62,662 bases of DNA from an uncultured Elusimicrobia bacterium. GTDB lineage: Bacteria > Elusimicrobiota > Elusimicrobia > UBA1565 > UBA9628. Below are positions 1 to 62,662 of the stretch, one piece after another. Every line of letters starts with the position of its first letter. The stretch's first letter is position 1. The DNA is taken from assembly GCA_964374095.1 (NCBI GenBank), contig CAYJXJ010000004.1, forward strand, positions 1-62,662. The letters run 5' to 3'. A program made the translations under genes and the position numbers. Under the pieces are notes generated by a model. That model was not told where the DNA came from and did not search any database. It saw only the letters and a list, made by a program, of their open reading frames with translations.

Positions 1-1128
1 AATTTCTTAGGCCTTTTCTGCCTTTCTTTTCTTTCGTCCCATGCCGTCGAACCTCCCCCCATCCCCCCACCTAAAAATTTCCTTGAGAGTCGGCCGCGAA
101 CCGAATTCTTCGCCGCGCTCTCTTCCAAAGAGACCTGGGAGCCCCTCGCCAGCCGCGAGTCGCTGGCGGCCTTCCTCCGGGAGAAGACCGTCCCCGAGGA
201 AGTGATCCCGGCCTTCGAGGCGCTCCAACAAACCCTCGAGAAGGCCGGGGGGCCGTCTAAGGCCGAACTGGGGCACCTCTTGCCCACCGCCGTGCGGTTC
301 CTTAAAGACGGCCACACCCTGGCCTTCGACAAGGAAACGACCTCCTTTCTCGGCTCGACCGAGCATGGTCACTTCGATCTCCCGGACCGCGTCGTGCTCA
401 GCGGCAAGCTCATGGGCATGGACCCGCTTTTGGCGGCCAAGACCTTGGCCCACGAACTGCAGCACGTTTACGATCAGTACGTCCAGCGCACCTGGCCCGC
501 GGAGGTCATGGAGATGCGCGGGCAGAAGGTCTCCATCCTCGTTCTGCGCCTGCTCATGACCGCGGTCCCGGCCAAATTCGAGGACATCCGGCGCGGCAAG
601 GACGACGATCAGCGCCGCATGCTCCGGCAATTCGAGCTTTGCAGCCGGGCCTACGACGCCGGTCCCCACGCCTTCGCGCGCGCGATCGCCTTCGGGCCGT
701 GCGACGCGAAAGTCTCCGTGACGCCCCAGATCGCGAGGTTCTCGCTCAAGAACGCCTTGGACCCCGACTTCGGGGACCCCGCCCACCTCGAGGCCGTCCT
801 GGCGGCGATGGAGTTCGAGCGCGAGTCCATCGCCGCGTTGAACGCCGAGCGCGAGAGGCTGCGCCAAAGCCTGCGCGAGAAGTGGAGCCGTCCCCTCGAC
901 CTGCGGCTGCGGGACGTCGAGGACGACCTCTCCCGCGCCCAGATGGAGTACTACTCCTACGAACGCGAAGCCGTCTTCAAGGAAGTCCTCATCCGGCGGA
1001 TGACGGCCGAACGCGCCTGGCTCAAGCTCAAGGACGGCCCCCAGGCCGAATACGACCTGCGGCTGACGGTGGACGCCGACTACCTCTCCCCCCCCGCCGA
1101 TCCCAAATCCAGGTCCTCAAAGCCCTGA
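1..1128 (+). CDS. HExxH-motif protein, probably 5'-partial (secreted metalloprotease-like?)
   Basis: Frame is open from nt 1 (no stop before the ORF-track GTG at 202). Hydrophobic signal-like stretch FLGLFCLSFLSS at the window edge. AHELQH motif. G/C-rich third codon positions. Confidence 0.5.
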   Translation, partial: NFLGLFCLSFLSSHAVEPPPIPPPKNFLESRPRTEFFAALSSKETWEPLASRESLAAFLREKTVPEEVIPAFEALQQTLEKAGGPSKAELGHLLPTAVRFLKDGHTLAFDKETTSFLGSTEHGHFDLPDRVVLSGKLMGMDPLLAAKTLAHELQHVYDQYVQRTWPAEVMEMRGQKVSILVLRLLMTAVPAKFEDIRRGKDDDQRRMLRQFELCSRAYDAGPHAFARAIAFGPCDAKVSVTPQIARFSLKNALDPDFGDPAHLEAVLAAMEFERESIAALNAERERLRQSLREKWSRPLDLRLRDVEDDLSRAQMEYYSYEREAVFKEVLIRRMTAERAWLKLKDGPQAEYDLRLTVDADYLSPPADPKSRSSKP

Positions 1129-1871
1129 AGAAACGGCGGCTGCGCCTGGACGCGCTCCTGGTCGAACGCGGGCTCATGCCCACCCGCGCCAAGGCCCAGG
1201 CCGCCATACTCGCCGGCTCGGTGACGGTGACCGGCAGGCCCGAGACCAAGGCGGGGGCGCCCGTCCTGGAGGACGCGCGCATCGAATTGGCCGCCGTCTG
1301 TCCCTACGTCTCCCGGGGAGGACTCAAGCTTGAGGCCGCGCTCGACGCCTTCCGGATGGACCCCGGCGGCCGGACCTGCCTCGACGTCGGCGCCTCCACC
1401 GGCGGCTTCACCGACTGCCTGCTTAAGCGCGGAGCCTCGCGCGTCTATGCCGTCGATGTGGGACGCGGGCAGCTAGACCCCAAAATCAGGGACGACCTGC
1501 GGGTGACCTGGCGGGAGAAGACCCACGCCCGGGACCTCCAGCCCGAGTGGTTCGACCCGCGGCCCGAGCTGGCGACCGTGGACGTTTCCTTCATCTCGCT
1601 GACCCAGGTCCTGCCCGCGGTCGTCTCGTGCCTCGCCCGCCCCTTCGAAATCCTCGCGCTCGTCAAACCGCAGTTCGAGGTCGGCCCCAAGCTCGCGCCC
1701 AAGGGCGTGGTCCGCCGGCCGGAGGTCCGGCTTCAGGCCGTTGAGAAGGTCCGCTCCGTACTCCCGGCGCTGGGAGTCCTGGCCTACGGGCTCTTCGAGT
1801 GCCCGGTCAAGGGGCCGAAAGGCAACGTGGAGATCTTCCTGCGGCTGGTCCCGGCGGAGGGGTCGGGTTGA
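1125..1871 (+). CDS. tlyA: TlyA-family rRNA (cytidine-2'-O)-methyltransferase / hemolysin A
   Basis: S4-like N-terminus RLDALLVERGL..RAKAQAAI, FtsJ-type SAM motif CLDVGASTGGFTD, VSFISL. The ORF-track start 639 is a frame run-on across the upstream gene. Start taken as CTG 1125 (CTGA overlap with the upstream stop); ATG 1176 is the alternative. Confidence 0.85.
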   Translation: MKKRRLRLDALLVERGLMPTRAKAQAAILAGSVTVTGRPETKAGAPVLEDARIELAAVCPYVSRGGLKLEAALDAFRMDPGGRTCLDVGASTGGFTDCLLKRGASRVYAVDVGRGQLDPKIRDDLRVTWREKTHARDLQPEWFDPRPELATVDVSFISLTQVLPAVVSCLARPFEILALVKPQFEVGPKLAPKGVVRRPEVRLQAVEKVRSVLPALGVLAYGLFECPVKGPKGNVEIFLRLVPAEGSG

Positions 1872-2011
1872 TGGAACGGATCATCCTCAGCGGCTTCGAT
1901 GCAGCGTGGTCCGGAGGGCGGTTTGGCGCGCTGGAGAAGTCTCTCCAGTTCCTCGGAACCATCGAAGGAGAACCGCGTCCCGGTGCACGGCCCCGGACCT
2001 TAGGAACGTGA
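1871..2011 (+). pseudogene. 46-codon remnant resembling the N-terminus of DUF429-type proteins
   Basis: ATG 1871 overlaps the tlyA stop (TGATG). MERIILSGFDAAWSGGRFGAL resembles the GxDxAW..G..G N-terminal signature, but the frame stops after 46 codons. Confidence 0.25.
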
Positions 2012-2055
2012 GAATCGACGGGAACCTGCGCGCGGCGCCGAAAAGCGCGTGCGCG

Positions 2056-2085
2056 TTGTGGCGCCAGCTCAAGGTCTGCTAGACT
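2056..2085 (+). promoter_or_regulatory. candidate sigma70-type promoter (TTGTGG-18-TAGACT)
   Basis: Hexamers at 2056-2061 and 2080-2085. The -10 lies only 8 nt upstream of ATG 2094. Confidence 0.3.
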
Positions 2086-2093
2086 CTGCCGCG

Positions 2094-2528
2094 ATGCCCA
2101 AGAGGCGGCCCGCGCTCGACTCGCTCCCGGACGACCCGGCCACTTGGCCGAAGGAGGCCCTGGTCGCGCTGGAAAGCGCGCACGCCGACGCCCGGGGCTC
2201 CATCCAGCCTCTCCTGGAGCGGTGGATGCGCTCGGCGATGCTGATCAGTTCGCGCCGGGGCGCGCTGCGCGCCAATCACTATCACAAGACCGACTGGCAC
2301 TACTGCTACGTGCTGTCCGGGACGATGAACTACTATCACCGCCGACGCGGCAGCTCCCAAGCCCCTGAACTCCTGGTGGTCCGGCCGGGGCAGATGGTCT
2401 TTACCCCGCCCCAAGTCGAGCATGCGATGCGCTTCCCGAAGGACACCGTTTTTTTGACGCTCTCGCGCAACCCGCGCGACCAAACGGCCTACGAGGAGGA
2501 TGTCGTGAGGGTGGAGCTCCTCAAGTGA
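2094..2528 (+). CDS. cupin-fold sugar-nucleotide isomerase/epimerase-like protein
   Basis: Cupin strands HYHKTDWHYCYVLSG ... MVFTPPQVEHAM. ATG 2094 preferred over GTG 2049. The stop overlaps the next start (GTGA). Confidence 0.7.
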   Translation: MPKRRPALDSLPDDPATWPKEALVALESAHADARGSIQPLLERWMRSAMLISSRRGALRANHYHKTDWHYCYVLSGTMNYYHRRRGSSQAPELLVVRPGQMVFTPPQVEHAMRFPKDTVFLTLSRNPRDQTAYEEDVVRVELLK

Positions 2529-3796
2529 CCTCCCTGAAACCGGCGGCGGCATCCCCGGCAATGTGCCGCCGCCGGTCGGATTGCCGTCTTTGTTCAAGCA
2601 GCCGGTTGGAGTTGGTCCTCCAGCTCACCCCAACCCCGCCGGCCAATGCTTTCGTCAAGTCCGAGGATCTCGCCCGACCCCAGGAAGTCTTTCCTCTGGA
2701 CGTCCATCTTTGCCTCTCCTGCGGCCACGCGCAACTGCTGGACGTTGTCGACCCCGGGGTCCTGTTCGAGAACTACGTCTACGTCTCCGGAACCTCGCCG
2801 GTGTTCGTGAAGCATTTCCAAGACTACGCCGCCGACGTCCTGCGCCTGACGGGCGCGGGGGCGGGCGCGCTCGCGGTAGATATCGGCTCCAATGACGGGA
2901 CGCTGCTCAAGTTCTTCTCGGCCGCCGGCCTGCGGGCCTTGGGCGTCGATCCCGCGAAGGCCATCGCGGCCCAGGCGACCCGCGACGGGGCTGAGACCAT
3001 CCCGGACTTTTTCACCCAGCGCCTGGCCCAGCAAATCCTCATCGGGCGCGGCCCGGCCGCCGTGGTCACGGCCAACAACGTCTTCGCCCACGCCGACGAT
3101 CTTCGCGGCATCGCCGCGGGAGTCTCGACGCTGCTGGCCCCGGACGGGGTATTCGTCTTCGAGGTCTCCTACCTGGCCGACGTCGTCCAAAAGACCCTCT
3201 TCGATACGATCTATCACGAGCACGTGGCCTACCACTCGGTCAAACCCCTCATCCCCTTCCTGGCCTCCCAGGGGCTCGAACTCGTCGAGGCCCTGCGGGT
3301 CCCCAGCCACGGAGGGTCCTTGCGCGTCGTCGCCCAGCGCGCCGGCGGCCCGCGCCGCCCGGGAGCCTCCGTCGCGGAGCGCCTGGCCGAGGAAGAGACG
3401 GCGGGGCTCGGCAAACCCGAGGCCTTCCGCGCCTTGGGCCGGCGCATCGATGGGCTGCGCCAGAAGCTCCTCGAGACCCTCGAAGGCTTCAAGTCCGCCG
3501 GCAAGAAGATCGCGGGCTTCGGCGCCCCCGCGAAGGCCGCCACGCTCATGCATCACTTTCATTTGGGGCGGGATCTGTTGGAATTCATCGTTGATGACAG
3601 CCCGTGGAAGCAAGGTCTTTTCTCGCCGGGCCTGCATGTGCCCGTCGTGCCCGCGACCGCGATCGCCGAGCGGCGTCCCGACGTCCTGCTGGTGCTGGCC
3701 TGGAACTTCGCCGAATCCATCATCGCCAAGAACGCCGCCTTCACCGCGACCGGGGGACGCTTCGTCGTCCCCGTTCCTGAAGTGACGGTGCGCTGA
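2525..3796 (+). CDS. NDP-hexose C-methyltransferase (TylCIII-type, zinc-ribbon + class I SAM + C-MT domain)
   Basis: N-terminal 4-Cys ribbon CRLC...CLSCGH, SAM motif LAVDIGSNDGTLL, long C-terminal domain typical of sugar C-methyltransferases. Confidence 0.8.
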   Translation: MTSLKPAAASPAMCRRRSDCRLCSSSRLELVLQLTPTPPANAFVKSEDLARPQEVFPLDVHLCLSCGHAQLLDVVDPGVLFENYVYVSGTSPVFVKHFQDYAADVLRLTGAGAGALAVDIGSNDGTLLKFFSAAGLRALGVDPAKAIAAQATRDGAETIPDFFTQRLAQQILIGRGPAAVVTANNVFAHADDLRGIAAGVSTLLAPDGVFVFEVSYLADVVQKTLFDTIYHEHVAYHSVKPLIPFLASQGLELVEALRVPSHGGSLRVVAQRAGGPRRPGASVAERLAEEETAGLGKPEAFRALGRRIDGLRQKLLETLEGFKSAGKKIAGFGAPAKAATLMHHFHLGRDLLEFIVDDSPWKQGLFSPGLHVPVVPATAIAERRPDVLLVLAWNFAESIIAKNAAFTATGGRFVVPVPEVTVR

Positions 3797-4851
3797 TGCT
3801 GCGCTCAGACATCGCCGAAGTCGTCCACGGCCTGGGCGAGACCGTTCAAGCCTTCTCCGGAAAGACCGTCCTGATGACCGGAGGGCGCGGTTTCTTGGGC
3901 CGGTACTTCACCGAGGCATTCCTGCATCTTAACGAGGCCGTCCTCAAGAAGCCCTGCCGCGTCCTGCTGCTCGACAACCTCATCACCGCCGGCGCCGAAG
4001 GCGCGCGCTTCAAGGCCTCGCGCCACGTGCGGTTCCGCCGCCACAACGTCATCAAGCCGCTTGCCTTCCGCGGGCACCTGGACTACATCATCCATGCCGC
4101 CGGCATCGCCAGCCCCTACTACTACCGGGCCTACCCCCTGGAAACCCTCGAGGTCGCGATCCAAGGGACCAAGAACTGCCTGGACCTGGCCCAGGACCGC
4201 GGGGCCCGTATGCTCTTCTTCAGCTCCAGCGAGATCTACGGCGATCCCGATCCCAAGCATGTCCCGACTCCCGAGTCCTACCGCGGCAACGTCTCCTGCC
4301 TGGGGCCGCGCGCCTGCTACGACGAGTCCAAGCGCCTCGGAGAGACGCTGTGCGGGGTCTATCACGTCAAGTTCGGGACCGCGGCCGTGATCGTGCGGCC
4401 GTTCAACGTCTACGGCCCCGGCATGCAGGAAACCGACTACCGCGTCCTCCCCAATTTCGCCGGGCGCATCAAGGCGGGCTTGCCGCTCAAGGTCTACGGA
4501 TCGGGCCGCCAGACCCGGACCTTCTGCTACGTCTCCGACGCCATCTCAGGCTTCCTGCGCGTCCTGCTCAAGGGCGTTCCGGGCGAAGCCTATAACATCG
4601 GCAACCCCGACCCCGAGGTCTCCATGACCGACCTCGTGCGCCACACCGAAGCCGTGCTCGGCCGGCGCGTGAAGGTGGACCTCGTCGAGTATCCGGACAG
4701 CTATCCCGGCGACGAGCCCAACCGCCGCTGTCCCGACATCACCAAGGCCCGGCGGCAGCTGGGCTACGAGCCGCGGGTCCCCCTGCGCGAGGGACTGCGG
4801 CGCTTCTATCACTGGGCGGATTCGGTCTACACGGGCAAAGCCTCGGGCTGA
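3796..4851 (+). CDS. SDR NAD-dependent epimerase/dehydratase, UDP-glucuronate decarboxylase-like
   Basis: GGRGFLGRY Rossmann motif, SSSEIYG, YDESKR catalytic YxxxK. 1-nt overlap with the upstream stop. Confidence 0.85.
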   Translation: MLRSDIAEVVHGLGETVQAFSGKTVLMTGGRGFLGRYFTEAFLHLNEAVLKKPCRVLLLDNLITAGAEGARFKASRHVRFRRHNVIKPLAFRGHLDYIIHAAGIASPYYYRAYPLETLEVAIQGTKNCLDLAQDRGARMLFFSSSEIYGDPDPKHVPTPESYRGNVSCLGPRACYDESKRLGETLCGVYHVKFGTAAVIVRPFNVYGPGMQETDYRVLPNFAGRIKAGLPLKVYGSGRQTRTFCYVSDAISGFLRVLLKGVPGEAYNIGNPDPEVSMTDLVRHTEAVLGRRVKVDLVEYPDSYPGDEPNRRCPDITKARRQLGYEPRVPLREGLRRFYHWADSVYTGKASG

Positions 4852-4852
4852 C

Positions 4853-5821
4853 GTGCGTCCCCGAATCATTCGCTTGGGCCTGATCGGCGCGGGACGCTGG
4901 GGCCGCAACATCATCGCGACCCTCGGCTCGATGCGGGACGCGCGCCTCGCCATGGTCGCCAGCCGAAATCCCGGCACCGCCGGGCTCTGCCCGGCGGATT
5001 GCATTGTCACGCGCGATTGGCGGGAGGTGACTCGCGCGCGCGGCCTCGACGCCGTTGTCATCGCCACGCCGCCCAGCCTGCATGTGCCTATAGCCTCGGA
5101 CGCCATCCGCTCCGGCAAAGCCGTTTTCATCGAAAAGCCGCTGTCTCTCGACCCCCGGCAAGCCCGTTACCTGCTGACGCTGGCCGGAAAGCGCCGCGCC
5201 TTCGTTCTCGTGGACCACATCGACCTCTTTAACCCCGCCTACGAGGTCCTTAAGCGCGCGGCCCGGGGGCTGGGCCCGGCGCGCTCCATCGTCTCGGAGG
5301 GCGGCAACCACGGTCCTTTCCGGCCCGACACGCCCCCCCTCTGGGACTATGTCCCGCACGACCTCTCCCTCTGCATGGACTTGCTGGGATCTCGCCCGTC
5401 GCGCGTCAGCGCCTCCCGCGAGCGCGGCCCCCGCGGCGCGAATTGGAAGATTCGCCTGACCTTCCCCGGAGGTACTACGGCCGACATCCGGGCCGGCAAC
5501 GAGTTCCCGGAGAGAACGCGCCGTTTCGAAGCCTGCTTCGCCTCGGCCGTCCTCATCTTCGATGATGTCGCCAAGACCCTCGCGCGCCGCAGCCTTCGGG
5601 GAGACGCGCTCGGGCCAAGAAGAAACCTCCATTTCCCCGAAACCCCCCCGCTGCGCCGCTCGCTGGAGCTCTTCGCCGCCGCGATCCGCTCGGACTCCCG
5701 AAGCCTCGCGAGCCTCAAGCTCGGCGTGGCCGTGGTCGAGACTCTGGCCCGGATCGAGCGCTCTGGGGTCACATCCCGCCATAAGACAAATTCCTCGAAT
5801 TTGTCTTATGGCGGGATGTGA
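4853..5821 (+). CDS. Gfo/Idh/MocA-family oxidoreductase
   Basis: IRLGLIGAGRWGRN N-terminal Rossmann motif, EKPL motif (VFIEKPLSL). The last ~18 codons are encoded by the 29-bp palindrome at 5765-5825. Confidence 0.8.
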   Translation: MRPRIIRLGLIGAGRWGRNIIATLGSMRDARLAMVASRNPGTAGLCPADCIVTRDWREVTRARGLDAVVIATPPSLHVPIASDAIRSGKAVFIEKPLSLDPRQARYLLTLAGKRRAFVLVDHIDLFNPAYEVLKRAARGLGPARSIVSEGGNHGPFRPDTPPLWDYVPHDLSLCMDLLGSRPSRVSASRERGPRGANWKIRLTFPGGTTADIRAGNEFPERTRRFEACFASAVLIFDDVAKTLARRSLRGDALGPRRNLHFPETPPLRRSLELFAAAIRSDSRSLASLKLGVAVVETLARIERSGVTSRHKTNSSNLSYGGM

Positions 5822-5838
5822 CCCCATTTTCTATTTTC
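5765..5838 (+). terminator. perfect 29-bp-stem / 3-nt-loop hairpin followed by a T-rich tract (candidate intrinsic terminator or palindromic element)
   Basis: 5765-5793 is the exact reverse complement of 5797-5825 (checked base by base). Followed by ATTTTCTATTTTCT. AT-richer than its surroundings. Confidence 0.5.
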
Positions 5839-5850
5839 TATACTGTGGGT

Positions 5851-6885
5851 ATGAAGCTGCTGATGGTCCCAGACCCCACCGCGCCCAAGGGCATCGACGC
5901 CTTCTGCCGCGAGGTGATGAAGCGCGCGACGCGCCGGGGCCACAGCGTCACGGTCCAGGCCGTCCCCAACGGCCCCCTGGAGGCGACGGTCGAACGGCTG
6001 GTCGCCACCGCCTTCGGCGCCGCGGCCGATGCCGTGATCGTCAACAGCCTCCAGCCCGCGGCCCTCCGTGCCGCCCGCTCGGCGGGAAAACCCGTTGCGG
6101 TCCGAATTATCGAATCTTTCTCCGAGGCTTCGCCGCAGGCCCTGGCCCAGATCCGGGCGTTGGCCCTGCAGGCCGACCTGCTCCTGGTGCCCAGCGCCTA
6201 TCTCGAGCGCAGGCTACGCGGCTGTGGCCTCAACGGCTCGATCCGCCAGGTGCCCTACGCCTACGACCGGATCGGCGCCCAGAAGATCACGCTCGTCACC
6301 CTCCGGTCGACGCGCGCCGCGAGCTTTCCCCTCGCGGCCTGCGGGCCCTTCACCGACGCCACCCAGACCGGGACGGAGACGCTGCTCGCGGCCCTCTCCC
6401 GGCTTCGCCTGGATTGGCATCTGACCTTCGCCGGCGAGGGTCCGTGGCTCCCGCGCCTTCGCGATAAGGCCGCCCAGAAAGGCCTCTCGGATCGGATCTC
6501 CTTCGCCGGCCACCTCGACCATGACGCGGTGATAGACCTCTTCCGCGCCTCGAAGGCCTACGTGGACCCCTGCGGCATCGAGGGTTTTCCCATGCTCGCC
6601 CTCCATGCCCAATCCGAGGGATGCCCCGTGGTCGGCGCGCGGGCCGGCGCCATGGAGGAACTGATCACCGACGGTGAAAACGGCCTGCTCGTCCCGCCCG
6701 GGGACCCCAAGGCCCTGGCCGAGGCGATCGTCACGCTCTCCTCGGTGTCGGGCCTCTCGCTCAAGCTCATCGGCGGAGGGATCAAGACCGTGGAGTCGCA
6801 TTCCTGGGACCGCACCGTCCGCGAGACCCTGGAGGCCGTCGAGACATTGGCTTCCCACGCTCCCGCCGGCAAGAGATCGGCCTGA
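5851..6885 (+). CDS. GT4-family (GT-B) glycosyltransferase
   Basis: C-terminal EGFPMLALHAQSEGCPVVGARAGAMEELITDGENGLLVPPGD motif. ATG 5851 (MKLLMVPD) preferred over the ORF-track start 5818, which lies inside the hairpin. Confidence 0.85.
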   Translation: MKLLMVPDPTAPKGIDAFCREVMKRATRRGHSVTVQAVPNGPLEATVERLVATAFGAAADAVIVNSLQPAALRAARSAGKPVAVRIIESFSEASPQALAQIRALALQADLLLVPSAYLERRLRGCGLNGSIRQVPYAYDRIGAQKITLVTLRSTRAASFPLAACGPFTDATQTGTETLLAALSRLRLDWHLTFAGEGPWLPRLRDKAAQKGLSDRISFAGHLDHDAVIDLFRASKAYVDPCGIEGFPMLALHAQSEGCPVVGARAGAMEELITDGENGLLVPPGDPKALAEAIVTLSSVSGLSLKLIGGGIKTVESHSWDRTVRETLEAVETLASHAPAGKRSA

Positions 6886-7628
6886 TGGACTGCGCCCTGA
6901 TGCTCGATCTGGAAGGCGGGCGCACCGTCCCCGCCGACCGGCCGATCCTTGGCCGCGCCCTCGCGGCCTACCCCCTCATGGCGGCCAAGGCCGCACGATC
7001 TCTAAAGCGCATCTACTTAATGAGCGCGACCCAAGAAGTCAAAGCCGTCGGCCTCCAACACGACGCCGTGATCGTCGACCCCCCGCCGGGCCCGGAGACG
7101 CCGGTCGGTTCGGTTTCCCATGGCCTGGCCGCCATAACGGCCGACCTAAAGGGTGAGGAGCCGCTCGAAATACTCGTTATCCTCTCGGCCAACGCGCCGG
7201 CCATCACCGCTTCGGCGATCGAAGAAGGCCTATCGGCCCTGCATTCCCGGCCCGAACTCGACAGCGCGGTCACGGTCTGCGCCGATGATCCGCGCTCCCC
7301 CGGGTTCTCCTTGAAGCGCGGCCCCGATGGGCTCATCGAGCCCGCGGCGCCCGGCGCGCCGTTCGCCGGCGCGCTCTTCCCGGATTGGGGCGCCTTCATC
7401 GCGCGGGCGCGCGCGGTCGCAGCCCTCGAGGGCCCTTCGGGTCTTCCGTGGATCGGACGCAAAGTCCTTCCGATCCTCCAAGAGGGCTCCGGACTCGTCA
7501 TCCACGAATGGCAGATCCCCCGGGCGGAGTGGTGGCTCAAGAACCGTGGGGCGACCGATGCCGCGGCCTTCCTCGAGCCCAAGCCCCAGCCCAAGCCCCA
7601 GCCGGCGTCGCGTCCCGAGCGGTGGTGA
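6885..7628 (+). CDS. cytidylyltransferase-like protein (NeuA/CTP_transf_3-like, degenerate N-terminal motif)
   Basis: Overall pattern ..PILGRALAAYPL.., ILVILSANAPAIT, SAVTV resembles acylneuraminate cytidylyltransferases. The usual basic N-terminal motif is weak. PKPQPKPQP tail. Confidence 0.45.
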   Translation: MDCALMLDLEGGRTVPADRPILGRALAAYPLMAAKAARSLKRIYLMSATQEVKAVGLQHDAVIVDPPPGPETPVGSVSHGLAAITADLKGEEPLEILVILSANAPAITASAIEEGLSALHSRPELDSAVTVCADDPRSPGFSLKRGPDGLIEPAAPGAPFAGALFPDWGAFIARARAVAALEGPSGLPWIGRKVLPILQEGSGLVIHEWQIPRAEWWLKNRGATDAAAFLEPKPQPKPQPASRPERW

Positions 7629-8593
7629 GCGCTCCCGAACTCTCCATCGTCGTCCCGGTCTACAACGAAGAAAGCGGCCTGGAACGCTTTCACGCCGAGT
7701 TGACGCGCGTTCTCCAATCCCTCGGCCAGCCTTACGAGGTCGTCTACGTCGACGACGGCTCGACCGACGCCTCGTTGGCGGTCCTCTCGCGCCTTCGGGA
7801 TGCGGACCCGGCCGTCGGCGGCGTCGCCCTCACGCGCAACTTCGGCCATCAGGTGGCGCTCACCGCGGGCCTGGAACTGGCCTCGGGCCGGGCCGTGGTG
7901 ACTCTGGACGCCGATCTTCAGCACCCCCCCGAGGTGATCGAACGCTTGGTCTCGGAATGGAAACGGGGGGCGCTGGTGGTCACGGCCGTCCGCTCCGAGA
8001 CGGCGGGTTCGGGGCCGCTCAAGACCCTGACCTCGCGGCTGTTTTACGGGGTCATCAACCGCCTCTCGTCCACCCCGGTGCGCCCGGACGCGGCGGATTT
8101 CCGGCTGCTCGACCGCCGCGCGGTCGAGGCCCTGCGCTCCATGCGGGAGCGCCATCGTTTCCTGCGCGGCATGGTCGGGTGGCTCGGCTTTCCGGAGGCC
8201 ACGGTCTCCTTCAAGGCCGGCCGCCGCGCCGCGGGCCGGTCCCAATACACCTGGCGCAAGATGTTCCGGATGGCGGGAGACGGCATCGTCTCTTTCTCCA
8301 CCGCGCCGCTGCGCGCGGCCCTCTGGCTGGGTCTGGCCGCCCTGGGCGTCTGCGGTCTTTACGCCGCCTACGTCGTTTATATGTGGGCCTTCCAGAGCGT
8401 CTTCGTGATCCGCGGCTGGGCCTCGACCGTCCTGCTGAACATGTTCCTGGGGGGCTGCCAGCTCATCCTTCTCGGAGTGGCCGGCGAATACATCGGCCGC
8501 ATTTATGAAGAGGTCAAGGGACGCCCCCTCTACTTGGTGCGCGAACTCCTGCCTCGGCAAAATCCGGCGGCCGCGCCCCGCCCCCTTGATTAG
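7622..8593 (+). CDS. GT2 polyprenyl-phosphate glycosyltransferase (GtrB/ArnC/DPMS-like) with two C-terminal TM helices
   Basis: LSIVVPVYNEE, YVDDGSTD, LDADLQHPP motifs. Hydrophobic helices LWLGLAALGVCGLYAAYVVY and VLLNMFLGGCQLILLGVAG. GTG 7622/7625 overlaps the upstream stop. Confidence 0.85.
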   Translation: MVSAPELSIVVPVYNEESGLERFHAELTRVLQSLGQPYEVVYVDDGSTDASLAVLSRLRDADPAVGGVALTRNFGHQVALTAGLELASGRAVVTLDADLQHPPEVIERLVSEWKRGALVVTAVRSETAGSGPLKTLTSRLFYGVINRLSSTPVRPDAADFRLLDRRAVEALRSMRERHRFLRGMVGWLGFPEATVSFKAGRRAAGRSQYTWRKMFRMAGDGIVSFSTAPLRAALWLGLAALGVCGLYAAYVVYMWAFQSVFVIRGWASTVLLNMFLGGCQLILLGVAGEYIGRIYEEVKGRPLYLVRELLPRQNPAAAPRPLD

Positions 8594-10121
8594 GGCCGTT
8601 TTTCTCATCGCCGCGGCCGAACTCGTCGCCTTCGGCCTCCTCGCCCCCCGGCTGGGATTCTACTCCGACGACTGGACGTTCCTCGAGAAGGGCTTCGGCG
8701 GAGCCCGCGGCCTGGCCGCCGCCGTCTCGGCCTTCGCCGCCGGGGGGTATTGGACCCGGCCGGTCCAGATCCTGCAGTTTCCCTCCGCCATCGCCCTCGG
8801 ACGGCTCGATCCCTTCCCCTATCAAGTCCTGATGGTGCTCGGCGACGCGGCGGCCGCCTTGCTCTTCTTCCGGCTGTTGGACCGCCTGCTCGGATCGCGC
8901 GAGCTCGCGTCGGCCGCCGCGGTGCTGGCCCTGCTCTACCCCAACCGCGCCGCCGCCCATTTTTGGTTCGCCGCTTCCTCCCAAACCGTGGCGATCATGC
9001 TCGCGCTCGCGAGCCTCCTGTTCTTCCTGGGCTTCGTGAACCGCCGATCGCGCGCGGCGCTTCTGGCGGGACTCGCCCTCTATGTCGCGGCGGTCTTGAG
9101 CTATGAATCCGTGGCGTTCCTGCCGCTGCTGGTCGGAGGGGCGCAGGTGATGCGCTCACGCGAGACGGGGAGGGATTGGGGAAAGGCACTGCGGGACGGT
9201 ATGGCGCCTCTGTGGCCCTACCTCGCGGCGCTTTTGGCGGCCATCGCCTTGCAGGCGATGGCCGCCAAAATGCAGGGCTACAACCCCAAATCCGCCGGCC
9301 TGTCGCTGGGCCATGCCTTGAAGGTTTTCGGAGCCGGGTTCGAGTGCCTCACCAACCGGACCCTCCACGTCTGCTGGAAAACCCTTCCGGCGGTGATGCG
9401 GGAATCGGGGCCGTCGTCCTGGGGGATCTGGGTGGGCTTCTCCCTGGGCGGGGCCGCGGCGCTGCGGCTCGGCGGCATTCCCGCGCAGGTCCTGCGTCTC
9501 GCCGCCGGGGCCGCGGCGGGAGGCTTCATCGGCGCCTATCTCCCCTACGCCCTCTCCTCCAGCTACGTGCCCCAGGTGTTCGGCCCTTTGAGCCGCGGCA
9601 ACGGGGTCGGCGCCTTGATCGGCGGTTTGGGATTGGCCGCGGCCCTCGCGGCCGCCGCCCGGAAAGCCCCTCGAGCGGCCATCGGCGCGAGCGCGCTGGC
9701 GGTGTGGGCCTTCACGGGAGCCGACTGGGGACAGGCCCGGGTTTGGGCCCGAGTCTGGGAGGCCGAGCGCGCCATCTTGGCATCCGTGTCGCCTCAAGCG
9801 CGGCATCTGCCGCGGGGTTCGGTGGTCGTGCTGGAAGAGACCCCGCGAACGGACCGGCCGGCGGCCTTCAACGACCATTACGACTTCGCCGCCGCCCTGC
9901 GCCTGTGGGCCATGCGGCCCGACCTGCAAGGCGAGGTCCGCTCCCCGCGTCTGACGATGGAAGCGCGGGGAGTGGTCGTGCGCGGCGAGGACGGCTCCGA
10001 GCGACGGCATGAGTATGCCCGGACCTATCTTTACCGCGAGGAGACCGGTTCCCTGGAATCACTCAGGAAGCCTTCGCCGACTTACCCACCGGATTTGGAA
10101 CGTCCCAAGTCCGGTGGATAA
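8586..10121 (+). CDS. polytopic membrane protein, GT-C-like candidate partner of the GT2
   Basis: About 10 hydrophobic segments followed by a ~130-aa soluble C-terminus. TTG 8586 overlaps the GT2 stop by 8 nt. No specific family motif recognised. Confidence 0.55.
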   Translation: MIRAVFLIAAAELVAFGLLAPRLGFYSDDWTFLEKGFGGARGLAAAVSAFAAGGYWTRPVQILQFPSAIALGRLDPFPYQVLMVLGDAAAALLFFRLLDRLLGSRELASAAAVLALLYPNRAAAHFWFAASSQTVAIMLALASLLFFLGFVNRRSRAALLAGLALYVAAVLSYESVAFLPLLVGGAQVMRSRETGRDWGKALRDGMAPLWPYLAALLAAIALQAMAAKMQGYNPKSAGLSLGHALKVFGAGFECLTNRTLHVCWKTLPAVMRESGPSSWGIWVGFSLGGAAALRLGGIPAQVLRLAAGAAAGGFIGAYLPYALSSSYVPQVFGPLSRGNGVGALIGGLGLAAALAAAARKAPRAAIGASALAVWAFTGADWGQARVWARVWEAERAILASVSPQARHLPRGSVVVLEETPRTDRPAAFNDHYDFAAALRLWAMRPDLQGEVRSPRLTMEARGVVVRGEDGSERRHEYARTYLYREETGSLESLRKPSPTYPPDLERPKSGG

Positions 10122-10132
10122 CCCCGCGTCGA

Positions 10133-11110
10133 TCAAAGCCCGCGCGCGCGCAGGTCGTGGATTTGGAGCATCCCGACCGCCCGGCCGCGGTCGACGACCG
10201 GAAGGACGTTGAAAGGCTTGCCGCGGTTCTTCATGATCTCGACGGCTCGGGAGACGCTCTCCCGGGGGGCGATCGTGATCGGTTTGGGGTTCATGATCCG
10301 CCGGATGCTGGATTTCATGACATCCCCCCCGCGCTCGAGGGCGCGCCGCAGGTCGTAGTCGGTCACCAGGCCCACGAACCGGCCCCTGCCGTCGGTCACC
10401 GAGACCGCCCCGGCATGAAAGCGCGTCAGCGCTACCAACAACTCGCGGATGGCATCATCCCGGCCGACGACCGGGTTGTCCTCGCCCCCGCGCATCACGT
10501 CGGCGACGGTGAGGCTCAGCCTCCGCCCCAAACGCCCCGCCGGGTGATTGCGCGCGAAGTGCTCGGCCCGGAAGTCGCGCAGCTTCATGAGGGCCACGGC
10601 CAGCCCGTCGCCGGCGGCCAAGGCCGCGGTGGTGCTGCACGTCGGCGCGAGGTTCAAGGGACACGCCTCGTCCTCGACGGGAGTCAGAAGGACCAGGCCC
10701 GCCTGGCGGGCGAGGGTGGACTTCGGGTTGGCGGTCAGGGCGATGAGCCGGGCGCCGATCGAAACGATGCCTGGCAAGAGGCGGCTGATCTCGTCGGATT
10801 CCCCCGACTTGCCCACGACCAGCACCACGTCATGACGCGACACCACCCCCAACCCCCCGTGCGCGGCCTCGGCGGGGGAAAGATACAGCGCCGGGGTGCC
10901 CGTGGATGAGAGCGTGGCCGCGATCTTCTGGGCCACCAGCCCGGACTTGCCGACGCCGGTGAGGATCACCTTGCCGCGGCACTCCAGCATCCACCGGGCC
11001 GCCCGGTCGTAGGCGCCGTCCACGGCCTTGGCCACGCGCGCGAGGGCCTGGGCCTCCAAAAGGATGACGCGCCGGACCTCCCGGGAAACTTTGAAATTGG
11101 ACCGCGACAT
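10133..11110 (-). CDS. kpsF: arabinose-5-phosphate isomerase (SIS + tandem CBS), KpsF/GutQ family
   Basis: GVGKSGLVAQKIAATLSSTGTPA SIS motif, two CBS repeats at the C-terminus. Confidence 0.9.
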   Translation of the reverse strand: MSRSNFKVSREVRRVILLEAQALARVAKAVDGAYDRAARWMLECRGKVILTGVGKSGLVAQKIAATLSSTGTPALYLSPAEAAHGGLGVVSRHDVVLVVGKSGESDEISRLLPGIVSIGARLIALTANPKSTLARQAGLVLLTPVEDEACPLNLAPTCSTTAALAAGDGLAVALMKLRDFRAEHFARNHPAGRLGRRLSLTVADVMRGGEDNPVVGRDDAIRELLVALTRFHAGAVSVTDGRGRFVGLVTDYDLRRALERGGDVMKSSIRRIMNPKPITIAPRESVSRAVEIMKNRGKPFNVLPVVDRGRAVGMLQIHDLRARGL

Positions 11111-11146
11111 AGGCCTTAGATTCTATTAAATTTCACACCGGCGAGT

Positions 11147-11175
11147 TTGCTCCCCCGTCGAAAAACTGGTATAAT
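11147..11175 (+). promoter_or_regulatory. sigma70-type promoter with extended -10 (TTGCTC-17-TGgTATAAT)
   Basis: -35 at 11147-11152 and perfect TATAAT at 11170-11175 preceded by TGG, in an AT-rich divergent intergenic region ahead of the 11251 operon. Confidence 0.5.
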
Positions 11176-11250
11176 CCATGTCGCTTTCCCGATGAGAGCG
11201 GCGCGCGCAGCGCCGCCGGCCGAACGCTCCGGGATCGATAAAATCCAGCC

Positions 11251-12252
11251 ATGAGAGTCCTTGTCACCGGCGCGGCCGGCTATGTGGGATGCGTCCTGAC
11301 CCCCCAATTGCTGGAGACGGGCCATGCCGTCGTCGCCTACGACTCCATGCTCTACGGGGCCGAAGGCCTGCCGGTGCACCCCCGACTCGAAGTCCTCCGG
11401 GCCGATATCCGCGACACCGCGCGGCTGGCCGCCGCGATGCGCGGCGCCGAGGCGGTCATCCACCTGGCCTGCATCTCCAACGACCCTTCTTTCGAACTCG
11501 ACCCCGCCATGGGGCGCGGCGTCAACTTCGACTGCTTCGAACCCATGGTCTTGGCGGCCAAGAAGGCGGGGGCGCGGCGCTTCATCTACGCCTCGTCGAG
11601 CTCGGTCTACGGGATCAGCGAGCAGCCCGACGTCGACGAGAGCCATCCCCTGCGCCCCTTGACCGACTACAGCCGCTTCAAGGCCGCCTGCGAGCCGATC
11701 CTCCTGCGCGAGGGCACCGCGGATTTCGCCGTCACCGTGATCCGCCCGGCCACGGTCTGCGGCTATTCCCCCCGCACCCGGCTCGATCTTACCGTGAACA
11801 TCCTCACCAACCTCGCGGTCAACAACGGCCGCATCACGGTCTTCGGCGGATCCCAGAAGCGCCCCAACCTCCACATCGCGGACATGGCCGACCTCTACAG
11901 CCTGCTCCTCGAACTCCCCGCGGCCAGGATCGCGGGCAAGGTCTACAACGCCGGCTACCAGAACCATTCAGTCGCCGACATCGCCGCGATGGTCAAGGGC
12001 GTGGTGGCGCGTGAGTTTCCCGGACGCCCCCCGATCAGCATCCAGACCAGCCCGACCGACGACTTGAGGTCCTATCACATCTCGTCGAAGAAGATCGCCG
12101 CGGAGCTGGGATTCAGCCCGCGCCGCTCGGTCTCGGACGCCGTCGCCGATCTGTGCCGCGCCTTCAAGGCCGGCCGGCTCCCCGACAGCCTCGCCGACGA
12201 ACGCTACTTCAACGTCCGCCGCATGAGATCGCTGGCGGGAACGCCCGCATGA
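11251..12252 (+). CDS. SDR NAD-dependent sugar epimerase/dehydratase
   Basis: MRVLVTGAAGYVG Rossmann motif, SSSSVYG, YSRFKAACE (YxxxK). Confidence 0.85.
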   Translation: MRVLVTGAAGYVGCVLTPQLLETGHAVVAYDSMLYGAEGLPVHPRLEVLRADIRDTARLAAAMRGAEAVIHLACISNDPSFELDPAMGRGVNFDCFEPMVLAAKKAGARRFIYASSSSVYGISEQPDVDESHPLRPLTDYSRFKAACEPILLREGTADFAVTVIRPATVCGYSPRTRLDLTVNILTNLAVNNGRITVFGGSQKRPNLHIADMADLYSLLLELPAARIAGKVYNAGYQNHSVADIAAMVKGVVAREFPGRPPISIQTSPTDDLRSYHISSKKIAAELGFSPRRSVSDAVADLCRAFKAGRLPDSLADERYFNVRRMRSLAGTPA

Positions 12253-13277
12253 GACGAAAGACCCTCCGCGCCGTCGTGACCGGAGGCGCCGGCTTCATCG
12301 GCAGCCACCTCGTGGAGAGGCTGCTCGCCGACGGCCACCGCGTCACCGTGGTCGACAACTTCGCCACGGGCCGACGGTCGAACCTGGCGGAAGCCTCCCG
12401 GCACGGCCGCCTGCGGGTCGTCGAAGCCGACGTGACGGACGCCGGGAAAATGACCGGAGCCCTGCGCGGGACCGACTGGGTCTTCCATCTCGCCGCCCTG
12501 GCCGACATCGTTCCCTCGATCGAGCGGCCGACCGAGTATTTCAGGGCCAACGTGGTCGGGACCCAGACCGTCCTGGAGGCCGCGCGGGCCGCCGGGGTCC
12601 GGAGGTTCCTCTACGCCGCGTCCTCCTCCTGCTACGGCATCCCCGAGGCTTTCCCGACCCCCGAGACCGCCCCCATCCGCCCCCAGTACCCCTACGCCCT
12701 GACCAAATACCTCGGCGAGGAGCTGGTCCGCCACTGGGGGCAGGTCTATCGCATGCCCACGGTGTCCTTGCGTCTGTTCAACGTCTACGGCCCCCGGTCG
12801 AGGACTTCGGGAACGTATGGGGCGGTCTTCGGGATATTTTTGGCCCAGAAACTAAGCGGCCGGCCCTTTACGGTTGTTGGGGACGGACATCAAACACGTG
12901 ACTTTACCTTCGTCACGGATGTTGCCGAAGCCTTTGTGCAAGCGTCGGCCTCGCCGGCGGCCGCCGGCGAGGTGCTTAACGTCGGCTCGGGCTCCACGTA
13001 CAGCGTCAATCGCCTGGTCGAACTCTTGGGCGGGACGAAGGTCCACCTCCCCAAACGACCCGGCGAACCCGATTGCACCTTCGCCGACACCGCTCGAATC
13101 CGCCGGGTCCTGCGCTGGGCCCCGAAAGTCGCCTTCGAGGACGGGGTGGGACGGATGCTGGCGCGCCTCTCGGACTGGCGCGACGCCCCCGTTTGGACGC
13201 CAAAATCGATCGACCAGGCCACCAAGACCTGGTTCCGCCATCTCCAATCCCCCGAGAGGAATCACGCACATGCCTAA
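12249..13277 (+). CDS. SDR NAD-dependent sugar epimerase (GalE/UXS-like)
   Basis: VVTGGAGFIGSHL, SSSCYG, YALTKYLGE (YxxxK). ATG 12249 overlaps the upstream stop (ATGA). The ORF-track start 12153 is a run-on. Confidence 0.85.
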   Translation: MRRKTLRAVVTGGAGFIGSHLVERLLADGHRVTVVDNFATGRRSNLAEASRHGRLRVVEADVTDAGKMTGALRGTDWVFHLAALADIVPSIERPTEYFRANVVGTQTVLEAARAAGVRRFLYAASSSCYGIPEAFPTPETAPIRPQYPYALTKYLGEELVRHWGQVYRMPTVSLRLFNVYGPRSRTSGTYGAVFGIFLAQKLSGRPFTVVGDGHQTRDFTFVTDVAEAFVQASASPAAAGEVLNVGSGSTYSVNRLVELLGGTKVHLPKRPGEPDCTFADTARIRRVLRWAPKVAFEDGVGRMLARLSDWRDAPVWTPKSIDQATKTWFRHLQSPERNHAHA

Positions 13278-14874
13278 GACGCGCGCGAAGTCGCGCCGAA
13301 CTTCCAAGCCGGCCCCCGCCGCATCGGCCCCGTCGCTCAACGGGCATCCATCCCGCACCGCGAATAAGATCAAACCCCTGCGCGAACTGGCCGCCATCGT
13401 CTCGGACCTCAGAAAGAAGGGACGCCAGATCGCCCTTTGCCACGGGGTCTTCGACCTCATCCACCCCGGGCATATCGTGCATTTCAAGGACGCGCGCCGG
13501 CACGGAGACCTCGTCGTCGTGACCGTGACCCCCGACCGCTACGTCAACAAGGGTCCGGGGCGGCCGTTGTTCCACCAGCAGCTGCGCATGGAAACCCTGG
13601 CCGCCCTCGAGCACGTGGACTTCGTCGCGCTCAACGAATGGCCCACCGCTACCGAGACCATCCGCCTGCTCAAGCCCCATGTCTACGTCAAGGGCGGCGA
13701 GTACTCCGACCCCAACTCCGACCTCACGGGGCAGATCGCCAACGAGGAGGCCTCGATCCGCTCCATCGGCGGACGCGTCGTTTTCACCGAGGGCTTCACG
13801 TCCAGTTCGAGCCACCTCATCAACCGCTTCTTCAGCGCCTACCCCGCCCAAACTCAGGAGTACCTCGCGGACCTGCGCACGCGCTTTTCCACGGACCAGA
13901 TTCTCGGCTCGCTCAAGGCCCTTGCGGACCTCGAGGTGCTGGTGGTGGGAGAAGCCATCATCGACCAGTACTCCTACTGCCTGCCCATGGGCAAGTCTCC
14001 AAAAGAGGCGGTGGTGGCCACGCGCTTCGTCTCCGATGAGCTCTTCGCCGGCGGGGCCGTGGCGACGGCCAACCACCTGGCGGGCTTCTGCCGCAACGTC
14101 ACCTACGCGACCGCGCTGGGCCCCAGCGAGGAGGACGCGGCATTCCTGAAGAGCAAGCTCCGCGCCAACGTGCGCCTGGAGGCCATCAGGCTTGACGACC
14201 GCCCCACGGTCCGAAAGACCCGCTTCGTCGACCCCAACTACATCACCAAGATGTTCGAGATTCAGTTTCTCGACGACAGCCCCCTGCCGGAAGCCGCCCA
14301 GACGGGGCTCGCCCGCCTGCTGGAGATGGAAACGAAGCGCCACGACCTCATTGTGGTCAATGACTTCGGGCATGGCCTGCTTCCCGAGGGGTTGCGGGAC
14401 ACTCTCAGCTCCGGCGGCAAATTTCTGGCCCTCAACACCCAGTCCAACGCCGCCAACCACGGCTACAACACCGCCACCAATTACCGGCGGGCCGACTTCG
14501 TCTCCATCGACGAGCCCGAGCTGCGCCTGGCCGCCCGCAACAAGTTCGGCGAGGCCCGGGACTTGGCCGCGAAGCTCCGCGACCACCTCCAGGCCGCGAC
14601 CTTCCTGGTAAGCCTGGGGCGCCACGGCTCGATCGTGCTCACCGGAAACGGTTGGATCCAGGCCCCCGCCCTGGCGACCCGTATCGTCGATCGCACCGGG
14701 GCCGGCGACGCGCTCTTCGCGGTGACCTCTCCCCTGGCGTTTCGCGGCGTCGATCCCGAGATACTCGCCTTTATCGGCAACTGCGTCGGGGCCATGGCCG
14801 TCGAGATCGTCTGCAACCGGGAGCCGATCAACCCCGTGGCGCTCCAAAAATTCATCACCACCCTGTTGAAGTGA
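13270..14874 (+). CDS. bifunctional nucleotidyltransferase (N-terminal, HxGH) / PfkB-family sugar kinase (C-terminal); HldE/RfaE-like with reversed domain order
   Basis: CHGVFDLIHPGHIVHF cytidylyltransferase-superfamily motif at the N-terminus. PfkB signature DRTGAGDALFAV near the C-terminus. ATG 13270 overlaps the upstream gene by 8 nt. Confidence 0.8.
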   Translation: MPKTRAKSRRTSKPAPAASAPSLNGHPSRTANKIKPLRELAAIVSDLRKKGRQIALCHGVFDLIHPGHIVHFKDARRHGDLVVVTVTPDRYVNKGPGRPLFHQQLRMETLAALEHVDFVALNEWPTATETIRLLKPHVYVKGGEYSDPNSDLTGQIANEEASIRSIGGRVVFTEGFTSSSSHLINRFFSAYPAQTQEYLADLRTRFSTDQILGSLKALADLEVLVVGEAIIDQYSYCLPMGKSPKEAVVATRFVSDELFAGGAVATANHLAGFCRNVTYATALGPSEEDAAFLKSKLRANVRLEAIRLDDRPTVRKTRFVDPNYITKMFEIQFLDDSPLPEAAQTGLARLLEMETKRHDLIVVNDFGHGLLPEGLRDTLSSGGKFLALNTQSNAANHGYNTATNYRRADFVSIDEPELRLAARNKFGEARDLAAKLRDHLQAATFLVSLGRHGSIVLTGNGWIQAPALATRIVDRTGAGDALFAVTSPLAFRGVDPEILAFIGNCVGAMAVEIVCNREPINPVALQKFITTLLK

Positions 14875-16991
14875 AGCCAAGCCTGAGAGCCGCTCGCTCC
14901 GCCGGCGCCGTCGTCGTCCAGAAATCCCGGCCCCGCCCGGATATGAAGGGGCTTTTTCGCGCCATGCTGCGAATCCGCATGATCGAGGAGAAAATCGCCG
15001 CGCTCTACCCGGAGCAGGAGATGCGCTGCCCGGTGCATCTCTCCATCGGCCAAGAGGCCACGGCCGTCGGAGTCTGCGCCGCCCTGCGGTCCTCGGATCT
15101 CGTCATGAGCAGCCACCGCTCGCACGGCCACTTCCTGGCCAAGGGCGGCGACTTGAAATCCATGCTGGCCGAGCTCTACGGCAAGCGCACGGGCTGCGCC
15201 GGCGGCAAGGGCGGGTCCATGCATTTCGTCGACCGGCCCGCGGGTTTCCTGGGGGCGACCCCCATCGTCGGGAGCACCATCCCCATCGCGGTCGGCGCGG
15301 CCCTCGCCGCGGCGCGCCGCGGCGAGGATCGGGTCGTCGTGGCCTTCTTCGGCGAGGCCGCGACGGAGGAGGGCGTGTTCCACGAGGCCGTCAATTTCGC
15401 GGCCCTCCACAAGCTTCGGGTGGTCTTTGCCTGCGAGAACAACCTCTACTCCGTCTACTCGCCCCTGTCCGTGCGCCAACCCGGAGGCCGGAGCGTCTCC
15501 GACCTCGCCCGCGGGCACGGACTCAAGACCCTCTCTTGCGAAGGCAACGACGTGATCGCCGTGTCCGAAACCTCCGCCGAGGCCGTCCGGTCGGCCCGGT
15601 CGGGAGCCGGCCCGGTCTTTATCGAGATGTCGACCTATCGCTGGCGCGAGCACTGCGGCGCCAACTACGACAACAATATCGGCTACCGCGAGGAAGCCGA
15701 ATTCCTCGCATGGAAGGAGAAATGCCCCGTCTCGGCGTTCCAAAAGCGGGGGTTCGACGAGGGTTGGCTGACGCCGCCCCAGCTCTCGGCCATGGAACGG
15801 GAGCTTTCCCTGGAGATTTCGGAGGCCGTTCGCTTCGCCAAGGACAGCCCCTTTCCCGGCCCGGAGGAGCTCATGAACCGGGTCTACGCTCCGGCGGACG
15901 CGGCTCCCGCCGCGGCTTCAGGGAGGAAGGGAGCGAAAGGGACGCGGGAACTGCGGTTCTTCGAAGCCCTGCGCGAGGCGACCGAACTGGCCATGGAGGC
16001 GGATCCTTCGGTCTATGTCATGGGGCTCGGGGTGCCCGATCCCAAAGGCGTGTTTGGAACCACGCTGGGGCTGCAGCGAACATTCGGCGCGGACCGGGTC
16101 CTCGACATGCCCACCTCCGAGAACGGCATGACGGGGGTCGCCATCGGGTCGGCCCTCCTGGGCCTGAGGCCCATCCTCGTTCACCAACGCGGGGACTTCG
16201 CCATCCTCTCCATGGAGCAGTTGGTCAATCAAGCGGCCAAGTGGCATTCGATGTTCGACGGCAAGACGCGCGTGCCCCTCGTCGTGCGCATGGTCGTGGG
16301 CCGGGGCTGGGGGCAGGGCGCGCAGCATTCCCAGAGCCTCCAAAGCTGGTTCGCCCACATCCCGGGGCTCAAGGTCGTCATGCCCTCCACCCCCTCCGAC
16401 GCCAAGGGGCTGCTGCTCTCCTCCATCTGGGACGGCAATCCGGTCATCTTCATCGAACACCGCTGGCTGCACGGCGTCCGCGGCCCCGTCCCGGAGGGGC
16501 TCACCCTCGAGCCTCTCGGCAAGGCTCGCGTGCTGCGGCCGGGGCGTGACGTGACGCTCCTGGGGGTTTCCTACATGACGCTGGAATCCCTGCGCGCCGC
16601 CGAGTACCTCGCGGCCGAGGGAGTGGACGCCGAGGTGGTGGATGTTAGGACCGTGCGGCCTCTTGATGAAGCGGCGATACTAATCTCGTTGCGAAAGACA
16701 GGAAGGCTGATCGTGGCCGACACTGGTTGGCTGACGGCAGGTTTCGCGGCCGAGGCTATTGCCGTGGCGGCTGAGAAGGGCTTCGCATCATTGCAGGCGC
16801 CGCCACGGCGGCTAGGGCTGTCGGACTGTCCCGTCCCATCGACGCCGGCCCTGGCCAATCTCTGCTACCCGCACGCCTGGGACATCGCCGTCGCGGCCTT
16901 GGAGACCTTGGGGCGCAAGCCCAAAGCCGCGCCGCCCAAGCCCACGGGCCCGTTGGACGTGCCCGATCCGTCCTTCACGGGGCCCTTCTGA
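14871..16991 (+). CDS. fused TPP-dependent 2-oxoacid dehydrogenase E1 alpha + E1 beta
   Basis: Alpha part: RIRMIEEKIA, HLSIGQEA, GKGGSMH. Beta part: LDMPTSENGMTGVAIGSAL, HSQSLQSWFAHIPGLKVVMPS. One uninterrupted frame. GTG 14871 (GTGA overlap) or ATG 14943 as start. Confidence 0.85.
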   Translation: MKPSLRAARSAGAVVVQKSRPRPDMKGLFRAMLRIRMIEEKIAALYPEQEMRCPVHLSIGQEATAVGVCAALRSSDLVMSSHRSHGHFLAKGGDLKSMLAELYGKRTGCAGGKGGSMHFVDRPAGFLGATPIVGSTIPIAVGAALAAARRGEDRVVVAFFGEAATEEGVFHEAVNFAALHKLRVVFACENNLYSVYSPLSVRQPGGRSVSDLARGHGLKTLSCEGNDVIAVSETSAEAVRSARSGAGPVFIEMSTYRWREHCGANYDNNIGYREEAEFLAWKEKCPVSAFQKRGFDEGWLTPPQLSAMERELSLEISEAVRFAKDSPFPGPEELMNRVYAPADAAPAAASGRKGAKGTRELRFFEALREATELAMEADPSVYVMGLGVPDPKGVFGTTLGLQRTFGADRVLDMPTSENGMTGVAIGSALLGLRPILVHQRGDFAILSMEQLVNQAAKWHSMFDGKTRVPLVVRMVVGRGWGQGAQHSQSLQSWFAHIPGLKVVMPSTPSDAKGLLLSSIWDGNPVIFIEHRWLHGVRGPVPEGLTLEPLGKARVLRPGRDVTLLGVSYMTLESLRAAEYLAAEGVDAEVVDVRTVRPLDEAAILISLRKTGRLIVADTGWLTAGFAAEAIAVAAEKGFASLQAPPRRLGLSDCPVPSTPALANLCYPHAWDIAVAALETLGRKPKAAPPKPTGPLDVPDPSFTGPF

Positions 16992-17094
16992 TGAATCGCG
17001 TATCAGCTCCCTTGCGAGGGATGGCCCCGGCCGGTCACCTCGAACTCCGCCCGGGCGGAGTTCACCAGGCCTGCCCCCGGGTCCGGGTCCCCCG

Positions 17095-18213
17095 ATGAAG
17101 GCTCTCTCGGCCCGCAAGGTTCCTTACGTGGACCTCGCGGCTCAGCACGCCCCGCTGCGAGAGGAGCTCCTGGAAGCCGCGGGGCGGGTGATTTCGCACG
17201 GCCAGTTCATACTCGGCCCGGAGGTCGCGCGGTTCGAGGAGCGATTCGCCAAGCTCTGCCGGACGCGCTACGCCGTGGGCGTGGCCAACGGGACCGACGC
17301 CCTGGGGCTGGCCCTGCGGGCGCTGGGCATCGGGCCGGGAGACGAGGTCATTACCGCGCCCAACTCCTTCGTGGCCTCGGCCTCGGCCGTCGCTCTCGTC
17401 GGGGCGCGGCCGGTATTTTCCGACGTCGGGCCGGACTATAATCTCGATCCCAAGGCGGTCGAACGCGCGGTGACGTCGCGCACAAAGGCCATCCTCCCCG
17501 TCCACCTCACGGGAAGGCCGGCGGACATGGACGCTCTCATGGGGCTCGCCAAGGCCAATGGCCTGCGCGTCGTGGAAGACTGCGCGCAGGCCGTGCTCGC
17601 CGAGTACAAGGGCCGCCGCGTCGGCTCCTTCGGGAGCTTCGGCGCCTTCAGCCTCCACCCTCTCAAAACCTTGAACGCCTGCGGCGACGGCGGCGTTCTC
17701 ACCACCAACGACGAAGGCCTCTACCGAAAAGCCCTGGCCCTGCGCAACATCGGGTTGGAGACGCGGGATCGGTGCGTGGCCTGGTCCGGGAACAGCCGCC
17801 TGGATACGATCCAGGCGGCATTCCTGCTGGTAAAGCTCAAGCACCTCGAAAAATGGACGGAAGCGAGGCAAAAAAACGCGGCCTACTATCAGAAGGCCCT
17901 CGACGGAGTCGAAGGCCTGATCATCCCGACGGACCGACCCCATGAGAAAGCCGTTTTTCATACGTTTGTCGTGATGTCCGAGCGCCGGGACGCCCTCAAA
18001 GCGTTCCTGGCGGAACGCGGCATCGGGACCTCGATCCACTACCCCGTGCCGATCCATCTTCAGCCCGCGGCGGCGGCGTTGGGCTACAAGGCCGGGGATT
18101 TCCCCCAAGCGGAGCGGCAGGCCCGGCGCATACTGAGCCTTCCCGCGCACCACGAACTCTCCGAAGAGGACCTCGCCGCGGTCGCCGCCGCGGTCCGGGA
18201 GTTCCACCGATGA
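17095..18213 (+). CDS. DegT/DnrJ/EryC1/StrS-family sugar aminotransferase
   Basis: [10 protein letters not shown]..., [21 protein letters not shown] (PLP-lysine region). Confidence 0.9.
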
Positions 18214-19406
18214 GCGTCGCGATGGGCAAGGGCCCAGCGTCCCCGAAGGGCGGCCGTTCTCCGATCCCGAAGGGGGCCGCGGCCCGCGGGACAGTGCGCG
18301 TGCCCTTCTCCTACCTCGACCGCCAGTTCGCCGACGTCGAGGCCACCCTCAAGGAACTGGGGGCCTTCGTGCGCACCGGGGACTTCACGCTCGGGCGGCC
18401 GCTCCAAGAGTTCGAAGCGGGCTTCGCCAATCTCCTCGGACACCCCCACGCCGTCGGCGTCGGGACCGGGACCGACGCCCTGGCCCTCTCCCTCAAGGCC
18501 GTCGGCATCAAGGCGGGCGACGAGGTCATCACCACACCCATGACCTTCGTCGCCACCGTGGGCGCGATCGTCCAGGCCGGGGCCCGCCCGGTCTTCGTCG
18601 ACAGCGAGGAGGGCTTCGTCATCGACCCCGGCAAGGTCGAGGCGGCGATCACCCCCCGCACCCGCGCGCTCCTTCCCGTCCATTACACCGGAAACGTGGC
18701 GGACATGCCCGCCCTCGCCGAGATCGCGCGTCGGCGGGGACTCGCCATCGTCGAGGACGCCTGCCAATCCATCATGGGCGCCATCGACGGCAAGACCGTC
18801 GGCTCCTGGGGAGCGGCCGCGGGCTTCTCCCTGCATCCCTTGAAAAACCTCAATGTCTGGGGAGACGGGGGCGTGATCGTCACCCGCTCCAAGGAGCTCG
18901 CCGACTCCCTGAGGCTCCTGCGCAATCACGGCCTCACGGGCCGCGACGAGGTGGCGGTCTTCGGCGTCAACTCCCGCCTCGACACCCTCCAGGCCGTGAT
19001 CGGCAACCGCCTCCTGCCCCAGACCCCCTGGATCACCGAGCGCCGCATCCAGGTGGCCAAGCGCTACGACCAGGCCTTCGCGGGGCTGGCCGGCGAGGTC
19101 GACGTCCCGCCCCGCCGCCGCGGGGTCCGGCATGTCTTTCACCTGTACCTACTGCGAGCCAGGCGCCGGGACGCCTTGCTCGCCTTCCTGCAGGACCAGG
19201 GCATCGAAGCCAAGGTGCACTACCCCATTCCCATGCACCTGCAGAAAGCCAGCCGTCACCTGGGCTACGGCCCGGGTGACTTCCCCGTGTGCGAAGCCGA
19301 TTGCAAACGAATCCTTACCCTTCCAGCCCACCAGCATCTTACAGACGACGAAATCTCCTACGTGATCGACACGGTCAAGACCTTCTGCAAAAAGGGCGGC
19401 CGATGA
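18210..19406 (+). CDS. DegT/DnrJ/EryC1/StrS-family sugar aminotransferase (second copy)
   Basis: [39 protein letters not shown] overlap with the upstream gene. Confidence 0.9.
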
Positions 19407-19415
19407 GGCGCCAGG

Positions 19416-19442
19416 CTTGTAGGACTCGGTCCAGGACCGAGT
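19416..19442. repeat. palindromic intergenic element, copy 1 (CTTGTAGgACTCGGTCCAGGACCGAGT)
   Basis: Contains a 9-bp inverted repeat ACTCGGTCC/GGACCGAGT. A near-identical copy lies at 24134-24160. Confidence 0.6.
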
Positions 19443-19458
19443 CGGCGCCAAGACTGCC

Positions 19459-20487
19459 ATGAGCCCCCGGAATCGATACCTGGTCATCGGCTCCAACTGC
19501 TTCACCGGAAGCCACATCGTCGACGCCCTCCGCGGCCAACCCGGGGCCCAGGTCGTCGGGGTCAGCCGCGCCCCTGAATACAAGCCGCTCTACCTGCCTT
19601 ATGCCGCCCGCCGGCGGGAGGGCTGGGAGTTCCGTCAAATCGACTTCGTGCGCGAACCCGAACGGCTGTTATCCCTGCTCGACGAAGTCCGCCCCCAGGT
19701 CGTCATCCACGTCGCGGCCTTGAGCGAGGTGGCCCTGAGCCACGAGCTCCCGCTCGAGTATTTCGAGACCAACACCGTGGGCACCGTGCGCCTCTGCGAT
19801 CACCTGCGGCGGCGGGACTATCTCGAGCGCTACGTCCACATCTCCTCGGCGGAGATATTCGGCTCCACGCTCAAGCCCGTCGACGAGAGCGCCCGCTTCG
19901 ACCCCACGACCCCCTACGCGGTCTCCAAGGCCGCGGCCGACATGTACCTGCACAGCCTCATGCGCAACTTCAATTTTCCAGCTATCCTCATCCGCTCGAC
20001 CAACGTCTACGGCCGCCACCAGAAGCTCTACAAGATCATCCCGCGGACGGCGATCTATCTGAAGATGGGAAAGACGATCGAGCTGCACGGCGGGGGAACG
20101 GCCAAAAAATCCTTCATCCATGTCCGAGACGTCGTCGCGGGGCTGATGCTCGCTCTCGAGAAAGGCGCGCCCGGGACCTATCACTTCAGCGTGCCCAGTT
20201 CGCGCACGGTCGCAGACGTGGTACGGCTCGTCTGCGACTGCTTAGGCCGGGACTTCTCCGGGGCGGTCCAGGCCGTGGGCGAGCGCCTCGGGCAGGACTC
20301 GCGCTACGAACTCGACTGCGGCAAGGCCGCCCGCGAGCTCGGCTGGTCGCCCCGGATATCGCTTGAGGACGGAGTCAAGGAGACCATCGCCTGGATCGAG
20401 GCGAATTGGGAAGAGGTGCGGCGCGAGCCGCTCACCTACATCCACAGCAGCTCGCGGCTCGCGCCCGAGGGAGCCTTGCGTGGCTGA
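19459..20487 (+). CDS. SDR NDP-sugar 4,6-dehydratase-like enzyme
   Basis: VIGSNCFTGSHIV, SSAEIFG, YAVSKAAADMY (YxxxK). Confidence 0.85.
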   Translation: MSPRNRYLVIGSNCFTGSHIVDALRGQPGAQVVGVSRAPEYKPLYLPYAARRREGWEFRQIDFVREPERLLSLLDEVRPQVVIHVAALSEVALSHELPLEYFETNTVGTVRLCDHLRRRDYLERYVHISSAEIFGSTLKPVDESARFDPTTPYAVSKAAADMYLHSLMRNFNFPAILIRSTNVYGRHQKLYKIIPRTAIYLKMGKTIELHGGGTAKKSFIHVRDVVAGLMLALEKGAPGTYHFSVPSSRTVADVVRLVCDCLGRDFSGAVQAVGERLGQDSRYELDCGKAARELGWSPRISLEDGVKETIAWIEANWEEVRREPLTYIHSSSRLAPEGALRG

Positions 20488-22306
20488 AGCCGCGACGGCC
20501 GTCGCAACCGATGCCTTTGGAGAGTTCCTTGGAAGCCTGAAAATCCGGGTTCCCAAGGAGTTGGTGCTGATAAATCCCCCCCTGGTCCCCGAGGACGCCT
20601 TCGACGTGGCCATCGCCCGCAACCGCGGCTACTACGCCTTCCCCCCCAACGGCCTGCTTTACCTATGCGCGGTCGCGCGCAAGGTCCTGCCCGACATCCG
20701 CCTCAAGGTCATCGACCTCAACTACGAGCTCCTCCGCCGGGCGCGGTCCGACGATTTCACCTACGGCGTCTGGCGGGACATCCTGCGCCGGGAGCTTTCG
20801 GACTGCGACGCCCCGCACGTCGGCGTCACGTGCATGTTCGGAGCCACCAAGGTGGGCTTCCTCGAGGTCACCAAATGGCTTCGCGCCGAGTATCCGGAGG
20901 TCCCCATACTCTGCGGCGGAGTCCAGGCCACCTACGACTTCAAGGAGCTTCTGGGGGCCGGGGCCTGCGACATCGTGGTCCGCCGCGAGGGAGAACTGCA
21001 ATTCGAAGCTTTCCTTGAGCGCTGCAAGGACCCCAACTCCGCCGCCCTGCCGACGGGCGCGGCCTTCCGGCACGAGAGGCGCATATTCGAGCTTGGGGAA
21101 GCCGCGGGCGAGGCCTCCGCGGACTGGGATATCCGGCCCTACTACGAGCTCATCGACGTGTCGCGCTATCACGAGGTGGGCTCGCTGGCCGCCTTCTCGC
21201 GCTTCAACGGGGCCGACAAGCCCTTCGCCACGGTTCTCACCCGGCGCGGGTGCCGCGCCCGCTGCACCTTCTGCACGGTCCGCGATTTCAACGGTTTCGG
21301 CGTGCGGGAACGGCCGGTCCAGAGCGTGGTCGATGAAATCACGTATCTCGTGCGGGAGCGCGGCATCCGCCAGATCGACTGGCTCGACGACGACCTGCTC
21401 TGGAACGCTTCCGGGGCCCTGGAGCTCTTCAACCGCCTGGCTACGGAGGTCCCGGAGCTCGAATGGATCTGCAATAACGGCCTCATCGCGGCCGCGATCT
21501 CCGACGACATCATGGACGGCATGGTCCGATCCGGCATGAAGGCCTTTAAAATAGGCATCGAGACCGGCAACGACGAGATGCTCCACGCCGTCAAGAAGCC
21601 CACCACCAAGGTCAAGCTTCGTATCCGCCGGCATCTCTTTCGCAAGTATCCCGAGGTCTTCGTCAGCGCCAACTTCATTTTGGGATTTCCCCGCGAGACC
21701 TTCGCCCAGATGCTCGACACCTACCGCTTCGCCAATGAGCTGCAGTGGGACTGGTCGAGCTTCTACATCTGCCAACCCCTGAAGGGCACCGAGATGTTCT
21801 CGGTCTGGCAGTCGATGGGCGACGAACGCTGTGACGTGGAAAGCTACGACAAGACCCTCAATCCCGGCCGGGCGGCGGCCCGGGGCGAGTTCGGCTACAA
21901 ATTCAAAGCCGGCGAGGAACACCCCATCCTCTCCGGGCGCGACGTGTTCAAGATATCCCCCGAGACGGCTCCCGACTCCGAGCAGCTCAAGGAGATTTGG
22001 TTCACGTTCAACCTCGTGGCCAATTTCCTCAACAACCCGAATTTCCTGCCCGGCGGCAACCCCGCCAAAATCGTCCGCTGGTTCGAGTCCATCGCCCACG
22101 CCTACCCCTACGACGCCTCCATGGCCGCGGCCCTGGCGCGCGGCTACCGGATGCTGGGCGACGAGGGGCGTTTCGCGGCCAACCACGAGAAGTTCCACGC
22201 CATCGTGCGGGAATCGTCATATTGGCGCCGCCGCCTGCAGGAATTCCCCGAGCTTGAGCGTTTGGCCTCGGGAGAAGAAGGGAGGTCCCCATGGGAGAAT
22301 TCGTAA
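20480..22306 (+). CDS. B12-binding-domain radical SAM enzyme (class B type)
   Basis: CRARCTFC (CxxxCxxC) cluster motif preceded by a Rossmann-like cobalamin-binding region (VGVTCMFGATK..ILCGGVQATY). GTG 20480 overlaps the upstream gene by 8 nt. The ORF-track start 20363 is a run-on. Confidence 0.85.
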   Translation: MAEAATAVATDAFGEFLGSLKIRVPKELVLINPPLVPEDAFDVAIARNRGYYAFPPNGLLYLCAVARKVLPDIRLKVIDLNYELLRRARSDDFTYGVWRDILRRELSDCDAPHVGVTCMFGATKVGFLEVTKWLRAEYPEVPILCGGVQATYDFKELLGAGACDIVVRREGELQFEAFLERCKDPNSAALPTGAAFRHERRIFELGEAAGEASADWDIRPYYELIDVSRYHEVGSLAAFSRFNGADKPFATVLTRRGCRARCTFCTVRDFNGFGVRERPVQSVVDEITYLVRERGIRQIDWLDDDLLWNASGALELFNRLATEVPELEWICNNGLIAAAISDDIMDGMVRSGMKAFKIGIETGNDEMLHAVKKPTTKVKLRIRRHLFRKYPEVFVSANFILGFPRETFAQMLDTYRFANELQWDWSSFYICQPLKGTEMFSVWQSMGDERCDVESYDKTLNPGRAAARGEFGYKFKAGEEHPILSGRDVFKISPETAPDSEQLKEIWFTFNLVANFLNNPNFLPGGNPAKIVRWFESIAHAYPYDASMAAALARGYRMLGDEGRFAANHEKFHAIVRESSYWRRRLQEFPELERLASGEEGRSPWENS

Positions 22307-22959
22307 ACCTGATCAAGGCGACGGTCAAATACTACGACGGCGCGCCCCGCAACATGGATCCCACCTTCGGGCACGGCTATTTCGACAACACCCGCGACAC
22401 CGGCTACGGCGGCTACCGCTACGACGGACGATGGTCCGCCGTAGCGGCCGCCGTTGTCGGCCGCTACAAACTCACTGCCGAGGCCTCGGTCCTGGACTTA
22501 GGCTGCGCGAAAGGCTTCTTCGTCGTCGATCTTTTAAAATCCGTCCCCGGCATCAAGGTCGTTGGTACGGACATCTCCGAATACGCCGTCGCCAACGCCC
22601 ATCCCGACGCCAAGCCCCACCTCAAGGTCGAGAGCGCCGACGACCTCGCCGGCTACGCGGACCGCCGATTCGACCTGATCTGCGCCATGAACACGATCCA
22701 CTTCCTCACGCCCGAGCGCGCCGAGCACGCCTTGCGCGAGATCGGCCGCATCGGCAAGGGCCGGGCCTTCGTGCAGGTGGACGCCTTCACCAACGAGACC
22801 GAGCGCGAACGGTTGCTGGCCTGGGCGCCCATCATCAAAACCGTCTACTCGGTCGACCAGTGGCTGGCCCTGTTCAAGAAGACCGGCTACCAGGGCGACT
22901 ACTGGTGGACCTTCGTTCGCCCCACCTCGGCCCAGCCCGCGCCCGTCCCCGCGACTTGA
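22291..22959 (+). CDS. class I SAM-dependent methyltransferase
   Basis: VLDLGCAKGFFV motif I, FDLICAMNTIHFL. Confidence 0.8.
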   Translation: MGEFVNLIKATVKYYDGAPRNMDPTFGHGYFDNTRDTGYGGYRYDGRWSAVAAAVVGRYKLTAEASVLDLGCAKGFFVVDLLKSVPGIKVVGTDISEYAVANAHPDAKPHLKVESADDLAGYADRRFDLICAMNTIHFLTPERAEHALREIGRIGKGRAFVQVDAFTNETERERLLAWAPIIKTVYSVDQWLALFKKTGYQGDYWWTFVRPTSAQPAPVPAT

Positions 22960-24008
22960 CCCTTCCCGACACGACCGAAGCCGCGGTCCTATTCGAGACC
23001 GGCCAGCCCCTGCGCATCGTCTCCTTGGGGCTTCCGCCCCTGCGGGAAGGACAGGTTTTGGTGGAGCTCGCCTTCAGCGGGGTCTGCCACACCCAAGTCC
23101 TGGAGGCCGACGGCAAGCGCGGCCCGGACCGCTTCCTGCCGCACACTCTGGGCCATGAAGGCTCCGGAACGGTCCTCGGGACCGGGCCCGGGGTCTCCAA
23201 GGTCAAACTCGGCGAGCGGGTGGTGCTCTCGTGGATCAGAGGCTCGGGCGCCAACGCCGCCCCCGCCGCCTACGCGGGCCCCGACGGCAAGGTCAACTCG
23301 GGCCAAATATCAACTTTCATGCGCCATGCCGTGGTCTCCGAGAACCGCCTCACGCCCATCCCCGAAGGGATGCCCCTGCGGGAAGGGGCGCTGCTCGGCT
23401 GCGCGCTGCTTACCGGAGCCGGCATCGCCTTCAACGCGGCCGAAGTCCAGGCCGGGCAGAGCGTGGGAGTCTTTGGCTGCGGCGGCATCGGGCTTTCCGC
23501 GATCCTAGGGGCCAAGCTCCGCGGGGCGGGCATGATCGTGGCGGTGGACGTCATTGAAGAAAAGCTGAGGATGGCACGCGACGCCGGGGCTACGCACATC
23601 ATTAACGCCCGGACCGCTGATCCTGTAGAGGCGGTCCTGGCCCTGCTGAGCCGGGGACTCGATTGCGCGATTGAAGCGGCCGGCCGCAGCGAGACAATGG
23701 AGGCGGCATTCCGCTCCGTGCGCGAGGGCGGGGGCCTATGCGTCTTGGCCGGCAACCTCCCGCACGGCGGGCGCATCTCCATCGACCCCATGGACCTTAT
23801 CAAGGGCAAGCGCATCGTCGGCACCTGGGGAGGGGAAAGCCGTCCGGACCGAGACATCCCCTTCTTCGCCGAAGAGTTCATCGCGGGCCGCCTCAAGCTC
23901 TGGCCCCTGGCCCTGCGCGACTACGCCCTTAAGGACGTCAACCAGGCCATGTCCGACCTCAAAGCCGGCCAAGTCGGCCGGGCCCTGATCAGCCTGGCCG
24001 CGGCGTAG
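22956..24008 (+). CDS. zinc-dependent medium-chain alcohol dehydrogenase-family oxidoreductase
   Basis: GVCHTQV and GHEGSGTV zinc-ligand motifs, GCGGIGLSA NAD motif. TTG 22956 overlaps the upstream stop (TTGA). The ORF-track start 21831 is a run-on. Confidence 0.85.
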   Translation: MTLPDTTEAAVLFETGQPLRIVSLGLPPLREGQVLVELAFSGVCHTQVLEADGKRGPDRFLPHTLGHEGSGTVLGTGPGVSKVKLGERVVLSWIRGSGANAAPAAYAGPDGKVNSGQISTFMRHAVVSENRLTPIPEGMPLREGALLGCALLTGAGIAFNAAEVQAGQSVGVFGCGGIGLSAILGAKLRGAGMIVAVDVIEEKLRMARDAGATHIINARTADPVEAVLALLSRGLDCAIEAAGRSETMEAAFRSVREGGGLCVLAGNLPHGGRISIDPMDLIKGKRIVGTWGGESRPDRDIPFFAEEFIAGRLKLWPLALRDYALKDVNQAMSDLKAGQVGRALISLAAA

Positions 24009-24133
24009 CAGGCTGCTGGGAACCCCGCGCGCCGGGCTTGATGCGGCCACTGTCGGGGACAGCCGCTGCTCAACGTGAAGAGTTTGGCGGGCCCGCAGAC
24101 CGCGGCGACGGCATGAAGAATGCCGGTTCCAGA

Positions 24134-24160
24134 CTTGTAGAACTCGGTCCAGGACCGAGT
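24134..24160. repeat. palindromic intergenic element, copy 2 (CTTGTAGaACTCGGTCCAGGACCGAGT)
   Basis: 26 of 27 nt identical to 19416-19442. Lies in the convergent gap between the ADH and the RmlD-like gene. Confidence 0.6.
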
Positions 24161-24190
24161 GGCCTAAGGATAACCCGGGGAGGCGCGATT

Positions 24191-25054
24191 TTATCTTACC
24201 GGGTTTATCCCGGATCCGGCCGCCATCCGGCGGAAGGCCTCGCCCAGATCGGTCAGCGCCAGGCCGGTGGCGGCGCGCAGCTTCTCGGTGCTGGCGGCGT
24301 GCCAGGCGTGGCGAGGCTCGGAGGCGGGGATGTCCTTGATGGAGCAGCGCGCGATGAGCCCGGCGTCCAAGCCCAGCGCCGCCGCCAGCCTCGCGGCCAA
24401 CTCGTAGCGGCTCAGGGCCTCGGCACCGCAGAGGTTGTAGACGCCGGAAAGGCCCTTGTCCCAGACCGCGCGCACGGCACGGCCCACGTCGTCAATATGC
24501 ACCGGCGCCAGTCGCTGGTCATGCGCGCAGCGGATACTCTCGTCCCGCTGGAGCGCCTCGGCCCAGGCCGTGAAAAGGCTGCCGTCGCCGCGCTCGGTCC
24601 CGTAAACTTTTCCCAGGCGAAGGATGATCCACCGGCCGGACCGAGACATCAGGAAGTCCTCGACCTCCTTGCGTTGGCGGCCGTAGGTCGTGATGGGGCG
24701 GCGCTCGTCCTCCTCCCGGAAATCCCCGCGCGAGCCGTCATAGACTGAATCGCTCGACAGGTAGACAGGGACGACCCCGAGGGCCGAAAGCCTCTCGACG
24801 AGCCCGCGGACGCCAGACACGTTGACGCGCGCCGTGCCATCAGGGTCCTTGGCGCAAGCCTCAAAACCCGCCACGCCCGCGCAGATCACGCCGGCCTTGG
24901 CCCCTCGGCAGGCCCGCTCCAAGGCGGGCCAGTCGGGATCGAGAAGATCAAAGCGCTCCGGCCCAGGACGCCGGCTCAACCCCAGGGTGCCGGAGCCCAG
25001 GCAAGACCCCAGCCGGGACCCGATAAAGCCCGTCGCACCGACCACGAGAAACAT
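24191..25054 (-). CDS. SDR sugar reductase, dTDP-4-dehydrorhamnose reductase (RmlD)-like
   Basis: MFLVVGATGFIGS start at ATG 25054, YLSSDSVYDG, YGRQKKEVE (YxxxK). The ORF-track start 25291 overlaps the next gene. Confidence 0.75.
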   Translation of the reverse strand: MFLVVGATGFIGSRLGSCLGSGTLGLSRRPGPERFDLLDPDWPALERACRGAKAGVICAGVAGFEACAKDPDGTARVNVSGVRGLVERLSALGVVPVYLSSDSVYDGSRGDFREEDERRPITTYGRQRKEVEDFLMSRSGRWIILRLGKVYGTERGDGSLFTAWAEALQRDESIRCAHDQRLAPVHIDDVGRAVRAVWDKGLSGVYNLCGAEALSRYELAARLAAALGLDAGLIARCSIKDIPASEPRHAWHAASTEKLRAATGLALTDLGEAFRRMAAGSGINPVR

Positions 25055-25076
25055 GTCAGCGAGTCGGCATGGGCGT

Positions 25077-25835
25077 CTAGCGGGGCTTGCGGAAAACTCC
25101 CGTGATGAACCCGCTCCAGAGGGGCGAGTCGAGGGAGTCGGCCGCGGGAAGCCGCCGCAATATCCGGAGGGCCTTGAGCACCGCGCGGCGCAGAAGCGCG
25201 GCGCGCGGCGGGCCGACGAGGTCGGGCTCGAAGCCCCCGTGATAGCCCGCCCAAAGCGTGGCAAGCCCGCAGTCGCGCGCCAAGCCCTCAAGCGCCGTTA
25301 GGCGCATGGTCCGGGCATTGTGGGCCGCCAGGAACTCGGGCTTGGAGAGCCAGGCGTTGAAGCCCACCAGGTTGGGCACCGACAGCACGAAGAGGCCCCC
25401 GGGTCTGAGGAGTTCGACGGTGCGCCGCGTGACGGGCGTGGGATCCTCGAAGTGCTCGATAAAGTGCATGGAGAGGATCACGTCGAAGGGCTCCTGAGGT
25501 CGGTAGTCGAACAGGTCCTGCTCGGCCAACTCCCCGGGAATGCCGAGCCTGCGGAAGTTCTCGCGCGTGAGCGCCACACCCTTGGGCGAGGTGTCGCAGC
25601 CAAAGACCCGGTAGCCGAAGCGTTTGTGGAGGTAGGCCAGCCACATCCCGGGGGCGCCGCCGACCTCGAAGGCCCGCCAGGCCGGGTTGGGCTCCAGGAA
25701 GCGGTCGAAGATGTCCATGAAGGTCCGCTCGTATGACTTCGCGGCGTCGGGATAGACCGGCAGTTCGACCTTCTTCCAGAAATCATCCCAGAAATCCGGA
25801 ACGGTCAGGGGGGCGGCGTCGGAGTCCATGGGCAC
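25077..25835 (-). CDS. class I SAM-dependent methyltransferase
   Basis: AFEVGGAPGMW motif I, FDVILSMHFIEHFEDP. Confidence 0.8.
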   Translation of the reverse strand: MPMDSDAAPLTVPDFWDDFWKKVELPVYPDAAKSYERTFMDIFDRFLEPNPAWRAFEVGGAPGMWLAYLHKRFGYRVFGCDTSPKGVALTRENFRRLGIPGELAEQDLFDYRPQEPFDVILSMHFIEHFEDPTPVTRRTVELLRPGGLFVLSVPNLVGFNAWLSKPEFLAAHNARTMRLTALEGLARDCGLATLWAGYHGGFEPDLVGPPRAALLRRAVLKALRILRRLPAADSLDSPLWSGFITGVFRKPR

Positions 25836-25875
25836 GGGGTCGCGATTATATCATTGCCGGAAGACCGCCGGCTCG

Positions 25876-25905
25876 TGGACAAGGCCGTTTGAAACCGGAT
25901 AGAAT
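25876..25905 (+). promoter_or_regulatory. candidate promoter (TGGACA-18-TAGAAT)
   Basis: Hexamers at 25876-25881 and 25900-25905, 15 nt upstream of ATG 25921, in a divergent intergenic region. Confidence 0.3.
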
Positions 25906-25920
25906 TAACGCCACCCCTCG

Positions 25921-26907
25921 ATGCCGACTCAGAGCCGCTCCCGACCCCTGGTCTGCGCCACCCCGCTGCACTTCCTACCCGACGTCCACGGCAAGCTCCG
26001 CCGGGATTTTGCGCTGACCGTGGCGTTCGGCTGGAGCGCCGCCCGGCTTTCCAGAGCCCTGCGGCCGGCCCGGGCCTTCATCCCCAACCCCGGAACGCCC
26101 TTCCGCCTGGGATCCGAGGTCCTTGGTTCAGCCGAGAGGCTCGAGATTCTGGTGACCCCATCGACGGGAACCGACCACATCGACCTCGCGTTCTGCCGCA
26201 AACGGGGAATCGTCGTGCGCTCCCTGCGCGACCGAATGGACATCACCGAGTCGATCCACGCTTCGGCCGAATTCAGCCTAACGCTGCTCCTGGGTTTGAT
26301 CCGCCGCTTGCCGGCCGCGGCCGAGGCGGCACGGCGCGGAGTCTGGCGCGAAGCCGAGGATCGGTTCCGCGGCATCGAACTGGCCGGCAAGACCGTCGCC
26401 TTGATCGGCTACGGACGGATCGGCCGCAAGATGGCGGGCTACCTGAGGGCCCTCGGGGCCAAGCTTGTCGTCTACGATCCCCACGTCAAGGTCCGAGACC
26501 CCTGGGCGTGCCAAGTCCGCAGCCTGGAGCTGGCCCTCGCGGCGGCGGACATCGTCAGCCTTCATCTGCACTTGGACGACTCGACCCGCGGCCTCTTCGG
26601 AGCGAAGGCCTTCTCCAGACTGCGCCGCGGGGCGTACCTGGTCAACACCTCGCGGGGAGGCCTCGTGGATGAGCCGGCCCTCCTGCGGGCCCTGCGCTCC
26701 GGACGCCTGGCCGGCGCGGCCGTGGACGTGGTGCAGGGCGAGCAGGGCGGGAACCTAGCCGACCGCCCCCTGATGCGCTACGCGCGGATCCATCCCGCGC
26801 TGGTCGTCACACCCCACATCGCAGGGCTCACCGTGGACTCCCAGAGGAAGGCCGCGCTCTTCGCGGTCTCGGAACTGAGGAGACACTTCGGGCTGAAGGA
26901 TGACTGA
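25921..26907 (+). CDS. D-isomer-specific 2-hydroxyacid dehydrogenase-family oxidoreductase
   Basis: GKTVALIGYGRIGRKMA NAD motif, VNTSRGGLVDE, AAVDVV. Confidence 0.85.
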   Translation: MPTQSRSRPLVCATPLHFLPDVHGKLRRDFALTVAFGWSAARLSRALRPARAFIPNPGTPFRLGSEVLGSAERLEILVTPSTGTDHIDLAFCRKRGIVVRSLRDRMDITESIHASAEFSLTLLLGLIRRLPAAAEAARRGVWREAEDRFRGIELAGKTVALIGYGRIGRKMAGYLRALGAKLVVYDPHVKVRDPWACQVRSLELALAAADIVSLHLHLDDSTRGLFGAKAFSRLRRGAYLVNTSRGGLVDEPALLRALRSGRLAGAAVDVVQGEQGGNLADRPLMRYARIHPALVVTPHIAGLTVDSQRKAALFAVSELRRHFGLKDD

Positions 26908-28729
26908 AGGCGGGGGCCGCCTCCTGGCGGCCGGGATCCATCCGGCGTGGGAGCCCTCGGACATGGAGCCGCTGTTCCCGGACGAGGTTCGCCCCGGTGT
27001 GTCGCTGAGCCAAGAGCGGATCAAGTCGCTTTCCGGAATTTATTCGCGCCTATACCCCCCCGTGATCGCCGCCTGCGGCGGAGTCCTGGGCGATCGTTTC
27101 GGGCTATCCCCCCGCGCGCGGGAAACGCTGGCGCGCGAAACCATCGTCCCGCTGACCCACGCCTTCCTCGATCGGCTCTTGAGACTCTCCCTGCGGGCGG
27201 CGCGCGGACCGGCTCCCCCCCTGGCCCGCGGGCGCGAGGAGCGCGCCGCCGACATGGCCGCTTTCCGGACGCTGGCCCAGTCGTCCTATGCCTACAACCA
27301 GGCGCTGCTGTGCCGGCTGGCGCCCCTGCTCGACCTGAAGTTGTCGGATTCGGAGCTTCCCGCGATCCCCGCCCCCGCGATGGCGCGCCCCTTCTTCAAC
27401 CACAACTTCACCGTCGCCTCCCCGGGGCGCCGAATCCTCCGCAAGATCGCGGCCGCCGGACGCCGCCTCCTGCGCCGTAGCGCCTTGCGCGGCCGCCTGC
27501 CGTCTCTCTCCATGGGCTACTCGACCCAGCCCTTGAAGGACGCCGGGTTCTACGACGGGCTACTCGTCAACATCCAAAGGCAGGCCTCTCTGGGCGGCGC
27601 GGCCGACGACCCCGGCCTGCGCCGCATGCTCGCGCAGGCCCTCAAGCTCTGCGGGCCCGCTCTTGAGGCCTTCTTGAGGGAAGCCGGCGGCATCCCCAGC
27701 GTCCCAACCGGCGTGACGGAGGCCTGGGCCGAATTCGCCAGTTCGGCCGCGCCCGCCTCGATGCTCGAGGCCGTTCCCGCCAACATGGCCGCCTGCCGGG
27801 CGGTCCTCGCGCCCTACGGGACCCCGTTGCTGATCGGCGAGACCAACACTCTCGAACCCACCTTCATGATGGCCGCGGCCCAGGAGCTGGGCCTGAAGGT
27901 GATCGGCTTCCAACACGGGGGCCATTACGGCTTCATGGACGACCACACCCATTCCCTGGAAACCGAATACGGCGCCTACGACCGCTTCGTCACCTGGGGC
28001 TGGGAACCGATGCCCGATCATCCGAACTGCCGCGGGACGCAAGCCGTCGCGCTGCCTGTTCCTTGGCTGAGCGAACGGCGCCGCTATTGGACCCGCGCCC
28101 GGTCCGAGCCGGCGGCGGACGCCGCGGATTTCCTGCTCATGCCCAACCAGATTTACCGCTTCCCCCCGGCCCCCAGCGGCGCGGCGGTCTCGCGCAGCGA
28201 CCGCCTCGCCGACCACTGCCGCGTTCTCGAGGGCTTAATTGCCGCGGCGGCTCGCCGCGGGCTGACCACCGCGATCAAACCGTTTGACCGCCGGATGGTC
28301 GAGTTCATGCCGCGCACCTTCGACACCTTGAGGACGGCCGGGGGCGCGGCCTATCGGCGCCTGGATATCTTGGATAAGGGGCTTCACCCCGCACTCCTGC
28401 GGCTCGGACGCGTCTTGGTCTGGGATCAGGCGGGAGACGGCCTATTGGAATGTCTGGCCTGCGGCATCCCCACGCTCGTCCTCTGGCCGCGCCATTACTG
28501 CCGCGAGGACGACCGGGCCGCCCCGCTGGTCGCAGGCTTGGAACGAACCGGAATCATCCACCGCGAACCGCAATCCCTCCTGGACGCCTATCAGCGCTAC
28601 CGGTCGGACCCCCGAGCCTGGCTCGATGATTCGGCGCGCGCCGAGGCCGTGGGCCGCTTCCTGCGCCGCTACGCCTGGATCGACGACCGCTGGGAGCGAC
28701 CCTGGCGGGACTTCCTTGAGAGCCTCTAG
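26900..28729 (+). CDS. hypothetical 609-aa protein, possible GT-B-like transferase
   Basis: No firm family. FQHGGHYG and a C-terminal GLLECLACGIPTLVLWP pattern resemble Rossmann-pair sugar transferases. 8-nt overlap with the upstream gene. Confidence 0.6.
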   Translation: MTEGGGRLLAAGIHPAWEPSDMEPLFPDEVRPGVSLSQERIKSLSGIYSRLYPPVIAACGGVLGDRFGLSPRARETLARETIVPLTHAFLDRLLRLSLRAARGPAPPLARGREERAADMAAFRTLAQSSYAYNQALLCRLAPLLDLKLSDSELPAIPAPAMARPFFNHNFTVASPGRRILRKIAAAGRRLLRRSALRGRLPSLSMGYSTQPLKDAGFYDGLLVNIQRQASLGGAADDPGLRRMLAQALKLCGPALEAFLREAGGIPSVPTGVTEAWAEFASSAAPASMLEAVPANMAACRAVLAPYGTPLLIGETNTLEPTFMMAAAQELGLKVIGFQHGGHYGFMDDHTHSLETEYGAYDRFVTWGWEPMPDHPNCRGTQAVALPVPWLSERRRYWTRARSEPAADAADFLLMPNQIYRFPPAPSGAAVSRSDRLADHCRVLEGLIAAAARRGLTTAIKPFDRRMVEFMPRTFDTLRTAGGAAYRRLDILDKGLHPALLRLGRVLVWDQAGDGLLECLACGIPTLVLWPRHYCREDDRAAPLVAGLERTGIIHREPQSLLDAYQRYRSDPRAWLDDSARAEAVGRFLRRYAWIDDRWERPWRDFLESL

Positions 28730-28749
28730 CGGGCGGCAGGGCGCCGGGG

Positions 28750-30480
28750 CTAGGCGAGCAGTCCGAGAACCCCGTCCACGGTCCTGGCGACATTGCATCC
28801 GTCAAGCCGCCCGGCGTAGGCCTCCAGGAGCCGGGAATGGTCCACACGCTCGGGTATGCGATCGGGCAGAAGTTCCCGCAGGGCGGCGGCCAGGGACTCG
28901 GTCGTCTGGTGGCAGGGCAGGCCCGCGCTCCCATCGAATGGAGCTGTCGCATCGCTGGCCTGAAGGTTGACCAGAACAACCGGCAGGCCCATGGCCATGG
29001 CCTCGATCATGGACGTGGATAGTCCGCCGATCACCAGCGAGCTTTCCCGCAGCACTTCCGCCAAGAGGCGCCTCTCCTCGAGGACGCAGCGCGCGTCGAG
29101 CCGCTGCCCCAGGATCTCCCGGTAGAGCGCCCCGGGTTCGCCGGGATGGGTCTTGACCACGATCCGGACCCTCTCATGGCGCCTGACGAGCTCCACGACG
29201 GGCAGGATATTCTCTCGGACCGGCGCGCAATAGCCGACGACTACGACCTGCGGGACGACCGGCCGGCGGCGCAGGGCTCCGCTATAGCGGTCCAGCAGCG
29301 GAAACCCTGTCACATGAATGCGCTCCCGCGCGACTCCCAGGGAAAGATAGGCCCCAACCGCGACCGTACCGCCGATGAAGAGGTGATCGGCCTGCGTATC
29401 CACGAGCCGCGGGCGGCAGTGGGTCGGTAGGCCGTGCTGGACCAGGGCGGAGGGGATGCCTCGGCGGCGGGCCTCGTAGAGGAGCATCCGCTCCGGGGGG
29501 TTTCCATCGTACGGGACTACCACGAGCTCGGGAGCCCAGGAATCAAGCGCGCGTTGGATCTTGGCGAGCTGGGAGGCCATGAAAGCGAATTCCTCCATCA
29601 CGACCTCGTCGAGAAGGGCGCGCATGGCCTCCCAGGCGGGCAGACCCCCTGGCTCGAAGCGGCGCGCGTAGTCCGCGCTCGAGGAGAGCTCCCTCCACCT
29701 GCGCCCGATCGCCTCCAGCGCATCCACATCCGCGGCACGGAGCGGATCCTCAAAGGACGGATCGGTCAGGAAAGACCAGCGAGTCCATCCTCGCATCGAA
29801 GGAAGCCGCCGGGAGGGCCAGTCGAAGAAGGCCGGCCGGACGCCCTGGCGGCGGCCCAGTTCCTCCAACAGCCCTTCGAGCGTGTAGTAGTAGGAGGCCA
29901 GGACTCGCCGCCCGGACCGCGGCCGCAAGAACCCCAGTCCCCAGTTGAGCAGGCGCCGCTTGAGCGCGTGCGCGCTGAGGGGCCAGGACGAATAGCGGGT
30001 CGCGATCCGAACCTTGTCGCCGACCGCCGGCGCGCCGCGCCATTCCAGGGGGATGGCGCGGCCTCCGCAGAGCCTCTCGATGAGGTTGCGGCGATCCTTC
30101 GACACCTCTCGCTCGGCGATCACCCGGGCCGGCTTCTCCCGCTCCAAGAGCCTGTTGAACTCCCAGGCGAACTTGTAAACCGGTCCGAAAAACGCGCCGT
30201 AGACGAGGCCCTCCAGGCATTTGCCGAGGGAAATCCCGCGAAAGACGGTAAAGTCGCTCCCCGTGACGTCCCGGAACCATGCCTCGGCAAGGTCCTCGCC
30301 CCAGTTCCTCACCGGAGCATCGGGACCAAGGGTCCAGAGGTTAGGGTCGAGAAGAGCGGCCGGAGCGCCGCGGCGCAGGTAGGCTTCGCGGGTCCACTCG
30401 TCCAAGCAGACGACCAGCGCGCCGGGTGGGACCGGCCCGGCGGGCTGGGGGGAGGCTGCGATGTAGAGATCGGCGCTCAA
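28750..30480 (-). CDS. hypothetical 576-aa protein with a GT-B-like C-terminal half
   Basis: VQHGLPTH and GGLSTSMIEAMAMGLPVVLVNL patterns. TTG start at 30480 with TATAAT (30495-30490) 9 nt upstream. Confidence 0.6.
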   Translation of the reverse strand: MSADLYIAASPQPAGPVPPGALVVCLDEWTREAYLRRGAPAALLDPNLWTLGPDAPVRNWGEDLAEAWFRDVTGSDFTVFRGISLGKCLEGLVYGAFFGPVYKFAWEFNRLLEREKPARVIAEREVSKDRRNLIERLCGGRAIPLEWRGAPAVGDKVRIATRYSSWPLSAHALKRRLLNWGLGFLRPRSGRRVLASYYYTLEGLLEELGRRQGVRPAFFDWPSRRLPSMRGWTRWSFLTDPSFEDPLRAADVDALEAIGRRWRELSSSADYARRFEPGGLPAWEAMRALLDEVVMEEFAFMASQLAKIQRALDSWAPELVVVPYDGNPPERMLLYEARRRGIPSALVQHGLPTHCRPRLVDTQADHLFIGGTVAVGAYLSLGVARERIHVTGFPLLDRYSGALRRRPVVPQVVVVGYCAPVRENILPVVELVRRHERVRIVVKTHPGEPGALYREILGQRLDARCVLEERRLLAEVLRESSLVIGGLSTSMIEAMAMGLPVVLVNLQASDATAPFDGSAGLPCHQTTESLAAALRELLPDRIPERVDHSRLLEAYAGRLDGCNVARTVDGVLGLLA

Positions 30481-30511
30481 GTCCGTGGGATTATATTAAA
30501 CCCGGCGCCCG

Positions 30512-30540
30512 TTGACCCCTCTCCGACGGAAAAGCTATTC
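30512..30540 (+). promoter_or_regulatory. promoter copy attached to the truncated ligase fragment (TTGACC-17/18-(C)TATTCT)
   Basis: Aligns with the promoter at 32905-32933 (TTGACC, then ..CGACGGAAA..). Confidence 0.3.
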
Positions 30541-30547
30541 TGCGCGG

Positions 30548-30700
30548 ATGTGCCCGTTGGACCTTCTCAAGATCGCCGAGCAGAACCAGGACCGGCCCTT
30601 CCTCATCGCCCCGGACCGCCCGGTGACCTTGACCTACGCCGAATTCCACGGGGCGGCCCTGGGTCTGGCTGCCCGCCTCCAGGAAGAGGGGCCGCGCGTA
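30548..30700 (+). pseudogene. 5' fragment (~50 codons) of an AMP-dependent ligase paralogue
   Basis: MCPLDLLKIAEQNQDRPFLIAPDRPVTLTYAEFHGAALGLAARLQEEG aligns with residues 1-50 of the intact ligase at 32960. Similarity stops near 30690. Confidence 0.6.
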
Positions 30701-30713
30701 ACGCGCCGCCATT

Positions 30714-30884
30714 TCAAGACCCGCGGCCATAAAGGCCTGCGTCGGCGTAGTGGCGATAGAGCTAGTCGCCCTTGGTCTTGAAGTAGCGCTCGATGCCTTC
30801 CTTCTGGACCTGGATCGAGTGGCCTTCCTCGGCCCGCACCTCGGTCGAGACGCGCTTATACGCCACCCATATCATCGCGCTCAT
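30714..30884 (-). pseudogene. serine recombinase (resolvase/invertase-type) N-terminal remnant with an in-frame stop
   Basis: Hand translation gives MSAMIWVAYKRVSTEVRAEEGHSIQVQKEGIERYFKTKGD*LYRHYADAGLYGRGS*. It has the Y.RVST catalytic-serine motif and a Y.D.G..G block, and is truncated after ~55 codons. Confidence 0.6.
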
Positions 30885-30986
30885 GTCACCCCCACAGGCA
30901 ACTCAGTAATAGCTTGATACAACTTGCTACAGCCATGAATTAAGCCTCTGCCGTCGATCTTGTTACAAAGCTTGTTAGCCCATCTA

Positions 30987-32708
30987 TCAAGCAGCTCGCT
31001 TTCTAATCCGGTAAGTCTGCTTTGGACTGTGCTTGTTCTTCTCGGTTCCTTCCAGAACCCCCATTTTAAGAAGCTCCCGCACGGTGACCCTGGCATATGG
31101 CGTGGACAGCTTGCAGCCCTCGACAATCTGCTTGATGCTGACCGTGCCCTCCTTCTGAACGAAACCAAAAACCATCCGGTGCCTCGCCTTCCAAGCCGCC
31201 ACCTTCGGCGGGAGCGTGGCCTCTGTGAAGGCCGCAGCAAGCTCGTAGACGGCCCAGCGCCGCGAACCGAGCTGGTTGAGAAGGCCCAGCTCGCGCAACC
31301 CCGCAAGTTCCGCGGTCGCCATGCGCGAGTCGCACTGATTCAGCCGACTATAGTCCAGGTTCCGGATCGTGTGGTGTTTTCTCACCAGAGCCAGGGCCAG
31401 CCTCTGGCCGTCGTTGAGAGGGAAACCCGCAAGCTGATTGAGCCAGGTTACGGTCCCTTCATCGAGAAGAGACTCGTTGGAGAACGTGACGCGGAAGTAG
31501 GTCCTGCCGTCCTCGAACTCGGGGGGAGGCAAGTGCGCTTTGGCGAGTTGGGCGCTGACCGTGCGTATTCCCGATCCGCGATTTTCAGCGAGCCCTATCT
31601 CTTCAAGCATCCGCATCAAGTAGACGTTACGGGACGCCTGAACGCCCGCCTCGCCCAATGTCTCCTCCGTCACGGGACCGAAAAGCCCGCCGGGGCTTTG
31701 GACCACCAATCCGTCGGAGAACATCTTGACCTGCACCTGGCTTCCCAACGCGCCCGGGCCGTAGTCCCTATGGCCGACGGCGTTGACCAGTACCTCTCTG
31801 ACGGCCAGTTCGGGATACTCCGCGATCTCTTCCGACATGAGGCCGGTCTTGAGCGTCCTCCGTTGCATGTTCCGGCGAATAACATCCAACGCCCCCTCCA
31901 GCATGTCCGGCATGGTGCCCTCGATTTTCTGATTCTCGATGATTTGCGAGGCGTCGCGGGACCCTTCCTTAGCAGTACCCGCGTATCTCACCACAGTGAT
32001 GCAAAGATTAGGAAACTCCCCCTGGGGATACTTGCCAAACATCAGCCAGCCGGCCATGCTGGGCACAACCGCCGGCTCCGACCCTCTCCGGCTGGAAATC
32101 TTGTAAGTCTGCGAGAGGACCTCCTCCGATTGGCTCAAATGCTTCGCGTGGGGACGCCGCTCCCGTAAAGTGGCGAAGAACTTCTTGATTCGCTCTTGAT
32201 CCACGGCGTCCCACTCGACGCGCGCGGGGGGCCTGATATCTTCCTCCGGCTGCCCCCTAGCCGCAATGTAGCTCTGCACCTCGTAGTCGGTCATGACGCG
32301 GTCGCTGTCGCCGACCCGAATGAAAGCGCCCGCTGGCAAGCCCTTGGGCCGGTAAAAGCAGGGCTTATGGTGACGCGGGCACTCGGGAATGGAAACGACC
32401 AGCACCCGCTTTCCTCTTTCCACCGTGAACGTGTCGAAGGCTGGCCGGATCGGCGGCTCCATCTCCGCGCAGGCGTTTCCAATGTCCCTTTGGAGAGCGT
32501 CGAGCTGCTTCAAGCCGGTAGGCTGGAAAAGGTCGGGTGACAGGCCAAGGATCAAGGTCCCGCCGCCGGAGCGATTCGCGAGGGCGGACAATGACTGCCA
32601 CAACCGGGTCGGGGTTCCGCCGGCGGCGTCCTTGACCTCGATATCATCCAGCTCAGAGCCCCTTTCTCTGAGACTCTTGAGCAGTTCATCAAAATCTACC
32701 TTGAGCAT
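30987..32708 (-). CDS. AlbA_2 (Schlafen-like) + HATPase_c_4 (GHKL-like) + tandem wHTH protein
   Basis: DIEVKDAAGG...LSALANRSGGGTLILGL (AlbA_2 signature). REVLVNAVGHRDY...SPGGL...ENRGSGI (RecG-C/HATPase_c_4 signature). Start taken as ATG 32708, preceded by GGAGG 4 nt upstream. Confidence 0.85.
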   Translation of the reverse strand: MLKVDFDELLKSLRERGSELDDIEVKDAAGGTPTRLWQSLSALANRSGGGTLILGLSPDLFQPTGLKQLDALQRDIGNACAEMEPPIRPAFDTFTVERGKRVLVVSIPECPRHHKPCFYRPKGLPAGAFIRVGDSDRVMTDYEVQSYIAARGQPEEDIRPPARVEWDAVDQERIKKFFATLRERRPHAKHLSQSEEVLSQTYKISSRRGSEPAVVPSMAGWLMFGKYPQGEFPNLCITVVRYAGTAKEGSRDASQIIENQKIEGTMPDMLEGALDVIRRNMQRRTLKTGLMSEEIAEYPELAVREVLVNAVGHRDYGPGALGSQVQVKMFSDGLVVQSPGGLFGPVTEETLGEAGVQASRNVYLMRMLEEIGLAENRGSGIRTVSAQLAKAHLPPPEFEDGRTYFRVTFSNESLLDEGTVTWLNQLAGFPLNDGQRLALALVRKHHTIRNLDYSRLNQCDSRMATAELAGLRELGLLNQLGSRRWAVYELAAAFTEATLPPKVAAWKARHRMVFGFVQKEGTVSIKQIVEGCKLSTPYARVTVRELLKMGVLEGTEKNKHSPKQTYRIRKRAA

Positions 32709-32733
32709 TGGCCCTCCGCTACTTGATACATAC

Positions 32734-32762
32734 ATGATAATATATTATTAAGTTATTATCAA
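32734..32762 (-). promoter_or_regulatory. sigma70 promoter of the AlbA_2 gene (TTGATA-17-TATCAT)
   Basis: Read on the minus strand: -35 at 32762-32757, -10 at 32739-32734. Very AT-rich context. The -10 covers the first in-frame ATG (32735), which favours ATG 32708 as the start. Confidence 0.5.
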
Positions 32763-32904
32763 GTGCCTATCCGGACCCGCCTTTCGAGGCGGTTGCCGTT
32801 GGTTATCCACGATACTTGAACGTTCCACGTGCGGTGGAAAACTCGGCTTCCCACCACCCGCACGCGATGCTTTCAAAACCCCGTGAACATGGACGGGCAT
32901 CCGA

Positions 32905-32933
32905 TTGACCCTTATCGACGGAAAGGTTAGACT
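32905..32933 (+). promoter_or_regulatory. candidate promoter of the acyl-loading operon (TTGACC-17-TAGACT)
   Basis: Hexamers at 32905-32910 and 32928-32933, 26 nt upstream of ATG 32960. A diverged copy lies at 30512. Confidence 0.4.
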
Positions 32934-32959
32934 CTTGGCGTCGTGAAAACCCTTCCCGC

Positions 32960-34507
32960 ATGACTCCCCAAGACGTCATCCGCCGGGCCGAGGAGAGCCG
33001 GGACCATCCGTTTCTCATCGTGCCGGACCGCCGCCTCGCCCTGAGCTATGGGGAATTCCACGAGGCGGCGCTGGGCCTCGCCTGCCGGCTGCAAGAGGAA
33101 GGACTGGGCCGCGGAGACCGTCTCGTGGCCCTCCTGCCCAACTCCCCGGAATACGCGATCCTCTTCTTCGCCGCCCTCTACATGGGCGCGACCGTCGCCA
33201 CCGCCAACCCCGCGTTGAGCCCCGCGGTCATCTCGCGCGTGATCCGCGGCTCCCGGGGAAAGCTCCTCGTCTACGCCGAGGAAACGAAGCGCTTCCTGCT
33301 GGGCGCCAACAAGCCCGCCGACCCGATCCCGGCCTGGCTCCTGCCGCGCCTCAACGAACCCCTCTTCAATATCCCCTGGCGCAACCCCCCGTACGCGCCC
33401 TTGGAAGGGGTCTCCGGGCAGGATCTCTGGACCATCGTCTTCACCTCCGGAACCACGGCTTTCCCCAAGGCCGTGGCCCACACCATCGCCAACCTTTTGG
33501 GCAATGCCACGGCTTTCAACCGGGAAATGGGGATCGGCCGCGACAACCGCTTTCTCCACCTGCTGCCCATGGCCACCAGCGCCGGATTCTTCAACGTCCT
33601 GATCTCGCCCTTTCTCGCGGGCGCCAGCGTGGTCCTCACCCCGGGATTCGGGCCCCGCACCGCGCTGGAGTTCTGGCGCCTGCCCAGCGAGAACGGGGTC
33701 GACACCCTCTGGCTGACGCCCTCCATCGCCGGGGCCTTGCTGAAGGTGGACCGCGACGCCGCGGGCAAGGCCTGGTGCCGCCGAAGCATCAGGAGAATAT
33801 TCATCGGGACGGCTCCCCTCGCCCCCAAGGTCAAGCGCGACTTCGAAGCGGATTATGGAGTCCCCCTGTGGGAAAGCTACGGCCTCTCCGAGACCCTGTT
33901 GGTCTCAGGCAACGGCCCGACGACCGGCGCCGTCGAGGGCGCGGTCGGACGCGTCCTCCCCGGAATTTCGGCGGCGATTCGAGACGACCAAGGCCGTGAC
34001 GTCGCGGCCGGGACTGAAGGCGAGATCTTCATCAAGACCCCGCATATGATGGCCGGCTACCTCGATGACGCGACCGGACAGGCGGCGCGTCCCGATGACG
34101 AATGGTTCCCATCCGGCGACCTCGGCACCCTCGCGGCGGACGGCCTCCTGCGCATCACGGGCCGCAAGAAAGACCTCATCATACGGGGCAGCCTCAACAT
34201 CAGCCCCGCGGCGCTCGAGAACGTCCTTCTCCAGCACGAAGCCGTGGCCCAAGCCGCGGTCGTCGGCGTGCCCGACGCGGTGGCCGGCGAGGAGGTCGTG
34301 GCCGTCCTCAAACTCAAGGCCGGCAGGGTCTGGATCCAGGAGCGCGCCGGGCTCGAGGCTTACTGCAGGAACAGCTTCCCCGCCCCCAACCGCCCGACCC
34401 GCCTCCTGGAGATCGACGATTTCCCCTCGGGCCCGACCGGGAAGGTCTTGAAGCGCGAAATCCGCGCCTGGGCCGTCAAGGCTCTGGCCGCCGAGGTTCA
34501 ACCATGA
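32960..34507 (+). CDS. AMP-dependent synthetase/ligase (adenylate-forming enzyme)
   Basis: FTSGTTAFPKAV (A3 core), YGLSET, GDLG..DG.L.I.GRKKDLI motifs. Confidence 0.9.
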   Translation: MTPQDVIRRAEESRDHPFLIVPDRRLALSYGEFHEAALGLACRLQEEGLGRGDRLVALLPNSPEYAILFFAALYMGATVATANPALSPAVISRVIRGSRGKLLVYAEETKRFLLGANKPADPIPAWLLPRLNEPLFNIPWRNPPYAPLEGVSGQDLWTIVFTSGTTAFPKAVAHTIANLLGNATAFNREMGIGRDNRFLHLLPMATSAGFFNVLISPFLAGASVVLTPGFGPRTALEFWRLPSENGVDTLWLTPSIAGALLKVDRDAAGKAWCRRSIRRIFIGTAPLAPKVKRDFEADYGVPLWESYGLSETLLVSGNGPTTGAVEGAVGRVLPGISAAIRDDQGRDVAAGTEGEIFIKTPHMMAGYLDDATGQAARPDDEWFPSGDLGTLAADGLLRITGRKKDLIIRGSLNISPAALENVLLQHEAVAQAAVVGVPDAVAGEEVVAVLKLKAGRVWIQERAGLEAYCRNSFPAPNRPTRLLEIDDFPSGPTGKVLKREIRAWAVKALAAEVQP

Positions 34508-35166
34508 CCAAGCTCTGGGACCTTTCATTTCCGATCCACGAGGGAATGACGACCTTTCCCAGCCATTGGCACCCTCTGGTCGAGGTGACCCAACTCGGCC
34601 GCCATGGCATCGAGGACCGCGAGAGCCGCAAGTTGGTCCTGGGCACGCACACCGGAACGCACGTGGACGCGCCGCTGCACTTCGTGAAAGGAGGAAAGAC
34701 GATAGACCGGCTGCCCCTGGACTTGATGGTGGGGACGGCGGATGTCGTCGATCTTCCCGCCAAGCCCAAAGGGCGCGTGGACCTATCGCAGTTGAAGACC
34801 GCCCTCGGCGGCCGCGCCGTCCCGGAGCGGCTGCTGCTGCGCTGGGGCTGGTCGCGCCATTGGGGCCACATCCGCTACTACACCGAGGCGCCTTACCTCT
34901 CCGTCGAGTCCTGCCAATGGCTGGCGGAGCAAGGCGTCAAACTCCTCGGAATGGACACGCCGTCGGTGGACTGCCACGACCACGGCTGGCGCACGGCCAA
35001 CGACTGCCCCAACCATAAGGCCCTTTTGGGCGCCGGCGTCTTTCTCGTGGAGTACCTGAACAACTTGGACAAACTCCGCAAGCGCCGGGTGGACTTCATG
35101 GTCATGCCCCTCAACGTCCTCGGCGGCGATGGCGCGCCCGCCCGGGCCCTGGCCCGGGATGCCTAG
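34504..35166 (+). CDS. cyclase-family protein (kynurenine formamidase-like metallohydrolase fold)
   Basis: LGTHTGTHVDAPLHF motif. ATG 34504 overlaps the ligase stop (ATGA). The ORF-track start 34102 is a run-on. Confidence 0.85.
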   Translation: MTKLWDLSFPIHEGMTTFPSHWHPLVEVTQLGRHGIEDRESRKLVLGTHTGTHVDAPLHFVKGGKTIDRLPLDLMVGTADVVDLPAKPKGRVDLSQLKTALGGRAVPERLLLRWGWSRHWGHIRYYTEAPYLSVESCQWLAEQGVKLLGMDTPSVDCHDHGWRTANDCPNHKALLGAGVFLVEYLNNLDKLRKRRVDFMVMPLNVLGGDGAPARALARDA

Positions 35167-35432
35167 TGGACCCGGGCGTCATCCGCCGAACGATCCTGTC
35201 CTGGTTCCAGGCCAAGGGAAACATTCCCGGCGCCACCGACGCCGAGACGCTGGCGGCGAACTATTTCGACGCCGGCCTCCTCGACTCGCTGGGGGTCGTG
35301 GCCCTCATCTCGGAGTTGGAAAGCCGCTTCGCGATCCGCTTCGAGCAGGACCATTTCCGGCAGAGCCGCTTCTCCACGATCGGCGGACTCTGCGAGATCG
35401 TCGGCGAGCTCGCGGGCCGCAAGGGGCCATGA
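35166..35432 (+). CDS. acyl/peptidyl carrier protein
   Basis: 88 aa, LLDSLGVVALISELE phosphopantetheine-attachment motif. GTG overlaps the upstream stop by 1 nt. Confidence 0.8.
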   Translation: MDPGVIRRTILSWFQAKGNIPGATDAETLAANYFDAGLLDSLGVVALISELESRFAIRFEQDHFRQSRFSTIGGLCEIVGELAGRKGP

Positions 35433-35439
35433 CCGTCCG

Positions 35440-35592
35440 ATGAACCTCCAAGACCCGGCCCGCGGGCTGGCCCGTCTGCGGGAGCCCTACGCCCGCATCG
35501 CCTCCGAATTCCTGGGGCCGCTGGATGGAACCGCCGTCGAGCGCACGATCGACGAACTCCTGCGCGTGGCGCGGCGCCCCGAGAAGGCCTGA
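35440..35592 (+). CDS. 50-aa hypothetical protein
   Basis: Not in the ORF track (<60 aa). ATG 35440, stop overlapping the next start (TGATG). Roughly 90% G/C at third positions by hand count. Sequence MNLQDPARGLARLREPYARIASEFLGPLDGTAVERTIDELLRVARRPEKA. Confidence 0.4.
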   Translation: MNLQDPARGLARLREPYARIASEFLGPLDGTAVERTIDELLRVARRPEKA

Positions 35593-37874
35593 TGCCATCC
35601 GGCCCGCGCCAGGTTCACTACGCCCACTCGGCGCCGGGTTCCGGGGGGGACTGGGCCGAGACCCCCTTTCAGGTCGCTCTGGGCGAGACGCGCGTTCCCA
35701 ACTGCCCGGATGCCATGCGCCACGCGCTGTTCACCATGCGGCTGGCCGTCGAGTTGGGGATCAAGCCCCCCGCCGCCCCCGCGCCGCACCCCCGGCCCTA
35801 CTCCGACGACGCCGACACCCTGCTCTTCGGCGCCCCCCTCATCAGCCTGGTGTGCGGACAGCGCGTCAAGCTCCTGCGCGGCTGGAAGCAGTTCGGCGGC
35901 TGCGTGAAGGGCTTCAACGCGCTGGGGCTTCTGGCGGAGCACGCGTGGGTGGAACTCGAAGGGCTCAAGAGGCTACCCCCCGATGCCCAACGACGGGGAC
36001 GGATTGATTTTCTCCGGTCTCGACGCAGGGACGGAAAGTCGGTTTTTACGGAACAGGAGCTTGCGGCATACCGCGAAACCGATCTAGCTTCGGTGGATTT
36101 GCTGGCGGTTTCGCTGTGGCGTTCGTTCGCTCGCCGAATGATCGTATGCTCCACCTCCTCGAACCTGGGCATTTCCCTCCACCAAGCCTTGCGCCTGATG
36201 CAGTCCAAGAGGCTTGAGGCCGGCGGCAAGACCTTCGGCATGCTCAATGCCGACGAAGGCGAGCTTCTGATATGGGTCCCCGATGAGGCCGCCGACTTCA
36301 TGAACCCGCAGAAAACCGCCGCCCTGCGGGCCCTGGAGGCCGAGAGGCCCAAGCTCACGACCCTGCGCACCTACATCAACCGCAGGCAGCGCGACCCGGG
36401 AGCGCTCAAGGACGCCCTCAACGCCGGCGGCTACTTCTTCCCCACCAACCCCCAGTCTCCCGAGGAGATGCAGAACCTGCTGGCCATGTCCCTGGCCGGC
36501 GCGGCCCGGGAGCGCAGCGCCGCTTTCGAGGAAGTCCTGCTCGATCCCAACGTCCGGCAAACGCTCGCCGGCCTGGGAGCGGCCATCGTCGGCGACAGGG
36601 TGGAGGTGCGCTGCGGCGTCGAGGGCGGGCTCTACGGCCTGGCCGTGCCCTACCTCATCATGCTCGAGGAGTCCCTGCTCTCCGGAGACACGACGGCCGT
36701 CTCCACCTGGAGCCAGACCTCCATCGGAGCGGCCCTGGCCGCCGGCGTGCTCTGCGATTCCCGCCTGAGCGGCGGCCCCGAAGCGGCGACGGATATTCAA
36801 GCCGAACTCTCACGGTTCTTCCCCCGCCTCATGTCGTTTCTCAAGCGCTCCCGCTTAGGCCGCGATCTCCGCACCCGCATCCACGGGGTCTTTGACACCG
36901 CCAACCTCCAATCCCTGGCCCAGCTCTTCGGCGTGGCCGCGACGCGTCACCTCTCGGGCCGCGGGACGGCCTTCGTGGGGCTGGGGTCGAGCTCCTACGC
37001 CAACGGCAACCTGTGCTTCGACCTCCTGCGCGCGAGCGCCGAAAGCAGCGGGGCCTTCCCGGGACCCGGCGGCCTTCATCCCGCGACCCACGCCGTCAAT
37101 CCCCTGGCCCAAGCCCTGATCTACGCCGAGGACTTGGCGCGGGCGGCGTCGGCCCCCCAGTTTTCCGGCCTGGCCGAATCCGAGCGGATCGCCTTCGTCC
37201 GACGCCACGCCGTCAAGCCCGAGCCCGCGGGGGCCGCGGCCGCGGCCGGGTACCTCCTGGCCCGTCTCGACGGGGGGACGCTGTCCTTCTTCGAGATCGC
37301 CTACGCCCTGCGTTTGGCCGGATTTACCCGGGAGACGTTTCTCGAATTCGGAGACTACGGCCGCGACGAGCTTGCCGAAAGCCGATTCGTCCAGGAGGCC
37401 ATCGAGGAGGGCGAATACATGGAGTCCTTGGCCCGCAGCCTGATGCGGTCGCTCGCCCTTGACCTCGCCGCCCTGGAAGGACGGGCCCGGGAGGAACGCG
37501 CCCGCAGCCGCCTGGCCTACCGCTGGAACTCCCTGCACGACGACGCCTTCGAACGACGCGCCCCCGTGATCAATATCTGCCTGACCGGAGACAATTGCGG
37601 CCAGCCTTCGGCGGACCTGGTCGGCAGGCTCCTCGTCGGCCTGGAGGCCAACCGGGACCGGCTGCGGCGGGCCCTGGAAGGCGACGCCGCCGCCCGTTCC
37701 CGTCAGCCGGGATTCGACGCCGTGTGGGCGGCCAAGACCGCAGCGGGTATTCTCTGCGGCGCGCTCTCGCGGGCCCACCGGGGCATCCGGCGCCTCATGC
37801 GCGGCGCCATCGAGCCGGCCATTAATCGTATGATGGTCGAACGCAACTCGCATCCGCCCCGGGAGAAATCATGA
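35592..37874 (+). CDS. 760-aa hypothetical protein, no recognisable domain
   Basis: Long frame with G/C-rich third positions, translationally coupled to the upstream genes. No TM segments or catalytic motifs recognised by eye. Confidence 0.75.
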   Translation: MPSGPRQVHYAHSAPGSGGDWAETPFQVALGETRVPNCPDAMRHALFTMRLAVELGIKPPAAPAPHPRPYSDDADTLLFGAPLISLVCGQRVKLLRGWKQFGGCVKGFNALGLLAEHAWVELEGLKRLPPDAQRRGRIDFLRSRRRDGKSVFTEQELAAYRETDLASVDLLAVSLWRSFARRMIVCSTSSNLGISLHQALRLMQSKRLEAGGKTFGMLNADEGELLIWVPDEAADFMNPQKTAALRALEAERPKLTTLRTYINRRQRDPGALKDALNAGGYFFPTNPQSPEEMQNLLAMSLAGAARERSAAFEEVLLDPNVRQTLAGLGAAIVGDRVEVRCGVEGGLYGLAVPYLIMLEESLLSGDTTAVSTWSQTSIGAALAAGVLCDSRLSGGPEAATDIQAELSRFFPRLMSFLKRSRLGRDLRTRIHGVFDTANLQSLAQLFGVAATRHLSGRGTAFVGLGSSSYANGNLCFDLLRASAESSGAFPGPGGLHPATHAVNPLAQALIYAEDLARAASAPQFSGLAESERIAFVRRHAVKPEPAGAAAAAGYLLARLDGGTLSFFEIAYALRLAGFTRETFLEFGDYGRDELAESRFVQEAIEEGEYMESLARSLMRSLALDLAALEGRAREERARSRLAYRWNSLHDDAFERRAPVINICLTGDNCGQPSADLVGRLLVGLEANRDRLRRALEGDAAARSRQPGFDAVWAAKTAAGILCGALSRAHRGIRRLMRGAIEPAINRMMVERNSHPPREKS

Positions 37875-37876
37875 GG

Positions 37877-39730
37877 TTACGATCTCGGAACCGGCGCCGT
37901 AGCCAGCGACCGCAGCCACAGCTCCAGGTTCAGGAGCTGCCAGAAAAACATCATGTGGTTGTCTTCAACCGCCCCCGAGGACACGATGCGCTCGTGTTCC
38001 GCGGCCAGGCGCCGCACCTCGTCCACGTCGTAGATGCCCCGCTCGCGAAACTCCCGCGAACCGACGAGGTCCAAGACGAGCTCCCGCCCCTTGCCCGCGA
38101 ACCACAGATGCGCCGGGGCGTTCCAGCCGGTCTTCTTGACCCGCGTCCGGGTCTCCTCCGGAAGCAGGCCCCGCATGGCCAGGCGCAGGAGGTGTTTGGT
38201 GACGCCGTCCCGGATCTTGAGGCCCGCCGGCGCCCGGAACATGAATTCCGCGAGGCGGTGGTCGAGGAAGGGGTTCACGTGCGAGAGGCCCAGGGCCTCC
38301 CCGTGCCGGTCCTGGGCGCGGAGGCAGCAGGGGAGGGTTTCCCGAAAGAGATCGTGGCAGGCTCTGTTCTTGAGGTAGCTCGAGAATGGCCGGTCCATGA
38401 CGGGCTTGAAACTCTCCAGGACGAAGTACTCGGGATGCAGGGCGGCCGCGTAGCGGCGGACCCGCCGCCAGTCCGGCAGGCAGCGGCCCGGAGAGGCCAG
38501 GTCCACCAGATCTTTAAGTCCCGCATCGCGGACCGCCGCCGACTTGCGAAAGACCGGGTGGTCGTGGCGGCGCGCCCAAGCCTCGGTCTCCGGCCCGAGC
38601 GAGGCGTCCCGCCGCGCGGCGAGGTCGGCGAAGAAGTAGAAGAAGTGCTCATACTCCCCGGCGTTGAGCTCGTCACCCCCGAGGCCGCCGAAGAGCCGTG
38701 AAAATCCGTCGCGGCGCACGTCCTCGCAGACGCGGTAGTGCGACAGCCACGTCGCCGTCGCGACGGGCTCATCATGGGCCGCGATCATGCGGCCGACCAG
38801 GGCCGCGACATCCGGCGCGCCGATGCGCACCGGGTGCCACGTCTCGACCGTCGACGCGAGCATGCTCTTGATCTCGGGCGATTCGTCGTAAGTCGCGTCC
38901 TCGTAGACGGAGGAGTAACAGTCCTGGCGGCGCCCCGAGACCTTGACCGCGCACGCCAGGACCGACGAGGAGTCCATGCCTCCCGAGAGAGTGAATGCCT
39001 GCCCCGCATCCGCCGCCAGGCGGATGCGGACCGAATCGAGCAAGAGCTCGCGGTACTGCCGCGCCAAGCCCTCCTCCGTTTCCGCGGCCTCCGGACCCTC
39101 TTCCAGGTTCCAATACCGTCCGGTCTCCACCCGTCCCTTTTTCCACCGCAGCCAGGCCCCGCCCGGCAGCTGGCCGATGTCCTCATAAGGCGAAGCCTCG
39201 GGATCGTTGTCGAAAGTCCGGTAATGGGACGCGGCGAAGAGCGCGACGAACTCCCGCCGCGGACGAGGGGTCAGCCCGGGCGCAACGAACAATCCCCTCG
39301 GCCGCGACGCAAAGCACAGGCCGCCTCGCCTTTCCGTCCAGTAGAGAGGACGCACCCCAAACCGATCCCTTCCCAGCCACAGTTCTCCGGAAGAGCCGTC
39401 GTATAAGGCGATCGCGAAATCGCCGTTGAGGGCCGCGAGCGTTCTCTCAAATCCCCGTTCGCGGTACAGGCGGGCGACCCACTCGGCGTCACCCCCGGCG
39501 CCGCCGAAATCCGTCCGATTGTAGATCGAACCGTCCATGACGACCCGGATCTCGCCCGAGCTTGCCCAGCCGGAGCCCCCGCTCCCCAGCTCGCCGACCG
39601 TCGCGCCCGCGGCCTCCAAGACCTGCGTCCGGCGCGCATCGGGCCCCGCGCTTCCGGCGCGCTGGGCTTCCAGCATGGACCCCGCGAGCGCGGCGTCCCG
39701 CTCCCCGGCGAGACCAGCGATCCTAGCCAT
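37877..39730 (-). CDS. asparagine synthetase B-family ATP-dependent amide synthetase lacking the N-terminal Cys nucleophile
   Basis: Starts MARIAG (Ala where AsnB has Cys2) with a shortened glutaminase-like region. PP-loop SGGMDSS is intact. Confidence 0.85.
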   Translation of the reverse strand: MARIAGLAGERDAALAGSMLEAQRAGSAGPDARRTQVLEAAGATVGELGSGGSGWASSGEIRVVMDGSIYNRTDFGGAGGDAEWVARLYRERGFERTLAALNGDFAIALYDGSSGELWLGRDRFGVRPLYWTERRGGLCFASRPRGLFVAPGLTPRPRREFVALFAASHYRTFDNDPEASPYEDIGQLPGGAWLRWKKGRVETGRYWNLEEGPEAAETEEGLARQYRELLLDSVRIRLAADAGQAFTLSGGMDSSSVLACAVKVSGRRQDCYSSVYEDATYDESPEIKSMLASTVETWHPVRIGAPDVAALVGRMIAAHDEPVATATWLSHYRVCEDVRRDGFSRLFGGLGGDELNAGEYEHFFYFFADLAARRDASLGPETEAWARRHDHPVFRKSAAVRDAGLKDLVDLASPGRCLPDWRRVRRYAAALHPEYFVLESFKPVMDRPFSSYLKNRACHDLFRETLPCCLRAQDRHGEALGLSHVNPFLDHRLAEFMFRAPAGLKIRDGVTKHLLRLAMRGLLPEETRTRVKKTGWNAPAHLWFAGKGRELVLDLVGSREFRERGIYDVDEVRRLAAEHERIVSSGAVEDNHMMFFWQLLNLELWLRSLATAPVPRS

Positions 39731-39736
39731 CCATCC

Positions 39737-39856
39737 TCACGATGACAGCCGAAACGGTTGGGGAGAAGAGACCTTCAGGCGCCCGAAATCGGCATGGAGC
39801 GGATTGAGCAGATAGTTGCGCTCCGTTTCAATGACCACCGAGGGGAACGCGGGCAT
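39737..39856 (-). CDS. 39-aa ORF wedged between the methyltransferase and the AsnB-like gene
   Basis: Hand translation gives MPAFPSVVIETERNYLLNPLHADFGRLKVSSPQPFRLSS. Its ATG directly follows the upstream TAG and its stop is 6 nt before the AsnB-like ATG. About 74% G/C at third positions by hand count. Confidence 0.3.
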   Translation of the reverse strand: MPAFPSVVIETERNYLLNPLHADFGRLKVSSPQPFRLSS

Positions 39857-40612
39857 CTACTTCACCGCGTGGACGATCCACATGCTTTGCATGTACTCGT
39901 CATAGCCGCGTTTTCGCGCCTCGGCCTTGGGTATCCAGTAGGTGGCCCGGCAGGGATCCACCACCGAAAAGCCCCGGAAGTGCTCCCGATACTCCTCTTT
40001 GGAGAAGAAGTGGCTCAGGCCGATGTCGGTGAGATGGAGCTTCGACGTGCCGTCCTGGAGCATCAGGGTTCCCGGGTCGGACGGGAGTTGTCCGGAGCGC
40101 CGCTTCCGATAGACCGTGTGCCCGCGGTCGAGCATGTAGCCCACGAATAGGCCTCCGGGCTTGAGCAGGCGGCGGACCTCGGCGAACGCGGCGGCTCGAT
40201 CCTCCCTGTTGAGGTGCTGGAAAACGCAGGACTCGATCACGCCGTCGAAGCTGCCGTCCTTGAAGGGCACGCGCGTCACGCTGCCCGGCACCAGGCTCCC
40301 GACGCGCCCGGAGAGGCCCGCCGCCCGGAGGTTGCGCCGGGCCAGCCCCAGCGCCGCCGCGGCGATGTCGATGCCGCTGACCTGGATTCCCTTGCGCGCG
40401 AGCCAGACGAGGTTGGGCCCGGCGCCGCAGCCCATCTCCAAGTAAGCCATGCGGCGCAGCGCCGCGGGCTTGCGGCCGCGGATATGATAGGCCACGTGCC
40501 GGATCACCGCCTCGACGGCCGAGGTATTGTAGGCCGAGGCCGCGATCTGCTCCCGGAACGACCGGTCCCAAGTCTCCTGCATCCGGCGCTGTGAGGGGGC
40601 GGGTCTATTCAT
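39857..40612 (-). CDS. class I SAM-dependent methyltransferase
   Basis: YLEMGCGAGPNL motif I, FDGVIESCVFQHL. Confidence 0.8.
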   Translation of the reverse strand: MNRPAPSQRRMQETWDRSFREQIAASAYNTSAVEAVIRHVAYHIRGRKPAALRRMAYLEMGCGAGPNLVWLARKGIQVSGIDIAAAALGLARRNLRAAGLSGRVGSLVPGSVTRVPFKDGSFDGVIESCVFQHLNREDRAAAFAEVRRLLKPGGLFVGYMLDRGHTVYRKRRSGQLPSDPGTLMLQDGTSKLHLTDIGLSHFFSKEEYREHFRGFSVVDPCRATYWIPKAEARKRGYDEYMQSMWIVHAVK

Positions 40613-41784
40613 GGAGCCATGAAGCCTCTGAGGGTGAATTTCCCGCTGGGCTCCCTCAAGCGCTCGAACTCCAGAACCCGCAGACCCGCGCGGGCGGCGA
40701 GTATGCCGTAGGACGCCGCCGAAAAGACGTGTTGGTGATCGATGAAGAACTCCTCGCGTCCCGGCCCCCCGGCCGCGGCCCCCTCGCCGTCCGGGAGCTC
40801 CACGTAGACGAAGCCCCCCCTCTTCAGATGTCCCGCGGCCTTGCCCAGCATGGGGACGGGGTTTCGGACGTGCTCGAGGACCTTGTTGAAGCTGATCGCG
40901 TCGAACCGGCCGAGATTTTTAACGCGCATAAAGTCGCCGCGCACGGCCTTGACCCCGACGGCCTCCCGCGCGTGCCGCGCCTGGCGGGGGTCGGGATCGA
41001 GCGCCGTGCCCTTCCAGCCCGCGGCCTTCATGCGGGCGAGAAAGACGCATAAGCCCGAGCCGACATCTAAGACGCTCCGCCCAGGACGCGCGCCAAGATG
41101 TCGGCGACTAAATCCGTCGACGTAGCGCACCCTGCCGACGTTATCCGACTTTCCGGCGGGCAAGGCCATGATCCGTTTGTAGCCCTTCAGGAGTCCGTCC
41201 CTTCCGTAGGTCGAGGTTACGTACTCCTCCCCATACATGTCCTCCATTTTCATGCCGTGGACCGAGATGAAATGGCCGCAGGCGTCGCATCTCAAGACTT
41301 GCCGCTTGTAATCGCCGGCCGCGGATTTAAAACGAATCTCTCCGGCCGGCGGGGAATCATACGTGAAGATCGTCTTCAAGGATTCCCCGCCACAAATGCA
41401 TCGCCGCCCTTGCCGCGGGCTGCCCATCCGTTCCAATCCTGCTAGGGCCTCGGCGTCATCCAGCCACATCAGCACGCGTTGTCCGGTCTTTCCAACGTAG
41501 TCGTCAAAAGCGTCCTCCCTCCCTTTGAGAACCGCCATTAGGAAATAGGCGCCGTTGAGGCCGCTTTTGACGAGGCAGGGACGCAAGCCCTTGCGCCCCA
41601 GCCTCGAGTTGAGCGACGGGCTTGCGTAGTAGCCCCAGGCCTTGCGGCAGAAATCGTACTCCGAGCCCTCGGCCGCGAAGGTGACCTGTTCGTCCGGCGA
41701 AAGCTCCACCCGGGCGCAGTCCTTGAGGACGATCCCCGCGAAGACTTTGAACTCTCGGGGCGGCCGCACCGGGACGAACCTCAT
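40609..41784 (-). CDS. methyltransferase with an N-terminal unknown domain and a Cys4 zinc ribbon
   Basis: CICGG...CDACGH ribbon, VLDVGSGLCVF motif I, FDAISFNKVLEHV. ATG 41784 overlaps the upstream stop (ATGA). Confidence 0.75.
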   Translation of the reverse strand: MRFVPVRPPREFKVFAGIVLKDCARVELSPDEQVTFAAEGSEYDFCRKAWGYYASPSLNSRLGRKGLRPCLVKSGLNGAYFLMAVLKGREDAFDDYVGKTGQRVLMWLDDAEALAGLERMGSPRQGRRCICGGESLKTIFTYDSPPAGEIRFKSAAGDYKRQVLRCDACGHFISVHGMKMEDMYGEEYVTSTYGRDGLLKGYKRIMALPAGKSDNVGRVRYVDGFSRRHLGARPGRSVLDVGSGLCVFLARMKAAGWKGTALDPDPRQARHAREAVGVKAVRGDFMRVKNLGRFDAISFNKVLEHVRNPVPMLGKAAGHLKRGGFVYVELPDGEGAAAGGPGREEFFIDHQHVFSAASYGILAARAGLRVLEFERLREPSGKFTLRGFMAP

Positions 41785-42959
41785 GTCCAGTTCCAGTCCG
41801 GAACGATGAAGCCGGGGATCTCCCAGTGCCCGTCGCGGCGGGCCCAAACCTTACGGCTGCGGAAGCGCTCCGCGATCCGGAAGAACTCCCGGCGCGATAT
41901 CCCCGCGAAGCCGCAGAACTTCCGGATATCGGCGTGCGGGGTCTCATCCCCGCGTTCCCGGATCGAGTCCACGGCCTTGCGGCGGGACACGCGGCCGTTT
42001 CGGATCTCCAAGGAGAGGTTGTCGAAGGTCCGCGTAAAGCCGAACTTGTACCACTTGAGCCAATGGTGGATGGAGATGAAATCGTCATCGATGTCGGCGT
42101 AGTCGTAGGCCCCGGTCTTGGGCCCCTCCGCCCGGACCTGGAAGCCGCGCGCCCGCGCGACCTTGAGGCTGGCCTTCGGGTCCCAGGGGAAGTAATGGCC
42201 CAAAAAGACCGCGGCGACCCCCGCGCGGCGCAGTTCGGCGGCGGAGGGTCCGAAGTACGGCGTCAGGTCCCGGCGCGAGAGGGCCGGCCCGACCCAGTCC
42301 TCGGCGGTCGTGCCGTGCATGACCCCGTAAGTCCGGAGCCAGCGCTCATCCAGGATGTGGCCGCGCCTCTCATCGCAGCGGCCCGCGTACTCGACCGCCG
42401 AGTTTTCCCCCCACACCACCAGGGGGATGCCCCAGCGAACCGCCAGGGTCAAGGGGATGTTGAAGAGCGCCATATGCATCGGGATGGCGGTGCTGCCGAA
42501 ACGGCGGAAGGCCTCGAGCATGAAGCGGGCCTCCACCCTCGGGTTGACCTGGAAATCGATATGGTCCACCCCGAGCCGAACGAGGTTCTCGAGGTTGCGC
42601 CGGCCGAGCTCGGTGCGCGCCGGGGTCTTCCACGTCACGGCCAGGGGATGCAGGCCGTATTCCAGGCAGCGCGCCACCTGCCACGTGCTGTCCTTGCCGC
42701 CGCTCACCGGGACAAGGGCGTCATAGCGGCGCCCCAAACCCTTGGCGCGGGCCGTCAACTGTCCAAACGCTTTTTCCCGCGCCCTCCAATCGACGCGCGG
42801 TCGGGCCGCGTGCGCATGGCAGGCGCCGCATGTCCCCTCCGCTCCCAACTTGAGCCCCGGCCTCGTGTCCGGCAGCACGCACCGGTTGCAATATTTGAAA
42901 GTCACGCCGAAACCCCGAAATCCCATCCCGCGCCTCCGCCCCCGGGGCGAGAAGGGCAA
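41781..42959 (-). CDS. N-acetyl sugar amidotransferase (WbpG/PseA-type PP-loop enzyme)
   Basis: N-terminal CNRCVLPDTRPG...CGAC zinc motif followed by the PP-loop VPVSGGKDS. ATG 42926 is an alternative start. Confidence 0.85.
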   Translation of the reverse strand: MPFSPRGRRRGMGFRGFGVTFKYCNRCVLPDTRPGLKLGAEGTCGACHAHAARPRVDWRAREKAFGQLTARAKGLGRRYDALVPVSGGKDSTWQVARCLEYGLHPLAVTWKTPARTELGRRNLENLVRLGVDHIDFQVNPRVEARFMLEAFRRFGSTAIPMHMALFNIPLTLAVRWGIPLVVWGENSAVEYAGRCDERRGHILDERWLRTYGVMHGTTAEDWVGPALSRRDLTPYFGPSAAELRRAGVAAVFLGHYFPWDPKASLKVARARGFQVRAEGPKTGAYDYADIDDDFISIHHWLKWYKFGFTRTFDNLSLEIRNGRVSRRKAVDSIRERGDETPHADIRKFCGFAGISRREFFRIAERFRSRKVWARRDGHWEIPGFIVPDWNWT

Positions 42960-42987
42960 CGGTACGCGCGTACAGTCGGAGAATGGG

Positions 42988-44817
42988 TCACGCGAACTCC
43001 TCCAAGAATAATTTGCTCGTCAGAAAATAAAACAAGAACTTGCTCTCGCTGTTGGGCAGGGCTTCCTTGTCGATCAACGCCTCGATCTTCTCCTTGCGGA
43101 GAAGATCGAATACAGGACCGTCCCGGAAGAGCTCCCGGCGCACCGCCGGGTCCTTCACGTCGAGAAAGGAGAAGATCGGGGCGTTGAACCCCACCTTGCG
43201 CCGGCTCTCAAGAACGGCATCGGGGACCAAGCCTTTCATGGCGTCGCGCAGCACGGCCTTGGCGCGCCCGTCCTGGATGAGGTGCCGCGAGGGGATGGAA
43301 TAGCAGAAGTCGAAGAGCCGGCGATCGAGGAAGGGCGACCGGTTTTCTATCGAGAAATACATCGCGTTCAGATCGTCCTCATGCAGGACCACCGGGGTGG
43401 CCTCGTGGAAGAGCTCGTTCATCATGCGGTTGCGCAGAAGGCTCGTCGTGTAGCGCTCCTCGGTGAAGGCCTCCGACCACGGCCGGGTCAGGCAGGCGGC
43501 GAACTCCGCGGCGTTGAGGTAGATGTGCTCCCGGAAGTCGCGGTTCTGGATGAAGGCGTCGGGATTTCCCAGAAAAGGGTTTCTCACGATCGGCTTGATG
43601 TGGCGCTCCCAGGCCCGGCGCGAGGCGGCGTGGAGAACCGGCTCCTCCCGGACCTCGTAGAGATAGGCCAGGTGGTGGTCGTAGTAGCCGGTGAAGAGTT
43701 CATCGGCCGCCGAGCCGCTGACCGAGATCCGGTAGCCCCCCGCGGCGACGGCCTCCATGAGCAGCCAATGGGCGTAGTAGGTGATGGTGTAGACCGGGGC
43801 GTCGTGCTGCCGGACCAGCTCCCTGAGGCGCGGGAGGAAGCCCCGGGTGTTGACCGGCACCGAGGTGTGCCGCAACCCGAGCTCCTTGACCGCGGCGTCG
43901 ACGATCCCGGACTCGCTGTAGCGCGGGTCGGTGTTGGCGATCGTAAACCCATGCACGTCGTAGCGAAACTCGCGCTTGGCGATCGAGATGAGCGCGTTGG
44001 AGTCCACCCCGCCGCTCATGCAGAAGGCCAGGGGGACGTCGGCCCGCAGCCGCAGGCGGACCGAGTCGATGATCCGCTCGCGGGCTCCGGCCACGGCCGC
44101 CTCGTAGGTCATGGACTCGTCGGGACGGAAAGCCGGGGTCCAATACCGGCGCCGGGTCTGGCGTCCCTCGGCGTCGAGCCTCAACCAGGTCGCGCCCGGC
44201 AGTTCCGTCAGGCCCCGGAAGAAGGCGTGCTCGCCCTTGTAGAGAGCCTTGTAGCCGTTGACCAGGAAGCGGCAAAGGTGGTCGAGGCTCACCTTCAGGC
44301 GGCGGCCGAGCAGCGCGGCGATGAACTTCACCTCCGAACCGAAGTAGAGCCCGGTGTCGTCGCGCAATAGCGTGAGAGGCTTTTCCCCGAAGCGGTCCCT
44401 AGAGAGAATCAGCGATCCATCGGCCTCATCGTAGAGGGCGAAGGCCCACATCCCTTCGCAGCGGTCCAAGGCCTCCAAGCCCCCGCGGGCCAAGGTCTTG
44501 ATCAGGACCTCGGTGTCGGAGGTCGTTAGGAATTTCTCGCCGCGCCCTTCCAAGTCTTGCTTGAGTTCAAGATAATTGTAGAGTTCCCCGTTATACGCCA
44601 GCCACCTCGACCCGTCACGAAAGGGCTGGTTCGATCGAGGGTCGAGGTCTAGGATGTTGAGCCGTGAATGCAGCAAATAGACGTTGCGCCCCGCGCCATT
44701 GACCCAATGACGCGCCGACTGGGTGTCAGGTCCCCTGCGGCGCATCAACCCCAGACAGGACTTTACAGCCTCCTCGCTGAGGTCTCGCGTGCCGATGTAA
44801 CCCGCTATCCCGCACAT
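42988..44817 (-). CDS. asnB: asparagine synthase (glutamine-hydrolysing) family amidotransferase
   Basis: MCGIAGY N-terminal nucleophile, NGELYN, PP-loop SGGVDSN. Confidence 0.9.
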   Translation of the reverse strand: MCGIAGYIGTRDLSEEAVKSCLGLMRRRGPDTQSARHWVNGAGRNVYLLHSRLNILDLDPRSNQPFRDGSRWLAYNGELYNYLELKQDLEGRGEKFLTTSDTEVLIKTLARGGLEALDRCEGMWAFALYDEADGSLILSRDRFGEKPLTLLRDDTGLYFGSEVKFIAALLGRRLKVSLDHLCRFLVNGYKALYKGEHAFFRGLTELPGATWLRLDAEGRQTRRRYWTPAFRPDESMTYEAAVAGARERIIDSVRLRLRADVPLAFCMSGGVDSNALISIAKREFRYDVHGFTIANTDPRYSESGIVDAAVKELGLRHTSVPVNTRGFLPRLRELVRQHDAPVYTITYYAHWLLMEAVAAGGYRISVSGSAADELFTGYYDHHLAYLYEVREEPVLHAASRRAWERHIKPIVRNPFLGNPDAFIQNRDFREHIYLNAAEFAACLTRPWSEAFTEERYTTSLLRNRMMNELFHEATPVVLHEDDLNAMYFSIENRSPFLDRRLFDFCYSIPSRHLIQDGRAKAVLRDAMKGLVPDAVLESRRKVGFNAPIFSFLDVKDPAVRRELFRDGPVFDLLRKEKIEALIDKEALPNSESKFLFYFLTSKLFLEEFA

Positions 44818-44820
44818 CGG

Positions 44821-45501
44821 CTAGCGCCCTCCCGCGGCCAGCGCGTGCTTATGGAGCACGATGGCGGTCCGGACCGCGCGGAAGCCGCAGGACTCGTAGA
44901 GCCTAAGTGAGGGAATGTTGGCGGCCTGGGTGCCCACCAGGAGTTCGTCGCACGATCCCCGGTAGGCGTTGACGAAGAACCGGACCAGGTCCCGGCCCAG
45001 GCCGCGGCCCTGATGGGCCTTGCCGACCCCGATCAAGTCGATGACCGCCTGGCGCCGCCCGCCCTCCGAAGCCCTCAGCACCGCCAGAAACCCGGCGGGC
45101 CGCCGCCCCCTCAAGACCGCGTGGAGCGCCGCGCCCCGGCGGCCCTCCACGTAGGAGCGGATCCACTCGCGCTTGATGCGGTGCGCCAAGGCGCCGGGAA
45201 CCTCGGGGTCGAGGTGGAACCGCGAAAACTTAAAGCACGAGCCCGCGATGTCAAGGACCGCCGCCGCCGTGCGCGCGGTCACGGCCTCCACCGGGGAGGT
45301 TGGCTCCGGAAGGGCGGGGGCGGCGGCGGCCCTGGAGAATGTCACGCTCACGTCCACGACGCGAAACCCCGCCGCTTCGAATCGTCCCACGGCCGCGGCG
45401 TGCTCGGGCGGGACCTTGGCGTAGGCGAAGGAGGGCGCCGGCAGCCCGCGCAGGCTGGCCGCGGGCGCGCCGGGCTCCACACACCGCACGGGCCGCCCCA
45501 T
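44821..45501 (-). CDS. GNAT N-acetyltransferase, WecD (dTDP-4-amino-4,6-dideoxyhexose acetyltransferase)-like
   Basis: Two-domain layout. FSRFHLDP..., acetyl-CoA motif HQGRGLGRDLV, VGTQAANIPSLRLYESCGF. ATG 45501 chosen (227 aa); the ORF-track start 45588 overlaps the upstream gene by 52 nt. Confidence 0.7.
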   Translation of the reverse strand: MGRPVRCVEPGAPAASLRGLPAPSFAYAKVPPEHAAAVGRFEAAGFRVVDVSVTFSRAAAAPALPEPTSPVEAVTARTAAAVLDIAGSCFKFSRFHLDPEVPGALAHRIKREWIRSYVEGRRGAALHAVLRGRRPAGFLAVLRASEGGRRQAVIDLIGVGKAHQGRGLGRDLVRFFVNAYRGSCDELLVGTQAANIPSLRLYESCGFRAVRTAIVLHKHALAAGGR

Positions 45502-45536
45502 GATCCCTTCCAGCCAAGGGTCCTCGCGGACCCCTT

Positions 45537-46583
45537 TCAAGGCCGGGTGGAAGCGGGTTCCGGAAGCTTGAAAAGCTCGCGGTACCATGCGATGTATTTG
45601 GGGAGGCCGACTTCGATGGGGTGGGCGGGGGAATAACCAAGCATGCGCCGGGCCTTCTCCACGCTGAGAGTCCCGCGGAAAGGCATGAGCTCGTCTCGGG
45701 CGCCGCTCTCGACGCCGATGCCGGGGAAATGCGCCTGCACGACCTCGGCCAGGTCCCGGATCGAGCGCGAACTCCCGTAAGTCAGGTTGAAGATCTGGTT
45801 GAGGGCCTCGGGATGCTGGATGCAGAGGGTGATCCCCTGCACCAGATCGTCGATGTAGGTGAAGTCCACCCGGTCCGAGCCGTCGCCGTCCATCTTGAGG
45901 CGCCCTCCCTTGAGGGCGGACTCAATGAAGACCTGGCTGACGCGGCGGCTGACGCACCGGGGACCGTAGAGCGCCGACGGCCGGATGATGGTGTAGGGCA
46001 GCTTGAAGACCTGCTGGTAGGCGATCACGATCTTTTCCCCGGCCACCTTGAGGGCCCCGTAGATGCCGATGGGATCCAGGGGATGGTCCTCGGTCACCTC
46101 GGGGATCTGGAAGTTCCCGTAGGCCATGCTCGAGGACAAGTAGATGAACTGGTCGATGCGGTCCCCCCGCGAGAAGTCCAGCGCGTTCTCCAAGGTCCGC
46201 AGGCTGTGGTCGAAGGTGTTGAAGGGGTCCTTGTTGGAGCGCCCGGCGTGAGACACCGCGGCCAGATGGACGATCACCCGGGGCCGGATTTGGGCGAGTA
46301 TGCGCGACAGGGCATGGTAGTCCCGGGCGTCGACCGGATGCAGGGGGATTCCCCCCGTCCGCAGGAGGTCGAGGCGCTGGTTGAGCATGCGCAAGTAGAG
46401 GTCCCGGTCCGTCCCGATCCCGTTGTCCGAGGCGAAGGAGAGGAGGTTGTTGACCTGCAGGCTGTCAACGATCTCGACCAAAGCCCCCTGCTTGGAAAGG
46501 GACAGGGCCAGGTTGTGGCCGATGAAGCCCCCGCCGCCGATGAGCGCGATCTTTCGTCCCCGCAGGTCCTGAAGCTGAGTCAT
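45537..46583 (-). CDS. SDR NAD-dependent sugar epimerase/dehydratase
   Basis: KIALIGGGGFIGHNL, YLSSSMAYG, YGALKVAGE (YxxxK). ATG 46583 overlaps the upstream stop (ATGA). Confidence 0.85.
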   Translation of the reverse strand: MTQLQDLRGRKIALIGGGGFIGHNLALSLSKQGALVEIVDSLQVNNLLSFASDNGIGTDRDLYLRMLNQRLDLLRTGGIPLHPVDARDYHALSRILAQIRPRVIVHLAAVSHAGRSNKDPFNTFDHSLRTLENALDFSRGDRIDQFIYLSSSMAYGNFQIPEVTEDHPLDPIGIYGALKVAGEKIVIAYQQVFKLPYTIIRPSALYGPRCVSRRVSQVFIESALKGGRLKMDGDGSDRVDFTYIDDLVQGITLCIQHPEALNQIFNLTYGSSRSIRDLAEVVQAHFPGIGVESGARDELMPFRGTLSVEKARRMLGYSPAHPIEVGLPKYIAWYRELFKLPEPASTRP

Positions 46584-47746
46584 GACGATGTCTCCGCGGC
46601 GGACGCACGCGCCGCCCGAGCGACCGCGCGCATATCCTCCGTCTCCAAATGCGTGCCGCAGGGAAGGGCCACGCCGCAATCGCTGATCCCGACGGCGGCC
46701 GGGAAAGCGCCCGCATCATAGCCGTACTTCAAGCGATAGTAGGACAGGCGCGGCACGGGTTGGGGGTAGTAGATGCTGGTGCCGACGCCGAGGGCGTTCA
46801 AGCGCGCGATGAAATCATTGCGGCGTGAGGCCAACGGGCCCTCCAGGACAATACAAAGACAATAGGGGCTATTCTCGTGGCCCGGCACGGCCGAATCCAA
46901 CACCCGGACGCTGGGAAAGTCGGCGAGCGCTTGTTTAAGCGTCAGGAAGTTCGCCCGCCGACGGCTTAAATTCTCCCCAATACGCGCCAACTGGGAACGG
47001 CCGAGCGCCGCCGACATCTCGCTCATGCGGTAATTGAGGCCCAGCGTGGGGACATCGTAGAAGCCCGGGACCGAGCGCTCCGCGTAGCTGCGGTCCACGC
47101 CGAAGGCCCGCAGGCGCGCCACGGCCTCGGCCACGGGTTTGTGCCGGGAGACGAACATGCCGCCTTCTCCGGTCGTGATGTGCTTGGCGGGATAGAACGA
47201 GAAGCACCCGGCGTCGCCCCAAAGGCCCACGTGGCGGCCGTCGATGCGGGCCCCCAGGGCGATGGCGCAATCTTCTATGACCCTCAGTCCACGCCGCTCG
47301 GCAACCTTCATGATTCGGGGCATGTCGCAGGGAAATCCCACGAAGTGGACGACGGCGATGGCCTTGGTTTTGGGGGTAACGGCTGTTTCAACGGTTTCGG
47401 CCGAAACGTTTCCAGTCGCGGGGTCGCAGTCGACGAAGACGGGACGGGCGCCGGCCCACTCAACGGCGTGGGCCGTCGCGGCGTGGGTCTGCGCCGGGAC
47501 GATCACCTCGTCGCCGGGGCCGATCCCGAAGTGCAGGGTGGCCGCGTGCAGGGCGCCCATGCAGGAGCTCATGGTCACGGAGTTGGCCCCCTCGCCGAGG
47601 AAGGCCGAAAACTCGGCTTCGAAGGCCTGGCACTCCGGTCCGTGCGTGAGGACGTGCCCCGAGAGCACGCGCTGCACCGCGGCGCGATCAGCGTCGGTGA
47701 TCCACGGCCGCGCGAAGGGGATGTCACGTGTCTTGGCGTCGGTCAT
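46580..47746 (-). CDS. DegT/DnrJ/EryC1/StrS-family sugar aminotransferase (third copy)
   Basis: IPFARPWITDAD, FSFYPAKHITTGEGG (PLP-lysine region). Confidence 0.9.
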   Translation of the reverse strand: MTDAKTRDIPFARPWITDADRAAVQRVLSGHVLTHGPECQAFEAEFSAFLGEGANSVTMSSCMGALHAATLHFGIGPGDEVIVPAQTHAATAHAVEWAGARPVFVDCDPATGNVSAETVETAVTPKTKAIAVVHFVGFPCDMPRIMKVAERRGLRVIEDCAIALGARIDGRHVGLWGDAGCFSFYPAKHITTGEGGMFVSRHKPVAEAVARLRAFGVDRSYAERSVPGFYDVPTLGLNYRMSEMSAALGRSQLARIGENLSRRRANFLTLKQALADFPSVRVLDSAVPGHENSPYCLCIVLEGPLASRRNDFIARLNALGVGTSIYYPQPVPRLSYYRLKYGYDAGAFPAAVGISDCGVALPCGTHLETEDMRAVARAARASAAETSS

Positions 47747-48753
47747 GGATACTCCACCGGAACCCAGGCGCCGCCCTCACGGGCGGCGTCGGCGGCCAAG
47801 CATACGGCGACCGCCTCGAATTCCCGACGCGCCTGCGGCTCGGGGTCCCGCCCCTCGAGTATTCCGCGGACGAAGTCCGGTATGAGGACCCCTTTGTCCG
47901 CGGGTTGGGCCGCAATGTTTAGCGTCTCGACGCGGGGAGAACCGTCGCGGCCCCAGTGCAGCCGCGCGTCGCGGTCATCGAGGATGAAGGAGCCTTTGGT
48001 CCCGAAGACCCGGACGACATGCTGGTGGGGGTGCACGCAGCCGAAGTTGGCCGTGACGCGCCCGACCAGACCGGACTTGAAGCGGAAGGTCGCCGCGGCG
48101 AAGTCGTCGTAGCGGAAGGCCGTTCCCCGGGTGGAAATGCGGCCTCCCGCGGCCATGACGGCCTCGGGCTTCTGACCGGAGAGCCCCAGCATCAAGTCCA
48201 CGAGGTGAATCCCGCCTCCCTGCATCACCGAGTAGTCCGTCACGTCTTTGCGCCAGCCCCCCACGATCTTCTCCAGCCGGCCGTAGAGGTAGTCGCCGTC
48301 GAACGCGTAAAGCTCGCCGAGCCGGCCCGAACTAATCGCCTCGTCGAGCCACCGGAACAGCGGCGCGCCCCGCAGCGCCAGGTTCGAAGCCAGGTGCCGC
48401 CCGCTCTTGCGCCGGGCCGCGTGCAGGGTCTTGAGTTCCAGGCGGCTGCGGCAGAGGGGCTTCTCAACGAAAACGTGCTTGCCCGCCTTCAGGGCGGCCA
48501 GGGCCTGTCCGAAGTGCGCGTCGTCATAGGAAGCGATCGAGACGATCGAGACCTCCGGGTCATCGAGGATGGCGTCAAAATCGCGGGCCGCGCGCGCCCC
48601 ATCGAGTGAGCCGGAGAGGCCCTTGGCCTTCTGGGGGGCGAGATCGTAAAGCCACAGCACCCGGCAGCCGCTCGCGGCGAAGGCCCGGGCGTGGGCCTCG
48701 CCCACGCCCAGCCCCGCGACGGCCACGCCCAAGGTGCGGCTCTTGGTCCTCAT
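47743..48753 (-). CDS. Gfo/Idh/MocA-family oxidoreductase (WbpB-like position next to the aminotransferase)
   Basis: LGVAVAGLGVGEAHA Rossmann motif, FVEKPL. ATG 48753 overlaps the upstream stop (ATGA). The ORF-track start 49143 is a run-on. Confidence 0.85.
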   Translation of the reverse strand: MRTKSRTLGVAVAGLGVGEAHARAFAASGCRVLWLYDLAPQKAKGLSGSLDGARAARDFDAILDDPEVSIVSIASYDDAHFGQALAALKAGKHVFVEKPLCRSRLELKTLHAARRKSGRHLASNLALRGAPLFRWLDEAISSGRLGELYAFDGDYLYGRLEKIVGGWRKDVTDYSVMQGGGIHLVDLMLGLSGQKPEAVMAAGGRISTRGTAFRYDDFAAATFRFKSGLVGRVTANFGCVHPHQHVVRVFGTKGSFILDDRDARLHWGRDGSPRVETLNIAAQPADKGVLIPDFVRGILEGRDPEPQARREFEAVAVCLAADAAREGGAWVPVEYP

Positions 48754-49439
48754 GGCCGCACCGGGGCCGGGGCCGGGAACCTCGGCAGTTTGGAATCGTC
48801 CGGATACTCCGCCTCCAGCCGCGCGAGATCTCCCGGCGCGGCAATGTCCAGGTGACGGCGCGCCAGGGCGGGATTCCCCGAAGCCACGTTGGCGATCCGG
48901 AAGCGCTTGGGGTTGTTGTAGTAGAACAAGGTCACGTGCTCGCGCTCCGAAGCCGTGAGGCTCTCGGAGGCGAGCGCGCGGAATGTCCCGGACTCCAGCA
49001 ATTCCGCGCTCTGGCCCTTGGGAAAAGTCCGCGGAAACACGTTGGTGACGATATCGACGTCCCGGCGGCCGGCGTAGCCGAGCATCGCCGTGACGACCCC
49101 GGGGTCGAGGAGGGGGCTGTCGGCGCAGATGCGCAGCAGCCACCCGCAGGGATGCGCCTTGAGACAGGCTTGGAACCGGGCGAAGACGTCGTCGCGCTCG
49201 CCCCGAAAAACCGCCAGCCCGAGCTCGGCGGCATAGGCGGCCAGGGGATCATCGGAGGCGTCCGAACTCGTGGCCAGGACGATGTCCCGGCGCGGGACGG
49301 CGCCGGCCACCCGGTCGACCATGTGCCAGAGCACGGGCCGGCCGCGGAAGGGCGCCAGGACCTTGCCCGGAAAGCGCTTGGAGCTCATGCGGGCCTGGAT
49401 GAAGGCGCGGATCGTCGGGGAGGACGGCTGTTTGTTCAA
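48750..49439 (-). CDS. cytidylyltransferase (SpsF/PseF-type, CTP_transf_3)
   Basis: IRAFIQARMSSKRFPGKVL N-terminal motif, ICADSPLLDP. Start taken as TTG 49439, because the first ATG would cut the conserved N-terminal motif. Confidence 0.75.
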   Translation of the reverse strand: MNKQPSSPTIRAFIQARMSSKRFPGKVLAPFRGRPVLWHMVDRVAGAVPRRDIVLATSSDASDDPLAAYAAELGLAVFRGERDDVFARFQACLKAHPCGWLLRICADSPLLDPGVVTAMLGYAGRRDVDIVTNVFPRTFPKGQSAELLESGTFRALASESLTASEREHVTLFYYNNPKRFRIANVASGNPALARRHLDIAAPGDLARLEAEYPDDSKLPRFPAPAPVRP

Positions 49440-49500
49440 AGTTTGAACATTATAGGAAGGCTGCCGCCGTAGCGTCAATCTGATCCGGCGCCCGGGCAGG

Positions 49501-50214
49501 TCACGGCGCGGTGGAAAGGCACGCCAGATTGGTGCGCAGCCCCGGCAGGCCCAGGCGCAAAAGGCGGTTGCGGCGTCCCGGCGGGAACAGCGCCAGAAAT
49601 TCCCCTGCGTAGAGGGGATTGAGGTTCTCCTCTCGGGAGAGGGAGTCGAAGCCCAGGCCGCGGATCGCGCGCCTCCAGGCCGGCGGCGGCAGCCAGTGCA
49701 GAAACGGCAGGAAAGTGTGCAGCTCGACCGGAAAGGCGCGGTTGGGCGTCGTGAACAGCACACCCCGGCAGACGCGGCACACCTCGCGGACCAGATCGGC
49801 CTGCTGGGCCCGCGTTCCCGCGTGCTCGACCACCGCGTTGCACAGCCCGAAATCGAAGTGGCGGTCCGGGAGGGGGATGTTCCTCAGGTCGCACTCGAGG
49901 AATGTCATCCCGGGGAAGGTCTGCGGATACCAGTCCGCTGCCTCCGCCGCACGGCCCAGAACCGTGAGACGCTCGCGGTGCGGGTAGCGGGCCTCAAAGA
50001 AGTAATGGACCGGATGGTCGCGGTGCCCGGTCACCCCGAAATCGGCGACGCGGGACTCGGGCCCCGGATGGAACTCAAGCATGAAGAGTTCGAAGACTCT
50101 CCGCCGCACGGCCAGGCCCAGGGCGTCGCGCGCCCGCGAGAGGATGCCGAGAGGCGCCGAATAATCAAGCGCCACCGACCCTCCCGCGGTACGGGGGCGC
50201 GTAGCGAAAAACAA
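49501..50214 (-). CDS. class I SAM-dependent methyltransferase-like protein
   Basis: VADFGVTG (degenerate motif I), FDFGLCNAVVEHA, TTPNRAFPVELHT. Start uncertain: TTG 50214, GTG 50175 or ATG 50082. Confidence 0.6.
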   Translation of the reverse strand: MFFATRPRTAGGSVALDYSAPLGILSRARDALGLAVRRRVFELFMLEFHPGPESRVADFGVTGHRDHPVHYFFEARYPHRERLTVLGRAAEAADWYPQTFPGMTFLECDLRNIPLPDRHFDFGLCNAVVEHAGTRAQQADLVREVCRVCRGVLFTTPNRAFPVELHTFLPFLHWLPPPAWRRAIRGLGFDSLSREENLNPLYAGEFLALFPPGRRNRLLRLGLPGLRTNLACLSTAP

Positions 50215-52204
50215 TGCGGCGCGCCGGGCGGTCCAGGAATACCCCCCAGAACACCCCGTAGGCCGGGACGATGCGGACCTCGCGGCCGTCCGCGCGGCAG
50301 GTCCAGTACGGGCTGTAGGAGTTCGTGACCACGAGCAGGCCCGGGCCCTTCATGGACGCCGCGAACTCGATGCGGTCGGGCTCGTAATTCTCCAGGCGGA
50401 CCTCGCCCTCAGCCAGGGCTGCGGCCCCGGCAATCCCCCCCTCCACCCAGACGGTGCGGCGCAGCTCGGCGACCGACGCCTCGGCGGCACGCTGGAGGGC
50501 CGCCTCCGGGCCGGGCGCCGGCTCCAGCCTCCGGGCGAAGTAGGCGCGCGGCAGCGCCGCCTGGTTCTCATAGAGGTAGAGATAGGTCTTGCCGGTGAAA
50601 TTCTCGCGCAGGCGCAGGCGCGCGCGCTCCCACCGGTCCATCTCCCGCCAGGGCCTCTGGACCAGGAGCGGCCGGAGGTCGGGATGGAGGAGCGGATGCC
50701 GGGAGACCAGGTAGCGCGTGTTGGCCAAGGAGAGCAGGTTCATCCGGTAGTAGCGTTCCAGGGGGACCCCGCCCGGGAAGGGGTCCACGGTCTCGAAGAA
50801 GAGATAGATCCGGCTCCCCCACCTATTGAAGTACTCGTCGTACTTGGGCTCCCGGCGGGTCAACGGCTCGATGACCTTGGACCAGAAGCGGTGGTATCGG
50901 AGCGGATAAACCTGAATGTAGCCGTCCACGGATTCCAGGCCGTAGACGTTGGCGTAAGCCGGATGGAGCCCGTGGGTGAAGGTGGCGACCCGGAACGTTC
51001 CCGGCGGGTGGCGGGCGGCCAAGTCCCTGAGGACGGGGCTGGCATAGTTGGCGTGATAACCTCCCTGGAAGAACCAATCCTCGGCGCTGGAGACCTTTTC
51101 GCGGAGCGTCCCCCAGGCCAACACCGCGGCCCAGAGCGCCGCGGCAACGCGCGGCCGCGGCAGGGCGTCCACGGCGCAGCCTCCGAGAAGCGCGGCAAAG
51201 AACGGCGCGGTCTTCTCCAGCCGAGTCACCTGCAGCCCGCGCAAGAAGCCGATGTGCGCGGATGCCGCGGCCCGCCCCGCGTCCAGGAGCCAGGCCCCGA
51301 CCAGGCAAAACAACAGCCCCGCCCACAACGCGCCCCGAGCCCGGCCTCGGAGGAGGCCCGGGAGGGCCAAGGCGAGGACCGGCCAGTAGTCCATGAGGGA
51401 CGCGAGCGACTTACCGAGCGCCTCCCACCCAACCGGGTTCGACGCCGGCCACATGGTCCGCTGCGACAAGGGCGCCTGGAGCATCTGGGCGAGCACGGTA
51501 GTACGGTGCGGCAGGATGGAGCCGGCGCAGAAGACGAGGAATACCGCCGCCGTCCGCCACGAGACCGCCCGGCGCGCCGCTGCGAGCCAGAAGGCGAGGG
51601 CGATGAGCTGGAAGGGCAGGGTCTGGGCCGCGGTCGACGCGACCGAGTTGCAAAGACCCAGGCCCAGGGCCAGGGCCAAGGCTCCCGTGCCGCGCCTGCG
51701 GCCGAGCTCCTCGAGGTACCAGGCATAGACCGGCAGGAGCAAGAAGGAGCCCTGATTGCCGGAGGCGCCGTCGGCCGTAACCGCGAAGGCGGCCCCGGCG
51801 AGCGCGGCGGCCAGCGGGGACAGCCCGAGCCTCTCCCGGGCGATTCGCATCACGAACAGGCAGCCGAGAAAGGCCTGGCCGAGACGCAGAGTCCCCAGCG
51901 CCAGCCAGGCCGGGAAGAGGAAATTCAGGATCGAGGTGAGGTGGCGCTCGGCGAGGCCCGTGCCGAGCCGGTCGATCCCGCAGGCGATATGGGGGAGCCA
52001 GTCGTGGCTGCGGGCCTGGTAGGCCGCCGACACCAGCAGGATGTCGCGGGGAGCCATGTGGTCTCCCGTGTCGTGGTTGCGGACGTGCGAGAACGGGCCC
52101 AGAGCCACCCATTCCAGCGAGAGCCAAAGGGCCACGGCCGCGCTGAACCGGGCGTCGCCGCCAAGCCGCCACCCCCGCCCGGGCCGGACGCCCGGCGCCG
52201 TCAT
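50165..52204 (-). CDS. YfhO-like GT-C membrane glycosyltransferase, paralogue 1
   Basis: About 12 hydrophobic segments, then a soluble C-terminal domain ending NSYSPYWTCRADGREVRIVPAYGVFWGVFLDRPARRIVFRYAPPY, the C-terminal pattern of YfhO-type proteins. Confidence 0.8.
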   Translation of the reverse strand: MTAPGVRPGRGWRLGGDARFSAAVALWLSLEWVALGPFSHVRNHDTGDHMAPRDILLVSAAYQARSHDWLPHIACGIDRLGTGLAERHLTSILNFLFPAWLALGTLRLGQAFLGCLFVMRIARERLGLSPLAAALAGAAFAVTADGASGNQGSFLLLPVYAWYLEELGRRRGTGALALALGLGLCNSVASTAAQTLPFQLIALAFWLAAARRAVSWRTAAVFLVFCAGSILPHRTTVLAQMLQAPLSQRTMWPASNPVGWEALGKSLASLMDYWPVLALALPGLLRGRARGALWAGLLFCLVGAWLLDAGRAAASAHIGFLRGLQVTRLEKTAPFFAALLGGCAVDALPRPRVAAALWAAVLAWGTLREKVSSAEDWFFQGGYHANYASPVLRDLAARHPPGTFRVATFTHGLHPAYANVYGLESVDGYIQVYPLRYHRFWSKVIEPLTRREPKYDEYFNRWGSRIYLFFETVDPFPGGVPLERYYRMNLLSLANTRYLVSRHPLLHPDLRPLLVQRPWREMDRWERARLRLRENFTGKTYLYLYENQAALPRAYFARRLEPAPGPEAALQRAAEASVAELRRTVWVEGGIAGAAALAEGEVRLENYEPDRIEFAASMKGPGLLVVTNSYSPYWTCRADGREVRIVPAYGVFWGVFLDRPARRIVFRYAPPYRGRVGGA

Positions 52205-52713
52205 TCCGGCAGGCCTAGGAACCGGCGGTGCCAGCGCACCAGGACGAGGGGCGCCCGCAAGCTCTCCCGCGCCAGGAGGTAGCGGGCGCCGTCGAAGGTC
52301 AGGTGCCCGGAGGCGACGAGTTTCTCAAGCCTCCTGTCCAGAATGAGGGAGGCGTTGTAGCGGTCCAGCACCTCGGCCACCGTGGCCGCCCCGCCGCGGT
52401 CCTCAACCTCGTAGAGCAGGCGCACGCGCAACGCCGCCTCGCCCATGCCGAAGATCCAGGTGCCGTAGTTGAACACGAGCAGGCCGTAGAGGAGGCAGGC
52501 CGCGGCGATCAGGAGCCAGGCGTCCCGGGGATCGGCCGGCCGGACGGCCGGGCGCGCGGAACAAATGACGCAGACCGCCAGGCCCAGCAGAATCGACGCC
52601 GCCAGCGACGCCGTCATGTGGCGGGCGCGGTCCAGTCTAAAGAAGGCCACGTGCAGGGCCAGGAACACGGCGAAGGCGGAGAAGACCGCTCTTAGGAGGC
52701 CGGCGTCCCACAC
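52201..52713 (-). CDS. 170-aa membrane protein: three hydrophobic helices + wHTH-like tail
   Basis: GTG 52713. The stop overlaps the YfhO-like start (ATGA). Paralogue of the 52718-53212 product. Confidence 0.65.
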   Translation of the reverse strand: MWDAGLLRAVFSAFAVFLALHVAFFRLDRARHMTASLAASILLGLAVCVICSARPAVRPADPRDAWLLIAAACLLYGLLVFNYGTWIFGMGEAALRVRLLYEVEDRGGAATVAEVLDRYNASLILDRRLEKLVASGHLTFDGARYLLARESLRAPLVLVRWHRRFLGLPE

Positions 52714-52717
52714 GTCT

Positions 52718-53212
52718 TTAGCCGCCCACTCCCAGGCCGAGCACAGCCCGGTAGGCGAGTATGCCGCGAACCACCAGGCGGCCCCGGGGAGTGATCACCA
52801 GGCGCTCCCCGTCGCGCCGCAGGTGGCCTCCATCGACGAGCTCCTGGATTCGGGGCAGGAGAAACTCCGCGTCGGAGAACGCGGCGGCCAGCTCCGCGCT
52901 CGCGGCCCGCCGGTCAGGACGGTCGAGCAGGAGCCTCACGATGATCAAAGACGGGCTCTGGTAACGGAGCACATTGCAGGTGGAGACGTACCAGAGCGCG
53001 AGCATGAGGTAGAGCAGGCCCGCGGTGACGGGCAAGGAGACCTCATGGCGCCCGCCCGGGCGGGCCAGCCAGACGGCCAGCGGAGCCAGCCACAGCAGGC
53101 CCAGGCCGATCACGGGCTTGAGCTCCACGCCGCGCGGACCCCGGCGCATCCAGGCCGCGTGGGAGAGGGCCATGGCGGCGAAGGCGGCCAGGGCCGCGCC
53201 CAGCTCACTCAT
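52718..53212 (-). CDS. 164-aa membrane protein: three hydrophobic helices + wHTH-like tail
   Basis: ATG 53212 overlaps the GT2 stop (ATGA). The ORF-track start 53449 is a run-on inside the GT2 gene. Confidence 0.65.
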   Translation of the reverse strand: MSELGAALAAFAAMALSHAAWMRRGPRGVELKPVIGLGLLWLAPLAVWLARPGGRHEVSLPVTAGLLYLMLALWYVSTCNVLRYQSPSLIIVRLLLDRPDRRAASAELAAAFSDAEFLLPRIQELVDGGHLRRDGERLVITPRGRLVVRGILAYRAVLGLGVGG

Positions 53213-53961
53213 CGCCGCGGGGGAGGGAGTTCCGGCGTCATGCGGAAGGCGATCTTCTCCAGCCTCCTCAGGAGGATGTGGAAGAGGGTGTTGGCGACCG
53301 CCAGGAGGTTGCCCACGACCAGGGCCTTGGAGACCCCCTGGGTGCGCTCGCCGTTGTGGATGGGAACTTCGATCACCCGGATCCCCTCGTCGAGCAGGCG
53401 GCAGAGGAGCTCGGCCTGGTAGCCGAAGCCCCGGGTCTCCGCGAACCACATGCGCACGTTCTCGGTGCGGTGCAGGACCGGACCGTTGTAGTAGCGCAGC
53501 CGGTGGCCGCTGAATATGTTGACCATGAGGGTGAACAGGCGCGAGAGTAGCCGGCGCCCTCGGCTCCGGGAGTCCGTGGCCGCGTACGGGACGACGGCGT
53601 CTGCCTCGCCGAGGCGCGACACGATCGCCGCGATCGACTCCGCGGGCTCGACCGCGTCGCCGTTGACCAGCATGAAGTGCTCGCCCCTGGCGCGATGAGA
53701 CGCGATGAAGTAGTTCCGCCCCAGCCCGCGGCGGAAGGGGTTTCGGACCACGGACACCGGCACATCGCGATACCGCGCCGCGCGGCCCTCCACCTCGGCC
53801 ACGGAGCCGTCGGTGGAACCGTCATCCACCACCAGAATCTCATAGCGGCGGCCGCGGCCGGCCATCACGGAAACGACCGTGTCGATGGCCCGCCCCACGT
53901 TCCCCTCCTCGTTGAGGCAGGGGATGAAGAAGGTGATCGAGACCGCGCTCAACTCTGCCAT
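53209..53961 (-). CDS. GT2 glycosyltransferase, DPM1/GtrB-like catalytic domain without clear TM anchor
   Basis: FFIPCLNEE, VVDDGSTDGS, VNGDAVEP motifs. 250 aa. Only a weakly hydrophobic C-terminal helix. Confidence 0.85.
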   Translation of the reverse strand: MAELSAVSITFFIPCLNEEGNVGRAIDTVVSVMAGRGRRYEILVVDDGSTDGSVAEVEGRAARYRDVPVSVVRNPFRRGLGRNYFIASHRARGEHFMLVNGDAVEPAESIAAIVSRLGEADAVVPYAATDSRSRGRRLLSRLFTLMVNIFSGHRLRYYNGPVLHRTENVRMWFAETRGFGYQAELLCRLLDEGIRVIEVPIHNGERTQGVSKALVVGNLLAVANTLFHILLRRLEKIAFRMTPELPPPRR

Positions 53962-54000
53962 GGGATGCGGCGGAGATTATAGTATCGTGACCGACCCCGC

Positions 54001-54043
54001 CGCTACCAGCGCCAGGCCGCGCTGAAGGCGTGCCGGTCGCCGA
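54001..54043. repeat. left arm of a perfect 43-bp inverted repeat
   Basis: Exact reverse complement of 58369-58411. On the minus strand it encodes ..GDRHAFSAAWRW-stop. Confidence 0.9.
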
Positions 54044-54116
54044 GGTTCACGGAGGGGACGAAAAGGAAGGTCATTGTCCGGCTTCATCCAGCAAAGACAG
54101 GAGCGCCTGGATGGTC

Positions 54117-54467
54117 TCAAAGACGTCGCGGCAGCGAACGGCCCGCGGCGTTTTTGACCCGGCGGACGTAGCTGTGGGCAATGGGATTGCCCTTTGCGTC
54201 AATGCGATGCCTGAACCCTCGCTTCTCCAGAATTTTCTCGATGCGGGCGTACGCCTCGTCCGAGATGCCGGCGGCGTTCAAGGCAAGGTCTACATCCAAC
54301 GATCCGACATGCGGCTCATCCTTCGCGACGCCTTGCGTCAATAGAAATGGCACCCAGCCGCCGATGACGACAATGTCTTCGCGATAGGGGCCCAGGTAGG
54401 TCAACAGCTCGGCCAGGACCGAGAGAGCCGCCTGGGTTTCGTCCGTGGGGTATTCGCTCTTGTTCAT
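54117..54467 (-). CDS. nucleotidyltransferase-fold protein (AbiEii/MNT-like), short or truncated
   Basis: IVVIGGWVPFLL...GSLDVDLAL NTase motif. ATG 54467 overlaps the upstream stop (ATGA). Only 116 aa. Confidence 0.6.
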   Translation of the reverse strand: MNKSEYPTDETQAALSVLAELLTYLGPYREDIVVIGGWVPFLLTQGVAKDEPHVGSLDVDLALNAAGISDEAYARIEKILEKRGFRHRIDAKGNPIAHSYVRRVKNAAGRSLPRRL

Positions 54468-56041
54468 GAGGCCAGCCACTCGTGGACTTCTTCGGCTTTG
54501 AGTTTGATCTCATTGAAGCTTTCCGTGTAGGGGCTTGTCACGATTCCGAAAAGATCCTGGAACCGCTTGTTGGCCTCGTATCTTTGAGCCCGGTCCTCGG
54601 ACCACTTGGCCTCCAAGGCCGCCTTGAGCATTAAACCGTACTTAATCCAACCGTTATTGAACCACGTCCGCGTCCGCAGCTCCTCGACATCATGATCTAC
54701 CGGGAAGATGGAAATTGCTCCTTGAAGAAGGGTGCGATTCTGAGCGCGGAAAGCCGCTTCGAGCCTGGCCAGCCATAACTTGATGCGCAAGAAGTCCAGC
54801 TCCCGGTCCCTGTCCGCCGGGGACAAGGCGCCCGTCATTTCCATGGCCCTCCCTAGGGCATCCGCCGCAGCGGCCGCGTCATTGGATCGAAACAGGCGGG
54901 CGTCACCCTGATCGCGCAGGCGCAGGAACTCGTGGAGCTTCGCCTCCTGCTCGATGGTTCGCTCCCCCTGGACGGGCTGGATATTCTCTCGCAGGATGGG
55001 CTGGAGGCAGCGCTCCGCCAGCGCCTCCGCCTGCTCCTCGCCGCGGCCATGTGCGTTCTTCAAATCCACGTATAGTTGTACGTCCGAGACGATGTTCCGA
55101 TTCTGAACCCGCTGCCGCCTGAAGAAAACACCTTCGTCTTGGGCTGGAAAGATCAAGCAGTTCCCCCCGGAGGGAACTGCTTTAAGGTCAAGTTCCGAAG
55201 CGATGGATTCGAGCCCTCCCCGAACATACGCATGGAGCCTATTGGCCCGGACGAACGGCGCCCGGTATCGGGCGCCGGCGAATAGGGTCAAGGCGTACTG
55301 GAATCCTTTCTTGACGCTCAGCTCATCAAGACGCTGCTCGAACTGTTGCAACGGCTCGGAAGTATAGTACTCGGCGTGAGGCTTATCTCGCAAAGTTTCA
55401 GCCTTGACCCATTCAGCAAGGAGGGCCTGCCGATCCTTCAAGTAGCTGCGCCCAGCAATGAGCGTGACATAGGCGCCCCCCTGGAGACGCCGGACCACCC
55501 GGTTGACCAGGCCCAGGCTGGTCCCCGTTTCCTTGCTGAGCGCGAGCTGCCGCCAATCTTTGAGGGGCTGGCACAGCAGAGCGCGCACGATGCGCAATGA
55601 TTTGGGCGCGAACAAGCGCCGGCTTTCGCGGCGCGGCGCCGGGGGCTTGCCTTCCACTGACTTGGAAATCAGGATGGTCCGATAGCTGATCCAGCAGTTA
55701 CCGATCTCATCGAAGCAGCCGATGCCCGCTTGGCGACACAGTTGGGAGGCGCGCTGGCTTATGTAGGGGGCGAATAGGAGCGGGTAGACCTTCTTTTCCT
55801 CATCCCCCAACAGCTGAAGCTGTCCGATCAGTTCATAGACCCGGCGAGGTTCGGCGTTGGGCTTGGCATAGAGCCCAAGCTCCAACGGCAGTCCCTTGAG
55901 TTCGGTGCGGTAGATGATACTCCAGGTAGGGGCCTTCCCCCGCCCCGAAGCGGTACGGCGGCCGGTAGCGGAACGAGACCGTCCGGGCGGGCCTGTCCAG
56001 AGACACCCCCCAGCCGGACCGCTCATCATGACCGAGGGCAT
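54464..56041 (-). CDS. wHTH-containing hypothetical protein coupled to the NTase gene (AbiEi-like partner?)
   Basis: Central wHTH-like LALSKETGTSLGLVNRVVRRLQGG and VQLYVDLKNAHGRGEEQAEAL. Start set at ATG 56041 (56029/56026 are alternatives), because upstream codons of the ORF-track frame read through unrelated gene fragments. Confidence 0.5.
   Translation of the reverse strand: MPSVMMSGPAGGCLWTGPPGRSRSATGRRTASGRGKAPTWSIIYRTELKGLPLELGLYAKPNAEPRRVYELIGQLQLLGDEEKKVYPLLFAPYISQRASQLCRQAGIGCFDEIGNCWISYRTILISKSVEGKPPAPRRESRRLFAPKSLRIVRALLCQPLKDWRQLALSKETGTSLGLVNRVVRRLQGGAYVTLIAGRSYLKDRQALLAEWVKAETLRDKPHAEYYTSEPLQQFEQRLDELSVKKGFQYALTLFAGARYRAPFVRANRLHAYVRGGLESIASELDLKAVPSGGNCLIFPAQDEGVFFRRQRVQNRNIVSDVQLYVDLKNAHGRGEEQAEALAERCLQPILRENIQPVQGERTIEQEAKLHEFLRLRDQGDARLFRSNDAAAAADALGRAMEMTGALSPADRDRELDFLRIKLWLARLEAAFRAQNRTLLQGAISIFPVDHDVEELRTRTWFNNGWIKYGLMLKAALEAKWSEDRAQRYEANKRFQDLFGIVTSPYTESFNEIKLKAEEVHEWLAS
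55944..56013 (-). pseudogene. 3'-terminal fragment of a further YfhO-like gene
   Basis: 70 nt with 4 mismatches to 58438-58507. Encodes WGVSLDRPARTVSFRYRPPY. Confidence 0.6.
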
Positions 56042-56436
56042 GTGGCCGTCCCGTTTCTCGATGGCGAGCTTCTGGGTCTCGACCCGGCGGAGCTGGATGA
56101 GCTGGGGCGTGATGGCTTCCTTCTGCATGCGCAGGCCCTCGGCCTTGATCTTGATACGTTCCAGGTCGCGCTTGGCCTTCAGGGCATGCTGCTCGGCGAT
56201 CTGCCATTCAGCCCTTTGGGGTGATCGACCAGGGGCCTGCAGCGGCGGATTGCGGGAACAAAAGGGGTGGCCAGATCGTACCTGCGAGAGGGAGTACGCC
56301 TTGCTCGCAGGTATGAAGCATGCGTGCCTCTCTCGACCGCAGGTCCCCCCACGCGTCTCTACGCGCTCCGGCGCGCCTGGACCCGGCCCCCGCACCGCGA
56401 CCTGCGCTGAAGATTCTCTCCGGTCTTTCCTTTCTT

Positions 56437-56565
56437 GAGTGCGGCATTCCACGTTTCGGTGTCGTGCGATGCCTCTGCCGCCAGCGCGGCAACGATCTCT
56501 TCGTGCCCTACAACTGCAAGCGGCGCCTGGCATGTCCGAGTTGTGATTCAAAGCGCGCGGTAGTT
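56437..56565 (+). mobile_element. fragment of an IS91-family (Y2 transposase) zinc-binding domain
   Basis: ..RCLCRQRGNDLFVPYNCKRRLACPSCDSKRAV matches the C..C...SCK.R.CPSC..KR pattern. No transposase body follows. Confidence 0.4.
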
Positions 56566-56736
56566 GAGATTGAAGGAGCGGCTTTTAAGTCTGGCCGTGA
56601 AAGTTTAAATATACTTCCTATTGACAATCCAGAATTGTCGAGTTAAGCTATATTTAAACCGAATGGATTGGATGGTTTATATAAGACACTATTTGACAAT
56701 CCTCGATTTATATCTAGAGCTATAAATAAACCAGCT

Positions 56737-57534
56737 ATGGCCGACTCCACTCAGCACCAAGGTAAGCTTTCTGAACTCCTCGGCAAATGGCCGAAGGGAG
56801 CGGTTGTCGTTCAAGGTTGGCTCGACAAGCAAGGCATATCTCGCCAGCTTGCGGACCGCTATTGCCGCTTCCATTGGATGCGCCGCATAGGACGCGGGGC
56901 CTATACGCGGCTCAAGGAAAGCGTGGAGTGGATGGGCGGACTCTACGCGATGCAGCAGCAGCTCGGCCTTCCGATTCACGCTGGAGCCAAGACGGCGCTT
57001 GAGCTTCAGGGCTATGCCCACTACATACCCATGCGCAAAGGCGGGACACAGTGGCTGTTCGGCCCTCCGAAGGTGAAGCCGCCGGCGTGGTTCTTGAAGC
57101 ACGATTGGGAAGATCGGCTGCGCTATGTGGCGACCAATCTCTTCCAGACGAGCCCGGAACTGGGTCTGACCAAGAAGCGGATAGAGGACTACTCGATAAG
57201 GCTCTCGGCTCCCGAGCGCGCGATGCTGGAGTTGCTTGACCAACTGCCGAAGAGCCAATCCTTCGAGGAGGCCCGACAGCTGATGGAAGGCCTCGCCACC
57301 CTGCGGCCCGAGCTCGTGCAGCAGCTTCTGGAGAACTGCCGCTCGATAAAGGCTAAGCGGCTCTTTTTGCTTCTCGCCGAGATATGCGGACATCGGTGGC
57401 TTTCCGGGGTAAACTTGAAGAGCGTGGACCTCGGCAAAGGGAAACGCCTCATGGTCAAGGGCGGGCACTTCGATCAAAAGTTTCAGATAAGCACCCCATA
57501 CGAGCGGCCCGACAAGGAACAGATACCGGCATGA
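56737..57534 (+). CDS. AbiEi-family type IV toxin-antitoxin antitoxin / transcriptional regulator
   Basis: LLGKWPKGAVVVQGWLDKQGISRQLADRYCRFHWMRRIGRGAYT N-terminal wHTH pattern. ERAMLELL. The stop overlaps the toxin start (ATGA). Confidence 0.8.
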   Translation: MADSTQHQGKLSELLGKWPKGAVVVQGWLDKQGISRQLADRYCRFHWMRRIGRGAYTRLKESVEWMGGLYAMQQQLGLPIHAGAKTALELQGYAHYIPMRKGGTQWLFGPPKVKPPAWFLKHDWEDRLRYVATNLFQTSPELGLTKKRIEDYSIRLSAPERAMLELLDQLPKSQSFEEARQLMEGLATLRPELVQQLLENCRSIKAKRLFLLLAEICGHRWLSGVNLKSVDLGKGKRLMVKGGHFDQKFQISTPYERPDKEQIPA

Positions 57535-58409
57535 ACCCGGCCTATGTCGAGCAGACGCGGCTCATGCTCCGCGTCTTGCCATTCGTGGCCAAAGAGGATT
57601 GTTTCGCGCTGAAGGGCGGCACGGCGATCAACTTCTTCGTGCGCGACCTGCCGAGACTCTCCGTGGATATCGACCTGGTTTATTTGCCGATCAACTCCAG
57701 GCAAGAAGCTCTCTCGGGGATCAGCGCGGCGCTCAAGAGGATCAAGGCGGACGCGCTCCGCGGCCTGGGGCAAGGGTTCACCATCCAAGAGGGCGTCGCC
57801 GGAGGCATGACCTCCAAGCTGTTCGTCAAAGGGCCGGGTGGAACGGTGAAAGTCGAGCCGAACTTCGTCCTTCGTGGGACGGTGAGCGCTCCGGCAAAGC
57901 GCGCCGCATCGAAGAAGGTCGTCGCGACATTCGACCTGTCCGTCTCCATCATGACGGCCGCCAACACCGACCTGTACGGCGGCAAGATATGCGCCGCATT
58001 AGATCGACAACACCCGCGCGATCTCTTCGACATCGAGCCGCTCATCTGGCGGCAAGTCCTCGTGCCGAGTTCCATCACCTTCGCCAAGCTCATCCGGGAG
58101 GAGATCGGCGGAGCCGAGGCCGCTACCGGGGCGGTGGACGCGGGAGTGATGGCCGACCTCGGTGAGCCGCTGGGAGCGCCGGTCACCCTCGGCGCCGGCC
58201 TCCAGAACCTGGGAGGCAGGCTGCGGTACCAGTCCTCCAGCGAGGAACTGCCCCTGGCCTGGCGGCTGGGAGCGGCCTGGAAACCCTTCGACGGCGCCGC
58301 CCTGGCCGCGGACATAAGCCGGTTCAATAGAGACGAGCTCCCGGCGCACGCCGGTCTCGAATACGTCTTCGGCGACCGGCACGCCTTCAGCGCGGCCTGG
58401 CGCTGGTAG
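57531..58409 (+). CDS. AbiEii/AbiGii-family nucleotidyltransferase toxin, C-terminally replaced by an OMP-like beta-barrel fragment (chimeric, possibly inactive)
   Basis: FALKGGTAINFF...LSVDIDLVY...GGKICAALDRQHPRDLFDI NTase signature up to ~58040. From ~58140 the sequence reads LGAGLQNLGG..LPLAWRLGAAW..GLEYVFGDRHAFSAAWRW, with a terminal aromatic residue. Confidence 0.7.
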   Translation: MNPAYVEQTRLMLRVLPFVAKEDCFALKGGTAINFFVRDLPRLSVDIDLVYLPINSRQEALSGISAALKRIKADALRGLGQGFTIQEGVAGGMTSKLFVKGPGGTVKVEPNFVLRGTVSAPAKRAASKKVVATFDLSVSIMTAANTDLYGGKICAALDRQHPRDLFDIEPLIWRQVLVPSSITFAKLIREEIGGAEAATGAVDAGVMADLGEPLGAPVTLGAGLQNLGGRLRYQSSSEELPLAWRLGAAWKPFDGAALAADISRFNRDELPAHAGLEYVFGDRHAFSAAWRW

Positions 58410-58411
58410 CG
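58369..58411. repeat. right arm of the perfect 43-bp inverted repeat
   Basis: Exact reverse complement of 54001-54043. Confidence 0.9.
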
Positions 58412-60484
58412 TCAGGGGCCCTCCGGGCCTTGACTCGACCCGAGGCGGTACGGCGGCCGGTAGCGGAAGGCGACCGTCCGCGCGGGCCTGTCCAGAGACA
58501 CCCCCCAGAAGGTCCCGTAGGCGGGCACGATCTCGACCTCCCGCCCGTCCGCCCAGCACCGCCAGAACGGGCTGTAGCTGTTGCTCACGACCAGAAACCC
58601 CGGACCCTCCATGCGCGTCGCCAGGTCCAGGCGGTCCGGCTCGTAGCGGGTGAACTCGGCCGCGCCCGCGGCCAAGCTCCGGCCGACGCCGCCGGAGGAC
58701 GCCTTCTCGAGATAGGCCGCCTCCCGCAGCGCCCCCGGACCGGCCCCGGCCATGGCCTCCAGCAGGCTCCCGCGGTCTGCGAAGACCTGGATCGCTCGAA
58801 CGAAGTACGCGCGGGGCAGGACCGTCTTGTTCTCGTACAGGTAGAAGTAGGTCTTGCCGGTGAAATTCTCACGGACCCGGAGCCGGACCCGCTCCCACCG
58901 CGTCATGGACTCCCAGGGCCGCTGGCCCAGGATCTCGAGTGCGTCCGGATGGATGAGGGGATGGCGCGAGATCAAGTACCGCACGTTGGCCAAGGACAGC
59001 AGGTTCATCCGGGCGAAGGCGTCGATGGGGACGCCCCCCGGCAGGGAGCGGACGTCCCCGGGCCAGAAGAGATAGAGACGGTTCCCAATCGGGACGAAGG
59101 CCTCGGATCGTTGTTCCGGATCCAGCCGGGCCTGGGACCGGGCGTTATAATCGATGACCCTGTCCCAAAAGCGTTCATAGGCGGCTGGAAACAGATTCAG
59201 GATGCCGTCGGCCGCTTCGAGCCCATGGGCCATGGCGTAGGCCGGAACTAAGCCGTGCGTGAAGCTGGCCACCCGGAAGGGCGGCAGCGGCGTTCGCGCG
59301 GCCAGCTCCTTGAGGACGGGGCTCGAGTAGTTGGCGCGAAAGCCCCCTTGGAAGAACCAGTCCCGCAGGTTGTCGGCCTTGCGGACGAGGGATTGCCCCA
59401 GGAGGAGGAGCGCCCACAAGGCCAGGACCAGCCCTCGCCGCGGGAGCTGGTCGAGGCCCGAGGCCGTCAGCAGAAGCGCGAAGAGGATGCCCATGAAGGA
59501 CAGCCGCTGGAGGATCATGAAGCCGCCCACCCCCGGAACAGCCCCGGACAGGGCGATCCGCGCCCCTTCCAAGGCCGCTCCTCCCAGGGCGCACACGAGG
59601 AGCGCCCACAAGAGCTCCCACCGGACGCGGCCGTAGCGAGCGCCCAGCGCCGCGAACACGAGCGGGAGCCCGACGACGCGGTGCGGGAAAAAGACCCATG
59701 AGAGATGCTCGGCGAGGGACCGGCTCAGCGGCGGGGTCCCATGGCTCGTCCGGTTGGACCAACTCGCGTGCAGCGCCATGGCCCACGCCGTCTGCAGGTG
59801 CGGGAGCAGCGACACGGCCGCGAAAGCGGCGAACACCCAGGCCATCTTCCACGTCCAAAGACCGCGGACCGCGGCCAGCCACAGCGCCGCGCCGAGAAGT
59901 CCGAAAGGCAATGACATCGCCACGGAGGAGGTCATGGCGTTAACCAGCCCCAAACCCGCGGCCCAGACCAGGGGCTGGGACCGGCGCCCGCGGGCGATCT
60001 CCTCGAGCTGCCACGCCATGAACGGCAGCAAGAGCCAGCCGCCCCGGAAGCCGGGATCATTTGGAACGGACAGGCAGAAAGCGGCCCCCGCGGCCAGGGA
60101 GCACCAGGGCGAAAGCCGGAGCCGCTCGCGCGCCAGGAGATAGGCGTAGTAGGCGCCCAGGAAGTACTGGAGCAGGTGGAACACGGCGTAGGCGGCCCAG
60201 ATCGGGAGCGCCAGGCCGAGCAGGGAGGTGCTGTGGAGGTGCGAGATGTCATTGGCCAGGCGATCCACGCCGCAGGCCATGTGGGGGAGCCAGTGATGGG
60301 AGCTTGCCCGGTAGCCCGCGGAGGCCAGGAGGATGTCCCGAGGGACGGTGTGGTCCGCGGTGTCGTAGTGCCTGATCATCGAGGCGGGGCCCAGGAGGAG
60401 CCCCTCGAGGCTCAGCCACAGGGCGATGGCGCCGCAGAGGCGCAGGGCACGGGGGTCGCCGTTGGAGAGCCGGAGGACACTCAT
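58412..60484 (-). CDS. YfhO-like GT-C membrane glycosyltransferase, paralogue 2
   Basis: Same architecture as 50165-52204. The C-terminal ~200 codons are identical to paralogue 3. Confidence 0.85.
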   Translation of the reverse strand: MSVLRLSNGDPRALRLCGAIALWLSLEGLLLGPASMIRHYDTADHTVPRDILLASAGYRASSHHWLPHMACGVDRLANDISHLHSTSLLGLALPIWAAYAVFHLLQYFLGAYYAYLLARERLRLSPWCSLAAGAAFCLSVPNDPGFRGGWLLLPFMAWQLEEIARGRRSQPLVWAAGLGLVNAMTSSVAMSLPFGLLGAALWLAAVRGLWTWKMAWVFAAFAAVSLLPHLQTAWAMALHASWSNRTSHGTPPLSRSLAEHLSWVFFPHRVVGLPLVFAALGARYGRVRWELLWALLVCALGGAALEGARIALSGAVPGVGGFMILQRLSFMGILFALLLTASGLDQLPRRGLVLALWALLLLGQSLVRKADNLRDWFFQGGFRANYSSPVLKELAARTPLPPFRVASFTHGLVPAYAMAHGLEAADGILNLFPAAYERFWDRVIDYNARSQARLDPEQRSEAFVPIGNRLYLFWPGDVRSLPGGVPIDAFARMNLLSLANVRYLISRHPLIHPDALEILGQRPWESMTRWERVRLRVRENFTGKTYFYLYENKTVLPRAYFVRAIQVFADRGSLLEAMAGAGPGALREAAYLEKASSGGVGRSLAAGAAEFTRYEPDRLDLATRMEGPGFLVVSNSYSPFWRCWADGREVEIVPAYGTFWGVSLDRPARTVAFRYRPPYRLGSSQGPEGP
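58452..59056. repeat. 605-bp perfect direct repeat, copy 1
   Basis: Compared line by line with 60532-61136; no mismatch seen. Offset exactly 2080 bp. Confidence 0.9.
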
Positions 60485-60500
60485 CGGGGGCGCCGCTCCC

Positions 60501-62564
60501 TCACGGGCCTCGATCCGAGTCGCGGGCGTATGGCGGCCGGTAGCGGAAGGCGACCGTCCGCGCGGGCCTGTCCAGAGACACCCCCCAGAAGGTCCCGTAG
60601 GCGGGCACGATCTCGACCTCCCGCCCGTCCGCCCAGCACCGCCAGAACGGGCTGTAGCTGTTGCTCACGACCAGAAACCCCGGACCCTCCATGCGCGTCG
60701 CCAGGTCCAGGCGGTCCGGCTCGTAGCGGGTGAACTCGGCCGCGCCCGCGGCCAAGCTCCGGCCGACGCCGCCGGAGGACGCCTTCTCGAGATAGGCCGC
60801 CTCCCGCAGCGCCCCCGGACCGGCCCCGGCCATGGCCTCCAGCAGGCTCCCGCGGTCTGCGAAGACCTGGATCGCTCGAACGAAGTACGCGCGGGGCAGG
60901 ACCGTCTTGTTCTCGTACAGGTAGAAGTAGGTCTTGCCGGTGAAATTCTCACGGACCCGGAGCCGGACCCGCTCCCACCGCGTCATGGACTCCCAGGGCC
61001 GCTGGCCCAGGATCTCGAGTGCGTCCGGATGGATGAGGGGATGGCGCGAGATCAAGTACCGCACGTTGGCCAAGGACAGCAGGTTCATCCGGGCGAAGGC
61101 GTCGATGGGGACGCCCCCCGGCAGGGAGCGGACGTCTTTCACCGAAGGGAAATAGATTTGGTTTCCGAAGGCCTTGAAGCCCTCCGCTTGTCTTTCATCC
61201 AGACGAGCCTCCGGGTCGATGACCTTGCCCCAGAAGAGCTGGTAGGACTCCGGGTAAAGATTGAGGTAGCCGTCAACCGCCTCGAGCCCATGGGCCATGG
61301 CATAGGCCGGATGAAAACCGTGCGGCAAGCTCGCCACCCGGAAGGGCTGCAGCGGCGTGCGCGCCGCCAACTCCTTGAGGACGGGGCTTGAGAAGTTGGC
61401 GCGGTAGCCCCCTTGGAAGAACCAGTCCCGCAGGTTCCCGGCCTTGCGACTCGTCGACACCCCACACAGGATCAGAGCCCACAGGGCCAGCACCAACCCG
61501 CGGCGCGGGAGTCGGTCCGCTCCGGAGGCCGTCATGAAGATCGCGTAGGGGACCGACAGGGCGAGGAAGCGGGCATGACTCAACGCGCCGAGCGCCGGCA
61601 CGGCGCCGGAGTAATTCGATTGCGCCCAATCGAGCGTCTCCCCGCCCAGTACGAGCAGAAGAAACGCCGCCCAAAGTTTCCAGCGCACGCGGCCGTACCA
61701 CGCGCCCGCGACCGCGATGAGCAGCGGAACGCCCACGGCGTGACCCCGCCCGAAGAGCCAGGGCATGAGGCCGGCGAAACCCTCTCCGACGGCCGTCGGA
61801 GGGCGCGCCCAATCCGCCCGATGCGACCAGTCCAGGTGAGTCGTGATGGCCAGAGCCGTCTGCACGTGCGGTGTCAGCGACACGGCCGCGAAGATGGCGA
61901 ACACCCACGCCGTCCTCCAAGTCCAAAGGCTTCGGATGAAGACCAGCCAGAATGCCGCTCCCAGAAGTCCGTAAGGCAAAGACATCGCGACGGAGGAGGC
62001 CAGACCGTTGAGCAGTCCCAACCCGGCGGCCCAGACCACGGGGCGAGACCGCCGCCCGCAAACGACCTCCTCGAGGTGCCAGGCCATGAACGGGACCAGG
62101 AGCCAGCAGCCCTGCATCCCCGGGGCGCCTTCCACGGCGACGCAGAAGGCGCCCCCGGCGGTCAGGGCGGACCATGGCGAGAGTTCGAGCCTCTCCCGGG
62201 CCAATAGGCAGGCGTAGTACGACCCCAGGAAAAATTGGAGCAAGTGGAAGACGGCGTATGCGCCCCAGACTGGGAGGAACCGGCAGAGCAAGGCCGTGAT
62301 GTGGAGGTGCGACATGTCGTTGGCCAGCCGGTCGACGCCGCAGGCCATGTGGGGCACCCAGCCGTGGGAGGTCGCGCGGTAATCCGAGGACGCCAGCAGG
62401 ATATCCCTGGGGACGGTGTGGTTGCCGACATCATGGACGCGAACCATGGAGGCGGGGCCCAGGATAAGCCCGCCCAGGCTCAGCCATAAGGCGATGACGC
62501 AACACGCAGGCCCGGCCCAGGAGCGGCCATCGGCGGACTCTAGACCTTGCCGCAGGGAGGACAC
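60501..62564 (-). CDS. YfhO-like GT-C membrane glycosyltransferase, paralogue 3
   Basis: GTG 62564. The N-terminus MSSLR.. parallels MSVLR.. of paralogue 2. The TM region is diverged and the C-terminal domain identical. Confidence 0.85.
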   Translation of the reverse strand: MSSLRQGLESADGRSWAGPACCVIALWLSLGGLILGPASMVRVHDVGNHTVPRDILLASSDYRATSHGWVPHMACGVDRLANDMSHLHITALLCRFLPVWGAYAVFHLLQFFLGSYYACLLARERLELSPWSALTAGGAFCVAVEGAPGMQGCWLLVPFMAWHLEEVVCGRRSRPVVWAAGLGLLNGLASSVAMSLPYGLLGAAFWLVFIRSLWTWRTAWVFAIFAAVSLTPHVQTALAITTHLDWSHRADWARPPTAVGEGFAGLMPWLFGRGHAVGVPLLIAVAGAWYGRVRWKLWAAFLLLVLGGETLDWAQSNYSGAVPALGALSHARFLALSVPYAIFMTASGADRLPRRGLVLALWALILCGVSTSRKAGNLRDWFFQGGYRANFSSPVLKELAARTPLQPFRVASLPHGFHPAYAMAHGLEAVDGYLNLYPESYQLFWGKVIDPEARLDERQAEGFKAFGNQIYFPSVKDVRSLPGGVPIDAFARMNLLSLANVRYLISRHPLIHPDALEILGQRPWESMTRWERVRLRVRENFTGKTYFYLYENKTVLPRAYFVRAIQVFADRGSLLEAMAGAGPGALREAAYLEKASSGGVGRSLAAGAAEFTRYEPDRLDLATRMEGPGFLVVSNSYSPFWRCWADGREVEIVPAYGTFWGVSLDRPARTVAFRYRPPYARDSDRGP
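60532..61136. repeat. 605-bp perfect direct repeat, copy 2
   Basis: Identical to 58452-59056. Confidence 0.9.
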
Positions 62565-62587
62565 TAGTGTAGTGGCCCATAACTAAC

Positions 62588-62617
62588 TTGATAGTAGCCA
62601 TCGACGCAGGCTATGCT
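62588..62617 (+). promoter_or_regulatory. candidate promoter (TTGATA-18-TATGCT)
   Basis: Hexamers at 62588-62593 and 62612-62617, 7 nt upstream of ATGATG at 62625. Confidence 0.3.
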
Positions 62618-62624
62618 ATGCAGC

Positions 62625-62662
62625 ATGATGACCGCCCCGCCCATCCTCTTGTCCGCCGAAGA
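62625..62662 (+). CDS. start of an unidentified gene running out of the window
   Basis: ATG ATG ACC GCC CCG CCC ATC CTC TTG TCC GCC GAA .. Only 12 codons are visible. Confidence 0.2.
   Translation, partial: MMTAPPILLSAE

Follow-up and report, generated by a model that had tools for sequence, protein, structure and literature searches.

A fused E1-type ThDP enzyme in a nucleotide-heptose operon of an uncultured Elusimicrobia bacterium, a candidate sugar carboligase

The window, that is, the whole 62,662-nt stretch of DNA analysed here, carries a gap-poor, plus-strand operon of ten genes (11251-24008), within which no terminators were found and in which a fused E1 alpha-beta ThDP enzyme is encoded among genes for nucleotide-sugar tailoring (Table 1). 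Two SDR genes, here referred to as epimA and epimB, and an HldE-like gene precede it. The putative start ATG of epimB overlaps the stop codon of epimA (ATGA). No NCBIfam equivalog matched epimA, and the rfaE_dom_II and rfaE_dom_I matches of the HldE-like gene were both below cut-off. Two DegT aminotransferases and a 4,6-dehydratase had been placed downstream of the E1 gene in the preliminary description, and these are present (17095-20487), the last as a 4,6-dehydratase-like SDR and both DegT proteins with the PLP lysine. A 2-hydroxyacid dehydrogenase gene lies at 25909-26907; it was found in one of 82 loci.

Table 1. Genes of the operon and features of the fused E1 frame.
Feature	Position	Strand	Remarks
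SDR epimA (extended SDR, ASSSSVYG...YxxxK)	11251..12252	+	Pfam Epimerase
SDR epimB (epimerase/oxidoreductase type, AASSSCYG)	12249..13277	+	likely start ATG 12249
Inverted HldE-like protein: N-terminal HxGH nucleotidyltransferase, C-terminal PfkB kinase	13270..14874	+	Pfam CTP_transf_like and PfkB
Fused E1 alpha-beta ThDP enzyme	14871..16991	+	706 aa from GTG 14871 or 682 aa from ATG 14943
E1-alpha (PP) part	14943..15893	+	motif positions
HLSIGQEA; GKGGSMH	15036-15059; 15204-15224	+	both within E1-alpha part
ThDP-Mg motif FGEAATEEG...CENN	15348-15443	+	E1-alpha part
Clade signature YRWREHCG	15636-15659	+	E1-alpha part
17-residue linker ADAAPAAASGRKGAKGT	15894..15944	+	lies where split relatives have the alpha stop and intergenic spacer
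E1-beta (Pyr plus C-terminal) part	15945..16898	+	Pfam, motifs, Foldseek
Cofactor-activating Glu in PTSENG	16110-16148	+	E1-beta part
His in GAQHSQS	16317-16337	+	E1-beta part
Clade-specific C-terminal extension	16899..16988	+	ends in PLDVPDPSFTGPF (16950-16988)
DegT aminotransferase 1	17095..18213	+	PLP lysine in HPLK
DegT aminotransferase 2	18210..19406	+	PLP lysine in HPLK
4,6-dehydratase-like SDR (HISSAEIFG...YAVSK)	19459..20487	+	TIGR01181 184 bits, below cut-off
B12-binding radical SAM enzyme	20480..22306	+	
Class I SAM methyltransferase	22291..22959	+	orthologues often adjoin E1 in other loci
Zn-dependent alcohol dehydrogenase (Zn-ADH)	22956..24008	+	candidate maker of carbonyl acceptor

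Translation of 14871-16991 gave a stop-free frame of 706 residues containing the motifs HLSIGQEA, GKGGSMH and PTSENGMTGVAIG, and Pfam assigned E1_dh to residues 31-331 (E-value 7.5e-67), Transket_pyr to 363-531 (2.3e-30) and Transketolase_C to 550-671 (8.4e-31), in agreement with the initial reading of an E1-alpha joined to an E1-beta in one frame. The ThDP-Mg motif, the beta Glu and the alpha and beta His are intact (FGEAA...CENN, TSENG, YRWREHCG, AQHSQS), and an alignment of the clade showed conservation of G(D/E)(G/A)...CENN and of the same Glu and His residues. The Mg-binding motif is GEA, not GDG; GEA, GEG and GDA recur across the clade. The AF2 model had a pLDDT of 89 and a pTM of 0.91, with pLDDT near 55 across the 17-residue linker. 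In Foldseek searches the beta part matched PDH E1-beta chains with a TM of 0.95, and the whole chain was best fitted by transketolase (TMq ~0.65). Two copies of the single-chain E1 should pair into a homodimer like that of transketolase, corresponding to the alpha2-beta2 tetramer. Translational coupling to the HldE-like gene through GTGA was also proposed earlier. These letters (14871-14874) do overlap the HldE-like stop, but the alignment of homologues sets in only near residue 25, and P0002, the public gene call of 682 aa, begins at ATG 14943; the GTG start, and with it the coupling, is therefore putative.

Split alpha/beta pairs made up 64 of the 80 relatives, and the fused protein nests among split pairs from Elusimicrobia. 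In split relatives the junction reads ...YAP-stop, spacer, ...RELKF. The fusion is a recent local event, through loss of a stop codon, in a family that is normally split, and the single-chain form cannot carry the significance first attached to it. Owing to the fusion the chain shares the domain order PP-Pyr-C with transketolase and DXS, and only this order matches: the PP domain belongs to E1_dh and not to Transketolase_N, sequence identity reaches just 17-19%, and NCBIfam scores were 32-75 bits against cut-offs of 395-575. An identity as transketolase or DXS was rejected on the basis of the PP domain and these scores. The expected donor of an E1 also differs from that of transketolase, being a 2-oxo acid and not a ketose.

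A whole-genome domain search located no E2 or E3 gene inside the window, as had been noted before, since the sole E2 catalytic domain of the genome (C66:7875-8564) and its sole lipoamide dehydrogenase above cut-off (C66:6469-7860) sit on another contig. This contig, C66, carries a complete canonical E1a-E1b-E2-E3 operon with its own E1 alpha/beta, only 31-40% identical to the fused protein. The best NCBIfam matches of the fused E1 were pyruvate-type E1 models, every one below its equivalog cut-off (score/cut-off: TIGR03182, 296/394; PRK09212, 298/321; PRK11892, 284/454). Compared with the heterotetrameric pyruvate and branched-chain 2-oxoacid dehydrogenase E1 (PDB 1w85, 1ni4, 1um9), the fold matches at 31-41% identity and the ThDP/Mg motif, activating Glu and both active-site His are kept; in contrast, the gene has no E2/E3 partner and lies outside E2 operons, and the protein has a clade-specific loop, YRW(R/L)EHCG, and a beta extension of ~24-30 residues past the canonical C-terminus, ending in FxGPF. 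This tail is kept in almost all clade members, bacterial and archaeal, and is absent from the clade below 45% identity and from the E1-beta of C66. In a Geobacillus E1-PSBD structure the beta C-terminus reportedly contacts the E2 binding domain. The E2 family PF00198 was absent from 9 of 27 carrier genomes, all nine being MAGs that may be incomplete, and no E2-like family was conserved near the clade E1 genes in the neighbourhoods of 39 long loci.

These long loci, defined by an E1 of at least 45% identity and at least 6 kb on both sides, retained the sugar-gene synteny in 34 of 39 cases. The HldE-like gene was present in 33 and epimA in 30 (orthologues 40-72% identical); epimA is a core gene of the heptose cassette and was also found in most loci sampled through the HldE-like gene. 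Orthologues of epimB (45-73% identity) occurred in 21 of the 39, GmhA-like genes in 17, GmhB-like genes in 12, a dehydratase-like SDR in 17 and the DegT pair, which E1 often directly adjoins, in 15. Zn-ADH was found in 12, many E1 cassettes being without it, and never shared any of the 39 loci with a SPASM radical SAM gene. Hosts include Cyanobacteria, Chloroflexota, Elusimicrobia, Saccharibacteria, Thermoplasmatota, Woesearchaeota and others, and the association of the clade (at least 45% identity) with HldE-like, two SDR and GmhA-/GmhB-like genes holds in bacteria and archaea alike. Genes for a uronate-forming dehydrogenase, for lipoyl or E2-like proteins or for a carrier protein were not conserved in the cassette across the clade neighbourhoods. 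The nearest actinomycete relative found was a sister-subclade E1 pair, 52% identical, on Streptomyces griseofuscus plasmid pSGRIFU1; it adjoins a condensation-domain protein, an ACP and ketosynthases, not sugar genes, which shows that the wider clade extends beyond sugar chemistry.

A second, independent set was drawn through the HldE-like gene; of its 36 long loci, 8 had E1, 16 had a split transketolase (identity confirmed by Pfam and NCBIfam) in its place and 12 had neither. E1 and transketolase never co-occurred (hypergeometric P ~0.004), and some other cassettes carried an acetolactate-synthase/YerE-like ThDP enzyme. E1, transketolase and YerE-like ThDP enzymes have in common that an activated aldehyde unit is moved to a carbonyl acceptor. 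On this gene distribution, E1 is an optional tailoring module of a heptose-type NDP-sugar cassette, interchangeable with transketolase, and the core pathway needs no ThDP enzyme, given the 12 cassettes without any.

To our knowledge, C-C bond formation on sugars by E1-type ThDP enzymes has been described from a handful of actinomycete antibiotic pathways, with a single enzyme assayed so far. For the E1-type pairs AviB1/B2, Pau11/12 and those of aldgamycin and kosinostatin, attachment of an acetyl branch from pyruvate to a keto-sugar has been proposed or shown, and KbDH-alpha/beta adds pyruvate-derived acetyl to ketones in vitro (PMC12247030; PMC4753412). A review describes this sugar-branching class mainly from specialised metabolites, with YerE-like enzymes serving LPS. 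The Elusimicrobia locus resembles these systems in architecture and context: it has an E1 alpha/beta protein without E2/E3 inside an NDP-sugar tailoring gene set predicted to yield keto-sugars, and neighbouring genes that could reduce, methylate or transaminate an added acetyl, as in the E1-type pathways (PMC12247030; PMC4753412). Unlike them, it is a cell-surface glycan locus and not an antibiotic gene cluster, its substrate pathway is of heptose type and not one of dTDP- or CDP-deoxyhexoses, the chain is fused, and the family extends over many phyla including archaea. YerE (yersiniose) and YerE-like LPS carboligases perform the step proposed here for the fused E1, addition of a pyruvate-derived C2 unit to the NDP-keto-sugar of a surface glycan, and YerE/ALS-like genes co-occur in some sister cassettes. 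However, YerE belongs to another ThDP superfamily (decarboxylase type, TPP_enzyme_N/M/C, FAD-binding) with no sequence relationship to the fused E1, in which Pfam detected of that architecture only a sub-threshold TPP_enzyme_C (19.9 vs 21.9 bits).

The synteny across phyla, the E2-less carrier genomes and the replacement by transketolase support the earlier suggestion of an AviB1/AviB2-type orphan E1 in a nucleotide-sugar pathway and not in a dehydrogenase complex. The keto-sugar and nucleotide-sugar context of that suggestion was retained; a classical deoxyhexose pathway was not, the GmhA-, inverted HldE- and GmhB-like genes being of heptose type. We consider it reasonably probable that the fused protein acts without E2 as a ThDP carboligase of the AviB1/B2 or KbDH kind, transferring a C2 unit from pyruvate to an oxidised NDP-heptose. 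The domain architecture, the intact active-site residues, the operon setting with its conserved synteny, the E2 independence and the exchange with transketolase come from the analysis itself; we infer pyruvate as donor, the nature of the acceptor, the site attacked and the sequence of steps. The operon product would be an NDP-heptose, extensively modified and destined for a surface glycan, with E1 as a tailoring module. Sedoheptulose-7-P would be converted to NDP-heptose by housekeeping GmhA and GmhB, which are encoded elsewhere in the genome, and by the inverted HldE-like kinase/nucleotidyltransferase of the operon; the SDRs, the 4,6-dehydratase-like enzyme and/or Zn-ADH would create carbonyl groups on the sugar. 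E1 would then decarboxylate pyruvate to hydroxyethyl-ThDP and add the C2 unit to a sugar carbonyl, giving an acetyl- or 1-hydroxyethyl-bearing sugar, either branched, with a tertiary alcohol where a ring ketone was attacked, or lengthened by two carbons at a terminal aldehyde. Further decoration may be due to the DegT pair, the methyltransferase and the B12-radical SAM enzyme, before the finished sugar is used by the glycosyltransferases of the locus. The candidate for forming the acceptor is a dehydratase-like SDR in some loci and Zn-ADH, a SPASM radical SAM enzyme or Gfo/Idh/MocA in others, and therefore does not point to one site of attack.

Extension at a terminal aldehyde could be the whole of the chemistry. 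NDP-heptose would be oxidised at C7, for example by Zn-ADH, and E1 or transketolase would lengthen it in the manner of DXS or transketolase to a nine-carbon sugar, with no branched tertiary alcohol. Enzymes of the transketolase fold usually take aldehydes as acceptors, with which the exchange of E1 for split transketolase and the best superposition of the fused chain agree, and Zn-ADHs of the type present here and in 12 of the 39 loci usually act on primary alcohols or aldehydes. We nevertheless regard this as rather unlikely: characterised E1-type sugar enzymes act on C3 or C4 ring ketones (PMC12247030), Zn-ADH is missing from many E1 cassettes, and the C7 aldehyde is presumed.

It is improbable that the sugar is instead the donor, a sugar-derived 2-oxo acid (e.g., 6-keto-hepturonate) being decarboxylated and its side chain shortened or rearranged, or that E1 supplies an acyl unit that ends N-linked to an amino sugar. 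Decarboxylation of R-CO-COOH is the native E1 reaction, and the frequent adjacency to the DegT pair and the condensation domain and ACP beside the Streptomyces relative would fit; yet the cassette conserves none of the uronate-forming, lipoyl, E2-like or carrier-protein genes searched for, acyl transfer from hydroxyethyl-ThDP requires an oxidant and none is evident, and C2 transfer better explains replacement by transketolase. An ordinary extra E1 working in trans with the E2 and E3 of C66, converting a 2-oxo acid to acyl-CoA beside sugar genes that are neighbours by chance, would account for the full set of lipoyl-dependent E1 residues, both histidines included, and for the single E2 and E3 of the genome, but is very improbable in view of the synteny over many phyla and two domains of life, the nine E2-less (possibly incomplete) carrier genomes, the sub-cut-off PDH E1 scores, the extension displacing the beta C-terminus and the E1 already present in the C66 operon. 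Just as improbable is an early role, in which E1 would form a ketose phosphate from pyruvate or hydroxypyruvate and an aldose phosphate, to be isomerised and activated by the GmhA-/HldE-/GmhB-like enzymes (cf. LmbR of the lincosamide octose pathway): none of the enzymes concerned (isomerase, kinase, phosphatase, nucleotidyltransferase) reaches its heptose equivalog cut-off, which leaves room for a sugar other than plain heptose, and a 2-hydroxyacid dehydrogenase gene is nearby, but the latter is not conserved, the 12 ThDP-free HldE-like cassettes argue against it, and a pyruvate-derived 1-deoxy-ketose is not isomerisable to an aldose for anomeric activation.

The carboligase reading concerns a sequence-defined E1 clade that occurs in surface-glycan loci across many phyla of bacteria and several lineages of archaea and is tied to the NDP-heptose pathway. 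If it is right, cell surfaces should carry a family of heptose-derived sugars, branched or extended in chain, that have so far gone undescribed. On a broader and distinctly tentative view, the heptose cassette would have a "ThDP slot" that accepts E1 pairs, split transketolases or YerE-like enzymes, and this slot may be a general bacterial and archaeal route to nine-carbon or C-branched higher sugars on NDP-heptose, undescribed in any glycan, the FxGPF tail and EHCG loop having exchanged E2 docking for nucleotide-sugar recognition. The clade would offer new carboligases for tertiary alcohol synthesis, and expression should be easier for the natural single-chain E1 than for alpha/beta pairs. 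The prediction can be tested directly in carriers already in culture: Azospirillum oryzae KACC 14407, A. lipoferum 4B and Solidesulfovibrio magneticus RS-1.

The 14871-16991 frame is open over 706 residues on translation, bears the E1 motifs quoted in the preliminary description and contains three Pfam domains (E1_dh, Transket_pyr and Transketolase_C), so that the observation as a whole was confirmed. The best PDB sequence matches of the protein are the alpha and beta chains of PDH and BCKDH E1. Translational coupling to the upstream HldE-like gene had also been proposed; the overlap is real, with GTG 14871 sharing letters with the TGA stop of that gene, but the start itself is in doubt, as homologue alignments begin only at residue ~25 and the public gene call (682 aa) opens at ATG 14943. 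An AF2 model of the fused chain (pLDDT 89, pTM 0.91) was uncertain only in the linker and the C-terminal tail and superposed best on transketolase (TMq ~0.65); a transketolase-like homodimer, as the equivalent of an alpha2-beta2 tetramer, would fit the modeled chain.

The fusion of alpha and beta, previously seen as meaningful, is incidental. Homologues number more than 5000, and alpha and beta were separate genes in 64 of 80 fetched genome loci and one chain in 16, a few of which are probably shadow-ORF artefacts. The "fused" calls in four loci of relatives (L032, L072, L073 and L062) were set aside as probable shadow ORFs in high-GC DNA, and a second tree omits them. In split relatives alpha terminates in ...YAP-stop and beta opens with ...RELKF, the two being separated by a short spacer that holds a ribosome-binding site; in the window a 17-residue linker occupies the span of this stop and spacer. 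Readthrough of the single in-frame alpha/beta stop found in many loci was rejected, since the junctions consist of an ordinary stop, a spacer with a ribosome-binding site and a start. In the FastTree phylogeny the window's protein groups with L023 and L078, both split pairs from Elusimicrobia (support 0.90), and fused forms are dispersed over the tree, together indicating that a stop codon was lost recently and specifically in this lineage.

E1 lies in an uninterrupted plus-strand gene run (11251-24008), delimited by codon-position GC, Pfam and NCBIfam, with nothing conspicuous inside it that resembles a terminator or a promoter. The two DegT genes and the dehydratase reported downstream of E1 are indeed there, the latter as a 4,6-dehydratase-like SDR, and one DegT acting as a dehydratase was rejected because the PLP lysine is present in both. 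Perfect GC-rich hairpins without a T-run occupy the gaps between E1 and DegT 1 (17042-17063, GAACTCCGCCC/GGGCGGAGTTC) and between DegT 2 and the dehydratase (19421-19446, unlike the first in sequence); these may be processing or stability elements inside the operon. A KpsF/KdsD-like gene at 10133-11110 was rejected as the pathway isomerase, as it co-occurs in just 1 of 82 loci. GmhA and GmhB are absent from the window itself; candidates were found elsewhere in the genome, on contigs C79, C194 and C72. Separately, an NDP-hexose C-methyltransferase (Methyltransf_13/14) adjoins a UXS-like SDR gene at 2369-4851, and in a Woesearchaeota locus (L002:4391-6694) the two form a single 767-aa fused protein, a pairing suggestive of a second sugar pathway at the same locus, one with a C-methyl branch.

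Genes of the E1 operon and Pfam domains of the fused E1 (window coordinates unless residues are stated)
Feature	Position	Strand	Remark
SDR epimA	11251-12252	+	
SDR epimB	12249-13277	+	ATGA overlap
Inverted HldE-like nucleotidyltransferase-kinase	13270-14874	+	
E1	14871/14943-16991	+	
E1_dh domain	residues 31-331 of 706-aa frame	+	Pfam
Transket_pyr domain	residues 363-531 of 706-aa frame	+	Pfam
Transketolase_C domain	residues 550-671 of 706-aa frame	+	Pfam
DegT 1	17095-18213	+	PLP lysine kept
DegT 2	18210-19406	+	PLP lysine kept
4,6-dehydratase-like SDR	19459-20487	+	
B12-radical SAM enzyme	20480-22306	+	
Methyltransferase	22291-22959	+	
Zn-ADH	22956-24008	+	

Relatives with at least 45% identity to E1 form one clade, with a core of 50 members at 50% or more (support 0.89, FastTree), carried by marine Synechococcus, Chloroflexota, Elusimicrobia, Saccharibacteria, Nitrospinota, Thermoplasmatota, Methanosarcinales and Woesearchaeota, among others. 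In 39 E1 loci of this clade with at least 6 kb on each side, the genes of a heptose-type cassette recurred: the inverted HldE-like gene in 33, epimA in 30, epimB in 21, a GmhA-like isomerase in 17 and a GmhB-like phosphatase in 12. The same loci carried a methyltransferase (19/39), a dehydratase-like SDR (17/39), the DegT pair (15/39), a Zn-ADH (12/39) and a SPASM radical SAM enzyme (11/39). The cassette was absent around relatives of 37-42% identity. Zn-ADH and SPASM radical SAM genes never occurred together (0 of the 23 long E1 loci having either); an example of the latter is a cluster-19 gene (L032:4287-5438), whose counterpart in the window is the Zn-ADH. The acceptor-forming enzyme differs from locus to locus. 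NeoA and BtrN are alternating enzymes in aminoglycoside pathways, and it is only an idea that Zn-ADH and SPASM radical SAM might, by analogy, be alternative makers of one carbonyl. NUDIX hydrolase genes and L-2-hydroxyglutarate-oxidase-like FAD enzymes also recur in E1 cassettes (L168 and L169, the A. oryzae and S. magneticus plasmids; L001:2246-3478; L169:20365-21567), and a role of the FAD enzymes may be to regenerate 2-oxoglutarate for sugar dehydrogenases of the WbpB type.

Two sequence hallmarks set the clade apart. Its alpha loop reads YRW(R/L)EHCG instead of YRxxGH(S/T), and its beta runs ~24-30 residues beyond the canonical C-terminus, ending in (P)LD(V/I)PDxSF(T/K)GPF (window 16899-16988; L001-L082). 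Bacterial and archaeal members share an almost invariant FxGPF tail, which was found neither in the 37-42% clade, nor in the genome's own canonical E1-beta, nor on the transketolase modules of sister cassettes; in a sister subclade the tail is shorter and reads FxGPY. The AF2 monomer did not place the tail confidently (pLDDT 48-65). The free C-terminus of beta reportedly touches the E2 binding domain in the Geobacillus E1-PSBD structure; if this contact holds, the extension would displace that terminus.

In the genome, a MAG of 4.8 Mb (317 contigs, 94% complete), there is a single E2 catalytic domain and a single true lipoamide dehydrogenase, each on contig C66; the claim that the window holds no E2 or E3 is therefore correct. 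They belong to a complete canonical E1a-E1b-E2-E3 operon (C66:6469-11330), the sole 2-oxoacid dehydrogenase complex detected in the MAG; its E1 shares just 31% (alpha) and 40% (beta) identity with the fused protein. Among 27 carrier genomes, 2-oxoacid_dh (PF00198) was nowhere found in nine, which may be incomplete (two Dehalococcoidia, one each of Thermoplasmatota, Saccharibacteria, Nanoarchaeota and Woesearchaeota, two Methanosarcinales and one unclassified genome).

A second sample, unbiased towards E1, was anchored on a profile of the inverted HldE-like protein (80 metagenome loci fetched), with module counts restricted to the 36 loci having at least 10 kb of flank. Here too epimA, epimB and the GmhA-like and GmhB-like genes accompany the HldE-like gene, and E1 was present in only 8 of 36 loci. 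In 16 its place was taken by a split transketolase, composed of Transketolase_N followed by Transket_pyr, which may or may not have the C domain (Pfam and NCBIfam), and 12 had neither. E1 and transketolase were never found together (~3.6 loci expected, hypergeometric P ~0.004); in the E1-anchored sample both occurred in 5 of 39 loci, and an acetolactate-synthase/YerE-like enzyme in 6 of 39. The heptose core pathway needs no ThDP enzyme, which argues against an early, precursor-building role of E1. Unrelated or distantly related ThDP enzymes occupy this slot; what their reactions have in common is that an activated aldehyde unit is passed to a carbonyl, an argument for carboligation and against E2-dependent oxidation. 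EpimA was rejected as an E1-specific reductase partner, being a core gene present without E1. In E1-less cassettes with split transketolase (L095:7365-9150, L107:17056-18323, L114:14668-15950), a HAD-like (DxDxT) protein and an APH-type kinase usually precede the transketolase, fused (~547 aa) in L107 and L114.

We consider it fairly probable that E1 is an E2-independent ThDP carboligase adding a pyruvate-derived C2 unit to an oxidised NDP-heptose, with attack at either a ring ketone or a terminal aldehyde of the sugar. The main alternative, chain extension at an aldehyde, seems unlikely. The interpretation in the preliminary description was right in direction, but the fusion is incidental and the pathway heptose-type. 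The proposal for AviB1/B2 and Pau11/12 is set out in the paulomycin paper (PMC4753412). E1-type "alphaKADH2" enzymes put acetyl branches on keto-sugars in aldgamycin, kosinostatin, avilamycin, paulomycin, trioxacarcin and kibdelomycin; KbDH-alpha/beta, assayed in vitro, uses pyruvate as donor and ketones as acceptors, and the branch ketone is later reduced, methylated, oxidised or transaminated (PMC12247030, a 2025 review). In the window, analogous later steps could fall to the methyltransferase, the Zn-ADH, the radical SAM enzyme and the aminotransferases. This class and transketolases serve mainly specialised metabolites, and YerE-like enzymes LPS (PMC12247030). Literature searches yielded nothing specific on the heptose cassette, on E1 components of O-antigen or heptose clusters, or on a Coxiella LPS link.

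The clade is also present in glycan loci of three cultured non-pathogens: Azospirillum oryzae KACC 14407 (split E1 pair HUE56_RS00825/00820), Solidesulfovibrio magneticus RS-1 (pDMC1) and A. lipoferum 4B (p6). The A. oryzae plasmid order is SDR, SDR, PfkB-type HldE-like, SIS, SDR, E1a, E1b, DegT, DegT, radical SAM, NUDIX and GT4s. The sister subclade includes a pair on Streptomyces griseofuscus plasmid pSGRIFU1 (L167, 13995-16041), 52% identical to the window's protein and with a beta end of FAGPY. Its neighbours are a condensation-domain protein of 1103 aa, an ACP, a phosphopantetheinyl transferase and type II ketosynthases, and gamma-butyrolactone regulators surround them. Given this non-sugar context, the wider tail-bearing clade is not restricted to sugars.

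Follow-up and report, generated by a model that had tools for sequence, protein, structure and literature searches.

A probable remnant of a small serine recombinase island joined to the stub of a second ligase gene in a glycan cluster of an uncultured Elusimicrobia bacterium

In the stretch of DNA analysed here (62,662 nucleotides from an uncultured Elusimicrobia bacterium; GCA_964374095.1, CAYJXJ010000004.1:1-62662; hereafter the window), the region between a glycosyltransferase gene and an intact ligase operon is most plausibly the frozen remnant of a small island of a serine recombinase of the large integrase type (LSR), fused by an illegitimate event to the stub of a second ligase gene. 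We put the probability of this reading at roughly 0.7. The region holds, from left to right, the promoter (PA) and first codons of a diverged ligase homologue (ligA), a truncated recombinase gene, an intact cargo gene and a spacer, followed by the promoter (PB) and the full-length first gene (ligB) of the ligase operon. A preliminary description of this DNA had already called the locus a mosaic, which is borne out here; nearly all the elements that it listed were recovered at its coordinates or a few bases away.

The glycosyltransferase gene has its end at 30480 and shares a 67-bp divergent intergenic region with PA and ligA. PA and its short leader (30503-30547, plus strand; TTGACC-18-TATTCT) are homologous to PB and its leader (32896-32959, plus strand; TTGACC-17-TAGACT), both assigned by alignment, a shuffle test and a promoter scan. 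A MAFFT alignment of 30490-30720 with 32895-33135 has 76% column identity, and the promoter segment CCG-TTGACCC..CGACGGAAA scores 26 against 14.4 +/- 2.2 for shuffled sequences, with 0 of 2000 shuffles reaching 26. Within the 4.8-Mb genome the motif is confined to PA and PB, and a regulon-wide promoter motif was therefore rejected. The ligA relic (30548-30697, plus strand), recognised by its similarity to ligB, starts with an ATG at 30548 and comprises codons 1-48/49 of a diverged AMP-binding ligase homologue. Its coding part matches ligB in a genome-wide blastn search (E 1.3e-11), and over codons 1-48 the two are 63% identical in amino acids (tblastn, E 1e-14) and 67% in nucleotides. The diverged copy covers the ligase promoter and the first 48 codons (30503-30697), where the preliminary description had 30512-30690 and about 50 codons; the formal alignment that it called for is better than chance, and the similarity that it saw breaking near 30690 ends at approximately 30692-30697.

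The ligA frame is free of internal stops and continues as junk until a stop at 30781. Its Pfam AMP-binding score is 17 bits, under the 29.9 cut-off (E 0.0026), and it is without the AMP-binding loop (T/S)SG(T/S)TGxPK, only 48 codons being present while the loop of ligB lies at residues ~162-170. As the homology to ligB is significant and the AMP-binding domain incomplete, the ligA region is a gene fragment. The two sequences differ at 11, 13 and 24 sites at the first, second and third codon positions, respectively, with dN 0.25, dS about 2 and dN/dS about 0.12. The two copies, ligA and ligB, thus diverged under purifying selection, and this ratio and the codon-position pattern show that the stub is the relic of a once-functional, diverged ligase gene. 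The longest identical run between the PA and PB copies is ~10 bp, ligA is 66-68% identical to the ligases of another genus, and no remainder of ligA occurs elsewhere in the assembly.

Convergent to ligA lies the recombinase remnant (30726-30884, minus strand), which contains codons 1-53 of an LSR gene, as identified by similarity to contig L043 (86.8% nucleotide identity) and to the N-terminal part of the 509-aa LSR P0244, the frame of which is open and which has Resolvase, Recombinase and Zn_ribbon_recom domains. Residues 1-54 of the stub are 85% identical to P0244 (E 1.5e-21), the top solved-structure match is TP901-1 integrase (E 3.4e-4) and the Pfam Resolvase score is sub-threshold (19.5 bits, cut-off 23.3; E 0.0011). 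The truncated minus-strand remnant with an in-frame TAG that had been described earlier is recovered as 53 codons (30884-30726), the TAG standing at codon 41 in place of the Gln of its relatives. The earlier statement that the catalytic motif is retained holds for YKRVST at codons 9-14, which provides the YxRVS(T/S) context of the nucleophilic Ser, but not for the following EEQ, which has become EVR (YKRVSTEVR), with E16V and Q17R beside the catalytic Ser. Since the LSR sequence in the window stops at codon ~53-61, the Recombinase (PF07508) and zinc-ribbon (PF13408) domains found in P0244, P0278 and P0280 are missing from it, and what is left is a fragment and not a gene. Its features mark 30726-30884 as a dead serine recombinase fragment of the large integrase type. 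No further piece of this LSR was found elsewhere in the genome, and neither the JGI metagenome contigs nor 60 related genomes yielded close LSR relatives. A serine-invertase phase-variation switch or shufflon was rejected, because the ligase 5' copies are direct repeats and the recombinase belongs with the large integrases rather than with the ~190-aa invertases.

The two truncated genes meet at 30698-30725, where 4-25 bp consist of filler or of strongly scrambled LSR sequence, identity to L043 falls from 87% to 43% and a minus-strand TGA occurs at 30716-30714. A convergent fusion of ligA to LSR codon ~53-61 within 4-25 bp is an illegitimate join or deletion. As the LSR end is convergent to ligA and truncated inside the catalytic domain, the junction is not an att site.

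On the other side of the block, ligB (32960-34507, plus strand) encodes an intact AMP-binding ligase of 515 aa (Pfam AMP-binding, E 1.6e-68) and heads a conserved operon of ligase, cyclase, carrier protein and ORF760. The closest ligases are 57-67% identical in the comparison genomes, none of which is of the same genus. Between the block and PB lies a host spacer (32765-32895, no strand assigned), delimited by flank comparison and a dispersed repeat: 32765-32798 is ~71% similar to the flank of the L037 copy of the element, and a palindromic repeat that occurs at 43 loci in the genome (GTTATCCAC..ACTTGGAACGTTCCAAGT..GTGGATAAC) is present in degenerate form at 32802-32842. Rfam families were not found in 30300-33200.

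These data bear on an alternative that we consider unlikely, albeit worth serious attention, namely that everything from the LSR stub rightwards (the cargo gene, the spacer, PB, ligB and some of the downstream operon) was imported from a diverged relative, so that ligA would be the 5' remnant of an overwritten resident allele and not a paralogue. Homology-facilitated illegitimate recombination, with the homology anchor downstream and the illegitimate join at ligA codon 48, would provide the route. Several observations agree with such an import: ligA directly adjoins the resident glycosyltransferase gene, with which it shares its intergenic region; it is about as distant from ligB as from ligases of another genus; synteny with relatives is kept downstream of ligB (in G001, G005 and G031) and not upstream of it; the left junction, with its filler, is illegitimate; and two tandem ligase operons were encountered in none of the relatives examined. 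However, the 43-locus repeat beside PB argues for DNA of resident origin, or from a very closely related genome, on the PB side, the GC and GC3 of ligB agree with the rest of the genome, and a right-hand recombination boundary was not found. Furthermore, PA and PB are homologous and promoters of their type were not found in the other lineages examined, which argues that both copies come from the same narrow lineage. In relatives the ligase usually lies mid-operon without such a promoter, and ligA may stem from a tandem paralogue or from an imported allele.

The block itself (30898-32764) has a GC content of 0.59 compared with 0.68 in its flanks, in agreement with the AT-richer block described before. 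It carries a single intact cargo gene (30987-32708, minus strand) encoding 573 aa with, from Pfam, AlbA_2 (Schlafen-like), HATPase_c_4 and a C-terminal winged helix: AlbA_2 (PF04326) covers residues 30-148 (51.6 bits, cut-off 25.3; E 1.7e-13) and HATPase_c_4 (PF13749) residues 331-418 (85.1 bits, cut-off 26; E 3.5e-24), while the winged helix is weak (HTH_24, E 0.002, under cut-off). With both main domains above their gathering scores and in the right order, the protein belongs to the AlbA_2/HATPase_c_4 family, and the single AlbA_2-GHKL-wHTH gene of the preliminary description is thereby confirmed. Homologues of the same length are known at 73-96% amino acid identity, and the domain order and length (~560-590 aa) are those of hundreds of AlbA_2 + HATPase_c_4 proteins. 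Such proteins are labelled in databases as 'ATP-binding protein', 'putative DNA-binding domain-containing protein' or, wrongly, 'RecG'. The PADLOC matches of the cargo gene are limited to Argonaute-associated proteins and a pAgo model, no relatives were found in viral contigs, no DNA matches in plasmid and phage collections, and the literature search on AlbA_2/HATPase_c_4 yielded nothing usable on function. A role in defence or addiction is suggested by company only, sister islands carrying Fic and AbiEii.

The gene starts at 32708, and not at 32735, with GGAGGG ahead of the ATG. Its 3' flank up to the LSR ribosome-binding site (30885-30986, minus strand; 90.4% identity to L043) has several CTTGATA/TATCAAG-type motifs and is conserved alongside the cargo gene in other contexts (L026, L029 and L031). 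A pair of the 9-nt CTTGATACA is also among the internal motifs of the element, at a frequency within chance expectation. The left end of the element (32709-32764, minus strand; placed by boundary comparisons and the inverted repeat I5) is an imperfect palindrome of 44 nt (ACTTGATAATAAC..GTATCAAGT) containing TTGATA-17-TATCAT (32762-32734, minus strand), followed by the GGAGGG Shine-Dalgarno sequence. These signals had been called rare, and indeed only four sigma-70-like sites occur in 18 kb, of which the block promoter is one and the paired ligase promoters are two others.

Two comparisons tie the cargo gene to the recombinase and define the element. Contig L043, a 2-kb metagenome contig, is colinear with window positions 31070-30726, i.e., the AlbA_2 3' end, the flank and LSR codons 1-53, with identities along the window of 91% in the AlbA_2 3' end, 90% in the flank and 87% in the LSR, and 43% thereafter; its own LSR ends abnormally, abutting a truncated tRNA-synthetase fragment. 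Since the AlbA_2 3' end and its flank run colinearly into the LSR, the AlbA_2-then-LSR arrangement is a real two-gene module, and the earlier reading of a degraded mobile-element scar can be made more specific in that recombinase stub and AlbA_2 gene belong to one decayed element. The left boundary, ACTTGATA at 32764/5, is common to the copies in L042 (95% nucleotide identity), L026, L029, L031 and L033, the flanks of which are all unrelated; in the L037 copy a weaker similarity (~71%) continues past 32764/5 to 32798. At its left end the element thus has the boundary shared among several unrelated contexts that is expected of an LSR-mobilised island. The right boundary is ragged in other copies (30898, 30912, 30954 and 30959, the ends in L026, L029 and L031 among them), in keeping with the LSR having been lost independently. 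Neither target-site duplications nor att-like repeats were found around the block, where only short repeats at chance level occur.

The same comparisons weigh against the idea that the AlbA_2 block is an autonomous single-gene cassette moving by other means, with the LSR a chance neighbour in the ancestor of the window and L043. The copies L029/L030, L031/L032 and L033-L036 do have the block without a detectable LSR relic downstream, and inverted CTTGATA/TATCAAG motifs lie near both block ends. However, the left-end motif also occurs in L046, together with other cargo but a 90% identical LSR, and in L026 the block is accompanied by a small LSR 3' relic at the usual miaB site of the LSR. Moreover, the left boundary alone is sharp, the LSR side being ragged as repeated LSR loss would give, and Pfam identified no transposase-like domain encoded by the block. 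An independent cassette thus seems quite improbable.

The location of the LSR relatives indicates where such islands normally reside. In L046 (90% identical) and L047 (67%) the LSR immediately precedes a MiaB-like gene and reads in the same direction, sitting at the very 5' end of that gene and overlapping its start. The cargo of L046 is HTH_3 + Fic, its left-end motif is shared with the window (ACTTGATAAT..TATCATG..CAAGTAGC) and its element measures ~3.4 kb. Elsewhere in the genome of the window, contig C151 has LSR residues ~466-509 beside a miaB-like gene, with AbiEii as cargo. A reciprocal rearrangement between this relic and the window stub is not supported: the relic starts at codon ~466 and the stub extends to ~53-61, and C151 holds no ligA remainder. 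L046 and C151 are ~80% identical throughout, without an identity step that would mark an LSR crossover.

The position of the duplicate next to a recombinase also raises the question of whether the element brought a replacement gene end. Direct gene-end duplicates flanking an integrase-bearing block, as in phage 21/e14 at icd, are the signature of replacement-end integration. Applied to the window, an element with its own promoter and ~50 codons would have integrated inside the ligase, ligB being a hybrid of an element 5' part and a host 3' part and ligA the displaced host 5' end. The locus resembles the icd case in that a diverged direct duplicate, with mostly synonymous differences, lies beside an integrase block, and the LSR relatives do occupy the 5' end of their MiaB-like target. 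However, it is the icd 3' end that is involved in phage 21/e14, whereas here the 5' end and promoter are duplicated, are not element-borne elsewhere and adjoin no att junction. The element stops at 32764/5 (by 32798 in L037) in six other contexts, none of which has PB- or ligase-like sequence beside it; as nothing ligase-like travels with the element, it neither brought nor created the duplicate of the ligase promoter and 5' end. A host-type dispersed repeat lies in the spacer between the element end and PB, the LSR side is convergent to ligA and truncated in its catalytic domain rather than at an att site, and the longest identical run between the copies, ~10 bp, also argues against this model. 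The boundary data led us to reject it, and with it membership of the icd type, as very improbable. The preliminary description had suggested integration of the element into, or recombination with, a paralogous ligase operon. Such an event may have taken place, although no remainder of that gene occurs in the assembly; the relatives of the element sit at a MiaB-like gene rather than at a ligase.

That the ligA/LSR junction is a chimeric join in a metagenome contig is hardly credible. The sequence comes from a MAG (317 contigs, contamination estimated at 5.8%), but over 30400-33200 it is identical to a 102.9-kb contig that was assembled independently (GCA_947085715.1), the same ligase is found beside the same genes in three contigs, and the junction has no repeat long enough to mislead an assembler.

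Returning to the remnant of an LSR island as the preferred reading, the history of the locus may be pictured as follows. The original island would have measured ~3.5 kb, with ACTTGATA as its left end, one cargo gene with its own promoter and an outward-reading LSR. Islands with such an LSR usually occupy the 5' end of a MiaB-like radical-SAM gene, with interchangeable defence- or toxin-antitoxin-like cargo. The window copy lies instead in the glycan cluster, where its LSR would have inserted it, with its left end ~130 bp upstream of the ligase-operon promoter. One illegitimate recombination, most likely a deletion, would then have removed everything outward from LSR codon ~54-61; in this single event the remaining recombinase sequence and the attachment junction on the right would have been lost together with neighbouring host DNA. 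The free end would have been joined to codon 48 of ligA, which lay convergent to the recombinase and may have been the head of a neighbouring paralogous operon. The cargo gene survived intact and is no longer mobile, and the LSR stub later gained its nonsense codon and the changes in its catalytic motif. Both the insertion and the extent of the deletion are inferred, the closest ligase available for comparison being 67% identical.

Among known systems, elements moved by LSRs (those of the TP901-1, phiC31, Bxb1 and A118 integrases, TnpX/TndX, SCCmec ccr) share with the window stub the resolvase-type N-terminal domain and YxRVST, and with the islands discussed here a recombinase at the edge that reads outward and integration at a specific host gene end, here the MiaB-like 5' end. 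The islands differ in being tiny (~3.4 kb in L046), with one to three cargo genes and without phage or conjugation genes, and the window copy differs further in its non-canonical place and in having only 53 recombinase codons left. The window copy also follows the pattern of decayed prophages and islands, in which the integrase is truncated or pseudogenised while the cargo stays full-length; the same AlbA_2 cargo recurs without its recombinase in L026, L029, L031 and L033. What sets it apart from that pattern is that its integrase stub is joined to the remains of a homologue of a host biosynthetic gene.

More tentatively, and at somewhat less than even odds, we suggest that these elements represent an undescribed Elusimicrobia family of minimal (~3.5 kb) LSR islands that carry one defence- or toxin-like module at a time (AlbA_2/HATPase_c_4/wHTH, HTH-Fic, AbiEii) into the very 5' end of the gene for a MiaB-like methylthiotransferase. 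The 44-nt palindrome (ACTTGATA..TATCAAGT) would then serve as both recombinase arm and cargo promoter, and AlbA_2 would be the selected payload, which would explain its survival despite repeated loss of the recombinase.

For this genome, the finding accounts for an unusual junction in a surface-glycan cluster. A single step of decay probably eliminated the mobility gene along with the greater part of another acyl-loading ligase gene, or of an older allele of it, so that the present chemistry of the cluster may be a reduced form of an earlier one. This is ordinary genome decay, unusually well documented, and it does not overturn current understanding. It does offer a compact and traceable example of a single cargo gene that became fixed after the loss of its recombinase, and it draws attention to a small family of LSR islands whose preferred target is the 5' end of a MiaB-like gene and whose cargo is swappable. 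Such recombinases and their sites are of interest to those cataloguing LSRs as genome-engineering tools, and AlbA_2/HATPase_c_4, as a cargo that recurs, is a fair candidate for a role in phage defence or addiction.

Positions 30400–33200 are identical in a separately assembled 102.9-kb contig, and the same ligase occurs with the same neighbours on three contigs. The window spans contig C4 from end to end; this is one of the 317 contigs of a 4.8-Mb metagenome-assembled genome, and where relatives of its proteins are named they belong to Elusimicrobia/Elusimicrobiota. The mosaic region is flanked by a glycosyltransferase gene (28750–30480, minus strand) and by a plus-strand operon encoding an AMP-binding ligase, a cyclase-fold protein, a carrier protein and a 760-aa protein. 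The GC content of the element is 0.59 vs 0.68 in its flanks. Sigma-70-like sites are as scarce as the preliminary description had claimed, with only four in the 18 kb scanned, three of which are PA, PB and the promoter of the cargo gene. Searches against Rfam families and against plasmid and phage collections gave no match. By eye, the predicted TTG start of the glycosyltransferase gene at 30480 lies only ~7–8 nt downstream of a minus-strand TATAAT (within 30481–30547); the gene may be leaderless, or its true start may lie further in.

On the Resolvase (Pfam) profile the recombinase stub (30884–30726, minus strand) scores 19.5 bits, under the 23.3 cut-off and marginal on its own. Its 56-residue translation, with the TAG read through, is 85% identical over residues 1–54 (E 1.5e-21) to P0244, a 509-aa large serine recombinase (LSR) with Resolvase, Recombinase and Zn_ribbon_recom domains, and among solved structures the TP901-1 integrase matches it best. 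The suggested serine-recombinase remnant is thus real and, judged by its sequence, belongs to the large integrases. In comparison with the intact protein, Q41 has become TAG, E16V and Q17R lie beside the catalytic serine, and there are several other changes. At the nucleotide level, codons 1–53 are 86.8% identical to the intact gene, and past 30726 the identity falls to 43%, although by eye scrambled LSR-like sequence perhaps continues to about 30702; therefore, 4 to 25 bp separate ligase-derived from LSR-derived DNA.

The cargo gene (30987–32708, minus strand; ATG at 32708 preceded by GGAGGG) encodes 573 aa with AlbA_2 and HATPase_c_4 domains and a weak C-terminal winged helix; relatives were not found in viral contigs. 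That it forms one element with the recombinase, as had been proposed, is supported by L043, the 2-kb contig encoding P0244, in which the LSR start codon is preceded by the final 80 nt of the AlbA_2 gene and by its 3′ flank, colinear with window 31070–30885 at 90–91% identity and continuing directly into the LSR. Elsewhere in the genome an unrelated intact LSR (543-aa open frame, 28% identical to P0244) and a distant AlbA_2/HATPase_c_4 paralogue of 25% identity are 3.3 kb apart (C28:16895–18346 and 21635–22642), and further paralogues occur on C278, C43, C12 and C60.

Close homologues of the cargo (73–96% at the amino acid level) were found in unrelated genomic places: downstream of hrcA-grpE-dnaK-dnaJ, flanked by metallophosphatase and MiaB-like genes (L026/L041, Elusimicrobia UBA9639), adjoining a Fic gene (L037), within another glycan cluster (L031), and in other unrelated contexts. 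The left boundary of DNA homology is constant, at ACTTGATA (window 32764/5), also in the closest copy, L042 (95% nucleotide identity). The sole exception is L037, where about 35 more flank bases are 71% alike, a likeness that may come from a similar target sequence. The right side is ragged, with homology ending at window 30898, 30912, 30954 and 30959, the pattern expected if the recombinase was lost independently more than once. Contig L046 encodes a 90% identical LSR with a different cargo (HTH_3 and Fic) and has the same left-end motif, ACTTGATAAT..TATCATG..CAAGTAGC; therefore, the 44-nt palindrome containing the TTGATA-17-TATCAT promoter marks the end of elements across the family and does not belong to the AlbA_2 gene alone.

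The ligase duplicate is likewise real, since a formal MAFFT alignment of 30490–30720 with 32895–33135 gives 76% column identity. The fragment, ligA (30548–30697, plus strand), has its own ATG at 30548 and the translation MCPLDLLKIAEQNQDRPFLIAPDRPVTLTYAEFHGAALGLAARLQEEG, which is 63% identical to residues 1–48 of the intact ligase, ligB (32960–34507, plus strand; tblastn E about 1e-14); the homology stops at about 30692–30697. The regions upstream of the two genes, with the promoters PA and PB, are homologous too (CCG-TTGACCC..CGACGGAAA, with -10 elements TATTCT and TAGACT). Their local alignment score of 26 compares with 14.4 ± 2.2 in shuffles, and 0 of 2000 shuffles reached 26; the motif is absent from the rest of the genome. 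Of 144 nucleotide sites 48 differ (11, 13 and 24 at codon positions 1, 2 and 3), with dN 0.25, dS about 2 (saturated) and dN/dS about 0.12 (Nei-Gojobori). This skew implies that ligA is not a ligB copy that decayed in place; by its substitution pattern it comes from the start of a homologue on which selection acted during most of the period after the split, both copies having diverged while functional. The lack of stops and frameshifts gives weak support, over 48 codons only, to a comparatively recent truncation. With ligB, ligA shares no more identity (63%) than with ligases of another genus of the same family (66–68%). There, and in other relatives, the ligase is placed mid-operon behind a DUF4910 gene, without this promoter, and in the closest relative with an intergenic gap the promoter is unrelated; the ancestry shared by PA and PB is, therefore, a narrow one. 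PA, which is intact, could still direct transcription of a 77-codon junk ORF (30548–30781, plus strand; 48 ligase codons and 29 out-of-frame codons), and also of an antisense RNA running through the LSR stub. At 30752–30770 there is a weak terminator-like hairpin.

The element does not account for the ligase stub, which is rather the relic of an independent, once-functional homologue joined to the recombinase illegitimately and not by integration. The two truncated genes are convergent, and one deletion, or another illegitimate join, between them would be the simplest origin of the junction. Before this event the element must already have been flanked in the host by ligA, or at least its head, and on the opposite side by PB-ligB. 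A second palindrome of ~44 nt, GTTATCCAC-N3-ACTTGGAACGTTCCAAGT-N3-GTGGATAAC, occurs at 43 loci across the genome (e.g., window 32802–32842 and about 10075–10130, C158:10506–10574, C147:10030–10089). Its arms match the DnaA-box consensus TTATCCAC, and it behaves like a REP-type intergenic repeat without an Rfam match. A degenerate copy lies in the 130 bp between the left end of the element and PB, and the PB side is, therefore, host DNA. We favour the reading that ligA represents a neighbouring paralogous operon, the body of which was deleted along with the recombinase and the end of which the dispersed palindrome would have marked. A serious alternative is that the ligB side was imported from a diverged relative through an illegitimate left join, as tandem ligase operons occur in no relative and synteny is lost upstream of ligB. 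A "replacement gene end" in the style of phage 21/e14 fails, since the PB side is host DNA and in its other contexts the element has no sequence alongside it that resembles the ligase promoter or 5′ end.

The preliminary description was confirmed as an observation, and of its interpretation the decayed serine-recombinase element, the single AlbA_2 cargo and the mosaic locus stand, whereas the nature of the element and its link to the ligase duplicate had to be revised. The element is an LSR mini-island, and its normal target is a MiaB-like gene. The LSRs of L046 and L047 stand directly upstream of a MiaB-like radical-SAM gene, co-directional and overlapping its start; in L026 the AlbA_2 block is found at this site together with a small 3′ relic of the LSR (KLYNAVL). 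On C151 of the same genome, LSR residues ~466–509 (82% identical to P0244) lie directly upstream of a MiaB-like gene in a matching clpP-hrcA-grpE-dnaK-dnaJ-rsmE neighbourhood, with AbiEii, DUF6088 and HTH_3 as island genes. This second decayed island, at the rsmE/miaB-like site (C151:1445–4650), comprises HTH_3, an NTase-like ORF, DUF6088, the AbiEii toxin and the LSR relic; an inverted ACTTGATAC end-motif adjoins the relic at C151:1550 and hints at rearrangement. The genome has two MiaB-like genes (C108:35–1249 and C151:39–1379), 54–58% identical to the L026 protein. The former starts 35 nt from the contig end, the latter is broken by a run of N, and one of the two has an assembly break immediately upstream. 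The location of the window copy is non-canonical, and so is that of L043 (1687–2021), where the LSR diverges from its relatives past codon 500 (ECLKLL) and has a convergent overlap with a truncated class-I aminoacyl-tRNA-synthetase fragment encoded on the other strand; this copy, too, may have been stranded, by a junction with the convergent geometry seen in the window. The varied cargo and the common site thus define a family of very small LSR islands in which cargo of the defence or toxin-antitoxin type is interchangeable.

Follow-up and report, generated by a model that had tools for sequence, protein, structure and literature searches.

A carrier-protein ligase cassette with a predicted PLP-type enzyme in a sugar-biosynthesis locus of an uncultured Elusimicrobia bacterium

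The gene block and its surroundings

The window analysed here, a stretch of 62,662 nucleotides from an uncultured Elusimicrobia bacterium (GCA_964374095.1 CAYJXJ010000004.1:1-62662), is a large sugar-biosynthesis locus. ORF calling revealed five plus-strand ORFs at 32960-37874 that form a tightly packed, co-directional block. The first (32960-34507) encodes an adenylate-forming (ANL) ligase of 515 aa (PF00501, 1.6e-68; PF13193, 1.6e-13), and the second (34504-35166; 220 aa from the ATG at 34504) a cyclase-family metal hydrolase of the kynurenine-formamidase type (PF04199, 8.5e-32). These are followed by the gene for a stand-alone carrier protein (ACP; 35166-35432; PP-binding, 4e-6) of 88 aa with a DSLG phosphopantetheine site, by orf50, a frame of 50 codons (35440-35592), and by orf760 (35592-37874), whose 760-aa product belongs to an unannotated family and is predicted from its homologues, AF2 and Foldseek to be a fold-type-II PLP enzyme. 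In each of the five ORFs, G+C by codon position follows a coding-type pattern (GC3 0.85-0.90). They meet at ATGA (34504), TAGTG (35164-35168) and TGATG (35590-35594), with a 7-nt gap between the ACP gene and orf50. An initial, sequence-only reading of this DNA had given the coordinates, the overlapping junctions and the motifs TSGTTAFPK, DSLG and HTGTHVDAPLH, all of which were confirmed. It had also placed a sigma-70-like promoter 5' of the ligase gene; the candidate (TTGACC-17-TAGACT, plus strand, 32905-32933) was recovered by a consensus scan, but it is weak, with 9/12 consensus matches, and three such sites were observed in 7.8 kb versus 0.9 expected in shuffles. A similar TTGACC site lies at 30512, ahead of a ligase relic described below.

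The same reading proposed a five-gene unit. Although the packing and shared direction hold, orf50 is evidently what remains of the 3' end of a glycosyltransferase gene that has been deleted, an open frame yet not a fifth gene. Its product found no family match in Pfam or NCBIfam. At locus L003, a gt576-like frame runs for 791 codons from stop to stop between an AAC(3)-like gene and the homologue of orf760, and over 34 aa the orf50 product shares 59% identity (E 2e-9) with the C-terminal tail of that frame; it can likewise be aligned to the tails of gt576 in the window and of unk575 at L054. Relatives keep glycosyltransferase, methyltransferase and AAC(3)-like acyltransferase genes between the ACP and 760-aa genes. 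Compared to L003 and L004, the window lacks ~3.6 kb that comprises the methyltransferase and AAC(3)-like genes and the greater part of a glycosyltransferase gene; another ~2.1 kb, with a hexapeptide transferase gene, is missing from the interval that separates orf760 from asnB.

Further disturbance is visible upstream. A truncated 5' relic of an earlier ligase copy (30512-30781, plus strand) has 62.5% amino acid identity to residues 1-48 of the intact ligase, and its bases 30572-30690 match the L003 ligase gene at the 5' end with 79% identity, more closely than the intact ligase does (70.5%). Between this relic and the cassette lies a minus-strand SLFN/AlbA_2 gene that also carries HATPase_c_4 (30987-32735; PF04326, 1.7e-13; PF13749, 3.5e-24), in a region with a G+C of 0.62-0.63 versus ~0.68 in the flanks. 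A possible resolvase N-terminal fragment was seen at 30762-30884 (E 0.032). Together with the ~3.6 kb gap that left orf50 and the absent ~2.1 kb, the broken ligase copy and the inserted gene would suit a cassette that is, in this genome, a decaying and non-functional remnant of a fuller system. We consider this quite improbable, since the four core ORFs are intact, with their catalytic motifs and coding-type GC3, and the identical minimal four-gene set is found in four other Elusimicrobia loci (L026/L053, L032, L042 and L043).

Beyond the relics, gt576 (28750-30480, minus strand) encodes a 576-aa GT-B-like surface-carbohydrate transferase with weak matches to Glyco_trans_1_4, the BFO_1060 family and TIGR04396. 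Identity is 53% to the gene that immediately follows the orf760 homologue in L054 and 29% to the one that immediately precedes the homologue in L003; judged by these alignments, a GT-B-like transferase recurrently accompanies the cassette in this clade. On the other side, a convergent minus-strand block (37877-45588; Pfam, NCBIfam) holds genes for an AsnB-like amidotransferase, two methyltransferases, an N-acetyl sugar amidotransferase (41781-42959; 63-69% identical to proteins carrying that name), a second AsnB-like protein and a GNAT. Its order is conserved in L003 up to the second AsnB-like gene, the GNAT gene having been found in the window only.

No MBOAT (DltB), Hexapep, LpxL-type, condensation, ketosynthase, thioesterase or DltD gene emerged when ~60 long ORFs from across the window were scanned with Pfam, and neither NeuB, a CMP-transferase nor a dedicated acyltransferase is present in the window. 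The absences reported by the sequence-only reading hold for the ORFs scanned; the GNAT gene at 44821-45588, the only acyltransferase-type gene of the window in these scans, had gone unmentioned. That reading further described the module as one with no recognisable acyl-acceptor enzyme. None indeed lies beside the cassette, but relatives retain a hexapeptide acyltransferase and an AAC(3)-like N-acyltransferase within it, and the absence is thus the result of deletion in this genome and not a property of the system.

A conserved four-gene core across genomes

The 760-aa protein, previously set down as an unplaceable orphan, proved to have more than 200 homologues (203 in at least 12 phyla, 42-66% identical). 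All are unnamed and lack Pfam domains. Fusions to an AMP-ligase account for 17 of the 120 best homologues; the fused proteins are 1197-1308 aa long with AMP-binding domains, the orf760-like part forming the N-terminal portion. We define this ORF-760 family by a set of motifs, SC(V/I)KGFN, CSTSSNMG, GGYFFPTNPQS, VGLGSSSY, KPEPAGAA and LTGDN, together with a neighbouring or fused carboxylate-activating enzyme. Its proteins or domains span ~620-815 aa. The window protein, the reference sequence of family alignment A1, has every motif and a ligase in the same block.

A synteny survey covered 44 genome loci from at least 12 phyla; lack of synteny had been named in the sequence-only reading as a refuting outcome, and this was not what the survey found. 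The ligase gene adjoins or is fused to the orf760 homologue in 25/44 loci, while the cyclase and the ACP each occur in 22/44. In 14 further loci there is an ATP-grasp gene, and ten carry Amidohydro_2. Homologues of orf760 occur in two interchangeable cassettes: the first combines AMP-ligase, ACP and cyclase, the second an ATP-grasp ligase and a hydrolase of the Amidohydro_2 type. Cassettes of both types frequently include an aminotransferase, RidA or a glutamate-dehydrogenase-like enzyme, with a GdhA-like gene directly upstream in 21 of the 44 loci and RidA in five. The survey shows that ligase, cyclase-family hydrolase, ACP and 760-aa genes, as assigned by homology, are the conserved core, syntenic in many genomes of several phyla, and that the 760-aa protein is the constant element, with a putative carboxylate-activating enzyme always alongside or fused. 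No characterised pathway corresponds to either the cyclase or the 760-aa protein. The cyclase gene usually adjoins that of the ACP, hinting at carrier chemistry; Amidohydro_2, its apparent counterpart, serves carrier-free cassettes.

Homologous cassettes often lie near amino-sugar or nonulosonic-acid genes, with NeuB, CMP-transferase or DegT adjoining, and those of relatives contain hexapeptide and AAC(3)-like N-acyltransferases. A role in glycan tailoring, as suggested from the window alone, fits this context. The glycan link is frequent, not universal. At L053 the four-gene core sits among transposases, a Fic gene and an FGE-sulfatase, without sugar genes, and in non-glycan contexts members of a distant subfamily have DAO and CN_hydrolase genes as neighbours or occur as fusions with glutamate synthase domains. 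Both observations would be expected if the cassette were a module of metabolism or small-molecule synthesis, serving for example nitrogen handling or the supply of an unusual amino or oxo acid for a secondary metabolite, and were often merely parked in variable surface-polysaccharide islands. This is unlikely in our view, as many loci adjoin sugar-type (DegT) aminotransferases, annotated neighbourhoods hold NeuB, CMP-transferase, glycosyltransferases and sugar N-acyltransferases, and the GT-B transferase is a constant neighbour in this clade. In one distant relative, P0165, the single instance of this GOGAT-type fusion, the domain replaces the ammonia-producing GATase domain of glutamate synthase.

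Predicted products of the core genes

The ligase belongs to the ANL superfamily (AMP-binding, 231.7 bits; AMP-binding_C, 51.8 bits; Pfam) and carries TSGTTAFPK as well as the C-terminal lysine motif GKVLKRE. Its top 25 NCBIfam matches are acyl-CoA ligases, the best being fatty-acid, acyl-CoA and malonyl-CoA ligases, and it reached no NCBIfam equivalog cut-off; the closest PDB sequences are oxalyl-CoA synthetase and FadD13 (~1e-45). Assignment as DltA or as an NRPS adenylation domain was rejected, the protein resembling acyl-, oxalyl- and fatty-acid-CoA ligases instead. The hydrolase is a member of the Cyclase family PF04199 (110.8 bits versus a cut-off of 23.1) with the metal motif HTGTHVDAPLH (HxGTHxDxPxH). 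Its closest PDB entries are 1r61, KynB and isatin hydrolase; as a KynB orthologue it was rejected, with 97.4 bits to the arylformamidase equivalog TIGR03035 against a cut-off of 223. For the ACP, the best NCBIfam matches are DltC and AmcB, tied at 31.9 bits and both under cut-off (DltC: NF003464, 31.9 versus 68 bits; TIGR01688, 24.2 versus 52.35), and its PDB neighbours are D-alanyl carrier proteins (7e-8). On sequence comparison, DltC is the closest relative of the ACP, yet the ACP is not a DltC member.

The 760-aa protein found no match in Pfam, NCBIfam or, by profile search, among PDB sequences (0 matches). PALP (PF00291) gave no match to it even at E<=10, short of the gathering score; 4/51 family members matched PALP (best E 0.02), hhalign probabilities for PLP-family membership were below 1%, and no sequence method reached significance. 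Structure prediction, by contrast, points to a fold-type-II PLP enzyme of deaminase or racemase type. The AF2 model (pLDDT 89.1, pTM 0.89) retrieved fold-II PLP enzymes from the PDB as all of its 50 top Foldseek matches (best E 1.6e-3). An independent AF2 model of a 24%-identical relative (pLDDT 83.2) gave 18 matches at E<=1e-3, all of them fold-II PLP enzymes: threonine dehydratase (1.7e-5), serine racemase, D-serine dehydratase and DAP ammonia-lyase. Over the two models, the matches are almost exclusively fold-type-II PLP enzymes, with threonine, serine and diaminopropionate deaminases ranking highest. Foldseek probability for these enzymes was ~1.0, and TM on target length was 0.55-0.63, modest because of large insertions in the family. 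In both predicted models the two-domain alpha/beta fold of the tryptophan-synthase-beta type is present.

For the features sought, namely a Schiff-base lysine, a Gly-rich phosphate-binding loop, a substrate (Asn) loop and a contact to the pyridine N, candidate residues could be proposed on this model: K106 as the PLP lysine, residues 186-193 as the substrate loop, 463-468 as the phosphate loop, the EPAG helix at 544-550 and TGDN at 665-668. K106, T188/S189/G193, GLG 463-465, E544/A546/G547 and T665/G666 are invariant across both subfamilies and N668 is nearly so. In weak hhalign matches the motifs are collinear with those of CysK and TdcB: residues 174-197 align with the substrate loop of CysK/TdcB and, in the expected order, 542-561 with the 'EGAGA' helix of TdcB. 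The family shares its predicted core fold by Foldseek with known fold-type-II PLP enzymes, and the layout of its candidate motifs may correspond to theirs: the invariant lysine is placed at a helix N-terminus after a strand-loop element, and the Ser/Thr-rich loop, Gly-rich loop, 'E-x-A-G-A' helix and '(S/T)-G-x-N' come after it in canonical order; RidA among the neighbours (5/44 loci) adds a likeness to enzymes of the threonine/serine-dehydratase type. Unlike those enzymes, family members are twice the size (~700-760 aa) with several large helical insertions, carry extra invariant motifs (e.g. GGYFFPTNPQS, HGVFDxANLQSL and HPATH), are recurrently fused to an ANL ligase and escape Pfam PALP, NCBIfam and PDB sequence searches.

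DltA and DltC act in D-alanylation, and AlmE, AlmF and AlmG add glycine to lipid A, AlmG being an LpxL-type protein. With DltA/DltC and Alm our cassette shares a free-standing adenylating enzyme, a small carrier protein closest to DltC and a putative association with a cell-surface polymer. It differs in that the ligase is not DltA-like, MBOAT/DltB, DltD and an LpxL-type AlmG are lacking, and a PLP-type enzyme and a metal hydrolase are extra obligatory partners. Of the DltA/DltC or NRPS-loading logic first suggested, only the DltC-like character of the ACP, below cut-off, survives. Aminoacylation of a glycan in the Dlt/Alm manner, in which the ligase would load an amino acid on the carrier and the cyclase and/or the 760-aa protein would act as the transferase, could call on the kinship of the ACP with D-alanyl carrier proteins, on the usual adjacency of cyclase and ACP genes in ligase-type cassettes and on the lack of a classical transferase beside the cassette in the window. 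We nevertheless judge it improbable: the invariant residues of the 760-aa family are identical in ATP-grasp cassettes without any carrier protein, its models have a PLP deaminase-type fold rather than that of a transferase, the ligase groups with acyl- and oxalyl-CoA ligases and not DltA, and relatives have dedicated hexapeptide and AAC(3)-like transferases, DltB and DltD not having been found. For the first two of these reasons, the earlier suggestion that the 760-aa protein unloads the carrier is also unlikely.

Proposed role

Two other systems bear on the chemistry. During cispentacin biosynthesis, the ANL enzyme AmcH loads a 2-oxo acid, 2-oxoglutarate, directly on the stand-alone ACP AmcB (PMC10698177), a precedent for such loading by an ANL enzyme. 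AmcB is the joint-best NCBIfam match of the window ACP, and the GdhA-like neighbours in related cassettes point to oxo- or amino-dicarboxylate chemistry; however, the ACP scores 31.9 bits against the AmcB cut-off of 80, KS-like AmcF/G are lacking and the gene context is another. Aeromonas group II flagellin glycosylation islands hold an uncharacterised ACP and an AMP-dependent synthetase among pseudaminic-acid genes (PMC7874193), a likeness in gene content. Unlike the cassette, they carry 3-oxoacyl-ACP reductase, luxE and luxC, and a cyclase-family gene and a 760-aa family member are absent from them (PMC7874193).

We lean towards the view that the block represents a reduced version of a cassette, widespread and horizontally mobile, whose products make and activate an acyl unit derived from an amino acid; most genomes with this cassette have it in amino-sugar or nonulosonic-acid loci. 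In our reading, the 760-aa enzyme makes or edits the acid loaded by the ligase. With PLP at K106, this enzyme would carry out alpha,beta-elimination or replacement on an amino acid; the enamine or imine so released would give rise to a 2-oxo acid and ammonia. Where the cassette is fuller, interconversion of the oxo and amino forms would fall to a GdhA-like dehydrogenase, an aminotransferase or an amine oxidase, sometimes with RidA. The ANL ligase would then adenylate the resulting acid and load it on the DltC-like ACP, whereas in the alternative cassette an ATP-grasp ligase would activate the acid without a carrier. A hexapeptide or AAC(3)-like N-acyltransferase would move the acyl group to a sugar amine, and the metal hydrolase, cyclase or Amidohydro_2, may either free the acceptor amine by de-N-acylation or release or cyclise the acyl unit. 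As the methyltransferase, AAC(3)-like and glycosyltransferase genes have been deleted here and the hexapeptide transferase is absent, transfer in this genome would need another enzyme, which may be the GNAT encoded at 44821-45588, an enzyme encoded outside the window, or the cyclase.

As a tentative and broader proposal, the 760-aa family may represent an unrecognised PLP branch, a giant deaminase or beta-replacement enzyme. Coupled or fused to a carboxylate-activating enzyme, it would equip nonulosonic or amino sugars with an N-acyl substituent derived from an amino acid, in at least 12 bacterial phyla and by two non-orthologous activation routes, ANL ligase with ACP or ATP-grasp ligase; a related domain may serve as an alternative ammonia donor to a glutamate-synthase-like enzyme.

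A ligase-cyclase-carrier cassette in a sugar locus

The cassette lies in a window of 67% G+C whose genes, where compared, are identical to those on contig CAMTXP010000031.1 of the metagenome-assembled genome GCA_947085715.1. Its five plus-strand frames, encoding an AMP-ligase (32960-34507), a cyclase-type hydrolase (34504-35166), an acyl carrier protein (ACP; 35166-35432), a 50-residue product (orf50; 35440-35592) and a 760-residue protein (35592-37874), stand where a sequence-only reading had placed them. The ATGA, TAGTG and TGATG junctions are genuine overlaps, and 7 nt separate the ACP gene from orf50. All five frames carry the coding pattern of this genome (GC3 0.85-0.90, GC2 about 0.5), and analysis of G+C by codon position found no coding-type pattern in long antisense ORFs. 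The promoter-like site proposed upstream of the ligase exists, although in a consensus scan it rises only weakly above chance. Pfam confirmed the assignments of the ligase (AMP-binding and AMP-binding_C), the hydrolase (Cyclase, PF04199) and the ACP (PP-binding), while the 50- and 760-residue products matched no Pfam or NCBIfam model.

Pfam scans of around 60 further ORFs revealed a large sugar locus surrounding the cassette, with DegT aminotransferases, epimerases, dehydratases, GFO/IDH/MocA oxidoreductases, glycosyltransferases, C- and other methyltransferases, two AsnB-like amidotransferases and three DUF6044 paralogues (50165-52204, 58412-60484 and 60501-62564). A sugar C-methyltransferase (Methyltransf_13/14; 2525-3796, plus strand), a 779-residue fused E1-dehydrogenase alpha/beta protein (14652-16991, plus) and a B12-binding radical-SAM enzyme (20363-22306, plus) suggest that branched-chain or C-alkylated sugars are made in the locus, and a SIS + CBS sugar-phosphate isomerase (10133-11110, minus) together with an HldE-like PfkB-kinase/cytidylyltransferase fusion (12874-14874, plus) points to a heptose or higher-sugar nucleotide pathway. 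Inserted among the DUF6044 paralogues is an island of lower G+C (0.59-0.61; 54000-58409), which encodes a 695-residue product without Pfam matches (54464-56551, minus) and an AbiEi/AbiEii type IV toxin-antitoxin pair (56668-57534 and 57384-58409, plus).

The same scans upheld the earlier statement that the window holds no MBOAT, condensation, ketosynthase or thioesterase gene. They found no hexapeptide or LpxL gene either, leaving a GNAT (44821-45588, minus) as the sole acyltransferase-type gene. Searching the window with tblastn yielded no NeuB, CMP-transferase, AAC(3)-like, hexapeptide or Acetyltransf_3 gene, and Rfam gave no riboswitch or other RNA family. The 392-residue product of 41781-42959 (minus) was considered as the missing acyltransferase and rejected; it has no Pfam match and is 63-69% identical to thousands of proteins named 'N-acetyl sugar amidotransferase', a type of enzyme that makes acetamidino sugars. 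Its gene is flanked by two AsnB-like amidotransferase and two methyltransferase genes.

A conserved family with exchangeable partners

The 760-residue protein had been regarded as an orphan, a label that no longer holds: 203 homologues came out of a search of 5.8 billion proteins, and the top 120 are 42-66% identical to it over 75-100% of its length. None carries a functional name or Pfam domain for the 760-like region. Where a taxon is given, it is Verrucomicrobiota, Acidobacteriota, Melainabacteria, Bacteroidota, Elusimicrobiota or Rhodospirillaceae. A 51-member alignment has a mean column identity of 49% and around 90 invariant positions. When 1.84 billion representatives clustered at 50% identity were searched exhaustively with a profile, just 104 matched at E<=1e-3, from which we conclude that the family is compact and strongly constrained, with a rarer distant subfamily. 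Profile searches against Pfam, NCBIfam and the PDB gave no match to the 760-residue protein, and literature searches aimed at the family or the cassette found no paper.

Domain fusions tie the family to its neighbours. Among the best 120 homologues, 17 (1197-1308 residues) also contain AMP-binding domains, with the 760-like part N-terminal and the ligase part C-terminal; this fusion is a Rosetta-stone link between the ligase and 760-residue genes, the two that frame the block in the window. One distant-subfamily relative, P0165, is a 1640-residue single ORF (8001-12923 of locus L056, on contig WBZO01001313.1 of the metagenome-assembled genome GCA_009612915.1) in which the 760-family domain precedes the Glu_syn_central, Glu_synthase (FMN) and GXGXG domains of the glutamate synthase large subunit, at the usual position of the N-terminal ammonia-generating glutamine-amidotransferase domain. 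This architecture is suggestive, but when we looked for a recurrence of the fusion, P0165 proved a singleton.

Scanning one genome per species turned up 44 loci, spread over at least 12 phyla; one lies in the cultured Brevifollis gellanilyticus NBRC 108608 (L008, 10001-12130, on NZ_BKAG01000010.1). Cassette types were defined by searching the six-frame ORFs of these loci with the window proteins and annotated neighbours. In type A, an ANL ligase is adjacent or fused to the 760-family gene (25 loci), with a cyclase in 22 and an ACP in 22. Its full order, seen in Verrucomicrobiota and slightly varied or partial in Myxococcota and Bradymonadia, runs: sugar aminotransferase, GdhA-like dehydrogenase, 760-family gene, ligase, VOC-like protein, hexapeptide acyltransferase, cyclase, ACP, a methyltransferase of about 385 residues and an AAC(3)-like N-acyltransferase. 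Acidobacteriota, Bdellovibrionota and Bacteroidales have looser combinations of these genes, and Elusimicrobia the minimal ligase-cyclase-ACP-760 form, in one case among transposases without sugar genes nearby. Type B (14 loci, in Bacteroidota, Nitrospirota, Melainabacteria, Gamma- and Alphaproteobacteria, Actinomycetota, Planctomycetota and others) lacks ANL ligase, ACP and cyclase and has instead an ATP-grasp ligase with an L-amino-acid-ligase C-domain and an Amidohydro_2 hydrolase, frequently accompanied by a class-I/II aminotransferase, RidA, a GH130-like protein and a small hexapeptide transferase. Several cassettes are flanked by NeuB, CMP-transferase and hydrolysing-epimerase genes. Two recurrent partners have weak family signals: a 274-residue VOC/glyoxalase-like protein of type A (L047, 5428-6252) and GH130-like proteins of about 300 residues in type B (L049, 10946-11851; L050, 10179-11111).

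Between the two types the 760-family enzyme stays constant, and its partners show non-orthologous displacement three times over: an ATP-grasp ligase takes the place of ANL ligase and ACP, Amidohydro_2 that of the cyclase, and an aminotransferase or amine oxidase that of the GdhA-like dehydrogenase.

Predicted fold of the 760-residue protein

An AlphaFold2 model of the 760-residue protein, built with the family alignment as input, reached a pLDDT of 89.1 and a pTM of 0.89. In a Foldseek search of the PDB, all 50 of the best matches were fold-type-II PLP enzymes, including threonine deaminase, diaminopropionate ammonia-lyase, threonine synthase, TrpB, serine racemase, CBS and O-phosphoserine sulfhydrylase (probability about 1.0, best E 1.6e-3, TM on target length 0.55-0.62). 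As an independent test we modelled P0163, a distant-subfamily member 24% identical to the window protein (pLDDT 83.2). Again, 18 of 18 matches at E<=1e-3 were fold type II, led by E. coli threonine dehydratase (1.7e-5) and followed by serine racemase, D-serine dehydratase and diaminopropionate ammonia-lyase.

By predicted structure, then, the family has the fold of these enzymes; sequence models do not place it among them. Pfam PALP matched 4 of 51 members, at E>=0.02, and Pfam scans of ten distant relatives as a bridge gave no PALP match. Using hhalign, we compared the family with CysK (identical to a PDB entry), E. coli TdcB (close to a Salmonella PDB entry) and human serine racemase; the local matches were insignificant, with probabilities <1%, though collinear. 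Residues 174-197 (IVCSTSSNLGISLH) fell on the substrate 'Asn loop' of CysK and TdcB, and residues 542-561 (KPEPAGAAAAAGYLL) on the 'EGAGALACAALL' helix of TdcB, two weak matches that are mutually collinear and lie on hallmark elements. A match of 498-515 to the Asn loop of serine racemase broke the motif order and was dropped.

Reading the secondary structure of the model against the family alignment gave a candidate PLP lysine, K106, which begins helix 106-127 and is preceded by strand 91-95 and a loop of 10 residues, a spacing that would resemble that of TdcB. GLGSSS (463-468), before helix 474-484, may be phosphate-loop-like, and LTGDN (664-668), after strand 659-663, may correspond to the SGGN element of dehydratases and racemases. 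K106 and residues of the GLGSSS and LTGDN elements are among the few invariant in an alignment of both subfamilies. Given this layout and invariance, PLP-dependent, deaminase-like chemistry is likely for the family.

Rearrangement in the window and a proposed route

The closest relative overall is a metagenome contig (L054, 66% identical); the closest loci of the genome scan are L003 and L004 (Elusimicrobiota, 62%), which carry ligase, cyclase, ACP, methyltransferase, AAC(3)-like gene, glycosyltransferase, 760-family gene and hexapeptide transferase, followed, as in the window, by a convergent run of asnB, two methyltransferases, N-acetyl-sugar amidotransferase and asnB. Aligned with L003, the window DNA matches to the end of the ACP gene and resumes inside the 760-residue gene, with about 3.6 kb of L003 missing between. 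Orf50 itself aligns with the C-terminal 34 or so residues of the L003 glycosyltransferase (59% identity, E 2e-9). Thus the supposed fifth gene, also entertained as a conserved micro-protein, is a relic of a glycosyltransferase tail and a deletion scar. The methyltransferase, N-acyltransferase and glycosyltransferase genes that the cassette once carried have been lost from the window. The hexapeptide gene is absent as well, with 2 nt separating the stop codons of the 760-residue gene and asnB.

Upstream of the cassette, a second ligase copy survives as a 5' fragment at 30512-30781 (plus), which has a TTGACC promoter-like site of its own. Over bases 30572-30690 this relic shows 79% identity to the L003 ligase, against 70.5% for the intact ligase, which suggests cassette replacement or rearrangement. 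Between relic and cassette is inserted a segment of lower G+C (0.62; 30762-32735) with a SLFN/AlbA_2 + HATPase_c_4 (RecG-C-like) gene on the minus strand and a 40-codon ORF, possibly a fragment, with a weak resolvase N-terminal match (E 0.032). Together, these features mark the region as rearranged. The cassette is nevertheless probably functional, since all four of its core genes are intact and other Elusimicrobia carry this minimal set too; candidates for its acyl transfer are the GNAT, an enzyme encoded outside the window and the cyclase.

Gene content, fusion, synteny, predicted fold, motif conservation and the deletion are demonstrated; the route that follows is our inference. The 760-residue enzyme would catalyse a PLP-dependent elimination or replacement yielding a 2-oxo acid or modified amino acid, which the ligase would activate; its nearest relatives act on small acids (oxalate, malonate) and fatty acids, and AmcH/AmcB provide an earlier example of a 2-oxo acid being loaded on an ACP (PMC10698177). 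The acyl group would then be N-transferred to a sugar amine, with the metal hydrolase preparing the acceptor or releasing the product. Because the same invariant residues occur in carrier-free cassettes, the most probable substrate of the 760-family enzyme is a free or a sugar-linked molecule rather than acyl-ACP. A reaction releasing an enamine or imine together with ammonia would be consistent with RidA and with the deaminating or aminating partners. The cassette would function like the Dlt and Alm carrier-protein systems and resembles uncharacterised ACP/synthetase genes of Aeromonas glycosylation islands (PMC7874193), but the tests of membership in these systems went against it.

Bacterial surface sugars bear many unusual N-acyl groups without known biosynthetic genes, and for one such route the cassette offers a concrete candidate of wide distribution, centred on a strongly conserved family without annotation in Pfam, NCBIfam or the PDB. 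As a rule of thumb for annotation, a 'hypothetical 750-aa protein' adjoining genes for an AMP-ligase or ATP-grasp enzyme and a metal hydrolase should be read as one module with them. The cassette clearly merits attention in enzyme discovery and in work on glycan biosynthesis, and, if the PLP assignment holds, fold type II would gain a new double-size architecture linked to carrier-protein and ATP-grasp chemistry.
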